From contig JBJBDC010000001.1 in assembly GCA_047285535.1 (NCBI GenBank), positions 1,280,136-1,344,135 of the forward strand: a stretch of 64,000 nucleotides of DNA, given 5' to 3'. The position numbers and the translations under genes were made by a program. This document shows positions 1 to 64,000 of this stretch, piece by piece. The stretch comes from Synechococcus sp. GTDB lineage: Bacteria > Cyanobacteriota > Cyanobacteriia > PCC-6307 > Cyanobiaceae. Position 1 is the stretch's first letter, and every line of letters begins with the position of its first letter. The notes beneath the pieces were generated by a model. It worked only from the letters and a program-made list of their open reading frames with translations, did no database searches and was not told the DNA's origin.

Positions 1-170
1 CGCAATCCTCCGCTGTCAGACTGCTCAACCCTGAATCGATAAGCGTTTCCAAGACCGAGCGCCTGCATGGGCTCATGGACAACAGATTCAGGCACTCCCA
101 AATCAAGGAATGCAGACAACAACATGTCCCCGGCCAGACCCGTTGGACAATCAATTACCAATGCACTCAT
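1..170 (-). CDS. larC: LarC/DUF111-family nickel insertion protein, N-terminal part (runs off window)
   Basis: Hand translation MSALVIDCPTGLAGDMLLSAFLDLGVP matches the LarC N-terminal DCxxGxAGDM motif; ATG overlaps the stop of the upstream gene; not in ORF track. Confidence 0.8.
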   Translation of the reverse strand, partial: MSALVIDCPTGLAGDMLLSAFLDLGVPESVVHEPMQALGLGNAYRFRVEQSDSGGL

Positions 171-805
171 GCCGCCTCTGGATGGAGGCCATCCAGCAAC
201 CTGTCGGCAATGGATTCAATCTGGGTGCGTCGAGAACGTAGAAGCTGTTCCACCTCTCGACGAGCCCTGCGCTGCTCTCGCTGCGCTGTTTCCGCGTCCT
301 GGCCAGAAACCCCCCACATTCGTCCCAACAGAGCCCTGTCATCTGCGCCCCCTTGAGGGGAGCCATCAAGCAGCATCTCTGCAGCCATCCCAGCCTGAAG
401 AACCCGGCTCCAGCGGCGCAAGTCTTCCAGAGACAACCGAGCACGATCGGGAAGTGCAAATTCCGTCACACCGTTACAGCGCAATCCCGCCTTAAGGCAT
501 CCACGAGTTCCAACGAGCACCCTCTTAACCACAAGGTCTTCTTCCTGCGCGACTAACCAATGACCAGCCTCGTGAAAGGCGATTCTGCGAAGTCTTTTTC
601 GCCCACCGGGAAGAGATTCGGCAAGAAGATGCCCTCCCATGCCATCGAGCTGAGAAGCATCCAAGGTGAGGCCGAGCAGAGCACCTCCTACGCCGAGGGC
701 TATCCATGCTGTCGAGAGTCCCATCAAAGGACCGAATACGGCCAAACCTGTTGCACTAGCCACCGCCACACCGGCGGTGGTGTTGAAGACGGGAGAAGAA
801 GGCAT
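167..805 (-). CDS. Conserved cyanobacterial M41-like zinc metalloprotease-domain membrane protein
   Basis: N-terminal TM segments, FHEAGH (HExxH), AGMAAE and GGADD motifs. Confidence 0.75.
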   Translation of the reverse strand: MPSSPVFNTTAGVAVASATGLAVFGPLMGLSTAWIALGVGGALLGLTLDASQLDGMGGHLLAESLPGGRKRLRRIAFHEAGHWLVAQEEDLVVKRVLVGTRGCLKAGLRCNGVTEFALPDRARLSLEDLRRWSRVLQAGMAAEMLLDGSPQGGADDRALLGRMWGVSGQDAETAQREQRRARREVEQLLRSRRTQIESIADRLLDGLHPEAA

Positions 806-1431
806 CAGGTCTTGGCAGCTCTTGGACGAGCACCTCTCTTACGAGCTCCGTCACGAGCTTTTCCTCCCCGCGTAGGCATCGGGGCGATCACTTCAACGGT
901 CTCAACGGCTAGGAGCTGTCCCTGGCGACGGACATCGAGGCTGACGAAATGGCGAAGATGCTCAATCGAAACCTCTCCTCTGAGCTGAACCTTGAACGGC
1001 AATGGGCGAAATCCATCGGCTCTGGGCAATTGCCGTACTTTCACAACGAGCTCATCGGCTTCTGGCTTCGTGAAGATCAATTCCCCGCGAATCGAGAAAA
1101 AATCATCCCCCTCAGGTAGTCGATCCTCTGAAGTATCAATGTTAGAAAGTGTGCTCGGCTCCCAGATCCCAGCAATTTGAAGGTGTAACTGGTCAGTCTC
1201 ACGGCAGCGTGGATACACCACCCAGAGATGGGGCTTTGTCATGTCGAGATGACGGCGCATCAGAGTGAGCATTCGGCCAAGAACGACAGCCTCAACTTCG
1301 GTGCCATCAGAATCAATTACGACTCCGCGGGTGAGCTGATCATCGGATTCAGGTCGATAAATGCCCCTCACTACACCGATAGCCCGGTACTGAAGGGGTT
1401 CTGTGACCGGGGAAATAGGATGGTCGCGCAT
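805..1431 (-). CDS. Conserved picocyanobacterial hypothetical protein
   Basis: Likely start MRDHPISPVTEPLQYRAIG at 1431; the longer ORF call overlaps the divergent gene. Confidence 0.75.
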   Translation of the reverse strand: MRDHPISPVTEPLQYRAIGVVRGIYRPESDDQLTRGVVIDSDGTEVEAVVLGRMLTLMRRHLDMTKPHLWVVYPRCRETDQLHLQIAGIWEPSTLSNIDTSEDRLPEGDDFFSIRGELIFTKPEADELVVKVRQLPRADGFRPLPFKVQLRGEVSIEHLRHFVSLDVRRQGQLLAVETVEVIAPMPTRGGKARDGARKRGARPRAAKT

Positions 1432-1543
1432 TTCCTGTGAGTGGCTTCCATTGGCCTCCAACGACTCTAGCCAGCTCAGGGAAATCGATTCAAAGTGGTC
1501 GCAGCACTCATAAATCAGATTGCCCGGCTTTAGCCGACCAACA

Positions 1544-2233
1544 ATGGTTCGAACTGGATTGTTGATGGGGTTAGGAGTATTCCTAGCCCTGATCACAGGC
1601 TGGTTGCTGGCCCAATCACTCCGCCCCAATCCACAGGCCAACGCCTTAAAACGGCCCCTCATCAAAAAAGAAACTTCAAGGGACCAGACCCGTCAACGAT
1701 TGGTGCAACTCATCCGCTCCCATCCAGGCGACTGGCGGTGGCGCTTTCTGTTGGCACGCATGAAGTTCCAGCAAGATGATCGTGAGGGGGCAATGCGTGA
1801 GCTCATGATCCTTCAAGCGTTGTGGCCCAATCGCCCTGAAATACAGGATCTAAAACTTTTGATGGTTGTGGGAACAGAGTCTCAGACCTCTGCCTTGAAT
1901 CAAATACTTGAGCACTTCAAGAAACAACCGAAGGGGGAAAGGCTCTCGCTTGGATTGCGCTTGGCTGATCTGCAAAGACTCACCGGCAACGACAAGGCAG
2001 CAATCGCGACCTATCGATTGCTAGCTGCAGAATCTCCCGAAAACATGCAACCTCTTCTGGCTTTGGCTTTGCTCCATCGAGAGAAAGGCCAGGTGCAGCA
2101 ATCTCAAAAGCTTTTAGTGAACTTGCGCAATCGCATATCCATCAGCAAAAAAGACAAGCAGGATCTCGATCAGATCGCCGTTCGTTGGGCCCTTGAGTCA
2201 GCCCGCGTTACTCATCGAGTTATTAATCAATAA
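1544..2233 (+). CDS. Membrane-anchored TPR-like protein
   Basis: N-terminal TM helix followed by helical TPR-like repeats. Confidence 0.6.
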   Translation: MVRTGLLMGLGVFLALITGWLLAQSLRPNPQANALKRPLIKKETSRDQTRQRLVQLIRSHPGDWRWRFLLARMKFQQDDREGAMRELMILQALWPNRPEIQDLKLLMVVGTESQTSALNQILEHFKKQPKGERLSLGLRLADLQRLTGNDKAAIATYRLLAAESPENMQPLLALALLHREKGQVQQSQKLLVNLRNRISISKKDKQDLDQIAVRWALESARVTHRVINQ

Positions 2234-2272
2234 CGGATCAAGATTCCAATCAATCTGAACTAGCCAAGCAAC

Positions 2273-2596
2273 TTAAGGAGCCGATTGGGGGGACGACTCC
2301 AAAGCCTTTAAAGCGGCATCAATGGCATCCGATGGAGGAGTGGCATCATTCATGGAATTTGCCCTCCTAAGCTGATTCAACAAATCCATAGGATTAGTGG
2401 CATCAAGCAGTGATTTCTTGTCCTGTTGGCCTGGCAGGGTCTGGAATACATCCCGCTCCGCGGGAGATTGATAATCGCTATTCAACGAGTTTTGCTGAGC
2501 CCAAGCATCAGTTCCAGGTACGAGCAAGAAAACGCTGAGGATGCCTAGAAGGAAGGGGCTCAAAGACGTAAGCGATTGCACAAGCTCATCTCCCAA
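2273..2596 (-). CDS. Conserved secreted hypothetical protein
   Basis: Signal-like N-terminus; LDATNPMDLLNQLRRANSMNDATPPSDAIDAAL motif; start uncertain. Confidence 0.65.
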   Translation of the reverse strand: MGDELVQSLTSLSPFLLGILSVFLLVPGTDAWAQQNSLNSDYQSPAERDVFQTLPGQQDKKSLLDATNPMDLLNQLRRANSMNDATPPSDAIDAALKALESSPQSAP

Positions 2597-3191
2597 GTCA
2601 ACGGGCTGATACTAATAGCCTTTACAAGACTCCGATCCTGCCGCGTCAATTGCAAGCTGGCATTCAATTTACCAACGAGACAACCAAGAACCCAGCTTTA
2701 GCAATAGATCTGAGAGAACATTAAAAGCTGTTGGACCTACTATCTGAAGCTACAAGTAGCTACAAAAGTGGCGGTCAAATAACTGGATCTATCACACCAC
2801 ACTGCTGCCTTCATGGCCATCAGCTGCTCCAAGTCATCCAGCAGTCCATCATCCGTATCAGCCACTGCCTTGCCTTGAGTAATAAGGTTACGCAGGTCTG
2901 CTTAGCAAACCGGAGGGGAAGGAGCTGGTGCTGAAGCGTTCTGTTCTGCCAGCACAGCCTTGCCCAGATCACCTAGAGCACTACTTAGAAGCTAATGCTG
3001 CCGTTTCGCACAAGCCTGTGCTTGATCAAGCACCTGGGGGTTAAGGCTGCTGCCAAAGGCTGCAGCATCAGTCCTGTTAGTGCTGAATGAGCTGGACACC
3101 GAGCGAATGCAATTAAGCGACTGGGCAACAGATAGTGACCCACATAAAAGGTCATAGCCCTCAAGGGATATAGATGAAAATGGGTCTCCAC

Positions 3192-3268
3192 AAAAAAAGA
3201 ACGGTTGCATTCTCAATGACCGTTCCTTAGGGGTGTGAGGTGAAGCGCATGCTCCCCAGCTCGCTTCA
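3192..3268 (-). ncRNA. Candidate Yfr1-like sRNA (hairpin - CCUCACACC - terminator)
   Basis: 5' stem 3241-3247/3262-3268, unpaired CCUCACACCCC, 3' stem 3199-3205/3219-3225 followed by U7. Confidence 0.55.
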
Positions 3269-4051
3269 GCATCAATATGAATGCAATTGAGTGGGTAACA
3301 GTGGATGAAGGTGAGTTCATCGCCTTTTGAACATCGCCTTACGCATCGGGAACAAACACACAGCTGGCAAAACTCTGCGCTGCAACGGACAACCCAATAG
3401 GGGCAAGAACTCTGCTTCTTGAAGACCAAGGCTTAGGGCCAGCCAGCCAGATGGTGTACGTCAATGTTTTCACGTAAAAGAGATGACCGGCTTGAAAAGC
3501 TAAGCAAAAAGCAGAGCAACGAAGTCAATAATGGCTTCATGACCTAAAGACGATGGAATCTGTGTGCACCCTCCATTTGAAACCAATGAACGTTCCTATC
3601 AGATTCCTGAATTCGTCATTAGGATTCTGAAATCTATTAACCACAAATTCCCTGAAGATTCTAAACAAAAGACAATCCTATTTCTGTTAAGCATCTTTTG
3701 ATGCTATGTCTAGGCTTGATGGCAATGTGGCTATCAACCGGTATTATTTTTGGCGCGTGAGCAAGGGGTAAGCTTTGCGTGAATCAAACCGGCAACCTTT
3801 TCGTCACCACTGACTCACTTTGACTGCATGAATTAGCTCACTTCCACGCAATTGAAAAATCCAATCGCAATCAAAAACCGCATGAGGCCATTAATCACAA
3901 CACTAGGCCCGTTTGGATCGCTGCTTTCTGTCTTGCATTTCCGCTGATTGGATTGGGTGACTTCTAGCCTTAATTATTGATGGAGATTTAAGTCTTATAT
4001 CGTTTTGCTTTTAGGAGCATGTCGCAATTTTAATTGAGACCAGATGCTGAC

Positions 4052-5317
4052 TCAATCGAGCAGCTCCATCACCCTGGCCACATCTGACCATGAAGGCCTT
4101 GTATACGCCTTTAACACCTTTGACATCCCAGACTGTGCATGTCTAGTTATTTCATAAAGGATACAAGGGGAGACACTATGAATCCCAAGCTGAGCAACAA
4201 CATGTGAACGCAAAGCACGACTCTTAATGCCATAGCGTTTCTTGCAGTTCACTGACCATCGGTGACTAAATAGCTTTAGAGAAGGATCATAAGATTTAGG
4301 AAAGACAAGCTCATGCGATGTATTCTTAATTACTTCAGGCAGCAGCTCTTCTAAAACTGCTTTTAGCTTTGAGCAAATAGGAACTTTTCGTACATCTTTT
4401 GCTCCACCTTTCAGCCTTCGTTCAATCGCTTCAGTTTGCCATTCAACAAAGCTTATCGACAATTTGGACATGTCTATGTCGCAATATCTCAAACCTTGGT
4501 GATCCGTAGCTCGACAACCTGTATAAAGTTGCAGGAAAAATCCTAGGTCTTTCAACATCAATGCTTTTTGCTTGGCTTGTTCAAGCACTAGGGGATCTAA
4601 AGATTCTTGTTTATCTGATGTCTTTAAGTTTTTCTTGAGGCCAGACCAAACATTAGTTCTAACTTCTCCTATATCAATAGCCCACGCCCAGAACGCAATT
4701 AGTGTTCCTAATTCAGTCTTGACACTAGAAGGCTTCTTTTGTTCAAGAAGATAGGCTTTGTATACAGCTGCTTGTTTTCGATCAATACCATCCAAATAGT
4801 CACTGCCGTACCACTCAGCCAACCGCTTTAAGCGTCCACGCCAAGACTGCTCTGTCGTAGCGGCTGGCTGTTCTGCTTTGAGTCGCCGGTCAATCCACAT
4901 CAGGTAGCTAGTAGAGCCCCTATGAGCAGCTTCCAGGGGCTTGCGCAGCTTCTGTCGCGCGGCAAAGGGCAATCCCTGCTTCTCAAGCTCCTCACAGCTG
5001 GAAAGAACGGAATTGATTTGATCTTCAGTGAGGCCGATGCTCTTCAGGCGTTGATCAAGACGACCAAGAAAGTTCTCGTCAACATGAGGTCCTCCGTCTT
5101 GCTCACCCGCTTGACCAATGGGATCTAAGCCACGCTTGTCTTGAAAGTGCTTGTCAATCTCGCGCAGAATTCGAGTTCTGTTGTTGAGAGCTTCAGCGTG
5201 GGTCTTACCAGCTTTCCTAACGACACTACTGGTACCCATCACCTTTCTGAGTGGGTTAGGCACAGCAACACGGATGTAGAAGCCGCTTCGGCCTGGGATA
5301 GTTGTAATGGCTCCCAT
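4052..5317 (-). CDS. Tyrosine recombinase/integrase with arm-binding N-terminus
   Basis: FYIRVAVP N-terminus, LYTGCR (catalytic R), RKVPI, RALR (HxxR position), TRH and C-terminal AY. Confidence 0.85.
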   Translation of the reverse strand: MGAITTIPGRSGFYIRVAVPNPLRKVMGTSSVVRKAGKTHAEALNNRTRILREIDKHFQDKRGLDPIGQAGEQDGGPHVDENFLGRLDQRLKSIGLTEDQINSVLSSCEELEKQGLPFAARQKLRKPLEAAHRGSTSYLMWIDRRLKAEQPAATTEQSWRGRLKRLAEWYGSDYLDGIDRKQAAVYKAYLLEQKKPSSVKTELGTLIAFWAWAIDIGEVRTNVWSGLKKNLKTSDKQESLDPLVLEQAKQKALMLKDLGFFLQLYTGCRATDHQGLRYCDIDMSKLSISFVEWQTEAIERRLKGGAKDVRKVPICSKLKAVLEELLPEVIKNTSHELVFPKSYDPSLKLFSHRWSVNCKKRYGIKSRALRSHVVAQLGIHSVSPCILYEITRHAQSGMSKVLKAYTRPSWSDVARVMELLD

Positions 5318-5401
5318 AACCAACCAGTGTATCTACAAACTGTACCTACACTGACTCCGCAGATCCCAGTTCAGCACTAGTCACAATCGTTTTCGTTCGC
5401 C

Positions 5402-6226
5402 ATGAAGATAGCCAGCTGGAATGTCAATTCAGTGCGCACTCGCCTGGATCATGTTCTGAATTGGCTTGAGCAAACGGGATCAGACCTGCTGGCATTACAA
5501 GAGACAAAAGTGGATGATCCCCAGTTTCCAATAGAGCCATTTCTCCAAAGGGGATATCAAGTTCAGATTTACGGACAAAAGGCCTACAACGGCGTTGCCC
5601 TGATCAGTCGCACACCCCTTGAAGATGTTCGTAGGGGTTTCGTGGGGGAACTGGCCGACGACAAGGAGGCGCAGTCGCTTGATTCTCAAAAGCGTGTCAT
5701 CAGCGCACTGATCGATGGCATCCGCATCGTGAATTTATACGTCCCCAATGGTTCAAGTCTGAGCTCTGATAAGTACGGCTACAAGCTCAATTGGCTGTCC
5801 TGCCTTGGGCGCTACCTCAGAGCCGTGACAACACGAGAGGAACCACTCTGCGTGATGGGAGATTTCAATATCGGTCTTGAAGCTCGAGACCTCCCTGATC
5901 CAGAACGTTTATCCGGTGGAATCATGGCCTCAGATCGTGAAAGGGATGCTTTAACGACAGCGCTTGGTCCCGATCTTCAGGATGCATTCCGACTCTTTGA
6001 ACCCAACAGTGGCCATTGGAGCTGGTGGGATTACCGCAGTGGGGCTTGGGATAGGGACCGCGGCTGGCGTATCGATCACATTTACCTCAATGAAACGCTT
6101 CGAGAGTTAGCTCGAAGCTGCTTCATCGATAAACAAGAACGAGGACGAATCCAACCCAGCGATCATGCACCTGTTCAGGTGGACCTTGCCTGGGAGTTTG
6201 AGGAGGATGAAGAGAACGAGGACTGA
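5402..6226 (+). CDS. xth: Exodeoxyribonuclease III
   Basis: IASWNVNS, LQETK, GDFN, RIDHI, SDHAPV motifs. Confidence 0.97.
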   Translation: MKIASWNVNSVRTRLDHVLNWLEQTGSDLLALQETKVDDPQFPIEPFLQRGYQVQIYGQKAYNGVALISRTPLEDVRRGFVGELADDKEAQSLDSQKRVISALIDGIRIVNLYVPNGSSLSSDKYGYKLNWLSCLGRYLRAVTTREEPLCVMGDFNIGLEARDLPDPERLSGGIMASDRERDALTTALGPDLQDAFRLFEPNSGHWSWWDYRSGAWDRDRGWRIDHIYLNETLRELARSCFIDKQERGRIQPSDHAPVQVDLAWEFEEDEENED

Positions 6227-6265
6227 TGAATGGCGTGAACGCTTTCCATTGAGAATGCGATTCGG

Positions 6266-7738
6266 TCAATACACCACAGCCTCCCCAGGAAGGGGCTTTC
6301 CTGCTTCCTGCAACTGAACGGAACGTCTCAACGATTCACCACAACTCTGAGGGGTTGGAAAAATCTTGCCTGGATTGGCTCTTCCTAGCGGATCAAACGC
6401 AAGTCGAACCCACTGCATGGTCCGCAGGTCTTCAGGGCCGAACATTTGATCGAGGTAGCAGCGCTTATCACTACCTACACCATGTTCCCCGCTGATGCTG
6501 CCGCCGACCTCGAGGCATAGATGCATGATCGCCCCACCGAGGGCCTTCACGCGTTCATTGACTCCCGGCTCAGAAGCTCGGTACAAAATCAGCGGATGAA
6601 GGTTTCCATCACCAGCGTGAAAAACATTCGCGACAACAAGTCCATGATCTGAGCTGAGCTGCTCGATGGCCTTGAGAACACGCGGTAGAGCAGTGCGTGG
6701 CACGACACCGTCTTGCAAGTAATAGCTGGGGCACTGCCTGCCAAGGGCTGAAATAGCGCTTTTACGGCCTTTCCAGAGACGGGCTCGATCCTCTTCACTC
6801 CAGGCTTCGCGAATGTCGCCCGACCCAGCGTCTCGGCAAAGTCCCTTGGCAACTATCACAGCTTCCTTAACCTCAGGTTGCTGACCATCAAGCTCAATAA
6901 GCAGCACAGCACCAGCGTCCGGCGGATACTCCTCTTCTCCAAAGGCCTCGTTCACAGCTTGAATGCAGGTTTGATCCATGATTTCCAGACCTGCTGGCAA
7001 CACACCAGCTCGGGTGATCAGCCGAACAGCCTCTCCAGCGGCCTGCATAGAAGGAAAATCTGCTAACAGCACGCCAACAGCGTCAGGGGCATGGAGCAAA
7101 CGCAATGTGATCGCCGTAGCAATTCCAAGCGTGCCCTCACTCCCGATAAAAACCCCTCGCAGATCAAGTTCAGCCGAATCACACAAGGAAGTACCCAGGC
7201 GAGTGGGTGTGCCATCCGGCAACACAACATCTAGAGCAAGAACATGATTGCTCGTGACGCCGTACTTCAAACAGTGAACACCGCCAGAGTTTTCCGCGAC
7301 ATTGCCACCGATGCTGCAGACCACCTGACTGGAGGGATCTGGAGCGTAATAAAAGCCATCACCAACGACAGCACGGCTGACCCAACTATTAATGACTCCT
7401 GGTTCCACTGTGATTGTCTGATTGTCCAGATCAATGTCGAGAATGCGCCGCATACGACTGGTCACGACAAGAAGTGCTTCTTGCTCCACCAACGCACCAC
7501 CTGACAGTCCAGTGCCGCTGCCGCGAGCGACGAAAGGAATGCCATGTCGATGGCAACACTTCAAAATGTTAACCACCTGATCAGGCGATTCCGGGAGCAC
7601 CGCGAGCTTCGGCATGTGCCTGTCCATCGTCAGACCGTCACAGTCGTAGGACAACAACTCCTGCCGCTTTGCAACAAGGGATTTGGAGGGCATGAACCCC
7701 CTCAATTCCCGCTCTAACGCTGACCAGTCGTATCGCAC
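6266..7738 (-). CDS. glcD: Glycolate dehydrogenase FAD-linked subunit
   Basis: RGSGTGLSGG, APDPSS, HAGDGNLHP, SISGEHGVG, NPGKIF; start uncertain (GTG 7738). Confidence 0.9.
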   Translation of the reverse strand: MRYDWSALERELRGFMPSKSLVAKRQELLSYDCDGLTMDRHMPKLAVLPESPDQVVNILKCCHRHGIPFVARGSGTGLSGGALVEQEALLVVTSRMRRILDIDLDNQTITVEPGVINSWVSRAVVGDGFYYAPDPSSQVVCSIGGNVAENSGGVHCLKYGVTSNHVLALDVVLPDGTPTRLGTSLCDSAELDLRGVFIGSEGTLGIATAITLRLLHAPDAVGVLLADFPSMQAAGEAVRLITRAGVLPAGLEIMDQTCIQAVNEAFGEEEYPPDAGAVLLIELDGQQPEVKEAVIVAKGLCRDAGSGDIREAWSEEDRARLWKGRKSAISALGRQCPSYYLQDGVVPRTALPRVLKAIEQLSSDHGLVVANVFHAGDGNLHPLILYRASEPGVNERVKALGGAIMHLCLEVGGSISGEHGVGSDKRCYLDQMFGPEDLRTMQWVRLAFDPLGRANPGKIFPTPQSCGESLRRSVQLQEAGKPLPGEAVVY

Positions 7739-7859
7739 TGATGGCAATCGGGACTGAATCAACCTAAGCAATTTTGTCCTCAATTCTCAGCCTTCACCTA
7801 CAGAAAAAACACATTGGGGCGATCTTGGGTCAAGATGTTGAACGGTTTGCAACTGCCCT

Positions 7860-9176
7860 TTGGCTCCCGTCCCCGTGACTGCTTCCAATCTGAACACCAG
7901 CCGCTCCCAGGCCATTTTCAGTGCTGCCAAGGCTCTGATGCCCGGTGGCGTCAGCTCACCGGTGCGTGCTTTCAAATCGGTTGGCGGACAACCAATCGTG
8001 TTTGATCGGGTCAAAGGCCCCTACGCATGGGATGTCGATGGCAATAAATATGTGGACTACATCGGCAGCTGGGGCCCAGCCATTTGCGGACACGCTCATC
8101 CAGAGGTCACGAGCGCCCTCCAAGAAGCCATTGAGAAGGGCACCAGTTTTGGCGCACCCTGCGCCTTAGAGAACACTCTTGCGGAAATGGTGATTGAGGC
8201 CGTCCCCAGCGTGGAGATGGTTCGCTTCGTCAATAGCGGCACAGAGGCTTGCATGTCGATGCTTCGCTTGATTAGAGCCTTCACAGGGCGAGACAAGATC
8301 ATCAAATTCGAGGGCTGTTATCACGGCCACGCCGACATGTTCCTCGTCAAAGCAGGCTCAGGAGTCGCGACACTTGGATTGCCTGATTCACCAGGTGTAC
8401 CGCGAAGTACTACCGCCAACACCTTGACGGCTCCTTACAACGACTTGGAATCGGTTAAGCAGCTCTTTGCTGAGAATCCCGATGCAATTGCAGGTGTAAT
8501 TCTGGAGCCGATTGTCGGTAACGCTGGATTTATCCAGCCCGAACCAGGCTTCCTTGAGGGTTTGCGTGAACTCACCAAGGAAAACGGCGCGCTTTTGGTA
8601 TTCGATGAAGTGATGACAGGATTCCGCATCAGCTACGGCGGAGCCCAAGGCCACTTTGGAGTCACTCCCGATCTAACCACAATGGGCAAAGTGATTGGAG
8701 GAGGTTTGCCAGTTGGCGCCTACGGCGGTCGCAAAGACATCATGGAAATGGTGGCTCCAGCAGGCCCGATGTATCAAGCAGGAACATTGAGTGGCAATCC
8801 TCTTGCCATGACGGCTGGAATCAAAACGCTGGAATTACTGCAACAACCAGGAACTTACGAAAAACTCACAGCAACCACCGATCGATTAATCCAGGGAATC
8901 CTGGATGCAGGTCGCGAAGCAGGACTTCCCATTACGGGGGGGAGCGTTGGAGCCATGTTCGGCTTTTTCCTGTGCGAAGGCCCAGTTCGCAATTTCGAAG
9001 AAGCAAAAGCGACAGATTCAGAGCGTTTCGGACAACTGCACCGAGCCATGCTTGAGCGCGGTGTATACCTTGCACCATCTGCCTTTGAAGCTGGCTTCAC
9101 CTCGCTTGCCCATTCCGATGAAGACATCGACACCACGATTAAGGCATTTCGCGAGAGTTTCGATGCAATCGCATAA
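7860..9176 (+). CDS. hemL: Glutamate-1-semialdehyde 2,1-aminomutase
   Basis: [41 protein letters not shown]. Confidence 0.98.
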
Positions 9177-9178
9177 TT

Positions 9179-10417
9179 TTGATGATGGTGAAGGTTGCAC
9201 GCATTGCAACGTGCGTGTTCAAACTTGGGCTTGTGTTCTTCATGGGAACACAAGCCTCAGCCGGTGAATCTGGCGAACATCATCATCAATCCGACTGGAT
9301 TAATTTCAATCTTGAGTTAACAGCACAACCCATCGTAGGAATATCAGGGGGCAAAAAGCCATCATCCAGCAGTTGGTTTCAACAACTTACTGCTGGACTC
9401 ACTCTTGGAAGAGGCCTCAACAAAAAACCGAACACTTGGACAGAACTAGACCACTGGCAATTACAGGTGGAACTAAATCAATACACAGGCAATCCCTCTC
9501 TTAACGAACAACTTGGATCCGTATACCCACTTCAAGACCTGGTCATGCCAGTTGGAACATGGATTACCCAAGCGTCAATCGAACGAGTCCAGGGAACAAA
9601 CGAGATCGACTGGAGCATGCATGCCGGCGTGATCTCGATCGAAGACAATCTGTTAAACATACCAGCCTTAGATCATTACGTTAATTACAGCCTCGACACC
9701 CCATACAACATCTCCGTTGTCGGTCTTCCGATCAGTCCACTTGTAGCTCCAGGAGCACAGGTTGCACTCCACCATCACAATCTAGGAATCTTTGAATATG
9801 GATACTATTACTTAAACGAAACCAAGGAACTTGCCTCGGCGCTTGGAGTCAATCCTCAGATGCCTAATGTACAAGGGAGTCTTCATGTCTTTCAGTGGTC
9901 AAAAAATCCATTTCCCAAATACCATCGAACCACAAATCCAAATCAACGGCTTCCTGATCCCGCCATTGCGCTTGGCGGCTATATAAGCAATACAGAATTA
10001 GATATTCTCCCCAGTGAAAATCTGGGCGAGGGTATGAATACAGCAATCTACGGAGCTTTTACATGGCCAATATCACTGCCAATAGGACACGATAATCGCA
10101 TCTGGATATCCAGCAGCCTGAGCCTCAATCCAAGCAACAACCCTTTAACAAGTTATGCAGCAGGCGGATTACTAAGTCAAGGAATTTTACCCGGCCGTCC
10201 CTTAGATATACTTGCGCTGGGCTTCAATCGCAGCGGCTTTAGTCAACAGCTTAGCCCAAACAAAAGCTATGAAGGAGTCATTGAACTCAACTACACAATT
10301 CAAATATCCAAACGCCTACAAATACAACCCTTGATGCAATGGATCATCAATCCATCCGGAACTGGTTCATGGCCAACAATCTGGGCGACAGGAGCACAAT
10401 TAAACGTTTCACTTTAA
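9179..10417 (+). CDS. OprB-family carbohydrate-selective porin
   Basis: Signal peptide, beta-strand pattern, C-terminal GRPLDILALG...YEGVIELNY...IQPLMQWIINP. Confidence 0.75.
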   Translation: MMMVKVARIATCVFKLGLVFFMGTQASAGESGEHHHQSDWINFNLELTAQPIVGISGGKKPSSSSWFQQLTAGLTLGRGLNKKPNTWTELDHWQLQVELNQYTGNPSLNEQLGSVYPLQDLVMPVGTWITQASIERVQGTNEIDWSMHAGVISIEDNLLNIPALDHYVNYSLDTPYNISVVGLPISPLVAPGAQVALHHHNLGIFEYGYYYLNETKELASALGVNPQMPNVQGSLHVFQWSKNPFPKYHRTTNPNQRLPDPAIALGGYISNTELDILPSENLGEGMNTAIYGAFTWPISLPIGHDNRIWISSSLSLNPSNNPLTSYAAGGLLSQGILPGRPLDILALGFNRSGFSQQLSPNKSYEGVIELNYTIQISKRLQIQPLMQWIINPSGTGSWPTIWATGAQLNVSL

Positions 10418-10423
10418 GGCAAA

Positions 10424-11380
10424 ATGAAATCATCACCCAAGAAAATGCGATCTAGATTGAGAAAGTCAGCTTGGATGTCGGCCACCATAAACACACTAAT
10501 CTTTTTATCACTTGGAAGCAAAGCATATAATGCATCGGCAGAGACAGTCACACTAATTCTAAGCAATGGAGACAAGATTCACGGCGTATTACTCAAAAAT
10601 GAAAGCAATGATCACAGAATTGTGATCGACCACCCCAGCCTCGGCAGACTAGAAATTCAATCAAGCGCGCTCAAAGCAACACCTAAGAAGAAACAATGGA
10701 CAGGAAACTTTTCAGCCGGAATCACTGGCTCAAATACCGATAAAGATCTTGAATTCGACAGTACATCACTATTCAATATACAATTCAAGAATGAGTTGAA
10801 CTTGTTGTCATTCAGAGCCAACACAGCATACGGGTTTTCAAAAAGTGCAGGCCAGGACAAAGGCTCAACAGATACCAATCAAGGGCAGCTTCACCTTCGT
10901 TATGCTCACACACTATCAGGCAAATTGAATGCTTATGCATCCAATACCTATGAATATGACACACTCAACCGAACAGGCACAAACAATCTTGTCAATTCGA
11001 TTGGCCTTGGATATGACTTAATCAAAACAGATACAACAACTCTCAACATATCCGCAGGACCTTCTTCGCAGAGCATCTGGGGAGGGAAAGGTTGCAGCGC
11101 TGACCAATACTGCGGCAACACATATGCGGCAAGCAGCGCAAGACTAAGCCTAGATTGGAAACCCAATAGCTACTTTAATCTATCACTCAGCAATCAATTT
11201 ACAGGTGCCTATTCAGAAGGATTATCTCCAAGCAACAATTTCTCAGGGACGATAAAGATATATCCATTGGGTGATAATAAAATTTTTACTTCTCTCAATG
11301 GACAGCTCATCTACAATTCTCTAACTACACCACAAATCGACAACAGTTTTTCGCTACAACTCGGAACTGAACTGTTCTAA
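10424..11380 (+). CDS. DUF481-like outer-membrane beta-barrel protein
   Basis: Signal peptide, LILSNGDKIHG domain, WTGNFSAG, terminal Phe. Confidence 0.65.
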   Translation: MKSSPKKMRSRLRKSAWMSATINTLIFLSLGSKAYNASAETVTLILSNGDKIHGVLLKNESNDHRIVIDHPSLGRLEIQSSALKATPKKKQWTGNFSAGITGSNTDKDLEFDSTSLFNIQFKNELNLLSFRANTAYGFSKSAGQDKGSTDTNQGQLHLRYAHTLSGKLNAYASNTYEYDTLNRTGTNNLVNSIGLGYDLIKTDTTTLNISAGPSSQSIWGGKGCSADQYCGNTYAASSARLSLDWKPNSYFNLSLSNQFTGAYSEGLSPSNNFSGTIKIYPLGDNKIFTSLNGQLIYNSLTTPQIDNSFSLQLGTELF

Positions 11381-11658
11381 GCGAGCTGCATACTCGCATT
11401 ATTCAAACTCCAAGGGCAACACTTCAAACAATCTTAGACCTAAGAACAAGATTCATTGAACGAACATTAATTGCAAGCGATAATTCAAAACCATTCAGAA
11501 GTCTTGTGCCACTATGTATCGTATTAACAAAAAACAGGCGTTTCACGTCAAAGCAATGGCGACGCAATGACACGCTCGAATGCACTGAATGCTAAGACTT
11601 GATCCCAAAAGGACATAGCTCAAAGGAAAAGACATCAGAAAAATTGGCGAGCTGCGAA

Positions 11659-12153
11659 TCAACGGTAATTCTCAAACTGAAAGGGAATATCAAATTCTTC
11701 CTCTTTGCTTTTGACCAATTGAATCGCAGTCTGAAGATCATCTTTACTCTTACCGGTAATACGAAGACTTTCTCCTTGAATTGCGACAGTAACTTTCTTC
11801 AATTCGTCGCGAATGATCTTACTCAGCTTCTTCGCGACCTCTTGACTCAGCCCCTTACGCAACATGATCACCTGCTTAATGCGATTTCCTCCTACAGATT
11901 CAGGCTTTTGGAAATCAAAAATTTTAAGAGACAGATCTCGTTTTGTAGCTTTGGCCCTCAAGATATCCTCTACGGCCTGCAATGTCATATCACTAGCGGT
12001 CGTAATCACAACTTCAGTGTCCGAAAGATCAATTGCTGTGCCTGAATCCTTCAGGTCATAGCGGTTACCGACATCGCGACGAACCTGATCAAGCGTGTTG
12101 ACCAGCTCCTGACGGTCGAAATCAGAAACCAGATCAAAGGAATATGACGCCAT
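11659..12153 (-). CDS. yajQ: YajQ-family nucleotide-binding protein
   Basis: SFDLVSDFDRQELVN...RYDLK...IQGESLRITGKSKDDLQ...QFENYR. Confidence 0.95.
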   Translation of the reverse strand: MASYSFDLVSDFDRQELVNTLDQVRRDVGNRYDLKDSGTAIDLSDTEVVITTASDMTLQAVEDILRAKATKRDLSLKIFDFQKPESVGGNRIKQVIMLRKGLSQEVAKKLSKIIRDELKKVTVAIQGESLRITGKSKDDLQTAIQLVKSKEEEFDIPFQFENYR

Positions 12154-12502
12154 AGCGGTGGGCTGTTGTTGAGTACAGGTCTTTGCTTAACTTACTCATT
12201 TTGAGCGGTTGCGGCAGGGGCAAAAAATGAGGATCACCACAGATGCTGGTGGTGGTTAGAAAAATTTTCAAGCCAACATCATGGTTCTAACCATGATGGC
12301 TTTATTGCGCAATAACTCACAATCCAATCATAGGACAGGCATAGGTCACAACTGTTTGACAATGCAATATCAAAAAGGTGACCTGAGGCTGCCAGGAGAC
12401 TCTTCCAATGATAAATTATTAACAATATTAATCTCGAAGCTGTATCTGAACCAAAACGTAATTCCACCAACATCAACTTCTCACCACGGAGATAGTATCA
12501 AA

Positions 12503-12748
12503 ATGACATCGTCACCACTTGCTACAGCCGACTTCATTGCTAATGAAATCGAAAAACTGGCTGACCTACTCAGACCAGAGGTGATTCGAGCAGCTCGGGC
12601 CGAAGAAGAAGGGCGCAAAAATCTCGACCGAATTGAATATGCTCTTGGCACAATTGGAAAGGCTCTCATCCTTACTGATTACAGCGTAGACGAGCAAAAA
12701 GACCTGGACAAGCTTGAAGAATTCAGAGAACTACATGGCAGGAAATGA
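12503..12748 (+). CDS. Small hypothetical protein
   Basis: Helical 81-aa ORF from MTSSPLATADF. Confidence 0.55.
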   Translation: MTSSPLATADFIANEIEKLADLLRPEVIRAARAEEEGRKNLDRIEYALGTIGKALILTDYSVDEQKDLDKLEEFRELHGRK

Positions 12749-13048
12749 TCGATATGCAAGTGTAAACCATGTCATTGAAGCCAAAGGTACACTCAAAACC
12801 AGAAGACAATCCCGATTTCACCATCTCTAGATATTCCCAAATCAATTGAATCAATAATAGAGCTGGGCGAATTTACTTTTACCAGGACTAGGATTTGCCA
12901 GAAAACAACGATTGGCCAGAAATACGGATCAAATCAAGTCATTTGATTAATACCAATTATGCAGAAATCTATCTTACAGCCTCAACAAGTAGGCTACAAA
13001 CTCTTCAACTTGGTGGCACGATTCAATACTGCAGAGCATATCAATTCG

Positions 13049-13393
13049 CTAAAAGTCATGCTTTTCCCCCTCAACAACCATCGTCACTAATAGAGGCCAA
13101 TACCGATAGCTCGCTCGAATCAAAAGAGCCCAAGTTAGCCACAGCAGCCAAAAATTAATGCTGTCATCAATCGCTTGACGACAATCCAGCCGCAACGCCT
13201 TTGCCGTAGCGACTGCAACTTGTTCTTGCGCAAAGGCATCCACGGCCAAACACACCTTGGTTGCAGGAAGACGAAACAACTCTGCGGAGAGCCAAGCAGG
13301 CGCCAAAGCGACCGGAATCGCAACTAACCATCGTCCAACAAATCGCTCTAAGGAACGACTCGGCACTATGCGTCTCGGCTTAGATGAGGGCAT
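13049..13393 (-). CDS. Hypothetical two-TM membrane protein
   Basis: Two hydrophobic segments with a Cys pair between them. Confidence 0.5.
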   Translation of the reverse strand: MPSSKPRRIVPSRSLERFVGRWLVAIPVALAPAWLSAELFRLPATKVCLAVDAFAQEQVAVATAKALRLDCRQAIDDSINFWLLWLTWALLIRASYRYWPLLVTMVVEGEKHDF

Positions 13394-14076
13394 CGAACGC
13401 CAATCCAGACCTGCACTGTGCTGAAATTAGAAACAACTGGCCTTCAAGACCAGCGTATTGACATCAAGTGAAAGCTTCTCCATGATTCGATCATCAAGAA
13501 ACAGTCAAGACAGCACCTAAAGGACTTGGCAACATACGAGAAGCTTCACGAAGATCAGGTTGCTTCAGGAACAAAGCATTGGCATTGACTGCAGACAACT
13601 CAATTGAGACTTTAGAAACAGCGAAGTTGATGTCTTCCCCCAAGCTTGATTAAAAACACAATGCATGAAGTGACTATCCCCACTGCCAGTAGACCGGCAA
13701 ATGTCGTCGAATCATCTTCATGAGTTTCGAAAATGCATACATCTCAAGAGACGGCACGCCCTAGTGGCTAAAATCCAAGAGATCGATCTTAATGTACCTC
13801 ATTTTATACTCTTAAAGAATAGTTCTGCGATGAGCTGGAGTTGCTTCATTGAAAGCGCTAACACAACCACCAGAATGAGCAAAATAACAATCCAGCGCAT
13901 AGATCAAGAAATTCATTTTCAAGACACAAGACAACAAATAGTATCAATCTTTTTTCATTCATACAGATGCCAAACGAAGCATGCTTAAAACTGAAATTCG
14001 ACCTAACGATATTTGCAACAGCAATATCAATTGCATCAAAGAATGTCAAAAAAGAAACTACGATTTTTGCTGATAT

Positions 14077-14313
14077 TTACTTTTTGCGTTTAAATGTATA
14101 GCAACCACCGTGATAACCCGTAAATGGCTGCGCATAAGTAATGAGTTCCCATCCCTGTTCTCCCAGCTCATTCATCAAACCCACCAATGTCACATCGCGC
14201 TGGGGATGCCTCCTAGAGATCAACTGATTTTCATCAAGCCAAAGCTCTTCGATTTCTCCAGTCCACGACTTTCCTTTCGGAACAAAACGCAATTGCGTGT
14301 ATTCCCACGTCAT
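14077..14313 (-). CDS. DUF4177-like small protein
   Basis: WEY N-terminus, MNELGEQGWEL and FKR C-terminal motif. Confidence 0.65.
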   Translation of the reverse strand: MTWEYTQLRFVPKGKSWTGEIEELWLDENQLISRRHPQRDVTLVGLMNELGEQGWELITYAQPFTGYHGGCYTFKRKK

Positions 14314-14587
14314 GGAGGTCAGCCTTCTGCGTTTCGACTTTAAAGCAAGCCCAGGGCCTCTTTAGCCTGAGAGGCACAACCCCATCAAAACTCCCCTCCT
14401 CAACAGAAGAAGAAGATCAAACCAGCATGACCCCAATGGCCTTTTTACAGCAAAGGCCATTGGGGTCATTACTCCAAGATGCGCTCTTCTCCCAAAAAAC
14501 AAGCACCAAAACATTTGGCGCTCCGATCTCAGATCAAGATCTGCCCACAAAGAAGGGTTGAGCGATAGTCGCCCAAAGGATCAACCC

Positions 14588-14680
14588 TCAGCCAACGACA
14601 AACACGGCTGCAAGGAAGACAACGGAAATTGCAGCTAAGAAGCTACCGATACCAGCAGCTTGAATCCAGTTTGGGCTCAT
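14588..14680 (-). CDS. 30-aa single-TM microprotein MSPNWIQAAGIGSFLAAISVVFLAAVFVVG
   Basis: GAGGAG Shine-Dalgarno at 14686-14691; hairpin immediately after the stop. Confidence 0.5.
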   Translation of the reverse strand: MSPNWIQAAGIGSFLAAISVVFLAAVFVVG

Positions 14681-15359
14681 CAAGTCTCCTCAACACTCAT
14701 GGTCTGGCTCAACCCAAGCCCTTGGATCAAGGTCTGTTGTGAAACGGAGACAACCGAGCAGAAGCGGAGGCAAGAGAGATGGCCCGTCCTCAAAAGAACA
14801 GATAGCCCAGCACGCTCAGCAAAGGATCTCGCGAATCAAGGCAATAAGAACGGAGGAGAGCATCCGGGGCCTCGAAGCAAAAACCATGGAACTGAATGGG
14901 GGCTTAACAGCAGATAGGCCCTAAAGCTGCGGCCTAGCCCCCAGGCGAAAATTCCGGGAAACTTTAAAACAAATGCGTTGCAAGACGGGCCGTTCTTACT
15001 CCCCCTCTGAGTTGGTACTTCTAGCGGAGAGAGCAAATCTTCCGTCTGATCCCTAGATTTCATGCTCAGGAATACTGATTGTCATGCGAGCAAAATATTC
15101 GAGGTACCAAACATCAAACAGATTGGGAGCATGCATTGACGTATTCTGATGCCATCCTCCAATTCCAACACAATAAAGTCACAAGAGAAAATGCTTGATA
15201 TATTGATTGCAAAAGCCTAATTTGATCTCTTCGCATTAAAAAAGTTGACCAAGATCGTTGTTTAATCAACAGCGAGCATCGATTGACATAATAAAAAGCG
15301 TGATGAGCGACTGCCCTTCTATCAATCCTTAAAATGCAACGATGAAAGAGATCCCTCTA

Positions 15360-15563
15360 TCAGATTAAATCTAGAGCTTGAAGTACTTTTAAGCGTATCC
15401 CTCCAAGTCTGGACCAAGCTTGTAAAGCATCAGCCTTGGATGTATATGGCCTCCAATCATTTTCCATCATCCTTCGCTGCATATGGAAAGCAACTCGTCG
15501 TGCAACAGCCCTGTCTCCAGGTACATTGAGATGAATCACCCTACCATTTACCTCAAAATCCAT
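15360..15563 (-). CDS. Small hypothetical protein
   Basis: 67-aa ORF with GGAGG upstream. Confidence 0.55.
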   Translation of the reverse strand: MDFEVNGRVIHLNVPGDRAVARRVAFHMQRRMMENDWRPYTSKADALQAWSRLGGIRLKVLQALDLI

Positions 15564-16360
15564 ACCAATACGCTAAGCCTCCCCCCAATCAAGCAATATA
15601 ATAAAAACCATTTTACCCAATCTCTCAAGGGATTGGGTATTGAATCCTTGATACGCTTATAAAAAGTGCGAATCAAAGCTTGTCGACAGTAACTAATCAT
15701 CGAAAAAACATGAACAAGCTTTCGCCCCAAGACTGTGGGAAATGAAGTTTTGCTTATCCAGCAAACAGCAAGAATTTGTCCATTGTCGGGAGGACGCTCA
15801 AAATTCAAGCCTGCTCTGTACTATTTCAGAGGTTTGCGCTATGGGGCTTACTCAGGCATTGACGAAGCGCAGTACTGTCTAGCCTCTATTGCTGACTACA
15901 ACACACCTCCATGATTCAACCCCAATCAACTTCGAAACAGCTATGATTTGCGTTACTTAATCATCGCTTCAGAGGTAGATCAAGTAAATCAAAACGATCT
16001 CTTGACCCAGGCTTACCGCTTGATGAAATAAAATTGATCATGACCTGTTATTAGAAAAATTAGGGGCTAAATATTACTTAAGCCAGTAACTCTTTAAACC
16101 AAGCAAGGCGATGTAGTTTCACTCTTAGGGCATCAGTCATAGGTGAAAGCATGGTCTCTCGGTCCTGTTGCCGAGTTTCAGCGAAGAAGTCAGAGCGATC
16201 ATGTATTCAAGCGAAAGCAGCTTAGATCAGACAAATGAATTCCCAGGACTAGTCGCATCAAAGTGAAGGGCAAAGCTCTGAAAGAGGCTGTGAGAGTTCA
16301 TCGAATTGCTCGCCGATAGAAACAGGATCAAAGTGCAGTGAGACTGCTCCATGAACTGGC

Positions 16361-17737
16361 ATGAACACCCCACTCGACATCGCCGATGCAACGGTGCCTA
16401 TGAAGAGAAGGGTGATGCTTGCTTACGGCGTCGGAGACAGCGGAACAGGCATGGCCTCCGCTCTTGTGGGCTTCTACTTATTTGTTTTCTACACGGCCGT
16501 AGCGGGTTTACCCGCTTGGCTCGCGGGAAGCGTTCTGATGGTTGTACGCCTATGGGACGTCGTCAGTGATCAGATCATCGGCTGGCTAGGAGATCGCACG
16601 AGCAGTCGAATGGGTCCACGCATTCCTTGGATGTTGGCGTCAGCAGTCCCGTTGGGTATCTCAATGACACTGATGTGGTGGGTTCCACCGTTCCCTGATC
16701 CGTGGCAATTTGTTTGGTTCGTGCTGATTGCCAGCGTTTTTCAAGCCGCCTACTCAGGAGTGAATCTGCCCTACGCGGCACTCGCCACGGAGCTGACGAC
16801 TGATGTGCAGCTGCGAACCCGCCTCAACAGCGCTCGTTTCACTGGTTCAGTTCTGGCCAGTTTGCTCGGCCTCTTATTAGGAGCGGCACTGAGCCATCAG
16901 GGTCAGGATGGATATCTGAAGATTGGACTTGTCGGTGGGCTGATCCTCATTGGAGGAAGCCTCATCAGTGCTGTTGGTCTGGCACCGGCCGCTGCTCGCT
17001 GTCAACGACCTGGCCTGGAAATCAGTCCACTGCTACCTCAACTAAGAAGGCTCTGCCGCAATGGGCTGTTCCTGCGCGTGGTCTCGATGTACCTGCTGAT
17101 GTGGGGTGCACTGCAGCTAATGCAGCCTGTGGCGATTATCTATTTATCCGATGCTCTTCACCTACCGGATCAGTGGAGCAAGGCATTACTCATTCCCTTT
17201 CAGGTGAGTGCCATGGTCGGCATCTGGATCTGGAATCAGGTGTCTTTTTACAAAACTCGTCTTCTTTCTCTGCAAATCGGCGGGAGCGCCTGGATGGTTC
17301 TCTGTCTGATCACAATGGTGTTACCTGCCCTACCAGTGTGGGGCAATGCTCTGGCAGCTAACAATCGAGCTCAGCTGATTGCACTGATGATCACATTGAT
17401 CTTATTGGGTATTAGTGCATCAACAGCCTATCTACTGCCTTGGGCGTTTCTACCTGACGCCGTGGATGCAGAGCAGGACCATCCAGCGGGTCTGATCACC
17501 GCCTTTATGGCCCAAATCCAAAAACTCGGAAGCGCTGCCTCGGTGTTTCTGCTCGGCCTCGTGCTGAGCTGGAGTGGCTACCAGGCAAATCTCGGCGCAC
17601 AGCAACCAGAGAGCGCTGTCGCCATGATCAGATTAAGCATGGGCCTATTTCCAGCACTAATGGTGCTGCTCTGTCTGTGGATCATGAGGGACTGGAACAG
17701 AGTGCGTCAACGTGTGCTAAGAAGAGAGCCAGCGTAA
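16361..17737 (+). CDS. GPH-family (MelB-like) MFS sugar:cation symporter
   Basis: AYGVGD, RLWDVVSDQIIGWLGDRTSSRMGPRIPW, NLPYAAL, ~12 TMs. Confidence 0.88.
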   Translation: MNTPLDIADATVPMKRRVMLAYGVGDSGTGMASALVGFYLFVFYTAVAGLPAWLAGSVLMVVRLWDVVSDQIIGWLGDRTSSRMGPRIPWMLASAVPLGISMTLMWWVPPFPDPWQFVWFVLIASVFQAAYSGVNLPYAALATELTTDVQLRTRLNSARFTGSVLASLLGLLLGAALSHQGQDGYLKIGLVGGLILIGGSLISAVGLAPAAARCQRPGLEISPLLPQLRRLCRNGLFLRVVSMYLLMWGALQLMQPVAIIYLSDALHLPDQWSKALLIPFQVSAMVGIWIWNQVSFYKTRLLSLQIGGSAWMVLCLITMVLPALPVWGNALAANNRAQLIALMITLILLGISASTAYLLPWAFLPDAVDAEQDHPAGLITAFMAQIQKLGSAASVFLLGLVLSWSGYQANLGAQQPESAVAMIRLSMGLFPALMVLLCLWIMRDWNRVRQRVLRREPA

Positions 17738-18938
17738 TCGTGCGCAAACAAGCTTGCTATTCGAATGAACTCAAACCAGATTCGAATTCATCAAAGCCTC
17801 TAAAGAATGCCGCGGAATAATCAAACAGACATCACAACAAATAAACATCTGATAAATGACAATACTTTTCATGGCTAGCCAAACGAGTAACAATACCATT
17901 ATCAATCCAAAAGCATCAAGCAAACGCCTCAATGGGGAATTGAACGAAAAGGCAAGAATTAAACTTTCCCAAAATCAATGAAAAGATGTACATCATAAAA
18001 AGTCGATAAACAAACGACAGGAATGACAATTAATACCACAAATCAACTAGATCACATCGACAAAGAAAGCACCTTTCTTGACAACCAAGGATCAAATAAC
18101 ATGAATCAAAGACAAGCATAATCCATCTTCAATTAGCAAAGACCTAGAGCATGCTAATTAGTTATCAGAGCGACTTTCAAGTTCAAGAAAAAGGCCATAA
18201 ATAGTAGAGCTCAGATTAATGTAGATCAATCATTTTCAGAGCCAAGAGAAAGACACAATAAGAACGGTCACGAAAAACCAAGAAGAAACGAGAGCCCTAA
18301 AAGAACAGTCATCATTAGGAGACAAAATCCCGTCATTAGCCCACATTCCATGTCCAACACGAACATCAAAGGCATGAAAAACACTAAAACAGAGAAGACA
18401 AAAAGATAGAAATAATTAGGATGCTCAGTGTTGCAATCAGCTTCATGCACTTGGTTTGAATCAAGAGAGAAAAGTTGATGACTCATCCAAGTCGCTCTTG
18501 ATGTCAGCAGTCAACTCCAAGTCGCTTTGGACTCAAATACTGGGAGTGCCAATCGACTACTGCTGGCCAGTGACTGACTCCAGAGCAGAAACTCAAGTGG
18601 GACCTTGGAACAAACGCAGCATTGTAAAAAAGATCCATGTTTGCATTCATTCCAGCGCCAACAGAATGGCTGAAGAAATCATCAAAGGAAAAGAACAAAA
18701 GCCTGGTTTTCATAAAGAGTTCGTTTGAAAAGTGATCAGCTCAGACTGCAAAGGCGATACTCTGTGAGTATCGTTCTAGCAAACAAAGACTGACAACATA
18801 AATATTATCCCTAAAAAATCAATTCTCTTGTTAACTCAACGGAACCATACCCTATCAAAACCGATCAAGTTCAAATATGAGACCCAGAAAAAAGCATCAA
18901 CTCCAGGTAAAGCGTATAGGACAATAACCATCAATGCA

Positions 18939-19160
18939 TTAATCACTTGCGCAAGCCGTTGGCAGAGAGTCTTGATAAATTTTCAATTCTTTTTTCGCGA
19001 TGATCCAATCCTCAAGAAGACCTAACGCTTGATACTCTTTCCAGTTGATTTCAGCAGCAACAACACGAGCATGCAATGCTCTTTCAGTTTTTGTTCTAAA
19101 TCTAATAGTGCCGCTATCAAGCGGTGCAGTCGCAAAATAGTCCCAATTAGGCTCGATCAT
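18939..19160 (-). CDS. Small hypothetical protein
   Basis: 73-aa ORF, no motif recognised. Confidence 0.35.
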   Translation of the reverse strand: MIEPNWDYFATAPLDSGTIRFRTKTERALHARVVAAEINWKEYQALGLLEDWIIAKKELKIYQDSLPTACASD

Positions 19161-19374
19161 AGATCATATCATTCATCCCCATCAAAGCTCATGCTGACCT
19201 CCATAACTAAAAAGTATGCTTCACCATGAAGTTTTTTTTAAACAGCTATCCCTTTCAAATGAAACGCATTATATGCAGCACTAAGAATTAATATTTGACC
19301 TCCACAAATGTAAGAAAGAATCCAAACTCGACTGTCTCAACATGCAAAATGACAAATCAAAAGCTATTAAAGAA

Positions 19375-19506
19375 ATGGATTGGCGCATAATCGTTGTTTT
19401 CACGCCAATTGTTTTGGCAATATCTTGGGCTGGCTACAACATTGGCAGGGCAGCCCTAGCGCAGCTGCAGCTAGCCATCAATAATTTCAAAAAGAATCAA
19501 TCATAG
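19375..19506 (+). CDS. psbY: Photosystem II protein Y (island copy)
   Basis: Hand translation MDWRIIVVFTPIVLAISWAGYNIGRAALAQLQLAINNFKKNQS matches the PsbY pattern MDxR..V..P...A..WA..NIG.AA..QLQ. Confidence 0.88.
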   Translation: MDWRIIVVFTPIVLAISWAGYNIGRAALAQLQLAINNFKKNQS

Positions 19507-20106
19507 GCAATCAAAAAAACAATACCAAATACTTCAGTTCACCGGATTCAAAAACAATCTCTCTTCAACGGCCTTCTTTTCAAACCATCATTCTTGGGCA
19601 ATCGATCAGAGTTAGATTTATTAAATCTAATCATTCAAAGTAGCGTTAATAGATACCCTCACAAGAAAACTTGCCTTAATGGTACTGAGAGCCCCTTGAG
19701 GACAGGTTCTAGCTAAATCTATGCTCATCAGGAATACTAGCGCCTGCAAAGGCCACAATCATCTTTTTGATCAAGATCCAGAAGGCATTAGAATCAAGGA
19801 AGGTTTCTAAACCAACTCAGAATTTCGACCGAAAAACACACAAAAACCTTACGCCATGACTCAATAAAAACGCGACAGGGATCAGCATCATTGAAGCCAT
19901 TTCTGCCAATGTTATTGATAACATAAAATTCATTTAACCTATATCACAGGCAATTTCAATAATAGAAACGAAGATAAACCAAAGACAGTGCGGCAACACT
20001 GCATAAATGACTATTCCTCCATTTACGTTGACCATTGGCCTTGAACATGGGCCTTCGCTCCCATAAAGTAATTGATCAATTGATAAGTCCTTAAGCGACT
20101 GAAGCG

Positions 20107-21189
20107 ATGGGAGATCACCCACTGTTCCAAGACCTACATTTTTTCCAAAGCAACCTCGGAATTGTGATCGGCACAATCGCCCTGATTGCTCTTTGGTTGG
20201 TCCTGAGCCTGTTAATCCGCCATGGACACCGAGGAACAGCCCTATTGGCTACAGCCATTCGACGTCCTCTAACACTAGGACTAAGTGCAGCACTATATCT
20301 TGGCTGGCTGACCAGATATTTAGCCCAATACAGCGATAGGGCTGACGTTTCTGCAAGCCTCATGATTTCAGCAACGATAACAATCATCTCCATCGGGTGG
20401 GCGGTGATTCGTTTGGGACAAACCGTGCTGCGATCAAACCGCTTCAAGACGTGGCTGAGGCTCGATGATCCCAAAGACGAGGCAATGCTGATTACATTGC
20501 TGGATCGTGTTTACACCATTGTGGTGATTGTCATCACCACTGCAGCACTGATGGTCACCTTTGGTGTGTCCAGCACAGCAGTAGCAACACTTTTGGGGGG
20601 TGCCGGCATTGGGATCGGTTTTGGGACCCAGCAGATTTCCCAGAACTTTCTCTCAGGATTCATGCTCTTCTTTAATCGACCATTCAAGGAAGGAGACTGG
20701 ATTAGCACCTCAGGGTTAGAGGGAACTGTTGAAAGTATCGGCTGGTACCACACACGCCTACGCACATTTGATCGCCGCCCTTTATATATACCCAACGCAG
20801 TGTTCGCAACTAGCCCGATCGAAAATCCTGGTCAAATGTACAACCGCCGCATCAAGGCAAGTCTCAGTCTGCGCTACGAGGATATTCCAAGAGTAGGCGA
20901 AATCACAGGTAAAATCCGAACAATGTTAGAACAACATCCTGATATCGACGAAAATCAAATCATTTTGGTCAACTTTAATCAGTGGGATTCTTCTTCGATC
21001 AATGTGATGGTCTACTGCTTTACACGTACAACAAACTGGAAACTCTGGCTGGATCAACAACAAGAGATATTTCTAAAAATGGCTGACATCGTACAGAGCA
21101 GCGGTGCCGACTTTGCTTTCCCATCTACCACCTTTTATCCAGCCCCTAATTCAAAAGAAAAAGAAGTCAATCCATTCAACATAAGCTGA
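20107..21189 (+). CDS. mscS: Small-conductance mechanosensitive channel (MscS family)
   Basis: GGAGIGIGFG..Q..SQNFLSG, RPFKEGDWI, GTVESIG, IPN, FAFPS. Confidence 0.92.
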   Translation: MGDHPLFQDLHFFQSNLGIVIGTIALIALWLVLSLLIRHGHRGTALLATAIRRPLTLGLSAALYLGWLTRYLAQYSDRADVSASLMISATITIISIGWAVIRLGQTVLRSNRFKTWLRLDDPKDEAMLITLLDRVYTIVVIVITTAALMVTFGVSSTAVATLLGGAGIGIGFGTQQISQNFLSGFMLFFNRPFKEGDWISTSGLEGTVESIGWYHTRLRTFDRRPLYIPNAVFATSPIENPGQMYNRRIKASLSLRYEDIPRVGEITGKIRTMLEQHPDIDENQIILVNFNQWDSSSINVMVYCFTRTTNWKLWLDQQQEIFLKMADIVQSSGADFAFPSTTFYPAPNSKEKEVNPFNIS

Positions 21190-22255
21190 TAAAGTAAAGC
21201 CAATTATTCAAACCAATATCAAATGGACGAGCATAATAGCGCGAGCAAAAACTAACGAACTTGAAATTTAGCCAACCAGCAAAGGGACATCATTGATGCA
21301 AACAATTGCGATGCACCGCTCCAATTGCAGATTCAAACCAACAGCAAACCATCAAAAAACAATTAAAGCCTTTAAGCGCACTGCATTAAACCCAGTAGCC
21401 AGCTAGTTACTTTGAAACACAAAAACCAGACAGTATTTCTCAAAAGGATAGAGCTGGTAGATCACCTCAATTAGCTTGACCCTTAAATGGGAAATTATTC
21501 AGCACAACCGATCACGATTGTCTCTACATCCAAAGAGAACCGGCAAACATATGGCCTGAACAATTGATTACCAACCTGCTCACATGCAATTTGTCATTAC
21601 TTTCATCTTCGAGACCAAACACGCATCAAGATCAGAAGGAACGGCATTATCACCTGCGTCGATCTTTGACTTGAAATAGATGCAAGTTGTGCCAAAGAAT
21701 GATGAGGGAAAGTCGAAGCGATACTTCCCAGATGCGCTGTCAGAGAAGAGGTTGTCTTATTCGCTCCTTCGCGTGACTGGCTAAAACAATACTTCAAAAT
21801 AAAGGCCGAGCCATGAATAACCTAGAGCTTCAAGTGAAAAAGAAACGCTACGGTCACGGGCAAGGCCTAGAAGCTTGGCCTGAAGAGACACCCTATCAAT
21901 GTTCCCTTGGCAAGGATGCCAGAGCATTCGGACCTAAGGAGGCAAAATGCCTCTCCTCATAAACTTGTATTTTTCATTACAGAGTGCATGGCCCATCCTG
22001 ATGAAAGCGACATTCAATCCTCGCCGTCAGTTAATTCATTACAGCTGGTGAGAGCCAATTGAGCCAGCTTGGGCGAATCACCATCAAGAGGTGTGTTGTA
22101 GGTCGTGATGTATTTGAGGGAGAAAGTCCTCATACATTGTGCACTTCACGAGAATGACGAATGCTCCTTGCTGATCAACCATAAAGCCAGTTAAAATTTA
22201 ATTTATCCTGGAACTTCTTTTTGAGCTTTACTAACCAAGCCTGCAACATGCATGA

Positions 22256-23032
22256 ATGAAACACATTGATCTGAACGGTGGGCTCGTCATGGTGACTGGT
22301 GGAGCGGGATCGATCGGAAGCGCCATTGCAATCGAGTGCGCCCGCGCAGGTGCAGCGGTTGCTGTTTGTGACATCAATGGCTCAGCAGCTGAAGATGTTG
22401 CCGTTGACATCCAACGCAATGGAGGGAAAGCTGCTGGCTACAAAATGGATGTGCGCAACCGTGAGGATGTCTGCGACGTCACAGCTAAGGCGATCGAATT
22501 TCTAGGGCCTTTACGAGGTCTCGTGACGGCTGCAGGGGTACTGCGAACAGATCCGATCGAAACCCAGGATGGGGAGCATTGGCGGGCGGTGATGGCAGTC
22601 AATGTTGATGGCACCATGCACGCTGTGCAAGCGGCAATTCCGCATCTGGAGGCCAACGAAGGTGCGATCGTCACATTAGGCAGCGTTTCAGCATTCATTG
22701 GATCGAATGATGGCGGGGCTTACACCACCTCGAAAGGAGCTGTTCTAAGTTTCACTTACGCAGCAGCGGGAGAACTTGCAAGTCGAGGTATTCGAGTCAA
22801 CAATGTCGCTCCTGGATGGGTGGATGGTGGTTTCACGCATCAAGCTCTAGCAACTAGCAACAAACCAGAGGAGCTCCGTTTACGCGCCAACCAACTCCAC
22901 CCTCTTGGTCGAATGGCCAAACCTATTGATGTGGCTAATGCTGTGGTATGGCTGCTGTCCGATCAGGCGAGCTTTGTTACTGGATCAATGCTGCTGGTCG
23001 ATGGTGGTTTCATGATCCAACACAGCGCATAG
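22256..23032 (+). CDS. Short-chain dehydrogenase/reductase
   Basis: TGGAGSIG, YTTSK (YxxxK), IRVNNVAPG, VDGG. Confidence 0.92.
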   Translation: MKHIDLNGGLVMVTGGAGSIGSAIAIECARAGAAVAVCDINGSAAEDVAVDIQRNGGKAAGYKMDVRNREDVCDVTAKAIEFLGPLRGLVTAAGVLRTDPIETQDGEHWRAVMAVNVDGTMHAVQAAIPHLEANEGAIVTLGSVSAFIGSNDGGAYTTSKGAVLSFTYAAAGELASRGIRVNNVAPGWVDGGFTHQALATSNKPEELRLRANQLHPLGRMAKPIDVANAVVWLLSDQASFVTGSMLLVDGGFMIQHSA

Positions 23033-23092
23033 ACAAAACCAAGAAGAGTTGCCCTGATTAATAATAGTCCCCAGTAAATCTCAGAAACCTGA

Positions 23093-23440
23093 GTGGCAAA
23101 ACAAAATCTAACCAATCTAGATTTCATGAATTTCTTCAACACCACGAAACAGTCATTCAGAAATAGGGCAACTGACCACTGTGAAGACACATCGTTAGCA
23201 GACAAAGATCTATCTCCCTTGAAAAAAAGGGAAAGATTTGCAATACTCTTCGTCCTACCCCTATTGCTTGTATTGCTTTCCTGTGAAGACTGGACGAACA
23301 AAAGCAAACGGACTTGTGCATTAGTTACTGCAGGCCAGATTAATGATGCAGAAGCAATGAAACGCTTAAAAATGCAAAAAATAGAAGGCAAATGGAGTGA
23401 TGAAGTCACTGTTTCCAACTACTGCCATTACTACCAGTAG
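23093..23440 (+). CDS. Hypothetical, possible lipoprotein
   Basis: Hydrophobic stretch ending VLLSC; start uncertain. Confidence 0.4.
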   Translation: MAKQNLTNLDFMNFFNTTKQSFRNRATDHCEDTSLADKDLSPLKKRERFAILFVLPLLLVLLSCEDWTNKSKRTCALVTAGQINDAEAMKRLKMQKIEGKWSDEVTVSNYCHYYQ

Positions 23441-23461
23441 ACTTTTCAAAAGGCGCAAATC

Positions 23462-23788
23462 ATGAGTCAAGCAGTGCGCAACCTATCCGTACCCATTTTA
23501 ATCGTCGTAGTTTTTTCTGCGATAATGCTTAATCAGAGAAACTTAAGAATAAACAGCTTTAAGAATGGAGCTGCTTGCATTTTAGGAGGAGTAAATTCAT
23601 ACCCAGCAAAAGGAAGCTGGACAGAAAAATGCGACAACTATTTCAACTACAAGATAAAAAATCTAAAGGCGGAACTAGACAATAATCCAGAAACTGGATT
23701 AACAAGAAACGAAAGAGCCAAACTAATCAGGCAAATAAATACGCTGAATTCACTCAAAAAAAATGGTGCGTTCCCAGAACAGGAATAA
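23462..23788 (+). CDS. Hypothetical membrane-anchored protein
   Basis: N-terminal TM, Cys pair. Confidence 0.45.
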   Translation: MSQAVRNLSVPILIVVVFSAIMLNQRNLRINSFKNGAACILGGVNSYPAKGSWTEKCDNYFNYKIKNLKAELDNNPETGLTRNERAKLIRQINTLNSLKKNGAFPEQE

Positions 23789-24681
23789 CAATCAAGCAAT
23801 CACAAATAATTGAATAATGATCACAAGGAAACAAGACGCATGAAGCACCATGCCCCAATAAGCCCAGAAACTGACCTGAAAAGCTTTCTACAAGACATTT
23901 GTTTCGAGCATGATAATCATTGAGTTGTTCTTATTTCATACCACTCAAAACCACCGAAATCAAGAGACTAAAGCTTTGCAGCAATCCGCGAAAAAGACTT
24001 CACAGAAAAGGATAAAAAACGATAATGCAAACTATAACTATGCCTGGGAATAGTTCTCACAATCTCTCTGATTAACTCAGGACAACCAGAATGAGAGAAG
24101 AGTTCAAACATCAATAAAGTGGAAGAGCCACCTCTACCTGCCGATAACCTCACAACGAGACCGTAAGTAGATTGACAGCAGATAAATAAATAACAGAAGA
24201 TAGATTTTATCTAGGCCATCTGAGGAAAGCCTAATGAGAAGTGACAGCACACAGGGTTAACAACCCACGGACTAACATGGCCCTATACATGATTGAGGTT
24301 GATTCACACCTACTTAGCAGTTGGAGAGGCAACGTCTAGTGAAGAGAGAATATCAAACAGCGAATGACTCATCCGATCGAAGCAAAAAGAAAGTTTCAAC
24401 TACTTAAGTAAAGAGCTAAAAGCTCAAAGACAGGATGAGATTCACTTTGAACAAGAAGCAAAGAGTTTCAATGGTTCATCCTGTAGTCAAACAGAAAATA
24501 TAGAAAAAAAGCATGAAGAGCAGCTTTTTCCAAGTCAAAAGGAATGCAGCTTGTTTGACAGGGTGTGGGGATGAAGGTGCTGATTGCCACAGTCGATTCG
24601 AGCGTAGGGTCATAACAGTCCCAATAGCCATTGCGAAAAAAAGGACATGGGGTAAAAAGAGCCAAGTAATGGACTTGAGAT

Positions 24682-25365
24682 GTGTTTGTAACCACTTTTG
24701 GCCAAAAAGGAGGCGTTGCCAAAACTTGCACGAGTATTCATCTTGCTGCGCACTGGGCAGCAAGTGGGCGTTCGGTTGTCCTCGTTGATTCAGATCGAAA
24801 TCGATCAGCTACAGCCTATGCAGCAAGAGGCCATCTCCCTTTTGACGTCGTGCCGATGGAAGCAGCTGCCAAAGCAACAAGAAAGGCGGAGATTGTGGTA
24901 ACGGACGGACAAGCCAGTAGCAATGAGGAGGAGCTGAAAAATTTAGTGGAGGGATCTGATTTAATTATTCTCCCCACCACACCACAAAGCAGATCAATAG
25001 AATTGACCATTGAAATGTCATCTATGCTCAACAAATTTGACATCCCGTATGCGGCACTAATCGTTAAGGCTGACGCTCGAAAGAAGTCGTCTATTCAAGC
25101 CTCAAGAAATACATTAAGTGGGTTTAATATCAAAGTTCTTAATTCGGAAATTCCACTATTAAATGCCTTTGAGAATGCTGAAGCTGAGGGTGTCACTGTG
25201 GACAAAGCTGTCACAAAGAGCGGACGTTCTGATAAGAGAAGGATGTTGGGTCTTTTTGCCTATTCAAAAGCTTGTACGGAGATCGAACTGTTAATGCCTA
25301 GACCAAAAATCATCCCCATGCCCATCGGCTGGAACGTTTCCCGTATTGAAGATAGAGTGGCTTAA
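24682..25365 (+). CDS. ParA-family ATPase (orphan)
   Basis: Deviant Walker A GQKGGVAKT, LVDSDRNRS. Confidence 0.88.
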   Translation: MFVTTFGQKGGVAKTCTSIHLAAHWAASGRSVVLVDSDRNRSATAYAARGHLPFDVVPMEAAAKATRKAEIVVTDGQASSNEEELKNLVEGSDLIILPTTPQSRSIELTIEMSSMLNKFDIPYAALIVKADARKKSSIQASRNTLSGFNIKVLNSEIPLLNAFENAEAEGVTVDKAVTKSGRSDKRRMLGLFAYSKACTEIELLMPRPKIIPMPIGWNVSRIEDRVA

Positions 25366-26083
25366 TTGAAGCAACCTGGTTTGAACAAAGTGACGACAGC
25401 CCAGTCCTAAACTGGGTAATATACTGTTTACTGAAGTACCGATGCTGATAGTATTGTTGAGATCTTTGGCATGATTAAAGCAAGCAATAAAGATATATTC
25501 GATTCAATCCTGCGTTTTAAAGGCCTCAAGCCCAGTGCTAGAAAGCGCACAGAGAATCAAGCAGGAATTAGTCGAGACTCAAGAAGACTGGCTGAAATCT
25601 GCTTCAATTGAATGTACCCACTGTAGAGAAAGAGATTGTAAGCAACCATCGTCCGGCATGGACATCGATGAGGAGTGGACTGAGATTCAAAAAAACAGGA
25701 GCACCGCTCCGATTGCCCATCAACTTGCAGCCAGCTATATGGAGAGGCGATTCTTACTCCAATATTGATTTACAACGAAACCGCATCAAGAGTTCAACGC
25801 GCCACTTAACAACCAGCCCGTAGCGCAGAGCTAGTGCAGATCTTGTGCACTAGCATAAAATCTTCTTACGATGCCGTAAAGAGCACACTCTAAAAACCCT
25901 AAAAACCAGAACAGGCTACAAGGCAACAATCAAAAAAAATGGATCTCAACTAAATCTCAAAAGAAGACAAAGTGCCCCTGAAGGGATCAACGAGATCAAC
26001 TGTTATTAATGTTACCCTCTAACAAATTTTCGGCAAATACTTTTTTCTTAGAGATATCATTTAAGTCAAGCCACTTGTAACAT

Positions 26084-26374
26084 CTAGACGACAAACGGTT
26101 TTCCAAGGCTGGACCTGATACCCATAAAGTAGGACTCAATAGCCCAATCCATCGCTTCACCTTTCTTTGAGCAGGGGTTCTGAGCTACAAATTCTTGCCT
26201 CAACAGCCAAATTTCATTCCATTGATTTCTAGCTTCATCTTTACTGAAGGGCTGTCCGTAAAGGCCATGAGCATTCATCTGAAGAAACCTGTTCGGATCC
26301 TTTAAATACTCATTCACTCGGTCCTCCCTTAAATGAGGGATCCATGAGTATTTGCGGTGATTTATTTCAGGCAC
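26084..26374 (-). CDS. Hypothetical protein
   Basis: 96-aa ORF with protein-like composition. Confidence 0.45.
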   Translation of the reverse strand: MPEINHRKYSWIPHLREDRVNEYLKDPNRFLQMNAHGLYGQPFSKDEARNQWNEIWLLRQEFVAQNPCSKKGEAMDWAIESYFMGIRSSLGKPFVV

Positions 26375-27122
26375 TACTAACCGACTTCCAATTAATTACC
26401 GAAAAACGAAAATAACTACTGAGCCATGCTCAAGAAATTGAGTTAAGAAAGAGGATAGTTTGACAACAATCAACTCAATAATTATGGCCAATTCCTACCA
26501 AACTTTTGGCAAAAACCATCTACAACACTAAAACTTCTAGCAGATCAGAGCATGGAATTACATTGCCTTTCCAAGTCAGATCTAATCCGATAACACTTGC
26601 TCGATGACAGCAGAATGATACAGACGACATGACCAACACCCCCACGAACACGAACCCAGGAAGTTCAGATTCCAGGCATTTCCTCCTGATGTGAAACTGA
26701 CGGGATTTCAAACTAATACATACTTTGTATGACCATATTTATCATCAGGAAAACTTCTATCGTCGAAGAAGAAACAGATGCTTATGGCAGAAGACTCACA
26801 AAAGATTTTAGATCCGGCCTGGTTCAAGATAGGTAGCTGATTGCTGTGGCAAGGAGACTCAAGTTGCAACGCGCTTCTGAGAGTTGCTCTGAACCAAAAC
26901 AAGAGGTCTACCCATCCCTTGCAATCACAGAGATATTAATCTCACTAGCCACACACGAATCAATTCGAGGCTATTTGTGGGCTTCAGCTCGATGAATTGA
27001 AAGTCCCCCACAACACCAGAGAGAAGAGAGTTGCAGACGACTGAGATTTGACCTTGCCCTCCGATTAGATCTTCAGAGAAGCGCGACTCCTGCACACAAC
27101 CAGGTTATCTGATCGCAAGGCA

Positions 27123-27386
27123 TTGGAGTGCTGGTTGGTGAATTTCCGGCAAAAGGTCTGCCTGCACGACAGCCCCATAAGCACTGAGATGCACGTAAAG
27201 AGCATGGCACCGAAGAGCGTGATTGAAGCTGGAATGAAAGGCCGTTCAACAGTGATCACCATTCTTGTTGATCGTCGAGGTGAAAATAAGTATGTATCCC
27301 TACGGACACAGAAGACCTCAAACGCTTGTATGGGCTTGGGTAAAGAATGCCTTGGGGGGACATTCTTACGTAGAACGGTCAGTTGA
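27123..27386 (+). CDS. Hypothetical protein
   Basis: 87-aa ORF, no family recognised. Confidence 0.4.
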   Translation: MECWLVNFRQKVCLHDSPISTEMHVKSMAPKSVIEAGMKGRSTVITILVDRRGENKYVSLRTQKTSNACMGLGKECLGGTFLRRTVS

Positions 27387-27897
27387 GAAGACGACCGTTC
27401 TTTTTTATTGATCAAGAATGTAACCCGCACATAGATCTATCTGCGAGCAGTCTTGCTTAAGCAGAAGACTCTAACTTTCCATACTTACGGAGTTGATGCA
27501 ATTCTTGGTGATGCAGTTTTCCCACAAGAAATACATGCTTAGTTCGCTGTATTGATCGCATGTCATCAACAACGTTCCGTGGCAACTTATACTTCATTTT
27601 TAGACTTGGTAAAATCTGATTGATTAACAGGTCTGACTTGATTAGCCCACAATCGGACTTTGTATATCAACCAACTTTCAACCGATATAAAATTGATGCT
27701 GCAGCTCTACTCTCTCTAAGACGACCGGAGAAACCGGCAAAAGTTCGCCCAGCATTTCCATCTATTCATACCAAACTAACAGAAAAAGGACTGATTCGTC
27801 AATCCAATTTGCAATCTCCCTTGGCCATATTAAACCAATTGAGGATGCACTGGAATGGATTGCATCTTGTAGCAAAGACTCATTTCTTTGATAATGA

Positions 27898-28074
27898 TTA
27901 GAGTCCCTTCTGCTGTCGTATCACCCAGGCTGAAGCTGCTTGCTGTTGCTTCCATGCCACAAGTAATTTTTTGGCAATGGATTGCAACTCTTCAACATCT
28001 TTTGAGCGATCAATCTCTCGTGAAAATTTCTCAATTTCAAACATCTGTCCGACAGTCAAAGCAATTGGATCCAT
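27898..28074 (-). CDS. nblA: NblA-like phycobilisome degradation adaptor
   Basis: 58 aa MDPIALTVGQMFEIEKFSREID...LLVAWKQQQAASAWVIRQQKGL resembles the NblA L(S/T)xxQxF helix-loop-helix pattern. Confidence 0.6.
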   Translation of the reverse strand: MDPIALTVGQMFEIEKFSREIDRSKDVEELQSIAKKLLVAWKQQQAASAWVIRQQKGL

Positions 28075-28272
28075 TGGTCTTTTTGCTTGGCCAACAAAAA
28101 ATAACTCTTTCGTCCAATCAACGCAAATCAATCAAGTAGTTGTTGCAACCGATTTAACGGTTTTATGCTCAAGTCACTACATTCGTCTTGTTACAGATTA
28201 ATGCCGAACAACCCTGATGACGTTGATCGGCACCGTTTATCACCCTAAAAAGCATTGTGCCAACAAGTTTTA

Positions 28273-28461
28273 ATGCACTTATCCTGGGAGCAACATCTGG
28301 AACTTTCAAAAAAAGTATCAGACACTGCAGACAGCAACAAAGGTATCGCCCTTGCGCTTATGGGCATTGGCTTATCGATGCTGTCTAAGGATCTTTTGGC
28401 TGAAGAATTACAAGAAAATCAAGCTGCGAGCATCCACCAAATCAATCCTTATCAGTGCTGA
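28273..28461 (+). CDS. Small hypothetical protein
   Basis: 62-aa ORF with a central hydrophobic helix. Confidence 0.5.
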   Translation: MHLSWEQHLELSKKVSDTADSNKGIALALMGIGLSMLSKDLLAEELQENQAASIHQINPYQC

Positions 28462-28716
28462 CTTAAATGGTGATCATCCTGTCATCAGCTCTGGCGGCCC
28501 GAAAGAGATCAAATTCAGGAGCATCGAGTCCTGCTTGATAGTCGTCAGAAAACCAAAGCCCCTCCATGTTCGGTGCTGTGAGTGCTCGGCTTTCATGCGG
28601 TCTCACTAGACCGTTTGCGCTGCCTAGACATCGACAGCTGACACGTTCTAATTGCAAAAGAGTATCAACAACAATTAGCCTCCTTGCTGAACAGAATCAC
28701 TGCAAAGAATACAGCT

Positions 28717-28735
28717 ATTGATTGTGATTCTCAAC
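28717..28735. promoter_or_regulatory. Fur-box-like site upstream of ferritin
   Basis: ATTGATTGTGATTCTCAAC, imperfect 19-bp AT-rich inverted repeat ~90 bp before the ATG. Confidence 0.5.
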
Positions 28736-28827
28736 AGCAAATCTTGTCTTGATAATGTTCGGTTCATTCTCCTTACATCGTCGAAAAAATGTAATAGAAC
28801 GGAGGAGTCCTCGTTTCGGACACCCTC

Positions 28828-29409
28828 ATGACTCAATCCACAACCCAAGCCAAGATCAGCATCGCCACCGGACCTGCTGGTCGTGCCATGGCAGAAGCCA
28901 TGTCACCGGAGATGGTCAGCCAGCTCCAGGCCCATCTCAATCTGGAACGGCAATCCTCTGCTGACTATTTCGCTGCAGCCGTCTGGTTTGCAGAGCGCGA
29001 ACTCACTGGTTTTGCTGAACATCTGCGTGATGAAGCCAAGCAGGAGCAGGAGCATGCCGCAAAATTCGCCGACTATCTGATCTCCCGGGGTCAAACCGTT
29101 GAACTCGATACGATCGAAGCACCTCGCCAGACATGGCCCGATCCAGAAGAGGTGATCGCCAACGTTTTCAAGATGGAAGCGGATGTCACCAGTTCTGTGC
29201 TGCAGCTGTATGCCACAGCAGAGCGCGATGTTGATCAACGCACAACGGTTTTCCTTGATCCCGTTGTTGATGATCAGCGAGCCTCAGAACATGAAGCCGC
29301 TTACCTGCTGGGCCGGGTGAAGTATGCCAATGGTGAGCGTGCGGCGATGATGATCATTGACGCCGAACTCAGAGAAGATGAAGCGGAACCCGCAACGCTT
29401 CAGGGTTAA
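28828..29409 (+). CDS. ftn: Non-heme ferritin
   Basis: LERQSSADY, EAKQEQEHA (ExxH), MEADV, FLDPVVDDQRASE ferroxidase pattern. Confidence 0.92.
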   Translation: MTQSTTQAKISIATGPAGRAMAEAMSPEMVSQLQAHLNLERQSSADYFAAAVWFAERELTGFAEHLRDEAKQEQEHAAKFADYLISRGQTVELDTIEAPRQTWPDPEEVIANVFKMEADVTSSVLQLYATAERDVDQRTTVFLDPVVDDQRASEHEAAYLLGRVKYANGERAAMMIIDAELREDEAEPATLQG

Positions 29410-29460
29410 GACTCAGTTCAAGCTTCTTGAACGATGCGTTTTCAATGTGGTCTGAATACG

Positions 29461-29485
29461 GCATGGCCTCAAGTTGAGGCCATGC
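29461..29485. terminator. Perfect hairpin downstream of ftn
   Basis: GCATGGCCTCA-AGT-TGAGGCCATGC; no clear U-tract. Confidence 0.55.
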
Positions 29486-30263
29486 GGAAATAACCACCAT
29501 GCTCTTTTTTAGTGCAGATCTGCAAGCAATGCTGAAACGGACGAGTAGAAACCTTCTATGCCCCTAGAGCAGGATTTCACCCGAATACATGGTTTTCGAC
29601 TGAAGAGTGAATCTACAGCTAGCCAACCCGTAGGAAGCAAGAGCTTACGCAGGACTAAATTCTTGACCGTTGGAAGAATGGCCTCGCCCTCACCACTCAA
29701 CTTGTTGACACTCTCCAAGATCAACCACTCCTCAACCCCACCAAACCCAACGTCATCAGTGCCTGATGATTGAGACCCTGCTAACGGCTTCGCATTGCCT
29801 GTGAGAACTCCATTACACCAGAGAGGCCATCTGGTTGGCCTGCTTGCAATAACAGCTTCACGACCTTCGATCCACCGGGATGCAGCTCTCTAGATCCCTT
29901 GATGCAAAGAAGAGGGGTGTGCCCGACTGAGGATTTCAAGACTTGCAGATGCCCGTGATAGCAGCGGCAATCGAGTAGGTCCACCAAAGATTGAACCTCT
30001 TACTGACGGCTGACTTATCGCTTCATCCATCGATCGATGAACAGCTTTAAACTGCCATCACCGATGAACTCGATCAGCGCAGATACCTACAGCGTCTGCA
30101 ATATCCCACCCGAATCCGTTGTGTCAAACGATTCCCTAGATCTCCTCGACCTTTTTGATAAGTAACTCACTAGCTGATTAGGGACCATCGCATTGGCGGT
30201 GGACTTTGAAGGAGAAACGAGCGCAGCCTTCAGCAAGGCAACAAGCCTTAGCAGCTTGCTTGT

Positions 30264-30605
30264 TCACGAATCAAATTTTCTTTTGAAGTAGTTGATTGCG
30301 ATTTCTTCTGGCTTAAAACCTTCCAATACAAGCGCAGCAAGCTCTAACAGCCATGACCTCCTCATCCGTTTCTGATATTGATGTCCATCAATCGAGCAAG
30401 GAAACAGCACGTCATAGCCCCTATGTCCAAGGGGAGTCTTTTCTTCTCTTCTCTTGATCTGGTACCCCGCTTCCTGAAGAATGTTGCGGGACAGCTCGTA
30501 TGGGGTGACACACCGCTGAGCTGCCAACCGTTGAACCCTGCCAATGGCCAACCGTGTCTGATTGGAATCAACACTGCTCTGATCAGAACTGGCGACAAAG
30601 TTCAT
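30264..30605 (-). CDS. Hypothetical protein
   Basis: Protein-like ORF; likely start MNFVASS. Confidence 0.5.
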   Translation of the reverse strand: MNFVASSDQSSVDSNQTRLAIGRVQRLAAQRCVTPYELSRNILQEAGYQIKRREEKTPLGHRGYDVLFPCSIDGHQYQKRMRRSWLLELAALVLEGFKPEEIAINYFKRKFDS

Positions 30606-31302
30606 CAGCAGAAAACGATCTGTCTCACTAAGTCTGCATTGATCCAACCGACACTGCATTGCTGGATTGCTGCATTGATGATTTTTATTAGCAGCGATGC
30701 ATTTCTCAGGGCTGATGATGCGCTAAGAATCACTGCTGCTATTGACGGCGAACAATCCAGACCAATCACAACTGAGTCATACAAAGCTGTTAATTGGCAG
30801 CACTACTGGAGAGGCAGGCAGCACCTCCAGCACATCACCGAAGGGTTGAAGAAGTTGAACTACCGCCCATAACTACTACCAAACGGATCTGGGATGGATC
30901 CTGGAAGATGTTTCAACTGATCAGCGGGAGGGCCCCTAAGGCATCAAGTAGTGGACTGGACTTTGTAAGCGTTCCCATTCGGATGGGAAGCGATAACAAA
31001 CTGCGTCAAAGACAGAGCACATTCAGGACAGATCTTAGTGAGGATCAAGGCTTTCAGGATTGCACAGGGTCATTTGTGTGGCATGGTCTGCTCCTTTCCG
31101 ATCATCAGGTCCACCTCATGGGCTTGCTGGTCATGATCCGCACCATCTGCGCTTTCGCTGCTGGTTTCACTCTGGCGGCATGGATTGGCTTTGATGTCAG
31201 CCCTAGCTATGTCGATAAGGACCGCATCCTTCGTGAACCTTTCGCCTTAATCCCGCTGGGTGCTGCGAACGTTGTCATCACCCTTGGCACTGGCGCTTTT
31301 CT

Positions 31303-31716
31303 ATGAATCCAACGAGCACGTCAATGATCCGTACCACACTCATCACTGCAGCACTACTCACCACATCGACTCCAAATTCAGCATTGGCGTCAGAAAACCC
31401 TGAGCCTTGTCTTCAAAAGCCAGTTGTAATGGTGGTTGATGGAGTCACCAATGATCGTCAGCAGATGGCGATTTACGGGCAAGCACTAAAAGAATCGGGA
31501 CTCCACCAACACGCTGGCTCTTATTACATGAACGATCCACGACCGATACGCATTCTTGAAGGGAACCGAGACCAGAATCATGTGACATTGCTGATCAATT
31601 TCCCTTCAGAATGTGCAGCGCTTGACTTCTGGAATTCTCCGATTTACAAGCAAAAAATCCTGCCTCTTAGAAAAAATGCCGGCGATTACACGATTGAACT
31701 CTATCGACTCCTTTGA
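31303..31716 (+). CDS. Secreted DUF1330-like protein
   Basis: Signal peptide; ILEG, LINFPS..AALDFWNSPIY...LPLR. Confidence 0.75.
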   Translation: MNPTSTSMIRTTLITAALLTTSTPNSALASENPEPCLQKPVVMVVDGVTNDRQQMAIYGQALKESGLHQHAGSYYMNDPRPIRILEGNRDQNHVTLLINFPSECAALDFWNSPIYKQKILPLRKNAGDYTIELYRLL

Positions 31717-31938
31717 CAGGATCCGCATCACACTGAGGACATCATCCTTCAAGAGAATATCAGCCCATTTGATTGCATGAATGAGCGAATCAAAGGGTCA
31801 TGGCACAAGGGTCATGGCACATTGGTGTCATGCGTCCTCGTCTATTCGAGCGCTTAACCACACCCTCCTGTTCGGTTTTAGGTATTCCCTCCGCGTGAAC
31901 AACCGATCTAAATCAGAGGTATTCCTGCAAAGTCCATC

Positions 31939-32649
31939 ATGACTACTCGTCCGGAATTACGTGAAGACGCCCTAATGATGGCAGTTGGCATCCTGCAATC
32001 AGCAAAGGATCCTGAACATCTTTTCAAGCATGCCAAATACTTATCTATGGCTACTAATAAATCAGAGCTTCAAGAGCAGGGTGTCAAACAGCTCTTGGAT
32101 CATCCACAGCTTCAACCTTTGATAGAGGAACGATTTGCCATCCCGTGGCCCTCACTCGACGAGATGAGTGCAATGCCAAAAGGGAGCCTTGGTTTTTGTA
32201 TGCAGCAAAGACAGAGAGGCCTGGGCATTGATCAGCTACCAATACCATTGCCAACAACGGACAAGAAGGAGGATTACGTCATGTACAGGACCTCAATATG
32301 TCATGACCTCCACCATCTCGTTCTGGGTCTACCAATCTCGGCAGGTGGAGAAGCATCAGACGCTGCTTACACCTTAATTAAAAAAAGGATGCCACTCCAC
32401 TTAGGGTTGTTAACGACTTGGTTAACTCACGGACTCATTGAACCCGAAGAACATCGAATGATCTGGGAAGGAATTTGTTTCGGAGCGAGGGTTGGTTTAG
32501 ATGGGCCTTTCTTAGATGCTTATCGTTGGGAAGAAGGATGGGAGCGCCCCTTGGAAGACTGGCGAGCGGAACTTGGTCTTCTTCCTCTCCTGGAAAAGTC
32601 TCCTTTTCCAGATGAAGTCCATCGCTGGGAGGCACTTCATCCTGACTGA
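31939..32649 (+). CDS. Coq4-like protein
   Basis: MPKGSLG, HDLHHLVLG...GE motif, RWEEGWERPLEDWRAELG. Confidence 0.8.
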   Translation: MTTRPELREDALMMAVGILQSAKDPEHLFKHAKYLSMATNKSELQEQGVKQLLDHPQLQPLIEERFAIPWPSLDEMSAMPKGSLGFCMQQRQRGLGIDQLPIPLPTTDKKEDYVMYRTSICHDLHHLVLGLPISAGGEASDAAYTLIKKRMPLHLGLLTTWLTHGLIEPEEHRMIWEGICFGARVGLDGPFLDAYRWEEGWERPLEDWRAELGLLPLLEKSPFPDEVHRWEALHPD

Positions 32650-32838
32650 TTCACTCGCGTGAAGACCCAGAGTCAAAGAACTTTATTCTCAACTGCAGCC
32701 AATATTGATGCACACTTTCATGAGGGCCTTTAACTTGCTTGTGGTCAACAAGCAATAAAAACCCTTGTCATTGCACGGCTAGAGAATACTTTTTGCTAAT
32801 TGTAATCATACTAATTCCGCGCCAATTCACAGCTTCCG

Positions 32839-34569
32839 TCAGAATCTAAAACTAGTTTTCAATACCCCTCCGAAGTTATTAAATGTACTGCCAGGAACAT
32901 TAAGGTCTATACCGGTCACGGCGCCAAGAGGGCGACTTAGGTAGTAGATCGCAGGCGTAATCGTGATGTTATCGGACACCTGAAATGCATACCATAATTC
33001 CCATGCATAATTCCCGTCAGCAATAAAATCACTCCCATTAAATTGATCGGATACGTTCTCCCAACTGGTTACGAAAGTTGGCTGCCCGACGGCTATTCCC
33101 AACGTATTACCTTTCAAGAAAGTATCGGCCCATTCCAGGCCGACGTACCATGATTGAGAAACTGCAGTATTAAAAAACTTAGGGCCAGAACCCTCAACCA
33201 ACTGAGATGTATTCTTTGAAATAATATTACTATAGCCCCATCCAAGACTAATGCTGGGGATCCACGAAGGTTCCTTGGGAGTCCACCATGCGCTTAAGCC
33301 AAATGAATTTGAATTGCCAAATTCGGAAAGCGAATATGCAAATGGAGTGGCCGATCCTCCATAGATACCAGCACCATTTTCGCCTGAAGAATAGTTGTAA
33401 GCAGCAGCTACTCCCCAATTATTGGGTGCATATGCAATTTGAACCGTACCGTTGGACGCTGCTCCGTTAGTCGCAATGCCACCGATGCTGGGGTTGGAAT
33501 TTGCACCCCCATCAAAGGCGTTGGAGTAAGCACCATCGAAGGCATCACCACCAGTCACAACATAGTTTGCACTGATACTAAAGGCATCCTTTTCGAACGA
33601 AAGACCAGCACCTTGCCCCAGGGCGAGGTTATAGGCCTGAGGGGCACCGGCATAGGCAAAGAAGGCAAGAATAGACTCAGTGGTGTAAGCACTAGGCCAT
33701 ACCGCCAGCATTTCGTCCTGACGAACTAAGGCACCTAAAGTAATTGTGAGATTGTCCCTGAATGGGAATTGATAAAAGAGGCGATTGACGCTCAATGAGT
33801 TCGACTTAGAAGGCTCTTGGAATGCAACTTCTAATTCATTAAGACCAACATATGTGTCCTCGCCAAATACAGAATTCGAAAAGTTGCCAGCACGCAGCAT
33901 GGTGCGCAGTAGATCCTTACCCGTGAAGCTGGTGTCTATATAGATCCTCTGATCGTAATTAAAGGTGGTGGCACCAGTTAATGCAGCAGCTTCGTCTGCT
34001 TTAGGCGTTTCAGATGTGCCTAATCTCTTCCATACACCACCAATTTTTTCGAAAAGCTCTTCAGTTCTGCCTTGCTTGGCATCGCCACCAAAGCTGTTCG
34101 CACCAATCACGAAGGTGGCTTGACCTTTCAGCTTGGTGGTGGTGGAGAACTGAGTGGCTTCCAGTTCACCAACACGGGCTTCCAGTCCGTCCACACGGCC
34201 CTTGAGGATGGCGAGTTCCTTCTCGAACTCTTTCATCAGGCGCTTGAGTTCGTCGGTCACTTCGGTGACGCGATCGAGACAGGCGTTCAACAGAGCAGCC
34301 GCTTCAAAGCGGGTCATCGCCCTGTTGCCGCGGTAGGTGCCGTTGGGGTATCCAGCGACGCAGCCGTAACGCTCGATCAGGTTGCTCAGGGCCTGATAGG
34401 CCCAATCCGTGGGGTACACATCAGAAAACTGAGTGATGCTGGTGACTTGTTCACCAGTGGCGGTGTAGTCAGATACACCGTTGATGTTGAGCTCAGTGGC
34501 GTTCGCAGCCATAGGGGCCAGAAGGCCAAGAGCTGCTGGAGCCACCAGCAGTTTGTGGAACAGTTTCAT
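32839..34569 (-). CDS. som: Som-type outer-membrane porin with SLH domain
   Basis: MKLFHKLLVAPAALGL, FSDVYPTDWAYQAL, QFSTTTKLKG, terminal TSFRF. Confidence 0.95.
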   Translation of the reverse strand: MKLFHKLLVAPAALGLLAPMAANATELNINGVSDYTATGEQVTSITQFSDVYPTDWAYQALSNLIERYGCVAGYPNGTYRGNRAMTRFEAAALLNACLDRVTEVTDELKRLMKEFEKELAILKGRVDGLEARVGELEATQFSTTTKLKGQATFVIGANSFGGDAKQGRTEELFEKIGGVWKRLGTSETPKADEAAALTGATTFNYDQRIYIDTSFTGKDLLRTMLRAGNFSNSVFGEDTYVGLNELEVAFQEPSKSNSLSVNRLFYQFPFRDNLTITLGALVRQDEMLAVWPSAYTTESILAFFAYAGAPQAYNLALGQGAGLSFEKDAFSISANYVVTGGDAFDGAYSNAFDGGANSNPSIGGIATNGAASNGTVQIAYAPNNWGVAAAYNYSSGENGAGIYGGSATPFAYSLSEFGNSNSFGLSAWWTPKEPSWIPSISLGWGYSNIISKNTSQLVEGSGPKFFNTAVSQSWYVGLEWADTFLKGNTLGIAVGQPTFVTSWENVSDQFNGSDFIADGNYAWELWYAFQVSDNITITPAIYYLSRPLGAVTGIDLNVPGSTFNNFGGVLKTSFRF

Positions 34570-34575
34570 TTTCGG

Positions 34576-34585
34576 TCCTCACACC
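34576..34585 (-). promoter_or_regulatory. Yfr1-type sRNA target site / RBS in the som 5' UTR
   Basis: GGTGTGAGGA just before the ATG, complementary to the Yfr1 core ACUCCUCACAC. Confidence 0.7.
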
Positions 34586-34710
34586 AAAAACTTGCGTTAC
34601 TCAGACGCACTGCTTCGATCCTCAACAGTGCCAACGAACCATCCCGTTTACGCATCCTGCGTGCAATCGATTGGGGTCAGTTTCAGCTTTGCTGCTAATC
34701 GGTAGGCACT

Positions 34711-34734
34711 AAAAACCCCGCTCGTGGCGGGGTT
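34711..34734 (-). terminator. Rho-independent terminator
   Basis: AACCCCGC/GCGGGGTT stem with U-tract on the minus strand. Confidence 0.7.
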
Positions 34735-34798
34735 CACATCCATAGATTTGAACTAGACATTCAACTATCTTTCTTCTACTCCCATCCAAATTTAAACT

Positions 34799-35062
34799 TT
34801 AAGAATCCTTCTCTTTGGATAAACGTTTTTTATTAGCGTTCCATTTCTTCTTTTTTCCAAACCACTTTAGTTGCCATTGTCTTGCTCCTGCTTGTGCGCC
34901 AGAGGCTCTTTGTAATCCGGAAAAGACGCGATGCTTTTGCCTTGCCAAGGCGTTGTGTTGAACAAATTCTTGAGTTGCACTGACTCCATTAAAGAAACTT
35001 GAGGCAAGAGTCAAAGACAGGAGAGTGAGCATGCCAATTTTTCTGTAATTTTTAAGGTCCAT
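34799..35062 (-). CDS. Small basic secreted hypothetical protein
   Basis: Signal-like N-terminus, Lys/Trp-rich tail, followed by a terminator. Confidence 0.45.
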   Translation of the reverse strand: MDLKNYRKIGMLTLLSLTLASSFFNGVSATQEFVQHNALARQKHRVFSGLQRASGAQAGARQWQLKWFGKKKKWNANKKRLSKEKDS

Positions 35063-35230
35063 GATTCAAGGTGCTGTGGAGTCTTTGCCTCCTGTGAACT
35101 CACCTTCTCAGGACTCAACAGATCACTCGATGACCCAGCTCAACCGTGGCTTTGATGTTGCGTACCAAGACCAATCCATTCGCTTCCCTTGCATTCATCT
35201 TTCCTGCCCTAATCAATGGGCATCCAGCAG

Positions 35231-35359
35231 CTTTGAAGTCACCGTGCTGCAGCGTCACCGCTTCCTCGTGCTCGGCGTTGTCGGTTGGATAGAACCTGCC
35301 AAACCATTGTCTAGGCCTCCTTTGAACCACACCCAAACCTTTGTGCGGGCCTAGCTCAT
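35231..35359 (-). pseudogene. Degraded copy of ORF 49938-50174
   Basis: MS*ARTKVWVWFKGGLD...AVTLQHGDFK; TAG at codon 3, frameshift, 3' truncation. Confidence 0.85.
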
Positions 35360-35524
35360 GCTGATCTCCCGAAGCAGCTGACCCAAGGGGCAGCAGGCAG
35401 TGCAGCATGGTGAATCCAACGAAGACCAGTGGCATGGACCCCAGCATGACTCCGGGGCGGAATCAGCACCCCGACTGCACTTCATTGCTCTGTCAGCTCT
35501 GCTTCATCGTTCGGATCATCGGGC

Positions 35525-36310
35525 ATGCCTCTGTCGCGTGATCGCCCCCACCTCCTTAGGTCCTGGCGTGAGTGGTTAAGAGGGACCCTCGATGCTGCCT
35601 TCATGGATCTGTTGCCATGGCTGTTGATGTCATGGATCGGAGGATCCGGCCGTGTGTTGGTGGGTGCTTGCGTTGGTTTACTGCTCACAGCACTGGCTGT
35701 ACTTCTGCGGGGATTGCCCTGGCGCCTGCTACAGCTTGAGGCCCTGGCCACCGTCACCTTTTTCTTGTTTCTGGTGATGGCCTTGCTAGCTCCAGCCAGT
35801 AGTCAGGACTGGCTGGCTGAGCATGCTGATCAACTCAGTGACAGCCTCTTCATGGCCTTTGTACTGGGGGGAAATCTGCTGGGCCGCCCCTTCACCGAGG
35901 ACTATGCCCGCATGGAACTGCCGGAGCATCTGCTTAGACAGGCTCCTTATCGCAAAACCATGATGGTGTTGGCCTGGGTCTGGTTTGCGGCTTTCGCACT
36001 CCAAAGTGCCATGGGGCTTGTGGCTGATCTGGTCTTTGATCAGCCCGATGAACTCTGGTGGGGATGGCTGCTGCCCCTGGCGGTGATCATGGCCGCAATG
36101 ACGTTCACCGAGCAGTTCACAGCATCGAAACGTCAGCAGAGTCGCTTGTCATGGCGAGCCTGTCTGATCTGGTTTCCGACCTATCTGATCCTTTGTAGCG
36201 TCATGGTCCTGACCACGGGAGCTGGGATCTGGCTGGGAGTTCTGTTACTGGGGTTGGGACTGATCGGCACAGGTCTGCGGTGGCGAAAACCCCAAACAAG
36301 TCAGCACTAA
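35525..36310 (+). CDS. Multi-pass membrane protein
   Basis: About 8 TMs, GRPFTEDYAR motif. Confidence 0.7.
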   Translation: MPLSRDRPHLLRSWREWLRGTLDAAFMDLLPWLLMSWIGGSGRVLVGACVGLLLTALAVLLRGLPWRLLQLEALATVTFFLFLVMALLAPASSQDWLAEHADQLSDSLFMAFVLGGNLLGRPFTEDYARMELPEHLLRQAPYRKTMMVLAWVWFAAFALQSAMGLVADLVFDQPDELWWGWLLPLAVIMAAMTFTEQFTASKRQQSRLSWRACLIWFPTYLILCSVMVLTTGAGIWLGVLLLGLGLIGTGLRWRKPQTSQH

Positions 36311-36567
36311 ATCGTCTTAACGGTGTTTTGGTCGGGACTGTTTTTTCAGACCTGCAGATGTGCGGAACTCTCACCCGATCAGCAGGGCTTCACAGAAGCC
36401 AGCCAGCGGGTCAAGCGCTGCACGCCCAAGTGGTGAACTGGCTTCTCGGGTGTAATCAAGATCACATGCTGTGATGATTTAGCGCATCACAAAAGACATA
36501 CATTGCTGCAAAAGTAAAAAAGTCAAAGCAGCAGTGCTTTAAAAATCAACCCATCTCAATTAACATC

Positions 36568-36903
36568 ATGAAATCTTATTCACTAGCAAGCATGCTTTCC
36601 CAGCTCGCAGTTTTGGTGCCTGTGATTGGATCTGGATTCATATTTGCTGCTCCAGTCCAGGTAAATGCTAAAACATATTCGTGTATTTACGGAGAGGCTT
36701 TAAATGATCCGAATTGCACAATATTTGCATTGATTTGCAATGCTAGTGATAAAAATACCGGCACTTCTTTTCCGGGAGGTCAAACTTGCGATATTCCAGA
36801 CAAAGCCAAAGGTCGTGAGATAAATAAGTTGCGCAAGTATTCTCGGCCAACACGTCGAAACACAAGGAGGCTAAAAACCACTGCAAGTACGAGATCTCGA
36901 TAA
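36568..36903 (+). CDS. Secreted four-Cys small protein
   Basis: Signal ending VNA, 4 Cys, Arg-rich tail, hairpin at ~36931-36948. Confidence 0.5.
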   Translation: MKSYSLASMLSQLAVLVPVIGSGFIFAAPVQVNAKTYSCIYGEALNDPNCTIFALICNASDKNTGTSFPGGQTCDIPDKAKGREINKLRKYSRPTRRNTRRLKTTASTRSR

Positions 36904-37082
36904 GAATTTAAACTGGCATTTTTTACACATACCCCGCTAAATGCGGGGCATGTCTATTGCCTACCTCTAAAAGGGTGGTGAAGGCGCATCCAACATACGA
37001 GTGAAAGTGCATTTGCAGCAGATAGCCATAGGCTCAGACTGATTCGATGGGAACAAAATCTTCTTCGGTGCCATTGTTTAAC

Positions 37083-37106
37083 ACCCCGCAAAAAGCGGGG
37101 TTTTTT
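37083..37106 (+). terminator. Rho-independent terminator
   Basis: ACCCCGC-AAAAA-GCGGGGT followed by T-tract. Confidence 0.65.
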
Positions 37107-37162
37107 ATTGCCTGCTGAAGAGCAGCAAAGCTGAAACTGCCTTACGTAAACGTGAACGTTTT

Positions 37163-37618
37163 TTACCGGCAGAGCTGAAAGCGAACAATGCTGCGGGTCA
37201 GGCCTTTTTCGGACCAGTTGGGCATCACCCTCCAAGGGGTGTGCACCGTGAGCACGTCGCCGTCGATCGCGAAAAAGCGGGTTTGTTCGGTACCAACCCA
37301 CTCGGGATTCCAAGCTACATCCACCTGTGTGATCCAGCGGTCACTCTCGAGGCGGTAGATGCCGGTGTAGGCGATCATGCTGCTCAGCAGGGCCGAGCGC
37401 TCTTCGGCGTTAGAAGCCGGTTTGCGCACCTCTGCCGAGAGCATGAAGGAGAGACGGCCTTCCGGAGTGAAGATCACATAACCAGTGGGCTGATTGCCCA
37501 TCGGCGCAAACGTGTAGCCGTTGGACTGTTGCTCGACGTCGTAGCTCAACAGCTGCCAGGCGCCAAGAACGGAGGGGGACGTAATGGCTTGAGCGGACTG
37601 AACCGTACTGACGATCAC
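37163..37618 (-). CDS. Lipocalin-like domain protein
   Basis: LGAWQLLSY, PMGNQPTGYVIFTPEG, IAYTGIY, PEWVGTEQTR; start uncertain. Confidence 0.8.
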   Translation of the reverse strand: MIVSTVQSAQAITSPSVLGAWQLLSYDVEQQSNGYTFAPMGNQPTGYVIFTPEGRLSFMLSAEVRKPASNAEERSALLSSMIAYTGIYRLESDRWITQVDVAWNPEWVGTEQTRFFAIDGDVLTVHTPWRVMPNWSEKGLTRSIVRFQLCR

Positions 37619-37841
37619 AACTGAACCTATTTCTGTGCGGCAACCTAACGATCGTGGTCCAGCTTCGACAGCCTTAATCGAGGCAATCCTGTGCAATTGA
37701 TGCCATGGAATGGCGATCCGGTAACAACAACAACGAAATCAATCAGCGGGCCCGAGCCCGGAAGGGCGTTGATGTATAGCTATCGATCTCCCGACAAAAC
37801 ATTCACTAGCCTCGCCACTAGAGCGGTTTTTTTATTGCAGC

Positions 37842-37880
37842 GGGGAATGCTTTAAGCAGTTACCTCTGATCAATGACCCT
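37842..37880 (+). repeat. 39-bp direct repeat, copy 1
   Basis: GGGGAATGCTTTAAGCAGTTACCTCTGATCAATGACCCT identical to 46172-46210. Confidence 0.95.
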
Positions 37881-38499
37881 CGAAGCACAGATGATGCTGG
37901 CTCTACATCAGGAGCTACTGATAGCGCGACGGGCTAATGACGCTGAGTGCTACAAGGCTTGGTTAGCCCTTAGCAATTAAGAGCTTGGAGGAGATGCGGC
38001 TGGCGAGGTCGAGTCAAATTGGATGGTGCCACTTTTAGTACTAAGGCAGAACAGACGTTTGTTTTCAGAACTGAACAACTCGCGCAGCCTATGAGCGGGT
38101 CACCTAACAAGCCGCACAACCATCATGCGTGATCGTTACGCCGTCGAACCTGGCAACGAACTCCAAACCGTCACAGTTGGAGCAACCTACATCGGTGATC
38201 TGACCTGTTCTCACAGTCAGCACAAGTTGATCTGCATCAGGCGCACTGCCAAGAGTGTGTAGATGAGCGTTGTCGATGCGCCCTACATCAACGGCAATGG
38301 ATTAATTCAAAGCGACGAAGCATGGCGCGTTCCTCGTCGCTCAAAGATCAAGTGGTCTGAATACAACGGCAAGCTGCAAGAAAGCACGGTTACTGACGGC
38401 TGAATATTCGATGCAGACGGCATTGATAACAGCAACGAGCCAAAGAGCTATTGATCAGCCGATAACCATCACCGCCCCCTTCGCGGGGGCTTAATCACC

Positions 38500-38661
38500 A
38501 TGACTGTTACTTCACCGCGCACAATGAAAATAGATGCTCATCTCTGGGCAGAAGTTAAACGAATCGCTGCATTTGGAGATCGATCATCATCGTATGTCGT
38601 GAATCGAATGATTGAAGCCAGCCTGAGTGATGACGCAGACGAATTAACACCTAAAACCTAA
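38500..38661 (+). CDS. Ribbon-helix-helix (Arc/CopG-like) protein, 53 aa
   Basis: MTVTSPRTMKIDAHLWAEVKRIAAFGDRSSSYVVNRMIEASL fits the RHH pattern. Confidence 0.6.
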   Translation: MTVTSPRTMKIDAHLWAEVKRIAAFGDRSSSYVVNRMIEASLSDDADELTPKT

Positions 38662-39273
38662 AAACCATTCAAGGAATCAGTATCATGGCACGTAAGAAAA
38701 TATCACCAGAAACACTGCATCAATTCATTAGGAGCACTTAATTCCTGATACTGCTCAGGGTTACGAAACTGTTTGTCAATTCACTGAAGAATATGAATTA
38801 AGTGCAGGCGCAATTTCTAATCTATTAGCAGCAAAGAAACATCTTCAAAACGCAATGGCATACGCCAAAGCTTGTGAAGTCATCGTAGATTATGAGGTAG
38901 AAGACTGATGAATCTACAACGGCATCTGTTCTAGTAGGCATCTGAGGGGTATCCTGATGGGGCCCCTGAAGGAATCAACCGCTATTGATTTTGGCATCAA
39001 GTGATTCAACCGTAATGCCGTTGAATTACGCACATTTCAAACGCATGGCTTGAGCAAGACATTGTTGATGAATCATGCTTTGAACTGGGATTCACTTAGG
39101 AAGGTGTTGTCCTTGTAAGCAGGCATGATTGCTCCACAAGAAAGGCGATGACCTAAAAGGAAATAGCTAGGGATAGGCAAAGCCCAACACAAACATACAA
39201 GATAAACTTTTGTAACAGCTACCTGATGCCCATCAACTTAATGCCAAAAGTATAAGCACTTAAGTTCAACAAC

Positions 39274-42200
39274 ATGGAGAAATTAAAATCTCATCAATTT
39301 CTCAGCAGATTCCAAAGACGTCAAGCAGATCAAGGATATAAGGAGTCTAAGTTTCTTCAATCGACATTTTTTTTCAGCCTGTTATTTCTGTTGGCATACA
39401 GTGCTGATGCGACTGCATTAAGCGCAAAAGCTGAAACCGAAGAGTCATCTCAATACACAATAAAAATCATCAATAATAGCGGCAAAACAATGTATATTCA
39501 AAGCAGGAGTCAAGATGGTTTTTATCTATTCCCAACACCTTTTACTGATCTGCCCATTTTAGAGCCTAATAGATTATCGTACCTTAAAGGGAAAAAGACT
39601 CAATGGCTTCCACTGGACAGCAAAACCCCATACTTCATAGATATAAAGGCTACTAATTCAACCACTGCTAAATATAATTCTGTAATAATAAATTTTGCTG
39701 CAACAACAGGAGGGGAGCCGAAAACGAATGAAACCTGGTCAGGTACGTCGGGATTATTCGATGGATATTATGCAAATGCAGAATTCACTGCCACGACAAG
39801 CAATCTAGATTTTGATACAACAAATGTTGACGCATTCAGTATCCCTTCCAGGTGGACCTGTAAAAAAGGAACGGAGACTTGCGACATACAAATTGGGGCA
39901 AAAACTCAGCCACAGAACCCCATGGGCAACCCTATTAAGAACCCTATTAAGATAGATAAGACTAGCAAAAGAAATAGCAATGGCGCTAAAGTTACTTACG
40001 AGTATACGAGAGATGGTATTTTTCGTGGATATCAGAATTACGTCAAAAAACACAGTATAAACAGTGTCAAAACATGGCAAAAAGCAATAATCAAGGATAA
40101 AACATTGAGTCAATACAAGGTCTTACTCAACCCAAACCATCTAACATCTAATAGCAGCTATAACCAATACAAAATCATAGGGATCCATCCTTTTGATACT
40201 GGATTAAAGCAAAACCTCAAGACGGCGATGACTAGTAAGTTTATTATCTCCGGTGCAGCAGGTGGTATCGAGAAAAAGATACCTTCCTATAATTACATAG
40301 CAAGTAAAACACCGTTGTCTCCTCAAGTATTAGGATTTTCTAGCATATCCAACATATCCAATAAAGGAAGTAAAGTAATTGATTTTGGTAATACTGTTGG
40401 GCTGGGGAGAATGTATGACAATGGTAGTGTTATGGGACTGAAATTCACTCAATGTACTGAAAAAGGTAGCAGTACAACAGGTTGCACACTACCTAAAGAT
40501 GTAGCGATGCCGACATCATATTTGGCGAATCCTTACACTCTTAACACAGTCATTACCGGCAACAGTGAAACGAAAGTAACGAAATCCAATCCGCCTACAG
40601 GGGCAGGATCAAATAAATGGCAAGGTTACAAGAGTGGAAAGATTATTCTCAAAAAACAAGACGCCAAAAATGTTAAACCAGGAATGTTTCTCGTATCTGC
40701 AGGTACAGCAGGTGGCTATGCAATTGATCCAAAAAAGAACCTGCCTTACAGCGCTATTTACGTTTCATCCAAAGAACCAACTAGCGGCTCAGAGACAACA
40801 ACAACAGTAAATCTGAAATCTGAGAAATGGACCAAAAATAATATTTGTCCTTCAGGACAGAAATGCAGTGATTGGGGGTACATTCAGCAAGGGCCTGCAC
40901 TGCTGAACCAACCTATCGTATTTTCATGGGCAAATGATGTTAATTACAACACAAGTCCTGCCAACCAAATCTTTGGCAACTCTGGAGTATTTGCAATAAA
41001 TAGAAATGATAAGAAAAAGTACTGTGGCGACAAAGGAATGGACGATTGTGATCAATCCACCATCATTGGCAACTTAAGGAATCAAGTGGTTACGGCACTA
41101 AACAGAGGGTCAGTTACACAAGGATTGATTCCTTCTGGTAAACCTGTTAATTCTGTTAAACCTGTTAATGAAGAATGGGGGAACGTAGCTAACTGGTATA
41201 AAGATAACCACAAAAATCCAAATAATTATAATCTTTATGCTGGGTATTTGCATACAAGCGGTGCAACACTTGAAGCCAACACAGATTCAAACGTTACTAC
41301 TTTCACGGGTGCTGCTTATGCCTTTGGCTTTGATGAAAACGCAAATCTTGTACCGAATAAATTTCAGGCCCAAGTACCCGCTGAAAATGGAAATATTGAG
41401 CCAGGATCGGTAATTACTCTTACATTAAATCCTTGGGGAGATTCTTCTGAAAATGCTCTTTCGAACTGTTCTTCTGCGTGTTGGAGAGGAGGGAGTGGTC
41501 AATGGAGTTCACCGAAATCTTGGAGTGATCAGCAACTGCCAAATTCATCATCAATCGTAGAATTTAATTCCGCGTATGCATCAGATAAAGGTGGCGTTGT
41601 GAATATAGATACAAAACTAGTTTCCGTCGAGGCTCTTGACCTCAGTGATGGGCCAGGAGCATTTCTTTTTGATGGCAATGCAATAACTTTATCGGGTACT
41701 TCCGGAATATACCCCTATGCGATTAGTAATAGTAGTGGCAACAAATTAGCTTTCAATAATGCTATTCAACTTAAATCCACTCAACCTCTGGATATTAATA
41801 CATTTTCAGGTGATATTATTATCAATAAAGACTTGGGTGGAGATTCTGGATGGATCAAAACGGGTGCAGATAAAATTCGCTTCAATCAAGTCAACGCATC
41901 TGGAAAAGGTCCCATACACATTTGGGATGGCACATTAGTTTTAGATCAATCTGATCTGACAAAAGCGCAATCAATTTCATCTAAAGAAGCTGGAAGCATC
42001 ATTGGCTCTGGTTCATTACCAGGTACCGCGGAAACTGGATCTATTCAAGGAATGATAAGCCCTGGTGGTCATGGAGTTGATTATGGGCAAATTGATTTCA
42101 AGGGGAATCTTAGCCTTGGTGATGGTGCTTATGTTTCTATGCGTACATTAAATGAAGACTTGTCTTTTTCTGATTTAATTCGAGTTGGTGGTGATCTATC

Positions 42201-44457
42201 AATTTCAACTATAAATACTGAGATTGATGCAGTTGCACCCGATAATTTCCAGGTTGGCGATGCCTATGAACTAATAAAATATGAAGGCAACCTGTCTGGG
42301 CAATTTGCCGATGAATTGCTTTCTGAAGATGCAAAGATTATATATGACTTAAGCGCAAAGTCGATTAAAATTGTCCATGCTGACGATCCCAATCCAACTG
42401 GATGTTTAAAATATGGCATCATAGAAAACCTAAATAATAGTACAAGTAGTACCTTGTGTGGAGGAGAGTTTCTAACTTTGCAATCTGGGAATTACGAGCA
42501 AGACTTAAAACTTGACATCACACCAAGTAATCGAGAAAATCGAATCAATAATTTGGGAAATTATGTAAAGCTTGATGGGATCATTAGTGGTGAAGGAAAT
42601 GTTGTTTTTGAAAATACCAGTCAATTGCCCGGTATTGTAGAACTGGCGAATAACAACACTTACACAGGATCTACAACAGTTAGAGGAAATACCGGCTTAA
42701 TCGTGAACGGTGACATCTCTAGTTCATCTCAGCTCACTGCTACAACTGGCAGCACTATCTCTGGAATTGGCTACCTGCCTAAAACAATATTAAATGAAGA
42801 TTCAACAATTTCTCCTGGAAATTCAATTGGTACGTTGACGGCAGAAGGATTAGATTTAGATAACGCCACGATTCAAGCAGAAATCCAAGGGCCTCAAAAT
42901 GATCGGATAGAAGTTACTGGAAACGTATCTAGATTTAAGGGTAATGCGAACTTGATTGCTTTTGGTGGTGGTCAACCTTGGCCGAATTTCAATTACACAA
43001 TTATCAATGCGCCCAACAGCACAAATTTTGCGGATTCAAATAGTCTCAAACTTGAACCGATAGGAGTTCAAAGCGCTCTATTGCAAGCTGGCGCCAATTT
43101 AACCCAGAATGCTGATGGAAATCCTAAAACATTTGATGTGCAGTGGAAGGCAAAGGATGATGTTGGAGTTACTACAGCAGCCATGAAATATTTGAACAAC
43201 GATGGGGCTAATCAGCTTGCAACTGCAGGAGTGTTTGACCGCGTTTTCGATTCTATCTCTAGAGCTTCGAATAACAATATGAATGATTATGGAGAACTGA
43301 TCGAGGACACTGGATTTACTACTGGTCAAGCCATAAAGGCTGGTATTACACCAAATTTTCTAAAGGCTACATCGAAATTACTAGGACTTAATTCAACAAC
43401 TCAGCTTTCAGCCGCAGTGAATTCATTATCTGCTCAGACCTATGCCTCATTCCAAAACGTTGCTTTGCAAACGATGAAGCGTCAACGTGAGATTTTGATG
43501 GCGCAATCGGGTAACTGCCTAAATGTTGGATGGGTAGTTAATGCTCCCTCTGACAAAAAGGAAATCCAAACGAACTCTCCGTTATGTGTTTTTGGTGATG
43601 TTGCCAATACTACCAGTACCGTTAACAATTCAAATGGATTGTCTGGCTATGATTTCGGTATTTTTAGTAGTTATTATGGTTTGGAATATTTCCCATCTGA
43701 AAACTGGGTGATTGGTGCTTCCTACGGATATGGAAATTCATATTTGAACAATATGTCTAATGTTTCAGGTTCCATTACTGCAGATGTCAAGAGTGGATCA
43801 ATATACGCTATGTATCAACCTTCAGATAGGTTGAAGATACGTGGTTTTGCTGGGTATGGAAATTTCCAGTCTTCAGCCAAGAGAAGTATTCCTTTTCTTG
43901 CCGATGATTCATCCATCGATAGTTCGCCTGAAGGAAACGGATATACCTTTGCCATTAATGCAGATTATATTTTCAAGCTCAATAAGTTATCAAAAAGCCC
44001 TCAAATCTATTTGAAACCAATGGCTGGCTTTGCGTGGACAGGTTATCAGCAAAATTCTTTTAGTGAATCTTCTACCGGGGCACTGGCGCTTAATGTGCAA
44101 TCAAATACTTCGAACAGTCTTCTTGGCACTCTTGGAGCTGAGGTCTTTTCTGACCCAATCCCGCTTAATAGTAAACAAACTGCATTCATTATTCCTCGGT
44201 TAGCTGTTGCTTATCAAGTTGACGCACTTGCAAACTCATCAGAACAAAAATCACTGCAATCTTCCTTCCAGTCAGCTCCTGTAGCTGGCACATTTACTAG
44301 CGAAGGTCAGAATTTAGGTGTTAATTCAGTCCTTGTTGATGCTGGCGTCGACCTAATAATTTCAAAAAACATATCTTTATACGCAAACTTGAGCTACGAA
44401 GCCTTTTCAAATGGTTCTCAAATTGGCTATGGAGGTGGCATGAGATATACTTTTTAA
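39274..44457 (+). CDS. Autotransporter with GH64-like beta-1,3-glucanase passenger
   Basis: Signal; AEFT...DTTNVDAFSIP, IFGNSGVF, TALNRG, NLYAGYLH, AYAFGFDE; NTYTGST beta-helix repeat; C-terminal barrel ending RYTF. Confidence 0.8.
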   Translation: MEKLKSHQFLSRFQRRQADQGYKESKFLQSTFFFSLLFLLAYSADATALSAKAETEESSQYTIKIINNSGKTMYIQSRSQDGFYLFPTPFTDLPILEPNRLSYLKGKKTQWLPLDSKTPYFIDIKATNSTTAKYNSVIINFAATTGGEPKTNETWSGTSGLFDGYYANAEFTATTSNLDFDTTNVDAFSIPSRWTCKKGTETCDIQIGAKTQPQNPMGNPIKNPIKIDKTSKRNSNGAKVTYEYTRDGIFRGYQNYVKKHSINSVKTWQKAIIKDKTLSQYKVLLNPNHLTSNSSYNQYKIIGIHPFDTGLKQNLKTAMTSKFIISGAAGGIEKKIPSYNYIASKTPLSPQVLGFSSISNISNKGSKVIDFGNTVGLGRMYDNGSVMGLKFTQCTEKGSSTTGCTLPKDVAMPTSYLANPYTLNTVITGNSETKVTKSNPPTGAGSNKWQGYKSGKIILKKQDAKNVKPGMFLVSAGTAGGYAIDPKKNLPYSAIYVSSKEPTSGSETTTTVNLKSEKWTKNNICPSGQKCSDWGYIQQGPALLNQPIVFSWANDVNYNTSPANQIFGNSGVFAINRNDKKKYCGDKGMDDCDQSTIIGNLRNQVVTALNRGSVTQGLIPSGKPVNSVKPVNEEWGNVANWYKDNHKNPNNYNLYAGYLHTSGATLEANTDSNVTTFTGAAYAFGFDENANLVPNKFQAQVPAENGNIEPGSVITLTLNPWGDSSENALSNCSSACWRGGSGQWSSPKSWSDQQLPNSSSIVEFNSAYASDKGGVVNIDTKLVSVEALDLSDGPGAFLFDGNAITLSGTSGIYPYAISNSSGNKLAFNNAIQLKSTQPLDINTFSGDIIINKDLGGDSGWIKTGADKIRFNQVNASGKGPIHIWDGTLVLDQSDLTKAQSISSKEAGSIIGSGSLPGTAETGSIQGMISPGGHGVDYGQIDFKGNLSLGDGAYVSMRTLNEDLSFSDLIRVGGDLSISTINTEIDAVAPDNFQVGDAYELIKYEGNLSGQFADELLSEDAKIIYDLSAKSIKIVHADDPNPTGCLKYGIIENLNNSTSSTLCGGEFLTLQSGNYEQDLKLDITPSNRENRINNLGNYVKLDGIISGEGNVVFENTSQLPGIVELANNNTYTGSTTVRGNTGLIVNGDISSSSQLTATTGSTISGIGYLPKTILNEDSTISPGNSIGTLTAEGLDLDNATIQAEIQGPQNDRIEVTGNVSRFKGNANLIAFGGGQPWPNFNYTIINAPNSTNFADSNSLKLEPIGVQSALLQAGANLTQNADGNPKTFDVQWKAKDDVGVTTAAMKYLNNDGANQLATAGVFDRVFDSISRASNNNMNDYGELIEDTGFTTGQAIKAGITPNFLKATSKLLGLNSTTQLSAAVNSLSAQTYASFQNVALQTMKRQREILMAQSGNCLNVGWVVNAPSDKKEIQTNSPLCVFGDVANTTSTVNNSNGLSGYDFGIFSSYYGLEYFPSENWVIGASYGYGNSYLNNMSNVSGSITADVKSGSIYAMYQPSDRLKIRGFAGYGNFQSSAKRSIPFLADDSSIDSSPEGNGYTFAINADYIFKLNKLSKSPQIYLKPMAGFAWTGYQQNSFSESSTGALALNVQSNTSNSLLGTLGAEVFSDPIPLNSKQTAFIIPRLAVAYQVDALANSSEQKSLQSSFQSAPVAGTFTSEGQNLGVNSVLVDAGVDLIISKNISLYANLSYEAFSNGSQIGYGGGMRYTF

Positions 44458-45043
44458 TTGCAGCTATTACTACTTTATTGATATAGAAAGCAATCTTGGC
44501 TAATCAAATTTGATAAATAGATTTTGTCTATCTTTTTAAAATATTGGATTGTTGTTCCAAGGCTTTACCTCGATGGTGCTTTAAGGTCATTCGCATACAA
44601 CCGAAGGTCTAGTGATACAGGCAAAGAAGTAAGTGTTCAGCAGTGGGGAGAGTGGGGCAAATACTAAATACTGATGCAATATCTATACACCAAACCCACC
44701 GAAAGAAACCAAAAAATGCCAAAGACTAACGGTGCAATTAGGATTTATTTTGACGAATTAGGTGACTCACTAAATATCCCAATCACAATAAAAAGGATGT
44801 TGAGTATTCCTATCAAACCGTACTACTCACCACCTGGGCAGACACTAAAAAATGACTTTGGCACGTTTTGGGGTTGCGCCTTCACCACTTTTTCAGCGAT
44901 GGTGCCAACTGGAGCAATCAATCAATGAAAAGTCTCGGGCGTGTTGTTATTGGTACTGCTGTTGGCGGTCTTCTGGCTGCGGCGGCGTTCTTTGCAGTTG
45001 ATGGGCTGATTCCATAATCGTCTGAAGCTCAAATGGATAAGCA

Positions 45044-45373
45044 GTGGTGGCAACAAGAGATAGGAGAAACAGAGTGCAATCAGCGATGGAAAATGCTCAA
45101 TATATAGACAAAGAATATCTCAATGAAGCGAGATATTTTGTCAGCAACTTAAACACAGTATGGGAGATGACAAAGGACATAAACGACCTCTGCAGTCAAA
45201 CAGCTAAAGGCAGTATCAATCGTGAGCGAAAAATGATTTACCCAGGGTCCTTTGATTCAGCCGAAGTTCTCATTAAGACTAAAGGCAAGAAGTTGATTAT
45301 GTATAGCAAAGATAATTGCTTTGGAGATAACACAAGAAGAAGACGACTAGTTCTGGGTTTATCACGAAAATGA
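45044..45373 (+). CDS. Hypothetical protein (possibly fragment)
   Basis: 109-aa ORF in an AT-rich region. Confidence 0.3.
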   Translation: MVATRDRRNRVQSAMENAQYIDKEYLNEARYFVSNLNTVWEMTKDINDLCSQTAKGSINRERKMIYPGSFDSAEVLIKTKGKKLIMYSKDNCFGDNTRRRRLVLGLSRK

Positions 45374-45438
45374 GCTGTCGCCATCACCACTGAGGCGTGC
45401 AACGCTTCCACCCGCCAATGCCAAGCTAAAGCCAAGTC

Positions 45439-45912
45439 ATGACCTATTCAATGAAACTGTTCACAGCACTTGCTACAGGTTCAATCTTTATTGCTGCTCT
45501 GCCCGCTTTTGCGGATGATAATTATGGCGGGTTCACTACGCCCTCTAAGAATATTTGGTGTGCTAAAAGGGTTGATCTTCAACCAAGTATTCCCATATCC
45601 GTCGAATGCGATGTTGCCAATCATGCTTGGAAAGAGTGGATTCAAGATGGTGACCTGAATGGTTATCATGGGAATAGATTTATGATCCCAGGCACTGGCC
45701 CTGCAGAAGCAATAGAGAGTTCAGATACAATGGTTGGTAGTGCAGCTCCTGTTTTGCAATATGGACAGAAGGTTACCTTTGGACATCGTCCTGAAGACGG
45801 AACTATTACCTGCATCTCCGAAAAGATCGGGCTTACATGCACTAATAAAAGTGGTGGTTTGATGCATTTAAATCGTGAGTTCTATGTTCTTAACAAGCCA
45901 GTACCTAGGTAA
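45439..45912 (+). CDS. Secreted Cys-containing protein (DUF6636-like)
   Basis: Signal ending AFA, FTTPSKNIWC, VLQYGQ, ITCISEKIGLTCTN. Confidence 0.65.
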   Translation: MTYSMKLFTALATGSIFIAALPAFADDNYGGFTTPSKNIWCAKRVDLQPSIPISVECDVANHAWKEWIQDGDLNGYHGNRFMIPGTGPAEAIESSDTMVGSAAPVLQYGQKVTFGHRPEDGTITCISEKIGLTCTNKSGGLMHLNREFYVLNKPVPR

Positions 45913-46171
45913 GTATCTGGGCTTTTAAGATTTAATCAGACACCTTAGGCAAGTCTTCTGCGACTAACCGAATTCGGTTAGTTTGACTCTTTTCTATCTG
46001 CACTTAGAGATGTTCACGTCAATCTGAAATCAGAATAGCGCAGTCTGTACTTATTAGGCAGTAGCGTTTTCATTGCTCTTAGCGCGCAATTAGCCAAACG
46101 ATTGCTCACAACATGGGCATCATCCGACCATTGTTTGTAGGAGGCTTGCCTGCTGTTGGTTGCATCACAAA

Positions 46172-46210
46172 GGGGAATGCTTTAAGCAGTTACCTCTGAT
46201 CAATGACCCT
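46172..46210 (+). repeat. 39-bp direct repeat, copy 2
   Basis: Identical to 37842-37880. Confidence 0.95.
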
Positions 46211-46305
46211 TGATATCCAGATGAGGTTCTGCAGTTTCCTCAAAAAGTGGAATCCGCCTCCATACAGAAAGTACGTAAGGGAGAAGGAGTTGGCAAAGAA
46301 GCACT

Positions 46306-46620
46306 TTATTCCGCTAGACCCTTGAACTCTTCCAAGAGAACTCTGTTGAGTCGGTCATCACATCCAACAACCAGTTGCGGGTAAATCGTTCCTTGCAAAT
46401 AAGGTCGATACGCAGCAGAGCACACCACCATGGTTGCCTCTCTCCATTGCTTCAGGGCCTCTGGTGAGAGTTTCTTTTCAAGTGCTGCTTTGGACTCATC
46501 CAAACTTTTGGAGGCGCACCACCTCATCTCAACGGTGTTGTTCCCCGGGCACTTGACGTCTGGTTGCTCTGCCTTCGCTGGCATCAGCGGCAGCAATATC
46601 AGCAGCAGAAGTGCTCTCAT
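46306..46620 (-). CDS. LprI/DUF1311-like secreted protein
   Basis: Signal MRALLLLILLPLMPAKA, C....TVEMRWCA, GTIYP...GC. Confidence 0.6.
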   Translation of the reverse strand: MRALLLLILLPLMPAKAEQPDVKCPGNNTVEMRWCASKSLDESKAALEKKLSPEALKQWREATMVVCSAAYRPYLQGTIYPQLVVGCDDRLNRVLLEEFKGLAE

Positions 46621-46790
46621 TTTTTCTAGGACTTGCTCAAGCACAGCATCCTGCACTCGGTCTTGGAATGCTTTGGCTTCTTGCTCTGGCGCAAGCGCAT
46701 CAGCAGCGGCACGCAGTGCATCAGCAGTTATCTGACGGGCACCTGGACTGGTGAAGAGCAAATCCCCCAGACCAACGCCAACTAGAACTT

Positions 46791-46970
46791 TCAGCACCGT
46801 GCTGCCTCCTGTTCAGCAATGATTCGTCGAATCGTTGAGAGCGCGAGTCCCGTCTGCTCACGAATGGAGCGATAGGAGCATCCTTCATCCCTAAGGCGAA
46901 GCCCCAAGCGTTCCTTGGCTTCGTTGGTTTTCGGGCGACCGCCCAAGTTCCCGCCTGCTGACCTTCGTCC
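46791..46970 (-). pseudogene. C-terminal remnant of a small serine recombinase (resolvase HTH)
   Basis: GGNLGGRPKT...LRDEGCSYRSIREQTGLALSTIRRII; catalytic domain absent. Confidence 0.8.
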
Positions 46971-46972
46971 GT

Positions 46973-47016
46973 ATAACCCGAAGGTCGGAAGTTTCAATCT
47001 CCCCCCCCCACCACCA
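46973..47016 (+). pseudogene. Degenerate 3' half of initiator tRNA-Met (att relic)
   Basis: ATAACCCGAAGGTCGGAAGTTTCAATCTCCCCCCCCCACCACCA: anticodon loop/stem half, T-arm-like segment, ACCA end, then hairpin + T-tract 47020-47046. Confidence 0.75.
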
Positions 47017-47079
47017 ATTGCCCCCCCGCCACGGAGGGGGTTTTTTAATGCCTTACAGGGTTGGTTGGAACCAACGCCC

Positions 47080-47946
47080 CTATATGGCATCAGCCTCAGC
47101 GAGGAAACCATTCACCGCATCGAGATAGGCCTGATGGGCGTCGATGTAGGTCTTGTGGCCAGCATTGGCCAGCACCACCAGAGCAGCATGGGCACCAATG
47201 CATTGCCTGGCCTGATCCAGGGTGTGCGGTGTTGCTGTGTCGTGCTCACCGCAGAGCAGCAGGGTGGAGACCTGGAGCGAAGCGAGCTGGGGGAACAGAT
47301 CCACATCGGCCAACAAACCACTGGCCCTGAATTCAGTCTCCCCCCACATCGTGCGGTAGAGATGGCCATTGCTGCGCTGTCGCTCGCGACGTAACAGCTC
47401 AGGGGGAGTGGGCAGTCGACAGAAATGGTGGCGATCAAACACCGCTTCCACCTCAGCCGGGGGCTGGCCTTCCGTCTTCAGGGCAGCCAGCAGCAGCGTG
47501 GAGTCAGCGAGCCACCGCACTGTGGAGAGCAGTGGCGATGACAACACCAAGCGTGAAACCCGATGGGGATGCTGCAAGGCGAACTGCGCCATCACTGTTC
47601 CGCCCCAGGAATGGCCCAACAGGTGAACCGTGCCCAGCTCCAGCGCATCAAGCAGCCTGAGGGGTTCAACAGCAAAGCGACTGAGCGTCATCTGATCAGC
47701 CGATAGGTCTGCTGGTGAACAACAGGAACCGAGTTGGTCGTAACAAATCAGGGGGCGCTGATCTGCAATGGAATGCAGTGCGTCATAGAGGCCGATGCTG
47801 CTGCCCCCGGGGCCGCCATGGGTGATTAGTAAGGGCGTGCGTGCAGCGGCTTCATCGTTGTGGGGCCGGTAGGAGCGGTACTGGATGTCTCCACCTGGCA
47901 CAGCCACCATCGCGACCGTTTCAAGCGAGTGTTGATGCCATGCCAT
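47080..47946 (-). CDS. Proline iminopeptidase-family alpha/beta hydrolase
   Basis: HGGPG, YDQLG, GHSWG nucleophile elbow, GEHD, AGH. Confidence 0.88.
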   Translation of the reverse strand: MAWHQHSLETVAMVAVPGGDIQYRSYRPHNDEAAARTPLLITHGGPGGSSIGLYDALHSIADQRPLICYDQLGSCCSPADLSADQMTLSRFAVEPLRLLDALELGTVHLLGHSWGGTVMAQFALQHPHRVSRLVLSSPLLSTVRWLADSTLLLAALKTEGQPPAEVEAVFDRHHFCRLPTPPELLRRERQRSNGHLYRTMWGETEFRASGLLADVDLFPQLASLQVSTLLLCGEHDTATPHTLDQARQCIGAHAALVVLANAGHKTYIDAHQAYLDAVNGFLAEADAI

Positions 47947-48299
47947 GCGGAACGCATCCCGCCACTGGATTCAGCATGGATGATGGCGTGGCCCCCTTGC
48001 GCAGCAGGACGGCTGAACTGCACTCGCGAATCCCGGCATCTGTGCCATGCGGCCGGATTTCTTGGACGTGGTGGCGGTCAAGCCGCCCAGTGAGAAGGCC
48101 TACCTGGCGCAAGTTCTCTTTGTGGAAAGCGGAGCCAGAACCGCTGAACCCAACTTCCTGCAGGTCTGCCGCGAGCCCGACTGCGCGGTGATGAGCATTT
48201 GCCCGAGCCAGATCACCCAACCACTAACGCGCGGTCCCTAGCCAGAACAGCAAGACCTCAGAAGACATCGCTGGTGACAGCACTAAATATGGTCCACAA

Positions 48300-48713
48300 T
48301 GGCTGCTCCTGGGCCATGGTCTTGCTGCCGATTTCGGTGCCATTGGCCTCGCGGTCCCTGTAGTGGGCCTCGGAAATCGCTTTCCAGTTGATGCCACCGG
48401 TAAGGGTTGGCACGCCTGGGGCTTGTTCGTCTTCGGCTTCCTCGGGGTGAAGCTCGCGCTACGCTTCGCTCGATAATTTGGGCTTATCGCCGCTGGTGGC
48501 CGCGACCAACGCCTTCAGCGTTTTGATCAGTTCACCAATGCAGCCGACCTCCCACTGAATGGGCAGCGTTTTGGTCCATTGGGCCTTTTGGCCATCGGTG
48601 CCAAAGCGAACCCGCAGCTTGACCTTCCCTGTTTGCTCCATCACCGACCACCCGCGTGGGATGCCGGCCTTCTTCATGTCTTCTTTGAGGTGAGGGCGGC
48701 AATCGAGGGCCAC
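48300..48713 (-). pseudogene. Truncated integrase paralogous to 58742-60007
   Basis: AGIPRGWSV, VKLRVR, QWTKTLP, GVPTLTGGI shared; in-frame TAG 48459-48461; ends after KTMAQE. Confidence 0.92.
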
Positions 48714-48859
48714 CGATGGTTGCTTGCTTTGACCATGCACCCTTCTGAGCAGGCCTTGATGCCGCGATTCTGCCCGGAAAATGGTCTAGCAATGGTCTAA
48801 GTGACCAAAACCAGGCTTTGCAGGCTTCCACGGAAACCCCAAAACCCTTCATATAACTA

Positions 48860-48905
48860 ACGCCCCCTGTTGGATTCGAACCAACGACCGGCTGCTTAGA
48901 AGGCA
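48860..48905 (-). repeat. attR: 46-bp duplicate of the tRNA-Arg 3' end
   Basis: Identical to 60154-60199. Confidence 0.97.
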
Positions 48906-49166
48906 AGAAAATTCACAATTGGAGCCTCGGTTTTTCAAGCTATTACTGGGATCTCTGATTTAGGGGCGCCCTTGGGACCCCTTGAAAATGCCGATAGTGG
49001 TCCCGTTTTCAGGGGGGTGGGACCACTTTTTGGGGCCCGTTTCTGCTCCAAGTCATCTATGTCGAAGGCGGTGCCAGGTTCAGCGGTCCGAACTTTTCAC
49101 GAGTGCATGCCCTACTAAACCGTGACGCTTGCCATAGCTAAGACGTAGTTGTTCGCGCGGGGCACC

Positions 49167-49622
49167 ATGGCTCACGCAAAGCTCACTAATCGGGCTGCTC
49201 GCCTTATCCGTCCTGCAGAGCGCTCTGAGGCTTTGCATTTAGCGGGCGTCGACATCACTCCATTGGTTTCAGCTGACCAATCTGCTGATTACGAGGTCGC
49301 GGTCATCTCTGGTAAGGAGGGGCATGGACCACCACCGCATTCACATCCTTGGGATGAAACCTATTTCGTCTTGCGTGGTGAAGTCGTTTTTGGAGTTGGT
49401 CGGGATGAGCAGGCCTTTGCTCCTGGAGCCTTAGTTCACGTACCAGCTGGAGAACGTCACTGGTTCCGATTTGACCAGCCTGGCGAAACAGTCGTTGTAA
49501 CAGGCGGCCATAGCGCTTTTGCCATGTTCAAAGGGCTTGCTGATGTCCCCGATGGTTCCCCTGCTGAGGACTACCTGGCAGTAGCCCTGCGCTATGGAGA
49601 AGAGGATCGGCGCGACGGGTGA
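49167..49622 (+). CDS. Cupin-domain protein
   Basis: GPPPHSHPWDETYFVLRG and VHVPAGERHWF motifs. Confidence 0.9.
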   Translation: MAHAKLTNRAARLIRPAERSEALHLAGVDITPLVSADQSADYEVAVISGKEGHGPPPHSHPWDETYFVLRGEVVFGVGRDEQAFAPGALVHVPAGERHWFRFDQPGETVVVTGGHSAFAMFKGLADVPDGSPAEDYLAVALRYGEEDRRDG

Positions 49623-49638
49623 AATTGCTGGTTGCTTG

Positions 49639-49663
49639 GCCCCTGCTTCGGCGGGGGCTTTTT
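49639..49663 (+). terminator. Rho-independent terminator
   Basis: GCCCCTGC-TTCG-GCGGGGGC followed by TTTTT. Confidence 0.8.
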
Positions 49664-49796
49664 GATGCTCAAAACCCAGTGCTGATGTGCTCACCCGCTT
49701 TTCACCAGAACTGTTCTGGCTTCTGACCAGAGGATGACCAGAGCCTCAAAAAGTCAGCGGACATTGTGCAAGAAATCTCACACCCGACCCCAGACA

Positions 49797-49934
49797 ATGA
49801 ACCGCTACCAAAAGACTCTTGCTGCCACCTTTGCTTTTGTGGGGGCCCTTTTTTATGTGGCTGCCATGCCCCCTGCCACCTCTGAACCTTCTCCTGTAGG
49901 CCCTAGTTACTTTCACGGTTATCGAGTGGGCTAG
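49797..49934 (+). CDS. Small membrane-anchored hypothetical peptide
   Basis: MNRYQKTLAATFAFVGALFYVAAMPP. Confidence 0.4.
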   Translation: MNRYQKTLAATFAFVGALFYVAAMPPATSEPSPVGPSYFHGYRVG

Positions 49935-49937
49935 TTC

Positions 49938-50174
49938 TCAAACGCTGAACTTCCACTTGGCGTCTGCAGGAATGGCAGGGCCTTTCTTCAGGTCGGCCGG
50001 GTCCTTGTCGCTGATGCGCCTGGTCGGAACCACGCAGTCTTTGAAGTCACCGTGCTGCAGCGTCACTGCTTCCGCGTGCTCAGCGTTGTCGGTTGCGTAG
50101 AAGCCGCCGCGCCATTCACCACCGTCTAGGCCCCCTTTGAACCAGACCCAAACCTTTGTGCGGGCGTAGCTCAT
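49938..50174 (-). CDS. Element-associated small hypothetical protein
   Basis: Intact 78-aa ORF; degraded copy at 35231-35359. Confidence 0.7.
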   Translation of the reverse strand: MSYARTKVWVWFKGGLDGGEWRGGFYATDNAEHAEAVTLQHGDFKDCVVPTRRISDKDPADLKKGPAIPADAKWKFSV

Positions 50175-50177
50175 AGA

Positions 50178-53100
50178 TCAGAACAAAAACCTCAATCCCC
50201 CTGAATACCCGAATTGTGATCCTGCACTCTCAACCTCGTAGTTAGCTGTCGCGTAGAGAGAAGCGTTCTGAAAAATCTGCAGATCGCCTCCAGCAGCAAT
50301 AGTCAATGAATTTGCGCCGCCATTTTGCCCCTGGGATGTGATTTCACCTGTTCCTGGAGCATCAACAAAGCTAGCTGTCAGCTCTTTGGTCTGCCTGGAA
50401 TTTGCCAGTGCATCAACTTGATATATAAGGGCAAATTTTGGAGAAAAGCTTTGATTGCCACTCTTGGTAAATTTGATCGGAGTTGTAGCAACCTCGAGCC
50501 CAATAGTTCCGATAAGGCTGTTGGCATTATGGCTATTGATTTGTAAGTCAGTGGCGTTACCGCCTGACTCTTCAAATCCTTTCTGTTGATAGCTACTCAA
50601 TGCAACCCCGACCATTGGAGAGATGATAAGCCAATCATTTTTGGATTTAGTGTTGATGGGAAGGTCGTATTTGGCGTCAATACTTGTCGTATAGCCTCGA
50701 GCCGAAGTATTACCATCAATTGGTTGTTGATTGCCAATGAATCGAACCCTCCTCGTGCCCTCTACATCAAATTGCGTATACCCAATGGATGCTTGAATTT
50801 TAAGTCGATCAATGGGTTTGAAAGTCCCATAAATTGCAGCACTATTATTTGTAGAGCTAACCTCTGCAGAAGTTAGGCTCATCCCATAGAGATTTGAATT
50901 GCCATAGCCATAAGCTGCTCCAATACTCCATTGGCTTGTGGGGAAGTATTCAACACCCCAGAGTGCAATATCTGAATTGGAGAGATAAGAGGAAAGACCT
51001 TCTGTTCCATTGATGTCTGAATTCAACCTTGCTGCATCGGCAAAAATACATAAGGGAAGTTTCCGGTTTCTGTTCTCAGCTAGTGAGGAATCATCACTGG
51101 GTAATGAAACAACCCAACCCGTTTTTTTGCAGTTGCCTGCATGAGTGGCAAGCAACTCTCGTTGTTGCTTAAGTGAGTTCAAGCCTACCGCTTGAAATGC
51201 CGCATATGGCTCAGGTGATAGAGAGTTAATCGCAGCAGAAAGTTGATTGGCTGAGGTCAGTTGAACCAAATCATCCAGCAAACTGATGTATTCACTTGAA
51301 TAACCAGCTGCTTCTGCCTGCCCAGTCGTGAAGCCAGTATCTCCAATTGCATGGCCGGTTGCGTTGCTTCCTAACGTCCCTGTGTTGTTGCCAGCGATCA
51401 CAGCAAGATTTTGATATGAGGTGTCGAGCACATGTGCCGTTGACTTCTGGTTAAAGCCGGCATTTTTTTGAAAAATCAAGGCTGACCCAACAACACCAAC
51501 ACCATTTCTGGGCTTCCAAGCAATGTCCAATGTAGTTCCATCGCCATCACTGCCAACGACTAAATTTGCTCCACTTGAAAGAAGAATACTTTTGACTGCA
51601 TCTTGGTTCAGGCTTCCACTGTATGCAATGTTAGAGCTTGAGCTAATTAGTTGGTAATTAAAGAATGGGAATGGAGAACCTTGGTCATACGGAAGAATCA
51701 TTATTTCTCCATTAACAATGGCATCCCCATTGATAGAGATCTTGTCATTTTGAGGACCCTTGATTTCGATTTGAAGTTTGGCACCAGGCTTCTGATTGAA
51801 CTCACCAGAGACTGTCAGCGCACCAATCGAGCTTCCTGGAGTCATGAGTGCTCCAGATCTAAGCGTTGTTGGCCCAAGCTCTCCACTTCCGCCAACGGCA
51901 CCACCAGAGTTCACGGTCAAGTTTGAACTGGCAATCGAACCATCGACTTGCAGCAGCCCACCTAAGATTGTAGTTTCACCCGTATAAGTGTTTTGGCCAG
52001 TAAGTCTTAGAATTCCGTTGCCAGCTTTACTAAAACCACCAGTGCCAGAAATATCATTACTCCAAACTGAATTAAAGCCCTTGGTGTTGATTGCAAATAT
52101 AGGTGCAAAAATTGATTCGTTGCCTGGGATTAATGATGGATGGCCAAATTGAATTGGTCCTCTGACAGCACGCCCAGCATTGACTAATCCATGCCCAGCA
52201 TCTATCGCGGATAAGTTTGGTATTTCAGTTGCAGTTGTCAAAATAACTTCTATGACTTGGCGAGCTGTCATGTAGGGGAATGCCTGACGCACTAATGCGG
52301 CAACCCCAGCAACCAAAGGTGCTGCTTGAGATGTACCGCTTGAGTTCTCATAGTTGTTGATAGGTACTGTGGAATATATGTCCAATCCTGGCGCCCCAAT
52401 ACACCAATCAGCAGCAAGGCCGCAACGGTTAGTGAATTCGGTTAAAGCCCAGTCTTCACCATCTCGTTGGAGAGCTGTTACTCCTATGAGTGTGCCTGCT
52501 AGGTCAGAAAAGTCATACAGTTCTGCGGTCGACTTAGGAAGTTGGTTCCCTAGCCAGGTATTCACATCTTGGCTGTCAGCCAAATCGTTGAAAATTCGAT
52601 ACAAGGCATTAGTTGGTGCCGTTGGATCTGTAAATGGATAGCCTTCCTTTGTTTTTTTGGGTGTAATAAGAGGCAATGTTGGCATTCCATAGGGCTCTTT
52701 AGAAGCATTGGGTTGAAAATCATATCCATTGCCATTTGCTACAATTAATACAACATCTGCTTCTGCAAGTTTTCTCACGTCCTGCTCGTCGCGCAATAGC
52801 ATTCCTTCGGTAAAAAATTGGAAATATACCTGTGGCGCGCCCGGATTATCAAAGGGATCAGGTGCAAGTTGTGGCCCAAAGCTCGCATTCACAACTGAAG
52901 CACCGGAGTTGATAACTGCTTGAGCCCAATCTGGATCTAATGGCGGGTAAGCATTGTTTGGCTCGTTTCCCTTAATGGCTGCAATGGCTGCAATCGATGC
53001 GTCAAATGCAACGCCCATCATCTCAATCCCGTCCCGTTCAGCAGCTGCAATTCCTGCTACGTGAGTTCCATGGTCAGGAAATTGCCCTTCCTTTGAAAAG

Positions 53101-53402
53101 CCTGGTACTGGGAATTGGTAGCGTGGATGAGGCCAATAGATTCGTTGCTTTAACTGAGGGTGCGACCATTGAAGCTGTGTATCAGCGATTGCAATTTTAA
53201 TCCCCTTGCCTGTGAACCCAAGCGCGTACGCTTCCGCTGCATTTGTATATTGCAGGCCCCAGTTCTTGTAATATTCAGGCGTCTTAAAGCTAGATGTATT
53301 GGGTTGTGCATTTCCTACAGAACCTAGTGTGAATAATGTAAGTAGGCATGCGCCCGCACAAGCCTGCTGCAGTAATCCACTAGTGGCTTCATTCCATTTC
53401 AT
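50178..53402 (-). CDS. S8 (subtilase) serine protease autotransporter
   Basis: Triad IAIADT, DHGTHVAG, SGTSQAAP; NTYTGET repeat; barrel ending RFLF. Confidence 0.93.
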   Translation of the reverse strand: MKWNEATSGLLQQACAGACLLTLFTLGSVGNAQPNTSSFKTPEYYKNWGLQYTNAAEAYALGFTGKGIKIAIADTQLQWSHPQLKQRIYWPHPRYQFPVPGFSKEGQFPDHGTHVAGIAAAERDGIEMMGVAFDASIAAIAAIKGNEPNNAYPPLDPDWAQAVINSGASVVNASFGPQLAPDPFDNPGAPQVYFQFFTEGMLLRDEQDVRKLAEADVVLIVANGNGYDFQPNASKEPYGMPTLPLITPKKTKEGYPFTDPTAPTNALYRIFNDLADSQDVNTWLGNQLPKSTAELYDFSDLAGTLIGVTALQRDGEDWALTEFTNRCGLAADWCIGAPGLDIYSTVPINNYENSSGTSQAAPLVAGVAALVRQAFPYMTARQVIEVILTTATEIPNLSAIDAGHGLVNAGRAVRGPIQFGHPSLIPGNESIFAPIFAINTKGFNSVWSNDISGTGGFSKAGNGILRLTGQNTYTGETTILGGLLQVDGSIASSNLTVNSGGAVGGSGELGPTTLRSGALMTPGSSIGALTVSGEFNQKPGAKLQIEIKGPQNDKISINGDAIVNGEIMILPYDQGSPFPFFNYQLISSSSNIAYSGSLNQDAVKSILLSSGANLVVGSDGDGTTLDIAWKPRNGVGVVGSALIFQKNAGFNQKSTAHVLDTSYQNLAVIAGNNTGTLGSNATGHAIGDTGFTTGQAEAAGYSSEYISLLDDLVQLTSANQLSAAINSLSPEPYAAFQAVGLNSLKQQRELLATHAGNCKKTGWVVSLPSDDSSLAENRNRKLPLCIFADAARLNSDINGTEGLSSYLSNSDIALWGVEYFPTSQWSIGAAYGYGNSNLYGMSLTSAEVSSTNNSAAIYGTFKPIDRLKIQASIGYTQFDVEGTRRVRFIGNQQPIDGNTSARGYTTSIDAKYDLPINTKSKNDWLIISPMVGVALSSYQQKGFEESGGNATDLQINSHNANSLIGTIGLEVATTPIKFTKSGNQSFSPKFALIYQVDALANSRQTKELTASFVDAPGTGEITSQGQNGGANSLTIAAGGDLQIFQNASLYATANYEVESAGSQFGYSGGLRFLF

Positions 53403-53685
53403 CCTTTGGGCGGATTCATTTTCGCAGATTAGGCACTACTTCCCATTTTTCAACTAATTTTTTCAGAAGATCCCATTTGGGTTCGCCGTCTCAGGGCAAT
53501 TGCCTTGCTTTTCTTGTTCTGTATTTTCATGCGCTTGCCTGTATCTGATGGCTGACTAGTAATAGTCTTGTTTCTGTTTTTGATGAATCAATTCTTGGGT
53601 AGCAAGCTCCTGGCCTGAGAAACTGTCCACAATCCATAGACGCTCAGTAAAGGGCAGTCAAACTACGTAATATCTATGAAAAATA

Positions 53686-55245
53686 ATGACGTCAGATTCG
53701 CCTGGATACTTCTTCGATGAAACAAGCTGGAGAAATAATCCACAGTTTAAGAAAGATATCGCCTTGATGGCAACGTTGGACCCCAAAGCTAGGGCAAATC
53801 TGACATCAAGCCCTGAAAATTATGTCGTTGGAATGACATCTGAAATAGCCAATACACCAGGCGACCAGGGAGATACAAAGGCCTACCAATACTAGGACAA
53901 GGGCTGGAAACTAAGCAAGGCACTGATTCAGAGCTGGGATCCCCAAACTAAATCCGCGAAGAGTCTCGCCAACGAAATACTAAGCAATTTATACCTTTAT
54001 CCTGCCAATCAAATCCAGCCAAGTGAGGGGCAATCATCCAAGAAAAAGGGATTTGCTTTCTGGTGCCAAGACCTAGAAGTTAATGCTGAATTACCTGCTA
54101 ATGGACCTGATATACAAGCGCAATTTGCTGGGATTCTTGCGGCCATGTGGGCGGGGCACCAAGTTTTAAAAGGGTCGAACGTTAAAAAAATACCCATAGT
54201 GTCTAGAAGTATCATGACTAATCTACATGTTGACCCGGCAACACAGCAGTTTGATCAAACAGAATTGGTTGATTTGACTGATGTAATCCCAATGCTTAAG
54301 AAGCTAGGAATAAGCAATATTCAAGGGACCCCGCCACCTGACTATTCGCGAGTCAAGCAAGGCAGAAAATCATGGAACTTGATGTCCGTCCTTAAGCAAA
54401 ACGGTTTGATTGATGGATTTATCTATGAAGAGTATTCGCAAGTGGATGCCAGCTCAAAGACCCCTCTCCGCATAACAAGCTTTCACGCTCCATTCGATGT
54501 AAAGCAAGATCTTCCATATGCGCTCATGGGCCACTATTACGGGAAAGGTAGCAACCTCCCAACGGCTAGCAGTTCCAAAGGGGTGGCTTTTGATTTTTAT
54601 GATAAGAACGGTGTTATGCCAATCAATGCTGCTGCCTATTTCGCGGCTGGATCAAAAGACATTTCGGAAGCGCTAGCGATTGACCCTGCGACCTATTTTT
54701 TGCCAACACCATCACCACTTGCAAATTCAACAGCAAGCAATCTTCAGTATTCAGAATCTGGCGGTAAAAGAATCATTGACCTGTCGATGCTTTCTTCTGG
54801 CTATCAAGCAATTATTAACATTGATGTAAGCCGAGAGGCTGACTATTCATCATTTTCTGGTTTCTATCGACTCGCCGATTCCGATGGGTCAGTCAGGGAT
54901 CCAATCAGTGGTCAACTCATTGCACCAGGTCAGTTTGGCTACAAAGAGGCAGCTCTTTCGGCGTCTAATCGAATCTCTAGTATCGATAATCTCTACCTTT
55001 CGTCTGACGGATCAGGTAGCTTTTCTGCATCTTTACATGGAGGAATGATGTTTGCTCCATTCACAGAGGTCACTGAGCCTGGCCATGAAAATACTTTTTT
55101 CAGTTTTGCCGCCGCGAATTCGGATGGATTTCAACACTTTAAACAAATAGCACCTAATTCTTTCGGTATGGAAGACATGCACAATGGAGGGGACAAAGAT
55201 TTTAATGACTTAGTTATTGATTTGAGCATCACGGAAATAATATAA
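53686..55245 (+). pseudogene. DUF4114-like C-terminal domain protein interrupted by one in-frame TAG
   Basis: 53686-53895 and 54145-55245 share a frame that is open except TAG 53893-53895; C-terminus FSFAAANSDG..HF...FGMEDMHNGGDKDFNDL. Confidence 0.75.
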
Positions 55246-55481
55246 GTTCGCTTCGTCTCTGGAGTGGTGTCGAGTAGATATCGCTTAAATTTCTCTTTTA
55301 TCATGTCTGTTTTCACCAAGAGTGCCGTTTTCTTCGTTGCTTTAAGTTCAGATTTGATAGGTCTGATTTTTAGCGGCCTCTTCCATCTCCATAGCACGAC
55401 TAACGGACTCCTCCGTTCAAGCTGCCTCCTGCACTGGCGAGTCTCTCCTGAGGTCCACTCCGGAGAGCTTTTGTGGGGTTG

Positions 55482-55900
55482 CTATTTCCCGGTAAGCCCA
55501 GTGATCTTCATCAGTTGCACTGCAGCGCCCACTGCTGCGCCGTATTGCCGATCATTCATGGACTGCTCAACAACGGTCTCCATCTGCGAAATCAACTGCA
55601 CGGCATAGTCCTTCCGGTCGAGTTCGTACTGCTGCTTCAGCTGTTCATTTCATAGGCCCTGGCTCGCAACGTCTCGATCTGACGGTGGGTCAGCCCCCAT
55701 TGAGCTGAAGCGTGCTGCAGAACTGAGAGGCGTCCATGACCATCGGCTACCCACAGGCAGATTTGATTGATTCGCTGATCAGTGACTTCTTTTGAGGCTT
55801 TACCGGCCACTGCACGATGGAGTGGATGATCTAATGCCCATTGTTCCCAAGCCGGTGAATCTTTGGGCGGTGGCTTGATTGATTCAATTCTTGGTTTCAT
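55482..55900 (-). pseudogene. Terminase small subunit-like gene, frameshifted
   Basis: Removing a 5-bp duplication (55644-55653) gives a 137-aa ORF with QWGLTHRQIE HTH and QYGAAVGA C-terminus. Confidence 0.65.
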
Positions 55901-56053
55901 TTGCTATCCCAGCAACGGCTCGTGTTAGTCGCTAACTGTGGTTTGATCGCTTTCCATCGTGTGCGGGACCACTAGCGGGACCACTTCAGTCCTGTTGATA
56001 ATCTAGCGACGACTTGATGCCCTCTTCATCGAAAAAGAGAGTAACAAGATGAG

Positions 56054-56190
56054 CTTGGGAAGCTTGGAAGCTTGTTATACCAATTGATTTCAGTCTTGTT
56101 GTCACTACTTGGCAAGCCTTGGCAAGTCTTGGAAAGAATGACTCCCAAGTGTCTAATCCATTGCGGTGGAAGGGGGTCAAGTCTCCCAAG
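56054..56190. repeat. Iteron-like CTTGGNAAG cluster (putative ori)
   Basis: Five direct copies (three at 10-bp period, 56108-56136) and two inverted CTCCCAAG copies. Confidence 0.65.
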
Positions 56191-56198
56191 ATGGTTGG

Positions 56199-57812
56199 TT
56201 AGTCACTCCTGATTTGGAACCGCTCAGATCGCCCATCTTTTGAGCTTCGCAGGATGTCTTTGCGGACCAATGACTTCAGCCGCTGACGCATCGACTCAAT
56301 GGCTGAGTTGTCAGGCTGGCTTTTGTCGCCGCACTCCAGTGATGCAACCTCGATGGCAGTAGCACCTTTGGGGCTCTTCCCCATGCTGCAAGCAGCACTA
56401 ACCAGCTCAATCGCCTTGCGTTGTTGCTCCGTCAGTCCATCGATCACAGCAGCCTTCCGGTCGTCAGCGGTTAGTGATGCCAGCTCCTTTTGGAACTCGC
56501 CCAGCACCTTGAAAGTGCCTTGGGGCCAATCACCACGGATCAGCAGGTCTTGGTAGGGACCTCGGCCTTCCACAACCATCCGGCGATGAGGGTTGTCTTT
56601 ATCGGCGATCCTCTTGCCGGTCTGAGGGTCTTTTGTCTGGAGGAAGTGCAGAGAGATGCCTGCTGATGGGACACCCTTGGCAGAGCCATGCCCGCGAATG
56701 GCAGCAATGCCAACCTGCGATGTGTCAGCTGAACTATGGAAAGCGCAGATATGGGCTTTCAGCGCAGCTCCAATCGTGCTCTGCAACTCAATCAGCGCAC
56801 CCCCTGCGCCAGGGTCCTGGTCATCGCCATAGATCGGCTGGATGTTCCGGAAAAAGCTGTCTGAGAGCAGAACCGCTCCAGGGTGCTGAGTGGTGAGCTT
56901 GATCAGTTCGTCGTGGCCTTCCTCATCCCAGCAAAGGCCGTCTTCCTCGGTGAAGACTTTGACGATCGCGTGGTGGTATTTGCCCTCTGCATCAATCAGA
57001 CCAACAGCGCGTAGATAGGCGTTGGTGTCGACTGCAGGCTGGTCAGTCCACCAAAGGATCAACTTGTGGGGACCGGGAGCTGGCTGCCATGCCGGGTTGC
57101 CCATGAATGGGCGTTGAAAGACCAGCGAGGCCGCGAGGTCGCAAAGCAGCTTGGTTTTGCCGACCTTGGCAAAGGCAGCGACTGCAGTCAGGCAGTTTTG
57201 AGCGATGAGGTCGTTGATTAGCCATTGCTTTTGCAAATTCCGGACCTGGCACCCACCCGAAACGCCACGCTCGGCAGTGCCGCGAATGCGATGACGCTGC
57301 AGCTCTCGAATCCTTTTGGTGACCTGATCTGGAGTGACTCTGATCCTGAGCTTGTTGGCAGCTGTGGCAGCTCTGATGTGCCGCCGTACGGGATTGCGCT
57401 CAAAAGCTAGGTGCTCTGGATCAACCAGCTGCTGCAATAGCTGCTCCCACTGATCAAGCGGCGCTAGCTGCTCTTGAGCCTTGGCATCAGTCGCGAACTG
57501 CGGAGCTTGCGCTTGAACGCCCGCAAGAATCGTCCCAAGGTTGACTCCTTTGGTTGCAATCCAATCGGCAATGTCTCTGCCACCGTCGGCTGGACAACTC
57601 GGATCGTCAGGGAAAGGGATGAACCATCGGCAACCGGGATGGGCTTGGGCGACGTTTCTGGCGTAAGCAAGACCTGGTTGGTCCCTGTCTGGGGAGACCA
57701 CGAGCCGCTCAGCAGGTATGTGGTCACCATCGCGCTCCGGTCGGAACCCCTTAGAACCGCCAAGGCTGGTGACGGCAGGGATGCCCACGGACCAGCACGC
57801 GTCGAAGGTCAT
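56199..57812 (-). CDS. Partial TOPRIM plus RecA-like (AAA_25/RepA-type) helicase replication protein
   Basis: VVSPDRDQPG (DxD), DIADW, Walker A AFAKVGKT, Walker B VLLSDS, wHTH-like C-terminus. Confidence 0.8.
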   Translation of the reverse strand: MTFDACWSVGIPAVTSLGGSKGFRPERDGDHIPAERLVVSPDRDQPGLAYARNVAQAHPGCRWFIPFPDDPSCPADGGRDIADWIATKGVNLGTILAGVQAQAPQFATDAKAQEQLAPLDQWEQLLQQLVDPEHLAFERNPVRRHIRAATAANKLRIRVTPDQVTKRIRELQRHRIRGTAERGVSGGCQVRNLQKQWLINDLIAQNCLTAVAAFAKVGKTKLLCDLAASLVFQRPFMGNPAWQPAPGPHKLILWWTDQPAVDTNAYLRAVGLIDAEGKYHHAIVKVFTEEDGLCWDEEGHDELIKLTTQHPGAVLLSDSFFRNIQPIYGDDQDPGAGGALIELQSTIGAALKAHICAFHSSADTSQVGIAAIRGHGSAKGVPSAGISLHFLQTKDPQTGKRIADKDNPHRRMVVEGRGPYQDLLIRGDWPQGTFKVLGEFQKELASLTADDRKAAVIDGLTEQQRKAIELVSAACSMGKSPKGATAIEVASLECGDKSQPDNSAIESMRQRLKSLVRKDILRSSKDGRSERFQIRSD

Positions 57813-57852
57813 CAGCAGACCTCCAGCAAGCGGATATGGAAATCGTTCAGGC

Positions 57853-58095
57853 TCATTCGACGAGCCTCCGCTTGGCGGCGATGGCCTCATCCCATGCGCG
57901 CAGGGTGGCCTCTAGATCCCAGACGATCTGGCAGCAGTTGGGTGATTTACGGCGGTAGTGAATGCCGTGTTTGAGGAACTGATCGCAGGGGCGAACGTCT
58001 TTGTCTTGGTAGTCCTCGCGGCGGCGATGAAGGGTCTTGGGATCACTGAAGCCAAGCTCCCCGATCACCTGCCGCGTTGTTGCGTTGAAAGTCAC
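57853..58095 (-). CDS. Excisionase-like winged-helix protein
   Basis: 80 aa, ELGFSDPKTLHRRR HTH, GIHYRR wing; between integrase and primase. Confidence 0.6.
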   Translation of the reverse strand: MTFNATTRQVIGELGFSDPKTLHRRREDYQDKDVRPCDQFLKHGIHYRRKSPNCCQIVWDLEATLRAWDEAIAAKRRLVE

Positions 58096-58102
58096 GTGCT
58101 GG

Positions 58103-58543
58103 TCACATCAGATGGATGTGGCCGACCAAACGCTTAGCTCTGTGTTGGATCCTCTTTGACGAACACCACTCCCCCTTGCAGTAAGGCAATGGTGTGTTCC
58201 ACCGTGTCGCGCTCAACGATCCGCATGGGCGGGAGGTTGATTGCATTCGGGTGAGCTTGTCGGCCTGCTGGTAAGCACGCATCACTGCTGGAGGCATAGA
58301 AACCTCAAGAAATGAGGGCAAGCCAGAAATCGAGTGCGGCGGGGGCACCGGAAGGTCAAACCCAATGGCAGCATCAGCCTCAATCATCTTTTTGACGAGG
58401 GAAGCTGAGTACGGCGCGCCTTTCGGCAGCAGCATTTTTTGGGAACGACGACGTGACAAGGCTGTCTCAATGAACAGAGAAAGCGGCTGGTCACAGTTCC
58501 GATTGCCCGCTGGAAGCCATCCCAGGGGTTCAGGCGAGATCAA
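58103..58543 (-). CDS. Element hypothetical protein
   Basis: Co-oriented ORF in the integrase-xis interval. Confidence 0.4.
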   Translation of the reverse strand: MISPEPLGWLPAGNRNCDQPLSLFIETALSRRRSQKMLLPKGAPYSASLVKKMIEADAAIGFDLPVPPPHSISGLPSFLEVSMPPAVMRAYQQADKLTRMQSTSRPCGSLSATRWNTPLPYCKGEWCSSKRIQHRAKRLVGHIHLM

Positions 58544-58741
58544 GGAGACCCTCGAAAGGATGGCCTTGATAACTGATGCCTACATTTTAGTCAGGGTTGG
58601 TGGCCCTTCTCCGCCCTCGGTGCACCTAACGGCTCAAATAATCAGGAAGTCTTTCTCGAAGATGTCGATGCTCAGAAGTAATACCGCGACGTCAGCCTGT
58701 TTAGTGATGAATGCATGCCAGTGTGCATTCCCTCGGGCTAG

Positions 58742-60007
58742 TTATTTCACTTCTGTCGTTTGGGAATTAAGGATCCGCTCAAACACTTCTGCGGTTGTTT
58801 CCTCGGTCGCTGTGACGTAGTTCTCGCTGTGGGTTTTTTCGCTGTGGCCCATGGCCATCGCCACGCTGGCTCCAGTTAGTCCGCGTAGGTGGGCGCGCAC
58901 GCTGTAGGCGTTCCTAAAGCTGTAAGGACGCAACCATTGCCCTTGCGCCTCGTAGTGCTCAGACCATTGCTTCCATAGCGGCAGCCTGCGCAGGTACTGG
59001 GAGACGGCTTCTCCCCTGGTGTTCAAAGGTGGGAATGGCAGTAACCCTGCTTTCAGTTCACCGGCGAGGTCGTTGGCTGGAACGACGCCATCAGGGCCTT
59101 GCAACGGCACGGCCTGTAGCCAGCGGGGTTTGGTGGCCGTCTTCGTCGTACGACCACCGGCGGCTTTGCGGTAACTGCACCAGATCTGCAGCTTCCCTGT
59201 TGTTGGGTTGGTCTTTGCCGTTAGGTGCAGCAACTCCTCTGGCCTCAAGCCAAAAACCGCCATCACGAACAGCACGTTCTGCCACTCCTGGCTGGGGCAG
59301 CTGTTGATCAGTTCAAGGATTTGAGCGTCACGGAGGATTGCCGTTTCCCTGGGTTCAGCGGGCTTCCCGTTCCCGGCAAGGCTGAGCTTGTGATGTTGGG
59401 GAAGAATCCATTCCGGGCTTAAGCCTTCATGGGCCACGGCGAAGGTGAGCATCCGCGTGATTGCTCCAACGCACTGCTGGCGTGACCGTGGTTTGTTGCT
59501 CCAGCCGCCACTGCTGATGGCCGCATCAATCAGCTTGTAAGGAGAGCTGGGTGGCTTCGCGGAGGTCAGAAGTGCAATGGCTTGGTCGCAGTAGCTGCGT
59601 TCCAGGGCCATCGTTTTATCGCTGATGCGTTTCCCGTTCTCCTGCCGGTCTCTGTAGAAGGCTTTGGCGATTGCTCTCCATTTGATTCCGCCAGTGAGGG
59701 TTGGCACGCCGAGTGCTGGTTCTTCGGTGGTGTCTTCGGGGTGACGCTCAAGCCAGGCTTCGCTCAGCGACTTGGGTGGGTTGCCTGCTGTCGCTTTGTG
59801 CAGGGCTTTCAGTTCATTGGTGACTGGCCCGATGCAGCCGATTTCCCAGGCATAGGGAAGTGTCTTGCTCCATTGACCTGCAGCGCCACCTGCTCCCTGC
59901 CTGACGCGCAATTTGACCCGACCACGGTGTTCGCTCACCGACCAGCCACGTGGGATGCCGGCTTCCTTGATTGATTCCTTCAGCGCAGGGCGGAAATCGA
60001 AGCCCAT
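58742..60007 (-). CDS. Tyrosine integrase
   Basis: FGLRPEEL (R), YSFRNAY (YxxR variant), MGHS, ENY; adjacent to tRNA. Confidence 0.95.
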   Translation of the reverse strand: MGFDFRPALKESIKEAGIPRGWSVSEHRGRVKLRVRQGAGGAAGQWSKTLPYAWEIGCIGPVTNELKALHKATAGNPPKSLSEAWLERHPEDTTEEPALGVPTLTGGIKWRAIAKAFYRDRQENGKRISDKTMALERSYCDQAIALLTSAKPPSSPYKLIDAAISSGGWSNKPRSRQQCVGAITRMLTFAVAHEGLSPEWILPQHHKLSLAGNGKPAEPRETAILRDAQILELINSCPSQEWQNVLFVMAVFGLRPEELLHLTAKTNPTTGKLQIWCSYRKAAGGRTTKTATKPRWLQAVPLQGPDGVVPANDLAGELKAGLLPFPPLNTRGEAVSQYLRRLPLWKQWSEHYEAQGQWLRPYSFRNAYSVRAHLRGLTGASVAMAMGHSEKTHSENYVTATEETTAEVFERILNSQTTEVK

Positions 60008-60050
60008 GGGCTCTATTCGGCCAGTTCAGCTGGGTTCAGTTTGAGGTGAA

Positions 60051-60072
60051 AGTGGTCCCGCAGTGGTCCCGC
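60051..60072 (+). repeat. Tandem arm-type site AGTGGTCCCGC x2
   Basis: Also at 48996-49005, inverted at 49017-49027 and inverted tandem at 55963-55985. Confidence 0.8.
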
Positions 60073-60154
60073 TAGCTCAAAAGCAGGCTTATTAGGCTTT
60101 TCCGGGTTCCAGGGTGATTCCCTAGATCCATTGCCCTGTCTTGTTTTTTAGAGA

Positions 60155-60228
60155 CGCCCCCTGTTGGATTCGAACCAACGACCGGCTGCTTAGAAGGCAG
60201 CTGCTCTATCCAGCTGAGCTAAGGGAGC
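60155..60228 (-). tRNA. tRNA-Arg(TCT)
   Basis: GCTCCCTTAGCTCAGCTGGATAGAGCAGCTGCCTTCTAAGCAGCCGGTCGTTGGTTCGAATCCAACAGGGGGCG cloverleaf. Confidence 0.98.
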
Positions 60229-60290
60229 ATCTCTGCATTTTGTCAGTTCATGGACAGCACCCTCTTAAACTTGAAAACTGTGTGGTGATA

Positions 60291-61103
60291 ATGATGGCTC
60301 CCAGCCGGCTCAAAGACAGCCACAAACAGGAAATCTTGGTGCGGTACCGCGCTGGAGAAACCAGCGCCCTCATCGCTTCAGCATTCGGCTGCAGTGCCAA
60401 TACGGTGAGTCGCACCGTTCGGTCCTTGCTTAGTGCAGAGGAGTACGCCGAACTCAAAGTCCAGCGCGCCTCAAAGAACACTGTCCCAGAGATCGGTCTC
60501 ACCGTCATCAATAGCCATGAGGTGACTGCCTCCAAACCTTCAGACAGTAATGACCTCAATCAAATCCAGAAAGACTTGCCCTCTCAAACGGTGGAAGTCT
60601 CTTCAGGAGACTTCACTGACAGCGAGTCAATAGACAAAGGAGATGATGGCAAAACTCTCGCCCTGGATGATGCGGATGATTTTGGTGCCGAAGATCGCGA
60701 TGAAAGCGACGGATTTGACTTCGAAGAAGAGGAAGTTTTTCAAGAAATAGCGGTTCTCCCTGTAGACCTTCCTCAAGTCACCACTCAGGAGGTGCCTTGC
60801 AGGCAATTCGCATCTGAGCTCTTACCAGAAAGCGTCTACATGCTTGTAGATAAAACCGTTGAGCTCGAACCTCGACCTCTCAGTGACTTTCCTGAGTTAG
60901 GACTCCGTGATCCATCAGAACAGCAACGTCAGGCACTATGCCTCTATACAACTCCGCGTGCTGCAAAACGCCAATGTGGTCGTAGTCAGCGTGTGATCAA
61001 AGTTCCAGATACCCAGGTGTTTGAACAGACATCGTCCTATCTACTCGCCCGTGGCATCACGCACTTGGTTGTTGAGGGATCCCTTTTTGCACTGACCACC
61101 TAA
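60291..61103 (+). CDS. Conserved picocyanobacterial protein with N-terminal HTH
   Basis: N-terminal HTH, acidic linker, conserved-looking C-terminus. Confidence 0.75.
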   Translation: MMAPSRLKDSHKQEILVRYRAGETSALIASAFGCSANTVSRTVRSLLSAEEYAELKVQRASKNTVPEIGLTVINSHEVTASKPSDSNDLNQIQKDLPSQTVEVSSGDFTDSESIDKGDDGKTLALDDADDFGAEDRDESDGFDFEEEEVFQEIAVLPVDLPQVTTQEVPCRQFASELLPESVYMLVDKTVELEPRPLSDFPELGLRDPSEQQRQALCLYTTPRAAKRQCGRSQRVIKVPDTQVFEQTSSYLLARGITHLVVEGSLFALTT

Positions 61104-61104
61104 T

Positions 61105-61332
61105 TCAGCGATCTGGATCAGGAGCCAATAACGCTGCCAAACTGCCGCCGCTGACAATTCCCAAAGCCAAGCTCACGCCCACAATGAATCCAGATGGAAG
61201 GGGTGCCGACTGACCAATGCCAAGGTTGAGGCGATGGCGATCGTTCAGATTCTGAGCACCCAGGCAGAGAACCAGCAGCAGTGTCAAACCACTCCCAAGG
61301 CTTAAAAGAAGCAGTCTCAGACGGAGAAGCAT
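61105..61332 (-). CDS. Small LapA-like two-TM protein
   Basis: LGAQN...LP.GF..G..L..G pattern. Confidence 0.65.
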   Translation of the reverse strand: MLLRLRLLLLSLGSGLTLLLVLCLGAQNLNDRHRLNLGIGQSAPLPSGFIVGVSLALGIVSGGSLAALLAPDPDR

Positions 61333-61349
61333 CGCAATCTCTTTGGACC

Positions 61350-62231
61350 TCATTCAGTCTGCCTGCAGTCTGCTTGTTGGCTCGCCGCATGAAAAAGGGC
61401 ATACAACTCACGTTTTGAGCGCCCAAGACGTCTAGCCAACGTCTTGGCGGCATCGCTCGCACTCATACCCTCCATGGTGAGTTCCAGCATCTGATCGCAG
61501 CATTGGGTATCCGTCAGTGCTTCAAGCTTTAAGGGAGCAGCTCCCCCCAACACCAGCGTGCATTCCCCCTGAGGGCTGTGCTGTTGAAAAAAAATCCGAG
61601 CAGCGGCAACTGTTGGGCCCACCTGTTGCTCGTGCCGCTTGGTCAGTTCTCGAGCCACCTGCAACGGACGATCGTCACCACAAAGGTCCGTCAACTCTTC
61701 AAGGAGTTGACACAAACGGTGAGGGGCTTCGTAAATCACGCTTGTGCGCTGCTCACAAGCAATCAGGGCCAATCGATCCTGTCGTTGCCGGCCTTTTGCA
61801 GGAAGAAAACCCTCAAAACAAAAGCGATCTGTGGGAAGCCCGCTGCTGACCAGTGCAGTGGTCGCCGCGCAGGGGCCAGGGATGCAAACCACCTCAAAGC
61901 CCGAAGACCGCGCTGCAGCAACGAGCTCCTGGCCAGGATCACTGATCCCTGGCAACCCTGCATCACTGATAACCGCAACGCTACGACCATCCTCTAATGC
62001 CATTAGCAATTGTGGAATCCTGGTACGGGTGTTGTGCTGATGGAAAGAGCAGCGTCGAGCGGTCGAGCCCATTCGGCTGAGCAACTGACCGCTATGGCGT
62101 GTGTCTTCACAAGCAATCGTATCGACGTCGATCAGCAGAGCATGCGCTCTGGGAGAGAGGTCACCGAGATTGCCAATCGGTGTGCCAACGACGTAGAGGA
62201 CTCCTGCAGCAGGTTCAGCGCGTTGCTTCAA
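61350..62231 (-). CDS. rsmI: 16S rRNA (cytidine1402-2'-O)-methyltransferase
   Basis: LYVVGTPIGNLGD, ACEDTR, SDAGLPGISDPG, YEAPHR, ARELTK. Confidence 0.96.
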   Translation of the reverse strand: MKQRAEPAAGVLYVVGTPIGNLGDLSPRAHALLIDVDTIACEDTRHSGQLLSRMGSTARRCSFHQHNTRTRIPQLLMALEDGRSVAVISDAGLPGISDPGQELVAAARSSGFEVVCIPGPCAATTALVSSGLPTDRFCFEGFLPAKGRQRQDRLALIACEQRTSVIYEAPHRLCQLLEELTDLCGDDRPLQVARELTKRHEQQVGPTVAAARIFFQQHSPQGECTLVLGGAAPLKLEALTDTQCCDQMLELTMEGMSASDAAKTLARRLGRSKRELYALFHAASQQADCRQTE

Positions 62232-62254
62232 AATGGCTCCGCCCAGATCAAACC

Positions 62255-63172
62255 ATGATGCCGAGCTCGTCGCCCCTTCTTGCTGGTCTTGACCTGGAAG
62301 CCGTCTTAAAAGTCCTTCGCCCTCTCAGCTGGGGAGCTGCGGACATCCTGCGCGCCTATGCCCGTGGGCAACAACCCCCTCATGGGTTCCCTAGAGCCCT
62401 CAGCGTTGACCATGGGGGGGAAGGCCCGGTATCCGCAGCTGATCTCGCAGTGAATCAATGGCTCCTGGATGGATTAAGAGATTCATTCCCTCAGGCCAAT
62501 TGGACCCTTCTCAGTGAAGAAACTGCCAAAGAGCAACTGACTGATGGTCAACCCTTGGTTGCGGATTGGCTATGGATTTTGGATCCGCTCGATGGCACAA
62601 AAGATTTCCTGCAAGGCACGGGTGAATATGCCGTTCATCTGGCCTTAGTCCATCAGCAACGGCCCGTACTCGGGGTGGTACTGATCCCAGAAGCCGAAGA
62701 GCTTTGGATAGGTGCAATGGGTCATGGCACGTGGTGTGAGAACCGTTTGGGAGCGCGAAAACCAGTTCAGTTCAGTCAGCGAACAGTTAGCAATGACCTC
62801 ATTTTGGTTGCGAGCCGAAGTCACAGAGATCAAAGGCTTGAGCACCTGATTACAGCTCTGGATCTTGGTGATTCCCATGCCGTCGGGAGTGTCGGCTGCA
62901 AAGTGGCCACGATTCTTCGCGGCGAAACTGATCTCTACATTTCCTTGTCTGGGAAAAGTGCACCCAAAGACTGGGATATGGCCGCTCCAGAGGCAGTACT
63001 GCTTGCCGCAGGTGGCGCCTTCACCCATGCAGATGGAAGAGAACTTACTTACAACACTGGCGATGTAGGCCAGGCAGGTTGCTTAATCGCAAGCCATGGA
63101 AAAACCCATGCCGCCTTGTGTGAAAAGGCAACACGGGCAATGGAGACGATTGATCCCGGCTTTATGGTCTGA
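62255..63172 (+). CDS. cysQ: 3'(2'),5'-bisphosphate nucleotidase
   Basis: LSEE, WILDPLDGTKDF, SRSH, WDMAA. Confidence 0.9.
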   Translation: MMPSSSPLLAGLDLEAVLKVLRPLSWGAADILRAYARGQQPPHGFPRALSVDHGGEGPVSAADLAVNQWLLDGLRDSFPQANWTLLSEETAKEQLTDGQPLVADWLWILDPLDGTKDFLQGTGEYAVHLALVHQQRPVLGVVLIPEAEELWIGAMGHGTWCENRLGARKPVQFSQRTVSNDLILVASRSHRDQRLEHLITALDLGDSHAVGSVGCKVATILRGETDLYISLSGKSAPKDWDMAAPEAVLLAAGGAFTHADGRELTYNTGDVGQAGCLIASHGKTHAALCEKATRAMETIDPGFMV

Positions 63173-63189
63173 AGTTGGGCTCACGCCCC

Positions 63190-64000
63190 TCAGGAGAGGG
63201 GGGCCACTGGGGTTGGAGCAGGCTCTTGGTTAGGGGATTCGCCGCTCTGGGGGACACCTCGCAAGGTGAGATTAATTCGCCCTCGATTGTCGATTTCACG
63301 CACGCGCACCGTCACCTCATCACCGACCTTCACCACATCTTCAACCTTCTCGACCCGAGCCTCCGAAAGTTGTGAGATGTGAATCATCCCTTCCTTACCC
63401 GGAAGAATTTCAACAAAGGCTCCGATGGGAATGATGCGGGTGATGGAGCCCGTAAAGACTTCTCCCTCATGCACCTTTCGGGTGAGGCCTTCGATGATCT
63501 TCTGAGCTTCTTCTGCAGCGGCGCCATCATGAGAGGCAATGGTGACAATTCCACTGTCCTCAATATCGATCTTGGTATTCGTGCGCTCAGTGATGTTTTT
63601 GATGGTGCGACCTCCAGGTCCAATCACAGTGCCAATCAGCTCTGGGTCAATCCGGAAACTCAACAAGCGTGGCGCGTGAGGAGACAGCCCCTCCCGCGGC
63701 GTCTCGATCGCCTCCATCATCTTTTCAAGGATGTGCAACCGCGCGGGACGAGCTTGATTCACGGCCTCTGCGACGGTGCTGACTGAAAGACCAGTGATCT
63801 TCATGTCCATCTGCAAAGCGGTAATACCCTTATCCGTTCCAGCAACCTTGAAGTCCATATCGCCAAGGAAGTCCTCAATACCTTGTATGTCGGTGAGGAT
63901 TTTCACTTCATCTCCTTCCTTGATGAGGCCCATTGCAGCACCGCTTACAGGAGCCTTAAGGGGAACACCTGCATCCATCAAAGCCAAAGTGCTGCCACAA
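63190..64000 (-). CDS. pnp: Polyribonucleotide nucleotidyltransferase, C-terminal part
   Basis: [14 protein letters not shown] domain IGPGG, S1 domain. Confidence 0.98.

Follow-up and report, generated by a model that had tools for sequence, protein, structure and literature searches.

A small integrative element, 2,759 bp long and encoding a tyrosine integrase, sits in the first codons of xth, the gene for exodeoxyribonuclease III, in a marine picocyanobacterium, and it very probably entered there by site-specific recombination. The element was analyzed within a stretch of 64,000 nucleotides (the window, to which all positions refer), and its length is counted from AGCTGG at 2655 to AGCTGG at 5414. 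The host group is unusual and the case is a clean one, with attB, attL, attR, and attP all in hand.

Borders of the element

The host gene flanking the element on the left (2273–2596, minus strand) is an ORF whose 107-aa product had no Pfam or NCBIfam family match and which is the usual divergent neighbor of xth. It is followed by native intergenic DNA (2597–2642) that in alignments matches the DNA preceding xth at empty sites; once located upstream of xth, it is now severed from this gene. The adjoining attL (2643–2660, plus strand) is a relic of the first six original xth codons, GCG TCA ATT GCA AGC TGG, as seen in the alignment with ten attB sites. A preliminary description of this DNA had placed the stranded original 5′ end of xth here, which is right for the relic as such, but the start codon is lost, with GCG where empty sites read GTG.

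Inside attL lies the P′ arm (2661–2770, plus strand), which shares homology with the inner left ends of the related elements in genome G018 and metagenome contig L024 and with the attP contig L022. Then follow the cargo (2771–4051), which has a GC content of 46%, contains no recognizable gene and is unique to the element of the window, and the gene of the tyrosine integrase (4052–5317, minus strand, 421 aa, ATG at 5317), assigned by profile, PHROG, and fold matches. The P arm (5318–5401, plus strand) comprises the 84 nt of element DNA that separate the int start from the divergent xth start, and it is conserved in all five elements. At the right border, attR (5402–5419, plus strand) joins the element-supplied ATG AAG ATA GCC to the core AGCTGG (5414–5419), and xth extends from 5402 to 6226 on the plus strand (274 aa).

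The two ends had been described as mirroring each other, with ATTGCAAGCTGGCATTCAATT at 2649–2669 and ATAGCCAGCTGGAATGTCAATT at 5408–5429, and both strings are present at these places. In this 21/22-nt repeat 17 of 22 columns match with one indel, and the sole stretch that attL and attR share without mismatch is AGCTGG (2655–2660 in attL). The repeat was absent among the 20 of 43 direct-repeat families listed for positions 2200–5600, a region with many unrelated 14–20-nt pairs of 75–93% identity. By itself, the end similarity is thus not beyond chance expectation, and it receives its meaning from the comparison with other genomes. In this comparison, the TCAATT with which the left repeat ends was aligned with P′ arm sequence of other elements and is therefore probably element-internal rather than duplicated xth sequence.

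Empty sites in related genomes

In ten related genomes, the left-hand gene is located about 45 nt from xth, divergently oriented and without insert, and the gene order anticipated for uninterrupted loci was thereby found in 10/10 relatives. The xth genes of these ten empty sites start with GTG CAA ATC GCC AGC TGG. In four of the genomes (G009, G001, G012, and G006), the alignments of the left and right flanks overlap by 30 nt. For five empty-site genomes, the 90 nt on either side of AGCTGG were compared with both junctions of the window, with a baseline of 48.3 ± 3.6 identical positions (maximum 58) for random pairs. Upstream of AGCTGG, 60–64 of 90 positions match the left junction and 52–53 the right junction, while downstream 75–77 match the right junction and 49–54 the left junction. 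Hence, the DNA upstream of xth in empty sites resembles the left and not the right junction of the element, in favor of the preliminary description.

The core AAATCGCCAGCTGGAAT corresponds to codons 2–7 of xth in empty sites, and the target is accordingly a protein-coding gene and not a tRNA gene, as had been proposed. The sole tRNA gene in the window is located far away at 60153–60229, and none was found in L013, L022, and L024. Conservation of the N-terminal motif of exonuclease III keeps the attB site constant. When up to one mismatch is allowed, the 17-nt core is present in 28 of 401 genomes searched in the family, with only part of the matches confirmed inside xth.

New start and upstream region of xth

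The product of xth matches TIGR00195 from residue 1 with 273 bits (cut-off 182.55). The gene is intact, present as a single copy in the genome, and shows omega values of 0.07–0.10. The element swaps its start codon from GTG to ATG together with the whole upstream region: GTG is found in 10/10 empty sites and ATG in 4/4 occupied sites, where attR reads ATG AAG/AAA/CAA. Both parts of the earlier proposal that the element rebuilt the 5′ end of xth were thus borne out, since the DNA at 5318–5401 also shows no relation to the sequence that precedes xth in empty sites. At the protein level, the N-terminal change resulting from the insertion is limited to one residue, Q2K. A simple consensus scan of 5318–5401 gave no consensus promoter; we infer that the element supplies the promoter of xth.

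Related elements, attP form, and polymorphism

Genome G018 contains a related element of 3.8 kb at the same site with a 78% identical integrase, and in the metagenome contigs L023 and L024 an integrase gene likewise lies divergent from xth at this site. The suggestion that homologous integrases might also abut xth proved correct for four of five close integrases (77–100% identity), while the fifth is present in an attP form. This is contig L022, in which P arm, core, and P′ arm are contiguous and from which xth, the 107-aa gene, the TPR gene, and glcD are absent. Its attP reads ATGAAAATCGCCAGCTGGAAT followed by the P′ arm and carries the same mimic of the xth start as attR. In principle, L022 could represent the junction of tandem copies or a chimeric assembly joined through the 17-nt core and not a free circle.

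The distribution of the elements also bears on the order of events. As an alternative to insertion, the arrangement of integrase and xth could be ancestral and the empty genomes could be deletions. For the window and G018, the dS of the integrase (~1.45) is of the same order as that of xth (~1.1), and an old, vertically inherited insertion is conceivable for these two. However, close integrases occur in only 2 of 46 genomes of the genus, and the same two are the only ones among the 401 family genomes searched. The xth gene of G018 is closer to those of the empty-site genomes G012 and G006 (94.6–94.8% identity) than to that of the window (81%), and the xth genes of the occupied L023 and the empty-site G001 are 99.5% identical at the nucleotide level, i.e., presence and absence of the element are polymorphic among close relatives. 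Also, the relic of the first xth codons at attL argues against an ancestral arrangement, and loss by precise excision would be the site-specific mechanism itself. We therefore consider an ancestral arrangement very improbable and insertion the appropriate reading.

Arm-type repeats

Arm-like repeats inside both ends had been noted in the preliminary description, and the strings are found as given, GGACCTACT, GAAGCTACA, and GTAGCTACA within 2733–2764 and GTATCTACA and GTACCTACA within 5329–5350. The motif GWANCTACA occurs eight times in the 64 kb with 1.99 occurrences expected, a number reached in 0/100 shuffles, and four of the eight sites fall in these two patches. In the P′ arm, the repeats (2733–2741, 2746–2754, and 2756–2764) begin 78, 91, and 101 nt downstream of the first base of AGCTGG; in the P arm (5329–5337 and 5342–5350), their starts lie 85 and 72 nt upstream of it. 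The spacings of 85 and 72 nt are found in 5/5 elements and those of 78 and 91 nt in 4/4 elements, so that the element of the window has the four family repeats at exact spacing plus an extra fifth one. No match to the P-arm repeat pattern was obtained in viral contigs. A reading of the repeats as a LexA box was dropped, as they are direct and not palindromic in a by-eye comparison with a cyanobacterial LexA box.

The conserved geometry is also relevant for the question whether the insert could have arrived by another route, e.g., by homologous replacement of a variable intergenic island, with a merely coincidental similarity of its ends. The end repeat alone, being within chance expectation, would fit such a route. 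Against it stand the borders, which in independent elements fall at AGCTGG with single-base precision, the existence of the attP-form contig L022, the conserved arrangement of the arm repeats, and the start-codon mimic of the target gene on the element. Taken together, entry by another route is hardly credible, and site-specific recombination remains the preferred explanation.

The integrase

The window integrase scored 24.0 bits against Pfam PF00589, which is below the curated cut-off of 27.1, while its 80% identical homologue on L022 reached 34 bits and matched the PHROG_1 integrase with 1.3e-25. An AlphaFold model of the window integrase (mean pLDDT 72.6) gave 32 Foldseek matches at E ≤ 0.001, led by the integrases of Tn1549 (6e-8) and lambda (6e-7), with Brujita integrase, XerA, and Cre as further top matches. 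According to this model, the protein is predicted to have the catalytic-domain fold of tyrosine recombinases, and its N-terminus is modeled as three strands and a helix. The sequence match to lambda integrase is marginal (E = 0.006); here, the Arg in TGCR is paired with the one in TGQR of the lambda chain.

The catalytic residues of tyrosine recombinases are Arg, Lys, His-x-x-Arg, His/Trp, and Tyr; as putative counterparts we take the Arg in TGCR, the motif HxxR, the His in TRH, and the Tyr in GYxRP. An alignment of ten sequences shows no variation at three of these positions (Arg in TGCR, second Arg in HxxR, His in TRH), and the Tyr in GYxRP is present in nine, including the window copy (Trp in P0002). 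At the His of HxxR, the window copy has an Arg (SRALR), in contrast to SHxLR in 9/9 relatives. Pairwise omega values of the integrases range from 0.09 to 0.19, with 0.09–0.10 for the window copy versus the other four; judged by these ratios, the integrase is under purifying selection.

Integrase relatives were found neither in the genome contigs, with the alignment or P0004 as query, nor in viral contigs, nor by tblastn in phage records. P0004–P0008 form a clade of integrases with about 50% identity. Related integrases are located next to the 6S RNA gene, at its 3′ end; tmRNA as their target was rejected, as the conserved motif lies outside the tmRNA gene and represents the 3′ end of 6S RNA.

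Proposed mechanism

The recombining sites were the attP of the element and an attB in codons 2–7 of xth, with AAATCGCCAGCTGGAAT, encoding (K/Q)-I-A-S-W-N, as sequence common to both and the GTGCAAATCGCCAGCTGGAAT site as presumed integrase target in empty genomes. Since attP carries a mimic of the xth start, i.e., ATG and the same codons preceded by element DNA, integration fused the rest of xth to the element-borne start and upstream region, resulting in attR, and left the original GTG start and the native upstream DNA behind at attL. Like lambda integrase, the element's integrase probably recognizes sites of two kinds, with the arm repeats as putative binding sites: GTAYCTACA-like repeats are arranged in pairs with fixed spacing in each arm, and a sheet-plus-helix domain is predicted at the N-terminus of the protein.

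Cargo and mobility of the window copy

Neither blastn nor tblastx showed any similarity between the cargo of the window element and that of the other elements. This cargo had no second copy in the genome and no phage match, and its 145-aa ORF had no Pfam match. Rfam searches gave only a chance-level miRNA match for positions 1–9000 of the window and none for the integrase loci. The cargo ORFs of L022 and G018 had no Pfam or PHROG match; a small ORF on the P′ side is conserved between L022 and G018 and has no counterpart in the window. An excisionase (recombination directionality factor) was not recognized in any element with Pfam and PHROGs, and neither were hallmark genes of transfer, replication, or primase/helicase among the cargo ORFs tested against Pfam and PHROG.

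Short contigs with at least 95%, mostly at least 99%, identity to the window cargo were found in three environmental runs. The contigs of these runs cover parts of the element, in one run including each junction. An excision joint across the element was not present in the contigs of four runs; as contigs drop rare forms and cannot show them, the missing joint says nothing about excision.

We infer that the window's own copy is still able to move. With a probability somewhat short of even, the above account holds for the element family and its mode of entry but this copy is an immobilized remnant, kept because imprecise removal would destroy the start of xth. Several features fit a remnant: the mismatch-free identity of attL and attR over only 6 nt, the GCG at the stranded start codon, the His-to-Arg exchange in HxxR in the window copy only, a cargo of about 1.38 kb without family-matched ORF or similarity to other elements, and the fact that none of the contigs from the three environmental runs joins across the element. 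On the other hand, the integrase ORF is full length with the low omega values given above, and all four arm repeats are retained at the exact family spacing, plus a fifth. Beside the Arg codon, the environmental contigs differ from the window by a synonymous exchange (position 4202), and Arg at the position of this His occurs in some natural tyrosine recombinases. Part of the mismatch between attL and attR may also reflect host- versus element-derived sequence around the crossover.

Implications

For a copy that is still mobile, a wider reading is possible, which we regard as doubtful in its full extent. According to this, the elements would form an undescribed class of minimal, integrase-only picocyanobacterial elements that are currently mobile and have no tRNA target, and the clade would have exchanged its earlier target, the 3′ end of 6S RNA (ssrS), for the 5′ codons of xth through gain of the start mimic in attP. 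The arm repeats, which would bind integrase, are located 52–73 nt upstream of the new xth start, so that integrase occupancy could then couple the expression of this base-excision-repair nuclease to the state of the element. As the sole xth copy receives a new start and upstream region, this is a testable link between a mobile element and the expression of a DNA-repair gene. Furthermore, the small int-attP module could become a site-specific integration tool for cyanobacteria that are hard to engineer.

Comparison with known systems

Lambda-type integrases, which bind core and arm sites, are similar to the integrase of the xth element in the fold match, the N-terminal sheet-plus-helix domain, and arm direct repeats distinct from the core. 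In contrast to these structural parallels, sequence similarity to lambda integrase is marginal, as stated above, and the N-terminal domain is presumed to bind the repeats.

Among elements of picocyanobacteria, the tycheposon paper, as far as accessible, describes elements at six tRNA genes and the tmRNA gene, and for the "cryptic" half in Prochlorococcus it reports that hallmark genes are absent save integrase and excisionase (Hackl et al., bioRxiv 10.1101/2020.12.28.424599). Tycheposons and "cryptic" elements resemble the xth element in their small size, an inward-facing tyrosine recombinase at one end, and variable cargo. Tycheposons differ by insertion at tRNA and tmRNA genes, whereas the xth element occupies the 5′ end of a protein-coding gene and has no replication module. 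The accessible part of Hackl et al. (bioRxiv 10.1101/2020.12.28.424599) mentions neither xth nor exodeoxyribonuclease, and a search of the literature outside subscription-only titles yielded no publication that connects xth with an attachment site.

The closest parallels in mechanism are elements at the 5′ ends of other genes. For SXT/R391 at the 5′ end of prfC, the accessible descriptions give the same mechanism, to which the xth element can be likened; SXT is, however, conjugative, about 100 kb in size, and equipped with xis and transfer genes, whereas no transfer, replication, or excision gene was recognized in the xth elements. The same mechanism has been described for dusA-specific elements (Farrugia et al., cited in bioRxiv 10.1101/2021.06.18.448947), and according to the accessible part of the latter source IMEVchUSA3 was shown to provide a new promoter to dusA (bioRxiv 10.1101/2021.06.18.448947). 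As far as these sources extend, dusA and xth elements both use a tyrosine integrase to enter a conserved housekeeping gene at its 5′ end, have the integrase at the end facing the target gene, and restore the frame with new N-terminal coding sequence. They differ in the host (proteobacteria versus a marine picocyanobacterium), in size (22.8–37.1 kb versus 2.8, 3.8, and >4.3 kb), in the N-terminus (35 altered residues versus Q2K only), and in an RdfN-like gene, which was not recognized in the xth elements, unlike in the dusA system. Targeting of a 5′ end with replacement of the start is thus a known trick of mobile elements, and xth is a new target gene for it.

Genomic context

The genome carrying the window comprises 3.03 Mb in a single contig with a GC content of 50.6%, and its two-piece tmRNA has a tag in common with marine Synechococcus and Cyanobium. 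By ORF and family searches, genes for a TPR protein (1520-2233, plus strand) and a tyrosine integrase (int; 4052-5317, minus strand) were assigned, while the ORF of a 107-aa protein (2273-2596, minus strand) is without family match. The xth gene (5402-6226, plus strand) matches TIGR00195 from residue 1 with 273 bits. ORF search also gave a 505-aa ORF (6266-7783, minus strand), which we take to be glcD. The sole tRNA of the window is tRNA-Arg(TCT) (60153-60229, minus strand). In the accessible text of Hackl et al. (bioRxiv 10.1101/2020.12.28.424599), tRNA-Arg(TCT) is among the island-seeding sites in Prochlorococcus.

Empty sites and flanks of the element

The element, 2,759 bp between AGCTGG at 2655 (attL) and AGCTGG at 5414 (attR), is inserted site-specifically in codons 2-7 of xth, and the start codon of xth and all DNA upstream of it are now element DNA. 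For the detection of empty sites, window positions 1500-7000 were searched against 41 related genomes. In G009, G001, G012 and G006, the left-flank alignment ends at 2669 and the right-flank alignment begins at 5400, the two overlapping by 30 nt in each genome. As the preliminary description had predicted for strains lacking the insert, xth is directly divergent from the counterpart of the 2273-2596 gene in 10/10 loci; it starts there with GTG followed by (C/A)(A/G)(A/G) ATC/ATT GCC/GCG AGC TGG AA.

For comparison of the flanks, 90 nt on either side of AGCTGG in the empty sites were matched to both window junctions, with random 90-nt pairs as background (48.3 ± 3.6 matches, maximum 58). Upstream flanks gave 60-64/90 matches with the left junction vs 52-53/90 with the right one; downstream flanks gave 75-77/90 with the right junction vs 49-54/90 with the left one. 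Since upstream flanks fit the left and downstream flanks the right junction, the comparison favours the proposed insertion; the opposite pattern, with the DNA upstream of xth in empty sites resembling 5380-5410 rather than 2600-2660, was not found.

In the empty sites (L003-L012; window counterpart 2596-2648), the 107-aa gene and xth are only ~45 nt apart, so that the promoter of either gene must overlap the 5′ end of the other. Thereby, insertion also alters the DNA more than ~60 nt upstream of the 107-aa gene.

Attachment sites and arm repeats

The strings quoted in the preliminary description were all present as quoted. Taken alone, the similarity of the two ends (21/22 nt long, 17/22 columns identical, one indel) would be a weak indication of insertion, and the pair is absent from the repeat families listed by direct-repeat search of the region. 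The attR sequence, ATG AAG ATA GCC AGC TGG AAT GTC, bears the new element-borne start, compared with GTG in all ten empty sites. At attL (GCG TCA ATT GCA AGC TGG CAT TCA ATT TAC), the I-A-S-W codons of the original xth 5′ end are kept as proposed, but its start codon is absent (GCG). The change in the Xth protein caused by the element is Q2K; Q is retained in L023, an occupied metagenome locus. Because the attL sequence beyond AGCTGG aligns with the inner left ends (P′ arms) of other elements, the TCAATT match, formerly read as part of a mirrored xth end, is probably element sequence.

Arm-like repeats (GTAYCTACA-like) do occur inside both ends, and such 9-mers are enriched in the window (GWANCTACA; 8 seen vs 1.99 expected; 0/100 shuffles reached 8). 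In 5/5 elements, the P arm, on the int/xth side, has repeats beginning 85 and 72 nt ahead of the first AGCTGG base; in all four elements having a P′ arm, repeats begin 78 and 91 nt beyond that base. The window element has an additional repeat beginning 101 nt after this base.

Integrase

The predicted structure (mean pLDDT 72.6) suggests an N-terminal part of three strands and one helix, a middle domain made of helices, and a catalytic domain, with the integrases of Tn1549, lambda and Brujita as top Foldseek matches. In 10/10 aligned integrases, TGCR keeps its Arg, HxxR its second Arg and TRH its His, and the Tyr of GYxRP is kept in nine, the window copy included. In this alignment, the window copy alone has Arg in place of the HxxR His. 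In environmental runs X7 and X8, this codon is covered with no difference listed, and there is a synonymous change five codons off. Some natural tyrosine recombinases tolerate Arg here.

Related elements and an attP form

Close integrases were found in 2/46 genus genomes, the window's genome and G018, which are also the only holders among 401 family genomes searched; in a large protein database, the window integrase has 10 clusters. In G018, the same xth site holds a 3.8-kb element whose cargo ORFs are different. A metagenome scan gave three loci: L024, nearly identical to G018; L023, with integrase and xth divergent; and L022. Homologous integrases abut xth elsewhere, a point that the preliminary description had proposed to check.

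On the L022 contig, xth, the 107-aa gene, the TPR gene and glcD are all absent. Its integrase-proximal arm leads into ATGAAAATCGCCAGCTGGAAT and then straight into DNA homologous, at 86% over 150 nt, to the G018 element at its inner left end. Judged from its order of sequences, this arrangement is that of attP, the joined element ends; the sequence common to attP and attB, the empty site, is AAATCGCCAGCTGGAAT. Alternatively, the join could lie between the two members of a tandem element pair; an assembly chimera across 17 nt is less likely.

A small ORF is present in L022 (1-130, plus strand) and at the G018 locus L013 (~2207-2392, minus strand), with 79% over 136 nt; a counterpart is absent from the window. 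It lies across attP from int, in the same direction, and its G018 version is broken by an in-frame TAG. This ORF is a candidate for an excision factor or a regulator.

Mobility and state of the window copy

The element family appears to have been recently mobile. The nucleotide identity of xth is 99.5% between occupied L023 and empty G001, and 94.6-94.8% between occupied G018 and empty G012 and G006. Integrase omega is 0.09-0.19 across all informative pairs.

In the 1.38 kb from the P′ arm to int of the window copy, none of the ORFs matches a family, and neither similarity to cargo of other elements nor a second genomic copy nor a phage match was found. Environmental contigs covering parts of the element (three runs, two studies) are short, with identities of 95% or higher, in most cases 99% or higher. 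One contig in X7 spans attL and one in run X4 spans attR; none in the runs examined joins across the element. That the window copy is an immobilised remnant has, in our estimate, slightly less than an even chance.

Clustered substitutions distinguish environmental contigs from the window at 2871-3001 and 3086, where the contigs also have insertions of 6 nt (GCTGGT), 3 nt (ATG) and 1 nt. In one frame of the minus strand, the additional 6 nt extend a stretch resembling Ala-Pro, and these differences weakly hint at a small coding region within the cargo.

Wider integrase family and 6S RNA

Integrases 30-47% identical to that of the window carry direct repeats of their own a short way upstream of int. 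Beyond these repeats, 10/13 loci examined (L027-L039) have a conserved motif of ~45 nt, formed by the 3′ end of ssrS, the gene for 6S RNA (Rfam RF00013, 83.4 and 98.1 bits). Such sites lie at G000:C1:671519-671547, outside the window (L052 608-795), and at L053 817-1000 and near the far end of L053. Among 46 genus genomes searched, 23 contain the motif, 21 of them in single copy and G011 and G057 in two copies. G011 has its full 6S gene 15.6 kb away from a second motif copy that stands next to an integrase; an island integrated in ssrS is thereby implied. For tycheposons, the accessible text of Hackl et al. gives tRNA and tmRNA targets only.

In a maximum-likelihood integrase tree of 23 rows, with midpoint rooting only, the xth clade (support 100/100) is nested among ssrS-adjacent integrases, and its sister clade is not assigned to either target. 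This nesting suggests a possible switch of the integrase target from ssrS to xth.

Two integrases (L029 2938-3771 and L038; G015, G011:C2) have a SurE gene (Pfam, 203 bits) as neighbour in place of ssrS and lie downstream of it at a distance of ~190 nt. Both are very close to the ssrS-adjacent G011 integrase, with a common arm region and divergent sequence beyond; this position could be a second target, or else a secondary site. Throughout L027-L039, 2-4 direct repeats of 8-13 nt stand ~30-100 nt upstream of the integrase start, the set differing per subclade (e.g., GGTCCTACCA, CTGCAGAACCAAA, CTGACTGACA, GGTACCCACA), so that arm sites seem to co-vary with the integrase subclade.

Proposed mechanism and comparison with known systems

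The divergent int and xth genes are separated by 84 nt. The new xth promoter would be located within this 84-nt P arm, where a consensus scan gave none. The arm repeats would serve as arm sites of the integrase, and excision would require a factor not recognised in the elements.

The text of Hackl et al. does not contain "xth", and a search of openly accessible literature found none tying xth to attB. As far as the accessible descriptions go, the nearest ecological relatives are the tycheposons and integrase-only "cryptic" elements of Prochlorococcus, for which tRNA and tmRNA genes are the described locations, whereas the present element resides at xth. In the portions of the literature seen, dusA-specific elements and SXT at prfC have the same design, and by this analogy the xth element matches a design already known from these two systems.

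Follow-up and report, generated by a model that had tools for sequence, protein, structure and literature searches.

The described systems closest to the locus considered here are the small RNA Yfr1 and the RNAs of the Yfr10 type. In Prochlorococcus MED4, Yfr1 pairs with ribosome-binding sites and represses the som porin mRNAs PMM1119 and PMM1121 3.0- and 2.7-fold, respectively; CC-to-GG and UCCU-to-AAAA mutations abolish this repression, and a Yfr1 duplex of only 6 nt still gave a 1.5-fold effect (PMC2796815). Yfr10, Yfr12, and Yfr18 of MED4 bear the Yfr1 motif and adjoin Yfr2, Yfr4, and Yfr5, with Yfr10 and Yfr2 located in a genomic island (PMC2518516). Members of the Yfr10 family, examples of which are Yfr104 of MIT9313 and a copy in Synechococcus WH8102, are described as having the motif in common and little shared sequence, structure, or synteny (PMC6778093).

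The locus lies on the minus strand of a 64,000-nucleotide stretch of a Synechococcus genome (one contig of 3,025,339 bp, 50.6% GC). We call this whole stretch the window and number positions within it, and we mark positions in the complete contig with G000:C1. A preliminary description of the window had proposed that a small integrase element carries a Yfr1-like RNA complementary to the ribosome-binding site of a som porin gene. The sequence-level points of the present account are well supported: the sequence and fold of a hairpin, linker, and terminator, a scaffold that belongs to a second RNA family (family X below), the identity of a Yfr1-type seed, the borders of the mobile element, and complementarity to som (Table 1). 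On the further question of what the locus does, we put at about even chances the reading that the candidate is an expressed Yfr10-like regulator on a family X scaffold, carried by an integrase element.

Table 1. Features of the candidate locus, the element that carries it, and the predicted som target, in window positions.
Feature	Position	Strand	Basis or remark
Left junction: degenerate copy of the xth 5' end (TTGCAAGCTGGCATTCAATT), one att repeat arm	2650..2669	.	empty-site alignment, BLAST
Non-integrase cargo, holding the sRNA unit	2670..4051	.	no ORF with a family match
Candidate sRNA unit, ~78 nt: SL1, unpaired linker, intrinsic terminator with U7	3192..3269	(-)	sequence, fold, match to model R1
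Terminator hairpin GAACGGUC-UUGAGAAUGC-ACCGUUC, then U7	3192..3228	(-)	sequence and fold
Unpaired linker CCUCACACCCCU, 12 nt	3229..3240	(-)	P(unpaired) 0.998
Seed CCUCACACC within the linker	3232-3240	(-)	A3241 lengthens the match to ACCUCACAC
SL1, 28-nt hairpin, apical loop CUGGGGAG as in family X	3241..3268	(-)	fold and R1 alignment
Possible -10 element CATATT, 5-7 nt upstream of the inferred start	3274..3279	(-)	inferred from alignment with family X homologs
Tyrosine integrase, 423 aa	4052..5323	(-)	phrog_1, E 4.5e-18
Right junction: other att repeat arm (TAGCCAGCTGGAATGTCAATT), overlapping the xth start	5409..5429	.	empty-site alignment
xth	5402-6226		Exo_endo_phos over the full profile; gene still full length
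som porin gene, 576 aa	32842..34569	(-)	NF033921 por_somb, 276 bits; SLH and OprB domains
Predicted target site GGUGUGAGG in the som leader	34577..34585	(-)	exact complement of CCUCACACC; 8 nt to ATG

The claimed arrangement of hairpin, linker, and terminator is present on the minus strand in both sequence and fold: reading from 3269 to 3192, CUGAAGCGAGCUGGGGAGCAUGCGCUUCA is followed by CCUCACACCCCU, then by AAGGAACGGUCAUUGAGAAUGCAACCGUUC, and then by U7. Folded alone, the candidate RNA has a minimum free energy of -24.5 kcal/mol, with SL1 at RNA positions 2-29, the unpaired linker at 30-41, and the terminator at 42-74, and the 9-nt seed has a mean P(unpaired) of 0.998. Folded with its flanks, the candidate has a z-score of -2.72, and one of 200 shuffles folds equally well. 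A 145-aa open reading frame (2992..3429, minus strand) spans the unit, which might accordingly be read as part of a protein-coding gene. We give this reading a next to negligible probability: the frame has no Pfam or PHROG match and runs through the terminator hairpin and U7, and the surroundings of the unit's homologs are not conserved, while the homologs themselves show RNA-like variation.

Membership in the Yfr1 family itself did not hold up. The Rfam model RF01116 (gathering threshold 38 bits) has no match at E<=10 in 3000-3500, in 3185-3285, or at this place in a genome-wide search, and at the gathering level the whole 64-kb window yields tRNA only, with no RF01116 and no Cyano-1 (RF01701). 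A canonical yfr1 does exist elsewhere in the genome, at G000:C1:222262-222318 (minus strand, 62.3 bits), and this is the sole passing RF01116 match genome-wide. Judged by these searches, the candidate is neither Yfr1 nor the Yfr1 ortholog. Its likeness to Yfr1 is one of layout and seed: two stem-loops flank an unpaired, C/U-rich seed, so that the motif is single-stranded in a 12-nt linker between hairpin and terminator; CCUCACACCCC is identical to that of the host genome's own Yfr1; and there is complementarity to som ribosome-binding sites. The differences are that the hairpins of the candidate are longer and unrelated, that it is located in a mobile element, and that its UCACCUCACAC matches nine of the 11 positions of the ultraconserved unpaired 11-mer of Yfr1, ACUCCUCACAC (PMC2796815), while retaining the Yfr1 8-mer CCUCACAC and the 3' extension CCC. 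The idea of a Yfr1 mimic therefore survives in the structure, the seed, and the som complementarity, but not in the scaffold, which is a diverged copy from another small RNA family. As a separate observation, three tandem repeats with a period of 686 bp (G000:C1:2029871, 2030557, and 2031243, plus strand) each contain, in sense orientation, all of the 11-mer ACTCCTCACAC, followed after about 11 nt by an ATG, and each has a weak RF01116 match of 13.7 bits.

The origin of the scaffold is suggested by comparison with related genomes. A BLAST search of the candidate against 46 genomes of the genus matched the terminator alone, in seven other genomes and at a second site in the window. The flanks of these matches contain a common unit, comprising an upstream box (…AAAAATGAGTATGTATCTCTACGGACA…), 22 nt, a -10-like CATCTT, and an RNA, family X, made up of GUGAAGCC-CUGGGGAG-GGCUUC, an A-rich linker, and GAACGGUC-UUGAGAAUGC-GACCGUUC-U6. 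A model (R1) built from seven homologs, with the candidate left out, matches the candidate over its full length (3193-3269) at 37.5 bits, with E values (1.4e-8 for the window, 6.7e-7 per genome) that are rough because the calibration was shortened; compared with family X, the model takes 6 nt of the candidate linker to be inserted. R1 also matches a second site in the window (27340-27406, plus strand, 29.9 bits), with an upstream box at 27290-27303, and a further family X copy lies at G000:C1:882440-882510 (minus strand). Within the genus there are 18 matches, in 11 of the 46 genomes, and outside it a single weak match among 147 genomes of other genera of the family. In an alignment of 21 sequences, itself fitted to the model, 90.1% of cells are paired and 14 of 17 pairs have changed on both sides, a level of covariation reached by none of 500 shuffles, with slid controls far lower. 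The family X loci recovered from the BLAST flanks have no match at E<=1 to any of the Rfam families. Together these comparisons point to family X as a structured small RNA family, nearly restricted to the genus and absent from Rfam 15; a literature search brought up no description of it, and as that search was not by sequence, we make no claim that the family is unpublished.

The candidate shares with family X the apical loop CUGGGGAG, the terminator with its loop UGAGAAUGC, the full-length R1 match, and a -10-like hexamer in register with the homologs, CATATT aligning with their CATCTT, AATATT, and AGTATT. In SL1 a C-G pair of most homologs, the innermost of the outer helix, is replaced by G-C, a compensatory change. 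What sets the candidate apart, besides its carriage inside an integrase element, is the Yfr1-type seed: the linker reads ACCUCACACCCC where family X has an A-rich stretch, and CCUCACAC is present in the linker of the candidate and in none of the other 17 of the 18 R1 matches. The candidate is a diverged copy of family X with an acquired Yfr1-type seed. As to conservation of the fold, for which the preliminary description had looked to related elements, the one related element lacks the unit (see below), and the covariation is instead found across the scaffold family.

The upstream box of family X (…GTATGTATCTCTACGGACA…) reads GTA-N8-TAC or a near variant and lies 22 nt from the -10-like hexamer, a spacing taken from genome G027 and from the second copy in the window. 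As read from the aligned loci, GTA-N8-TAC is perfect in eight of the 18 members, and three more have GTA-N8-TAG. We take GTA-N8-TAC with a 22-nt spacing to be the geometry of NtcA-activated promoters, and on that basis family X may consist of nitrogen-regulated small RNAs. CGRE1, the GntR site of yfr2 promoters, was considered as an identity for the box and rejected, being described as GTTG...GTGATCAC...CAAC. The candidate has no upstream box at the expected distance and keeps only the weak -10-like CATATT, which is absent from the list returned by a consensus promoter scan. The loop of family X has a possible partner of its own: a duplex of 7-8 bp, G-U pairs among them, can form between CUGGGGAG and the CUCCUCA motif of Yfr1/Yfr10, at a computed -10.7 to -14.5 kcal/mol, and family X may interact with Yfr1 and Yfr10 as the Yfr2 5' end does. 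The candidate has both a Yfr1-type motif and the complementary loop (3252-3259, minus strand).

Could the seed be in the linker by accident? The bare 9-mer is not unusual in the genome, with 25 copies against about 23 expected, and on that count the unit might be an ordinary hairpin and terminator that resembles Yfr1 by chance. We regard this as very improbable on the evidence of longer motifs and their positions. The 11-mer CCTCACACCCC has five copies in the genome, and each of the five falls in an unpaired segment immediately before the last hairpin of an sRNA-like unit (Yfr1, three Yfr10-like loci, and the candidate); the CCUCACACCCC of the candidate is likewise that of canonical Yfr1 and the three Yfr10-like loci, and is found nowhere else in the genome. 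By our own arithmetic, the probability of the 11-mer within a linker of about 15 nt is about 1e-6 per linker. A hairpin and T-run follow CCTCACAC in six of 48 occurrences, compared with 0 of 72, 3 of 77, and 3 of 123 for three control 8-mers, and the R1 match (E 1.4e-8) also speaks against accident. Across the genus, CCTCACACCCC is present in 45 of 46 genomes at up to seven per genome (reversed control, 0-3), and when one locus per genome was taken in 30 of these 45 genomes, at least three unrelated scaffolds were seen to carry the 11-mer ahead of a terminator.

The Yfr10-like loci were found by a motif scan, which gave four in the genome (L002-L005, at about 446.5, 811.0, 870.0, and 1,638.9 kb of G000:C1). 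They are laid out as a hairpin whose loop contains CUCCUCACA (the variant CUCCUCAAA at 446.5 kb), an unpaired UCCUCACACCC(C), and a terminator, giving every locus two copies of the motif or a close variant, in the hairpin loop and in the linker. At three of the four, a divergent Cyano-1 (Yfr2-family) match of 53-56 bits lies alongside. The copies at 811 kb and 1,639 kb are identical across the 131 nt compared. Like these RNAs, the candidate would be an extra small RNA with the Yfr1 motif on an unrelated, poorly conserved scaffold, in a genus that has several scaffolds with CCUCACACCCC followed by a terminator. The exposed Yfr1 motif that characterizes the type is represented in the candidate by the exposed core CCUCACACCCC, with the 5' CU of the motif, before CCUCAC, changed to CA. 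In the published Yfr10 the motif lies in a hairpin loop and a Yfr2 homolog is adjacent (PMC6778093, PMC2518516), whereas the motif of the candidate lies in the linker. Adjacency to Yfr2, which is reported for HL Prochlorococcus and seen at three of the four Yfr10-like loci here, is lacking for the candidate, the window having no Cyano-1 match; and unlike the Yfr10-type RNAs, the candidate has a scaffold common to another small RNA family. By function, the candidate would fit the loosely defined Yfr10-like class of extra Yfr1-motif RNAs. Since the genome has four more Yfr10-type RNAs and the class is a published one, the candidate is neither unique nor conceptually new.

The proposal that the candidate is carried in a small integrase element is borne out by empty sites in relatives, a flanking repeat, and a tyrosine integrase: the unit sits in a tyrosine-integrase insert of about 2.74 kb in the first codons of xth. 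In the junction alignment, an imperfect repeat of about 21 bp, derived from the xth 5' end, flanks the insert (2670-5408), and the element provides xth with a new start, ATG-AAG-ATA. At the empty site in genomes G001 and G012, an upstream gene of 107 codons directly abuts xth, and BLAST rows place the two genes next to each other in the same way in G006, G016, G017, G027, G030, and G032. The integrase scores 24 bits against Pfam Phage_integrase (PF00589), under the cut-off of 27.1, and has 14 homologs at E<=1e-20 in a large protein database, integrases of 78-79% identity among them; the homologs carry PF00589. Among 46 genus and 301 family genomes, the sole close relative of the integrase is in G007, where a 78% identical protein occupies the same xth site in an element of about 3.8 kb with different cargo (small ORFs); the others are at most 38% identical, and no integrase relatives were found in viral contigs. 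In the G007 element, R1 finds nothing above 8.7 bits and CCTCACAC does not occur, so the candidate unit is absent there. A family of small tyrosine-integrase elements uses the first codons of xth for integration and replaces the start codon of the gene. Another integrase relative in the genome, at G000:C1:617066-618043 (minus strand), is 28% identical and contains five TGA codons, and is probably a decayed copy. The suggestion that the unit may be the only intact cargo of the element agrees with Pfam and PHROG searches of the other cargo ORFs, which gave no match; the cargo DNA (2670-4051) likewise matched nothing in phage records and is present only once in the genome.

The position of the unit within the element raises a different possibility. 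The unit is on the integrase strand, 783 nt downstream of the integrase stop codon; a consensus scan gives a promoter-like TTGAGT-17-TAAAAT on the minus strand at 4055..4027, and between this and the unit there is just a weak terminator-like site (3809..3790). The hairpins might then serve mainly to terminate the leftward transcript of the element from or after the integrase, and the small RNA would be a processing product derived from its 3' end. This is improbable in our judgment, given that the homologs elsewhere are free-standing, with an upstream box and a -10 of their own, and that the similarity of the candidate to them runs through the -10 region.

Several of the features described above would also be expected if the locus were a silent relic, that is, a family X gene captured by, or decayed in, the element, which has lost its regulated promoter and is unexpressed, and whose seed, obtained from a Yfr10-like locus through gene conversion or recombination, is without effect. 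The missing conserved upstream box, the lack of a recognizable gene in the other cargo, and the degenerate left att arm, which suggests an old insertion, all favor this account. So does the apparent uniqueness of the seed-bearing form to this genome: no second copy was found in the 46 genus genomes, in 150 further family genomes, 147 of which belong to other genera, or in two metagenome pattern scans, and these searches accordingly give no sign of purifying selection on that form. The two patterns used for the metagenomes, which gave no matches, were more specific than a chimeric-design pattern, CTGGGGAG-N6-20-CCTCACAC, which was too unspecific, with at least 120 loci in genome contigs and 43 in viral contigs; among 163 such loci screened, one had a T-run downstream, and a similar structure was absent there. 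A source for the seed can also be pointed to, as 14 nt, CCUCACACCCCUAA, are identical between the candidate and the Yfr10-like locus at genome position 870,020, and the A-rich stretch that precedes the terminator in both RNA types, family X and Yfr10-like, is a possible site of exchange. Yet neither helix nor the terminator is disrupted, the seed is accessible throughout, the compensatory pair change in SL1 preserves the helix, and the -10-like hexamer has been kept in register with the homologs. On balance we consider a relic somewhat unlikely.

For the predicted target, the perfect 9-nt complement reported for the som leader is present at the ribosome-binding site: the plus strand at 34577-34585 reads CCTCACACC, and the ATG of som, a minus-strand gene, is at 34569..34567. 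Genome-wide, 143 sites have a perfect complement of at least 9 nt to the 16-nt linker. Eight of these lie at most 16 nt upstream of a plausible start codon, in a scan with K=9 and a filter on upstream open codons, and seven of the eight belong to som porin genes; the eighth is a spurious ORF antisense to an apparent tuf, identified from its peptide by eye. The filter removed the som copy at 820,643, and an earlier scan with K=8 was too noisy. The nine som-type porin genes of the genome (G000:C1, 453.9, 820.6, 844.1, 870.4, 952.5, 1,314.7 [the copy in the window], 1,469.3, 1,811.1, and 1,813.3 kb) have near-identical N-termini, and their leaders are of three kinds, GGUGUGAGGACCGAAA(A)AUG (six genes), GUGUGAGGUUUAAUUUG (two), and GGUGUGAGAG (one). 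The stretch of the window from about 22000 to 36500, which takes in the second family X copy and the som gene, has few long ORFs and is possibly a variable island.

Because the U of UCCU is an A in the candidate, the six main som leaders would pair with it over 9 bp rather than 10, about 2 kcal/mol more weakly: the 9-bp core duplex has a computed energy of -15.6 kcal/mol (-8.6 net of opening), compared with -17.5 (-10.5) for the 10 bp of Yfr1. The two variant leaders (GUGUGAGGU) pair over 9 nt with ACCUCACAC at -15.4, compared with -14.3 for Yfr1 and -13.8 for the Yfr10-like RNAs, and a family X copy without the seed gives positive net energies. The computed duplex of the candidate with one Yfr2 5' end is -21.0 kcal/mol. 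In a genome-wide duplex ranking without accessibility, som was not among the 45 lowest-energy sites listed for any of three small RNAs; as the ranking missed som even for canonical Yfr1, it is uninformative, and target ranking for Yfr1 is described as likewise uninformative in the published work (PMC2796815). Five other small RNAs in the genome have an equal or better seed, so any effect of the candidate may be redundant.

If the candidate is indeed an expressed regulator, which is the reading we hold at even chances, its history might be as follows. An element would have inserted in the first codons of xth, given xth its new start, and brought a small RNA gene as cargo, and a family X scaffold (loop CUGGGGAG, A-rich linker, terminator loop UGAGAAUGC) would have gained an exposed Yfr1/Yfr10 seed, ACCUCACACCCC. 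Transcription could begin from CATATT. If the RNA is transcribed, its unpaired seed would be predicted to pair with the som Shine-Dalgarno sequence and to block translation initiation, as Yfr1 does in MED4, and the 5' motif of the Yfr2 (Cyano-1) RNAs would be a second possible partner; a benefit to the host or to the element may follow. Counting against an expressed regulator are the missing upstream box, a seed that falls one base short of the canonical one, and a G007 element without the unit. A more ambitious version, which we find quite doubtful, is a minimal integrase element whose only functional cargo is a seed-swapped small RNA that enters the Yfr1/Yfr10-Yfr2-som network, with porins lowered or Yfr2 titrated, and with the A-for-U change tuning the RNA toward the two variant som leaders.

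Much of this has precedent: Yfr1-motif RNAs are already described on variable scaffolds and in genomic islands, hypervariable ones in the case of some Yfr10-type members (PMC6778093, PMC2518516). The twist added here is a modest one, a sharply delimited integrase mini-element together with a seed transplanted onto the scaffold of another family. If the candidate is expressed, the Yfr1 seed would be a portable module, able to sit on unrelated scaffolds and to travel on a very small site-specific element, and a recipient cell would gain a further means of acting on porin synthesis and on the Yfr1/Yfr10-Yfr2 network. Marine picocyanobacteria have few protein regulators, and the locus would then bear on how regulatory RNAs spread among them. 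Were the reading of a seed-swapped RNA to be true, there might be consequences for iron uptake or phage adsorption. A by-product of the analysis may matter equally, namely family X, which shows covariation, an NtcA-like box, and complementarity between its apical loop and the Yfr1 motif. Outside the cyanobacteria, the nearest parallels are enterobacterial: IpeX of the DLP12 cryptic prophage, which acts on OmpC and OmpF, and InvR of Salmonella SPI-1, which acts on OmpD, both of them horizontally acquired RNAs that repress host porins. The concept would be the same, a mobile or island-borne small RNA acting on a porin mRNA of the core genome, but the phylum differs, there is no sequence relation, and the seed of the candidate copies that of a resident, conserved small RNA.
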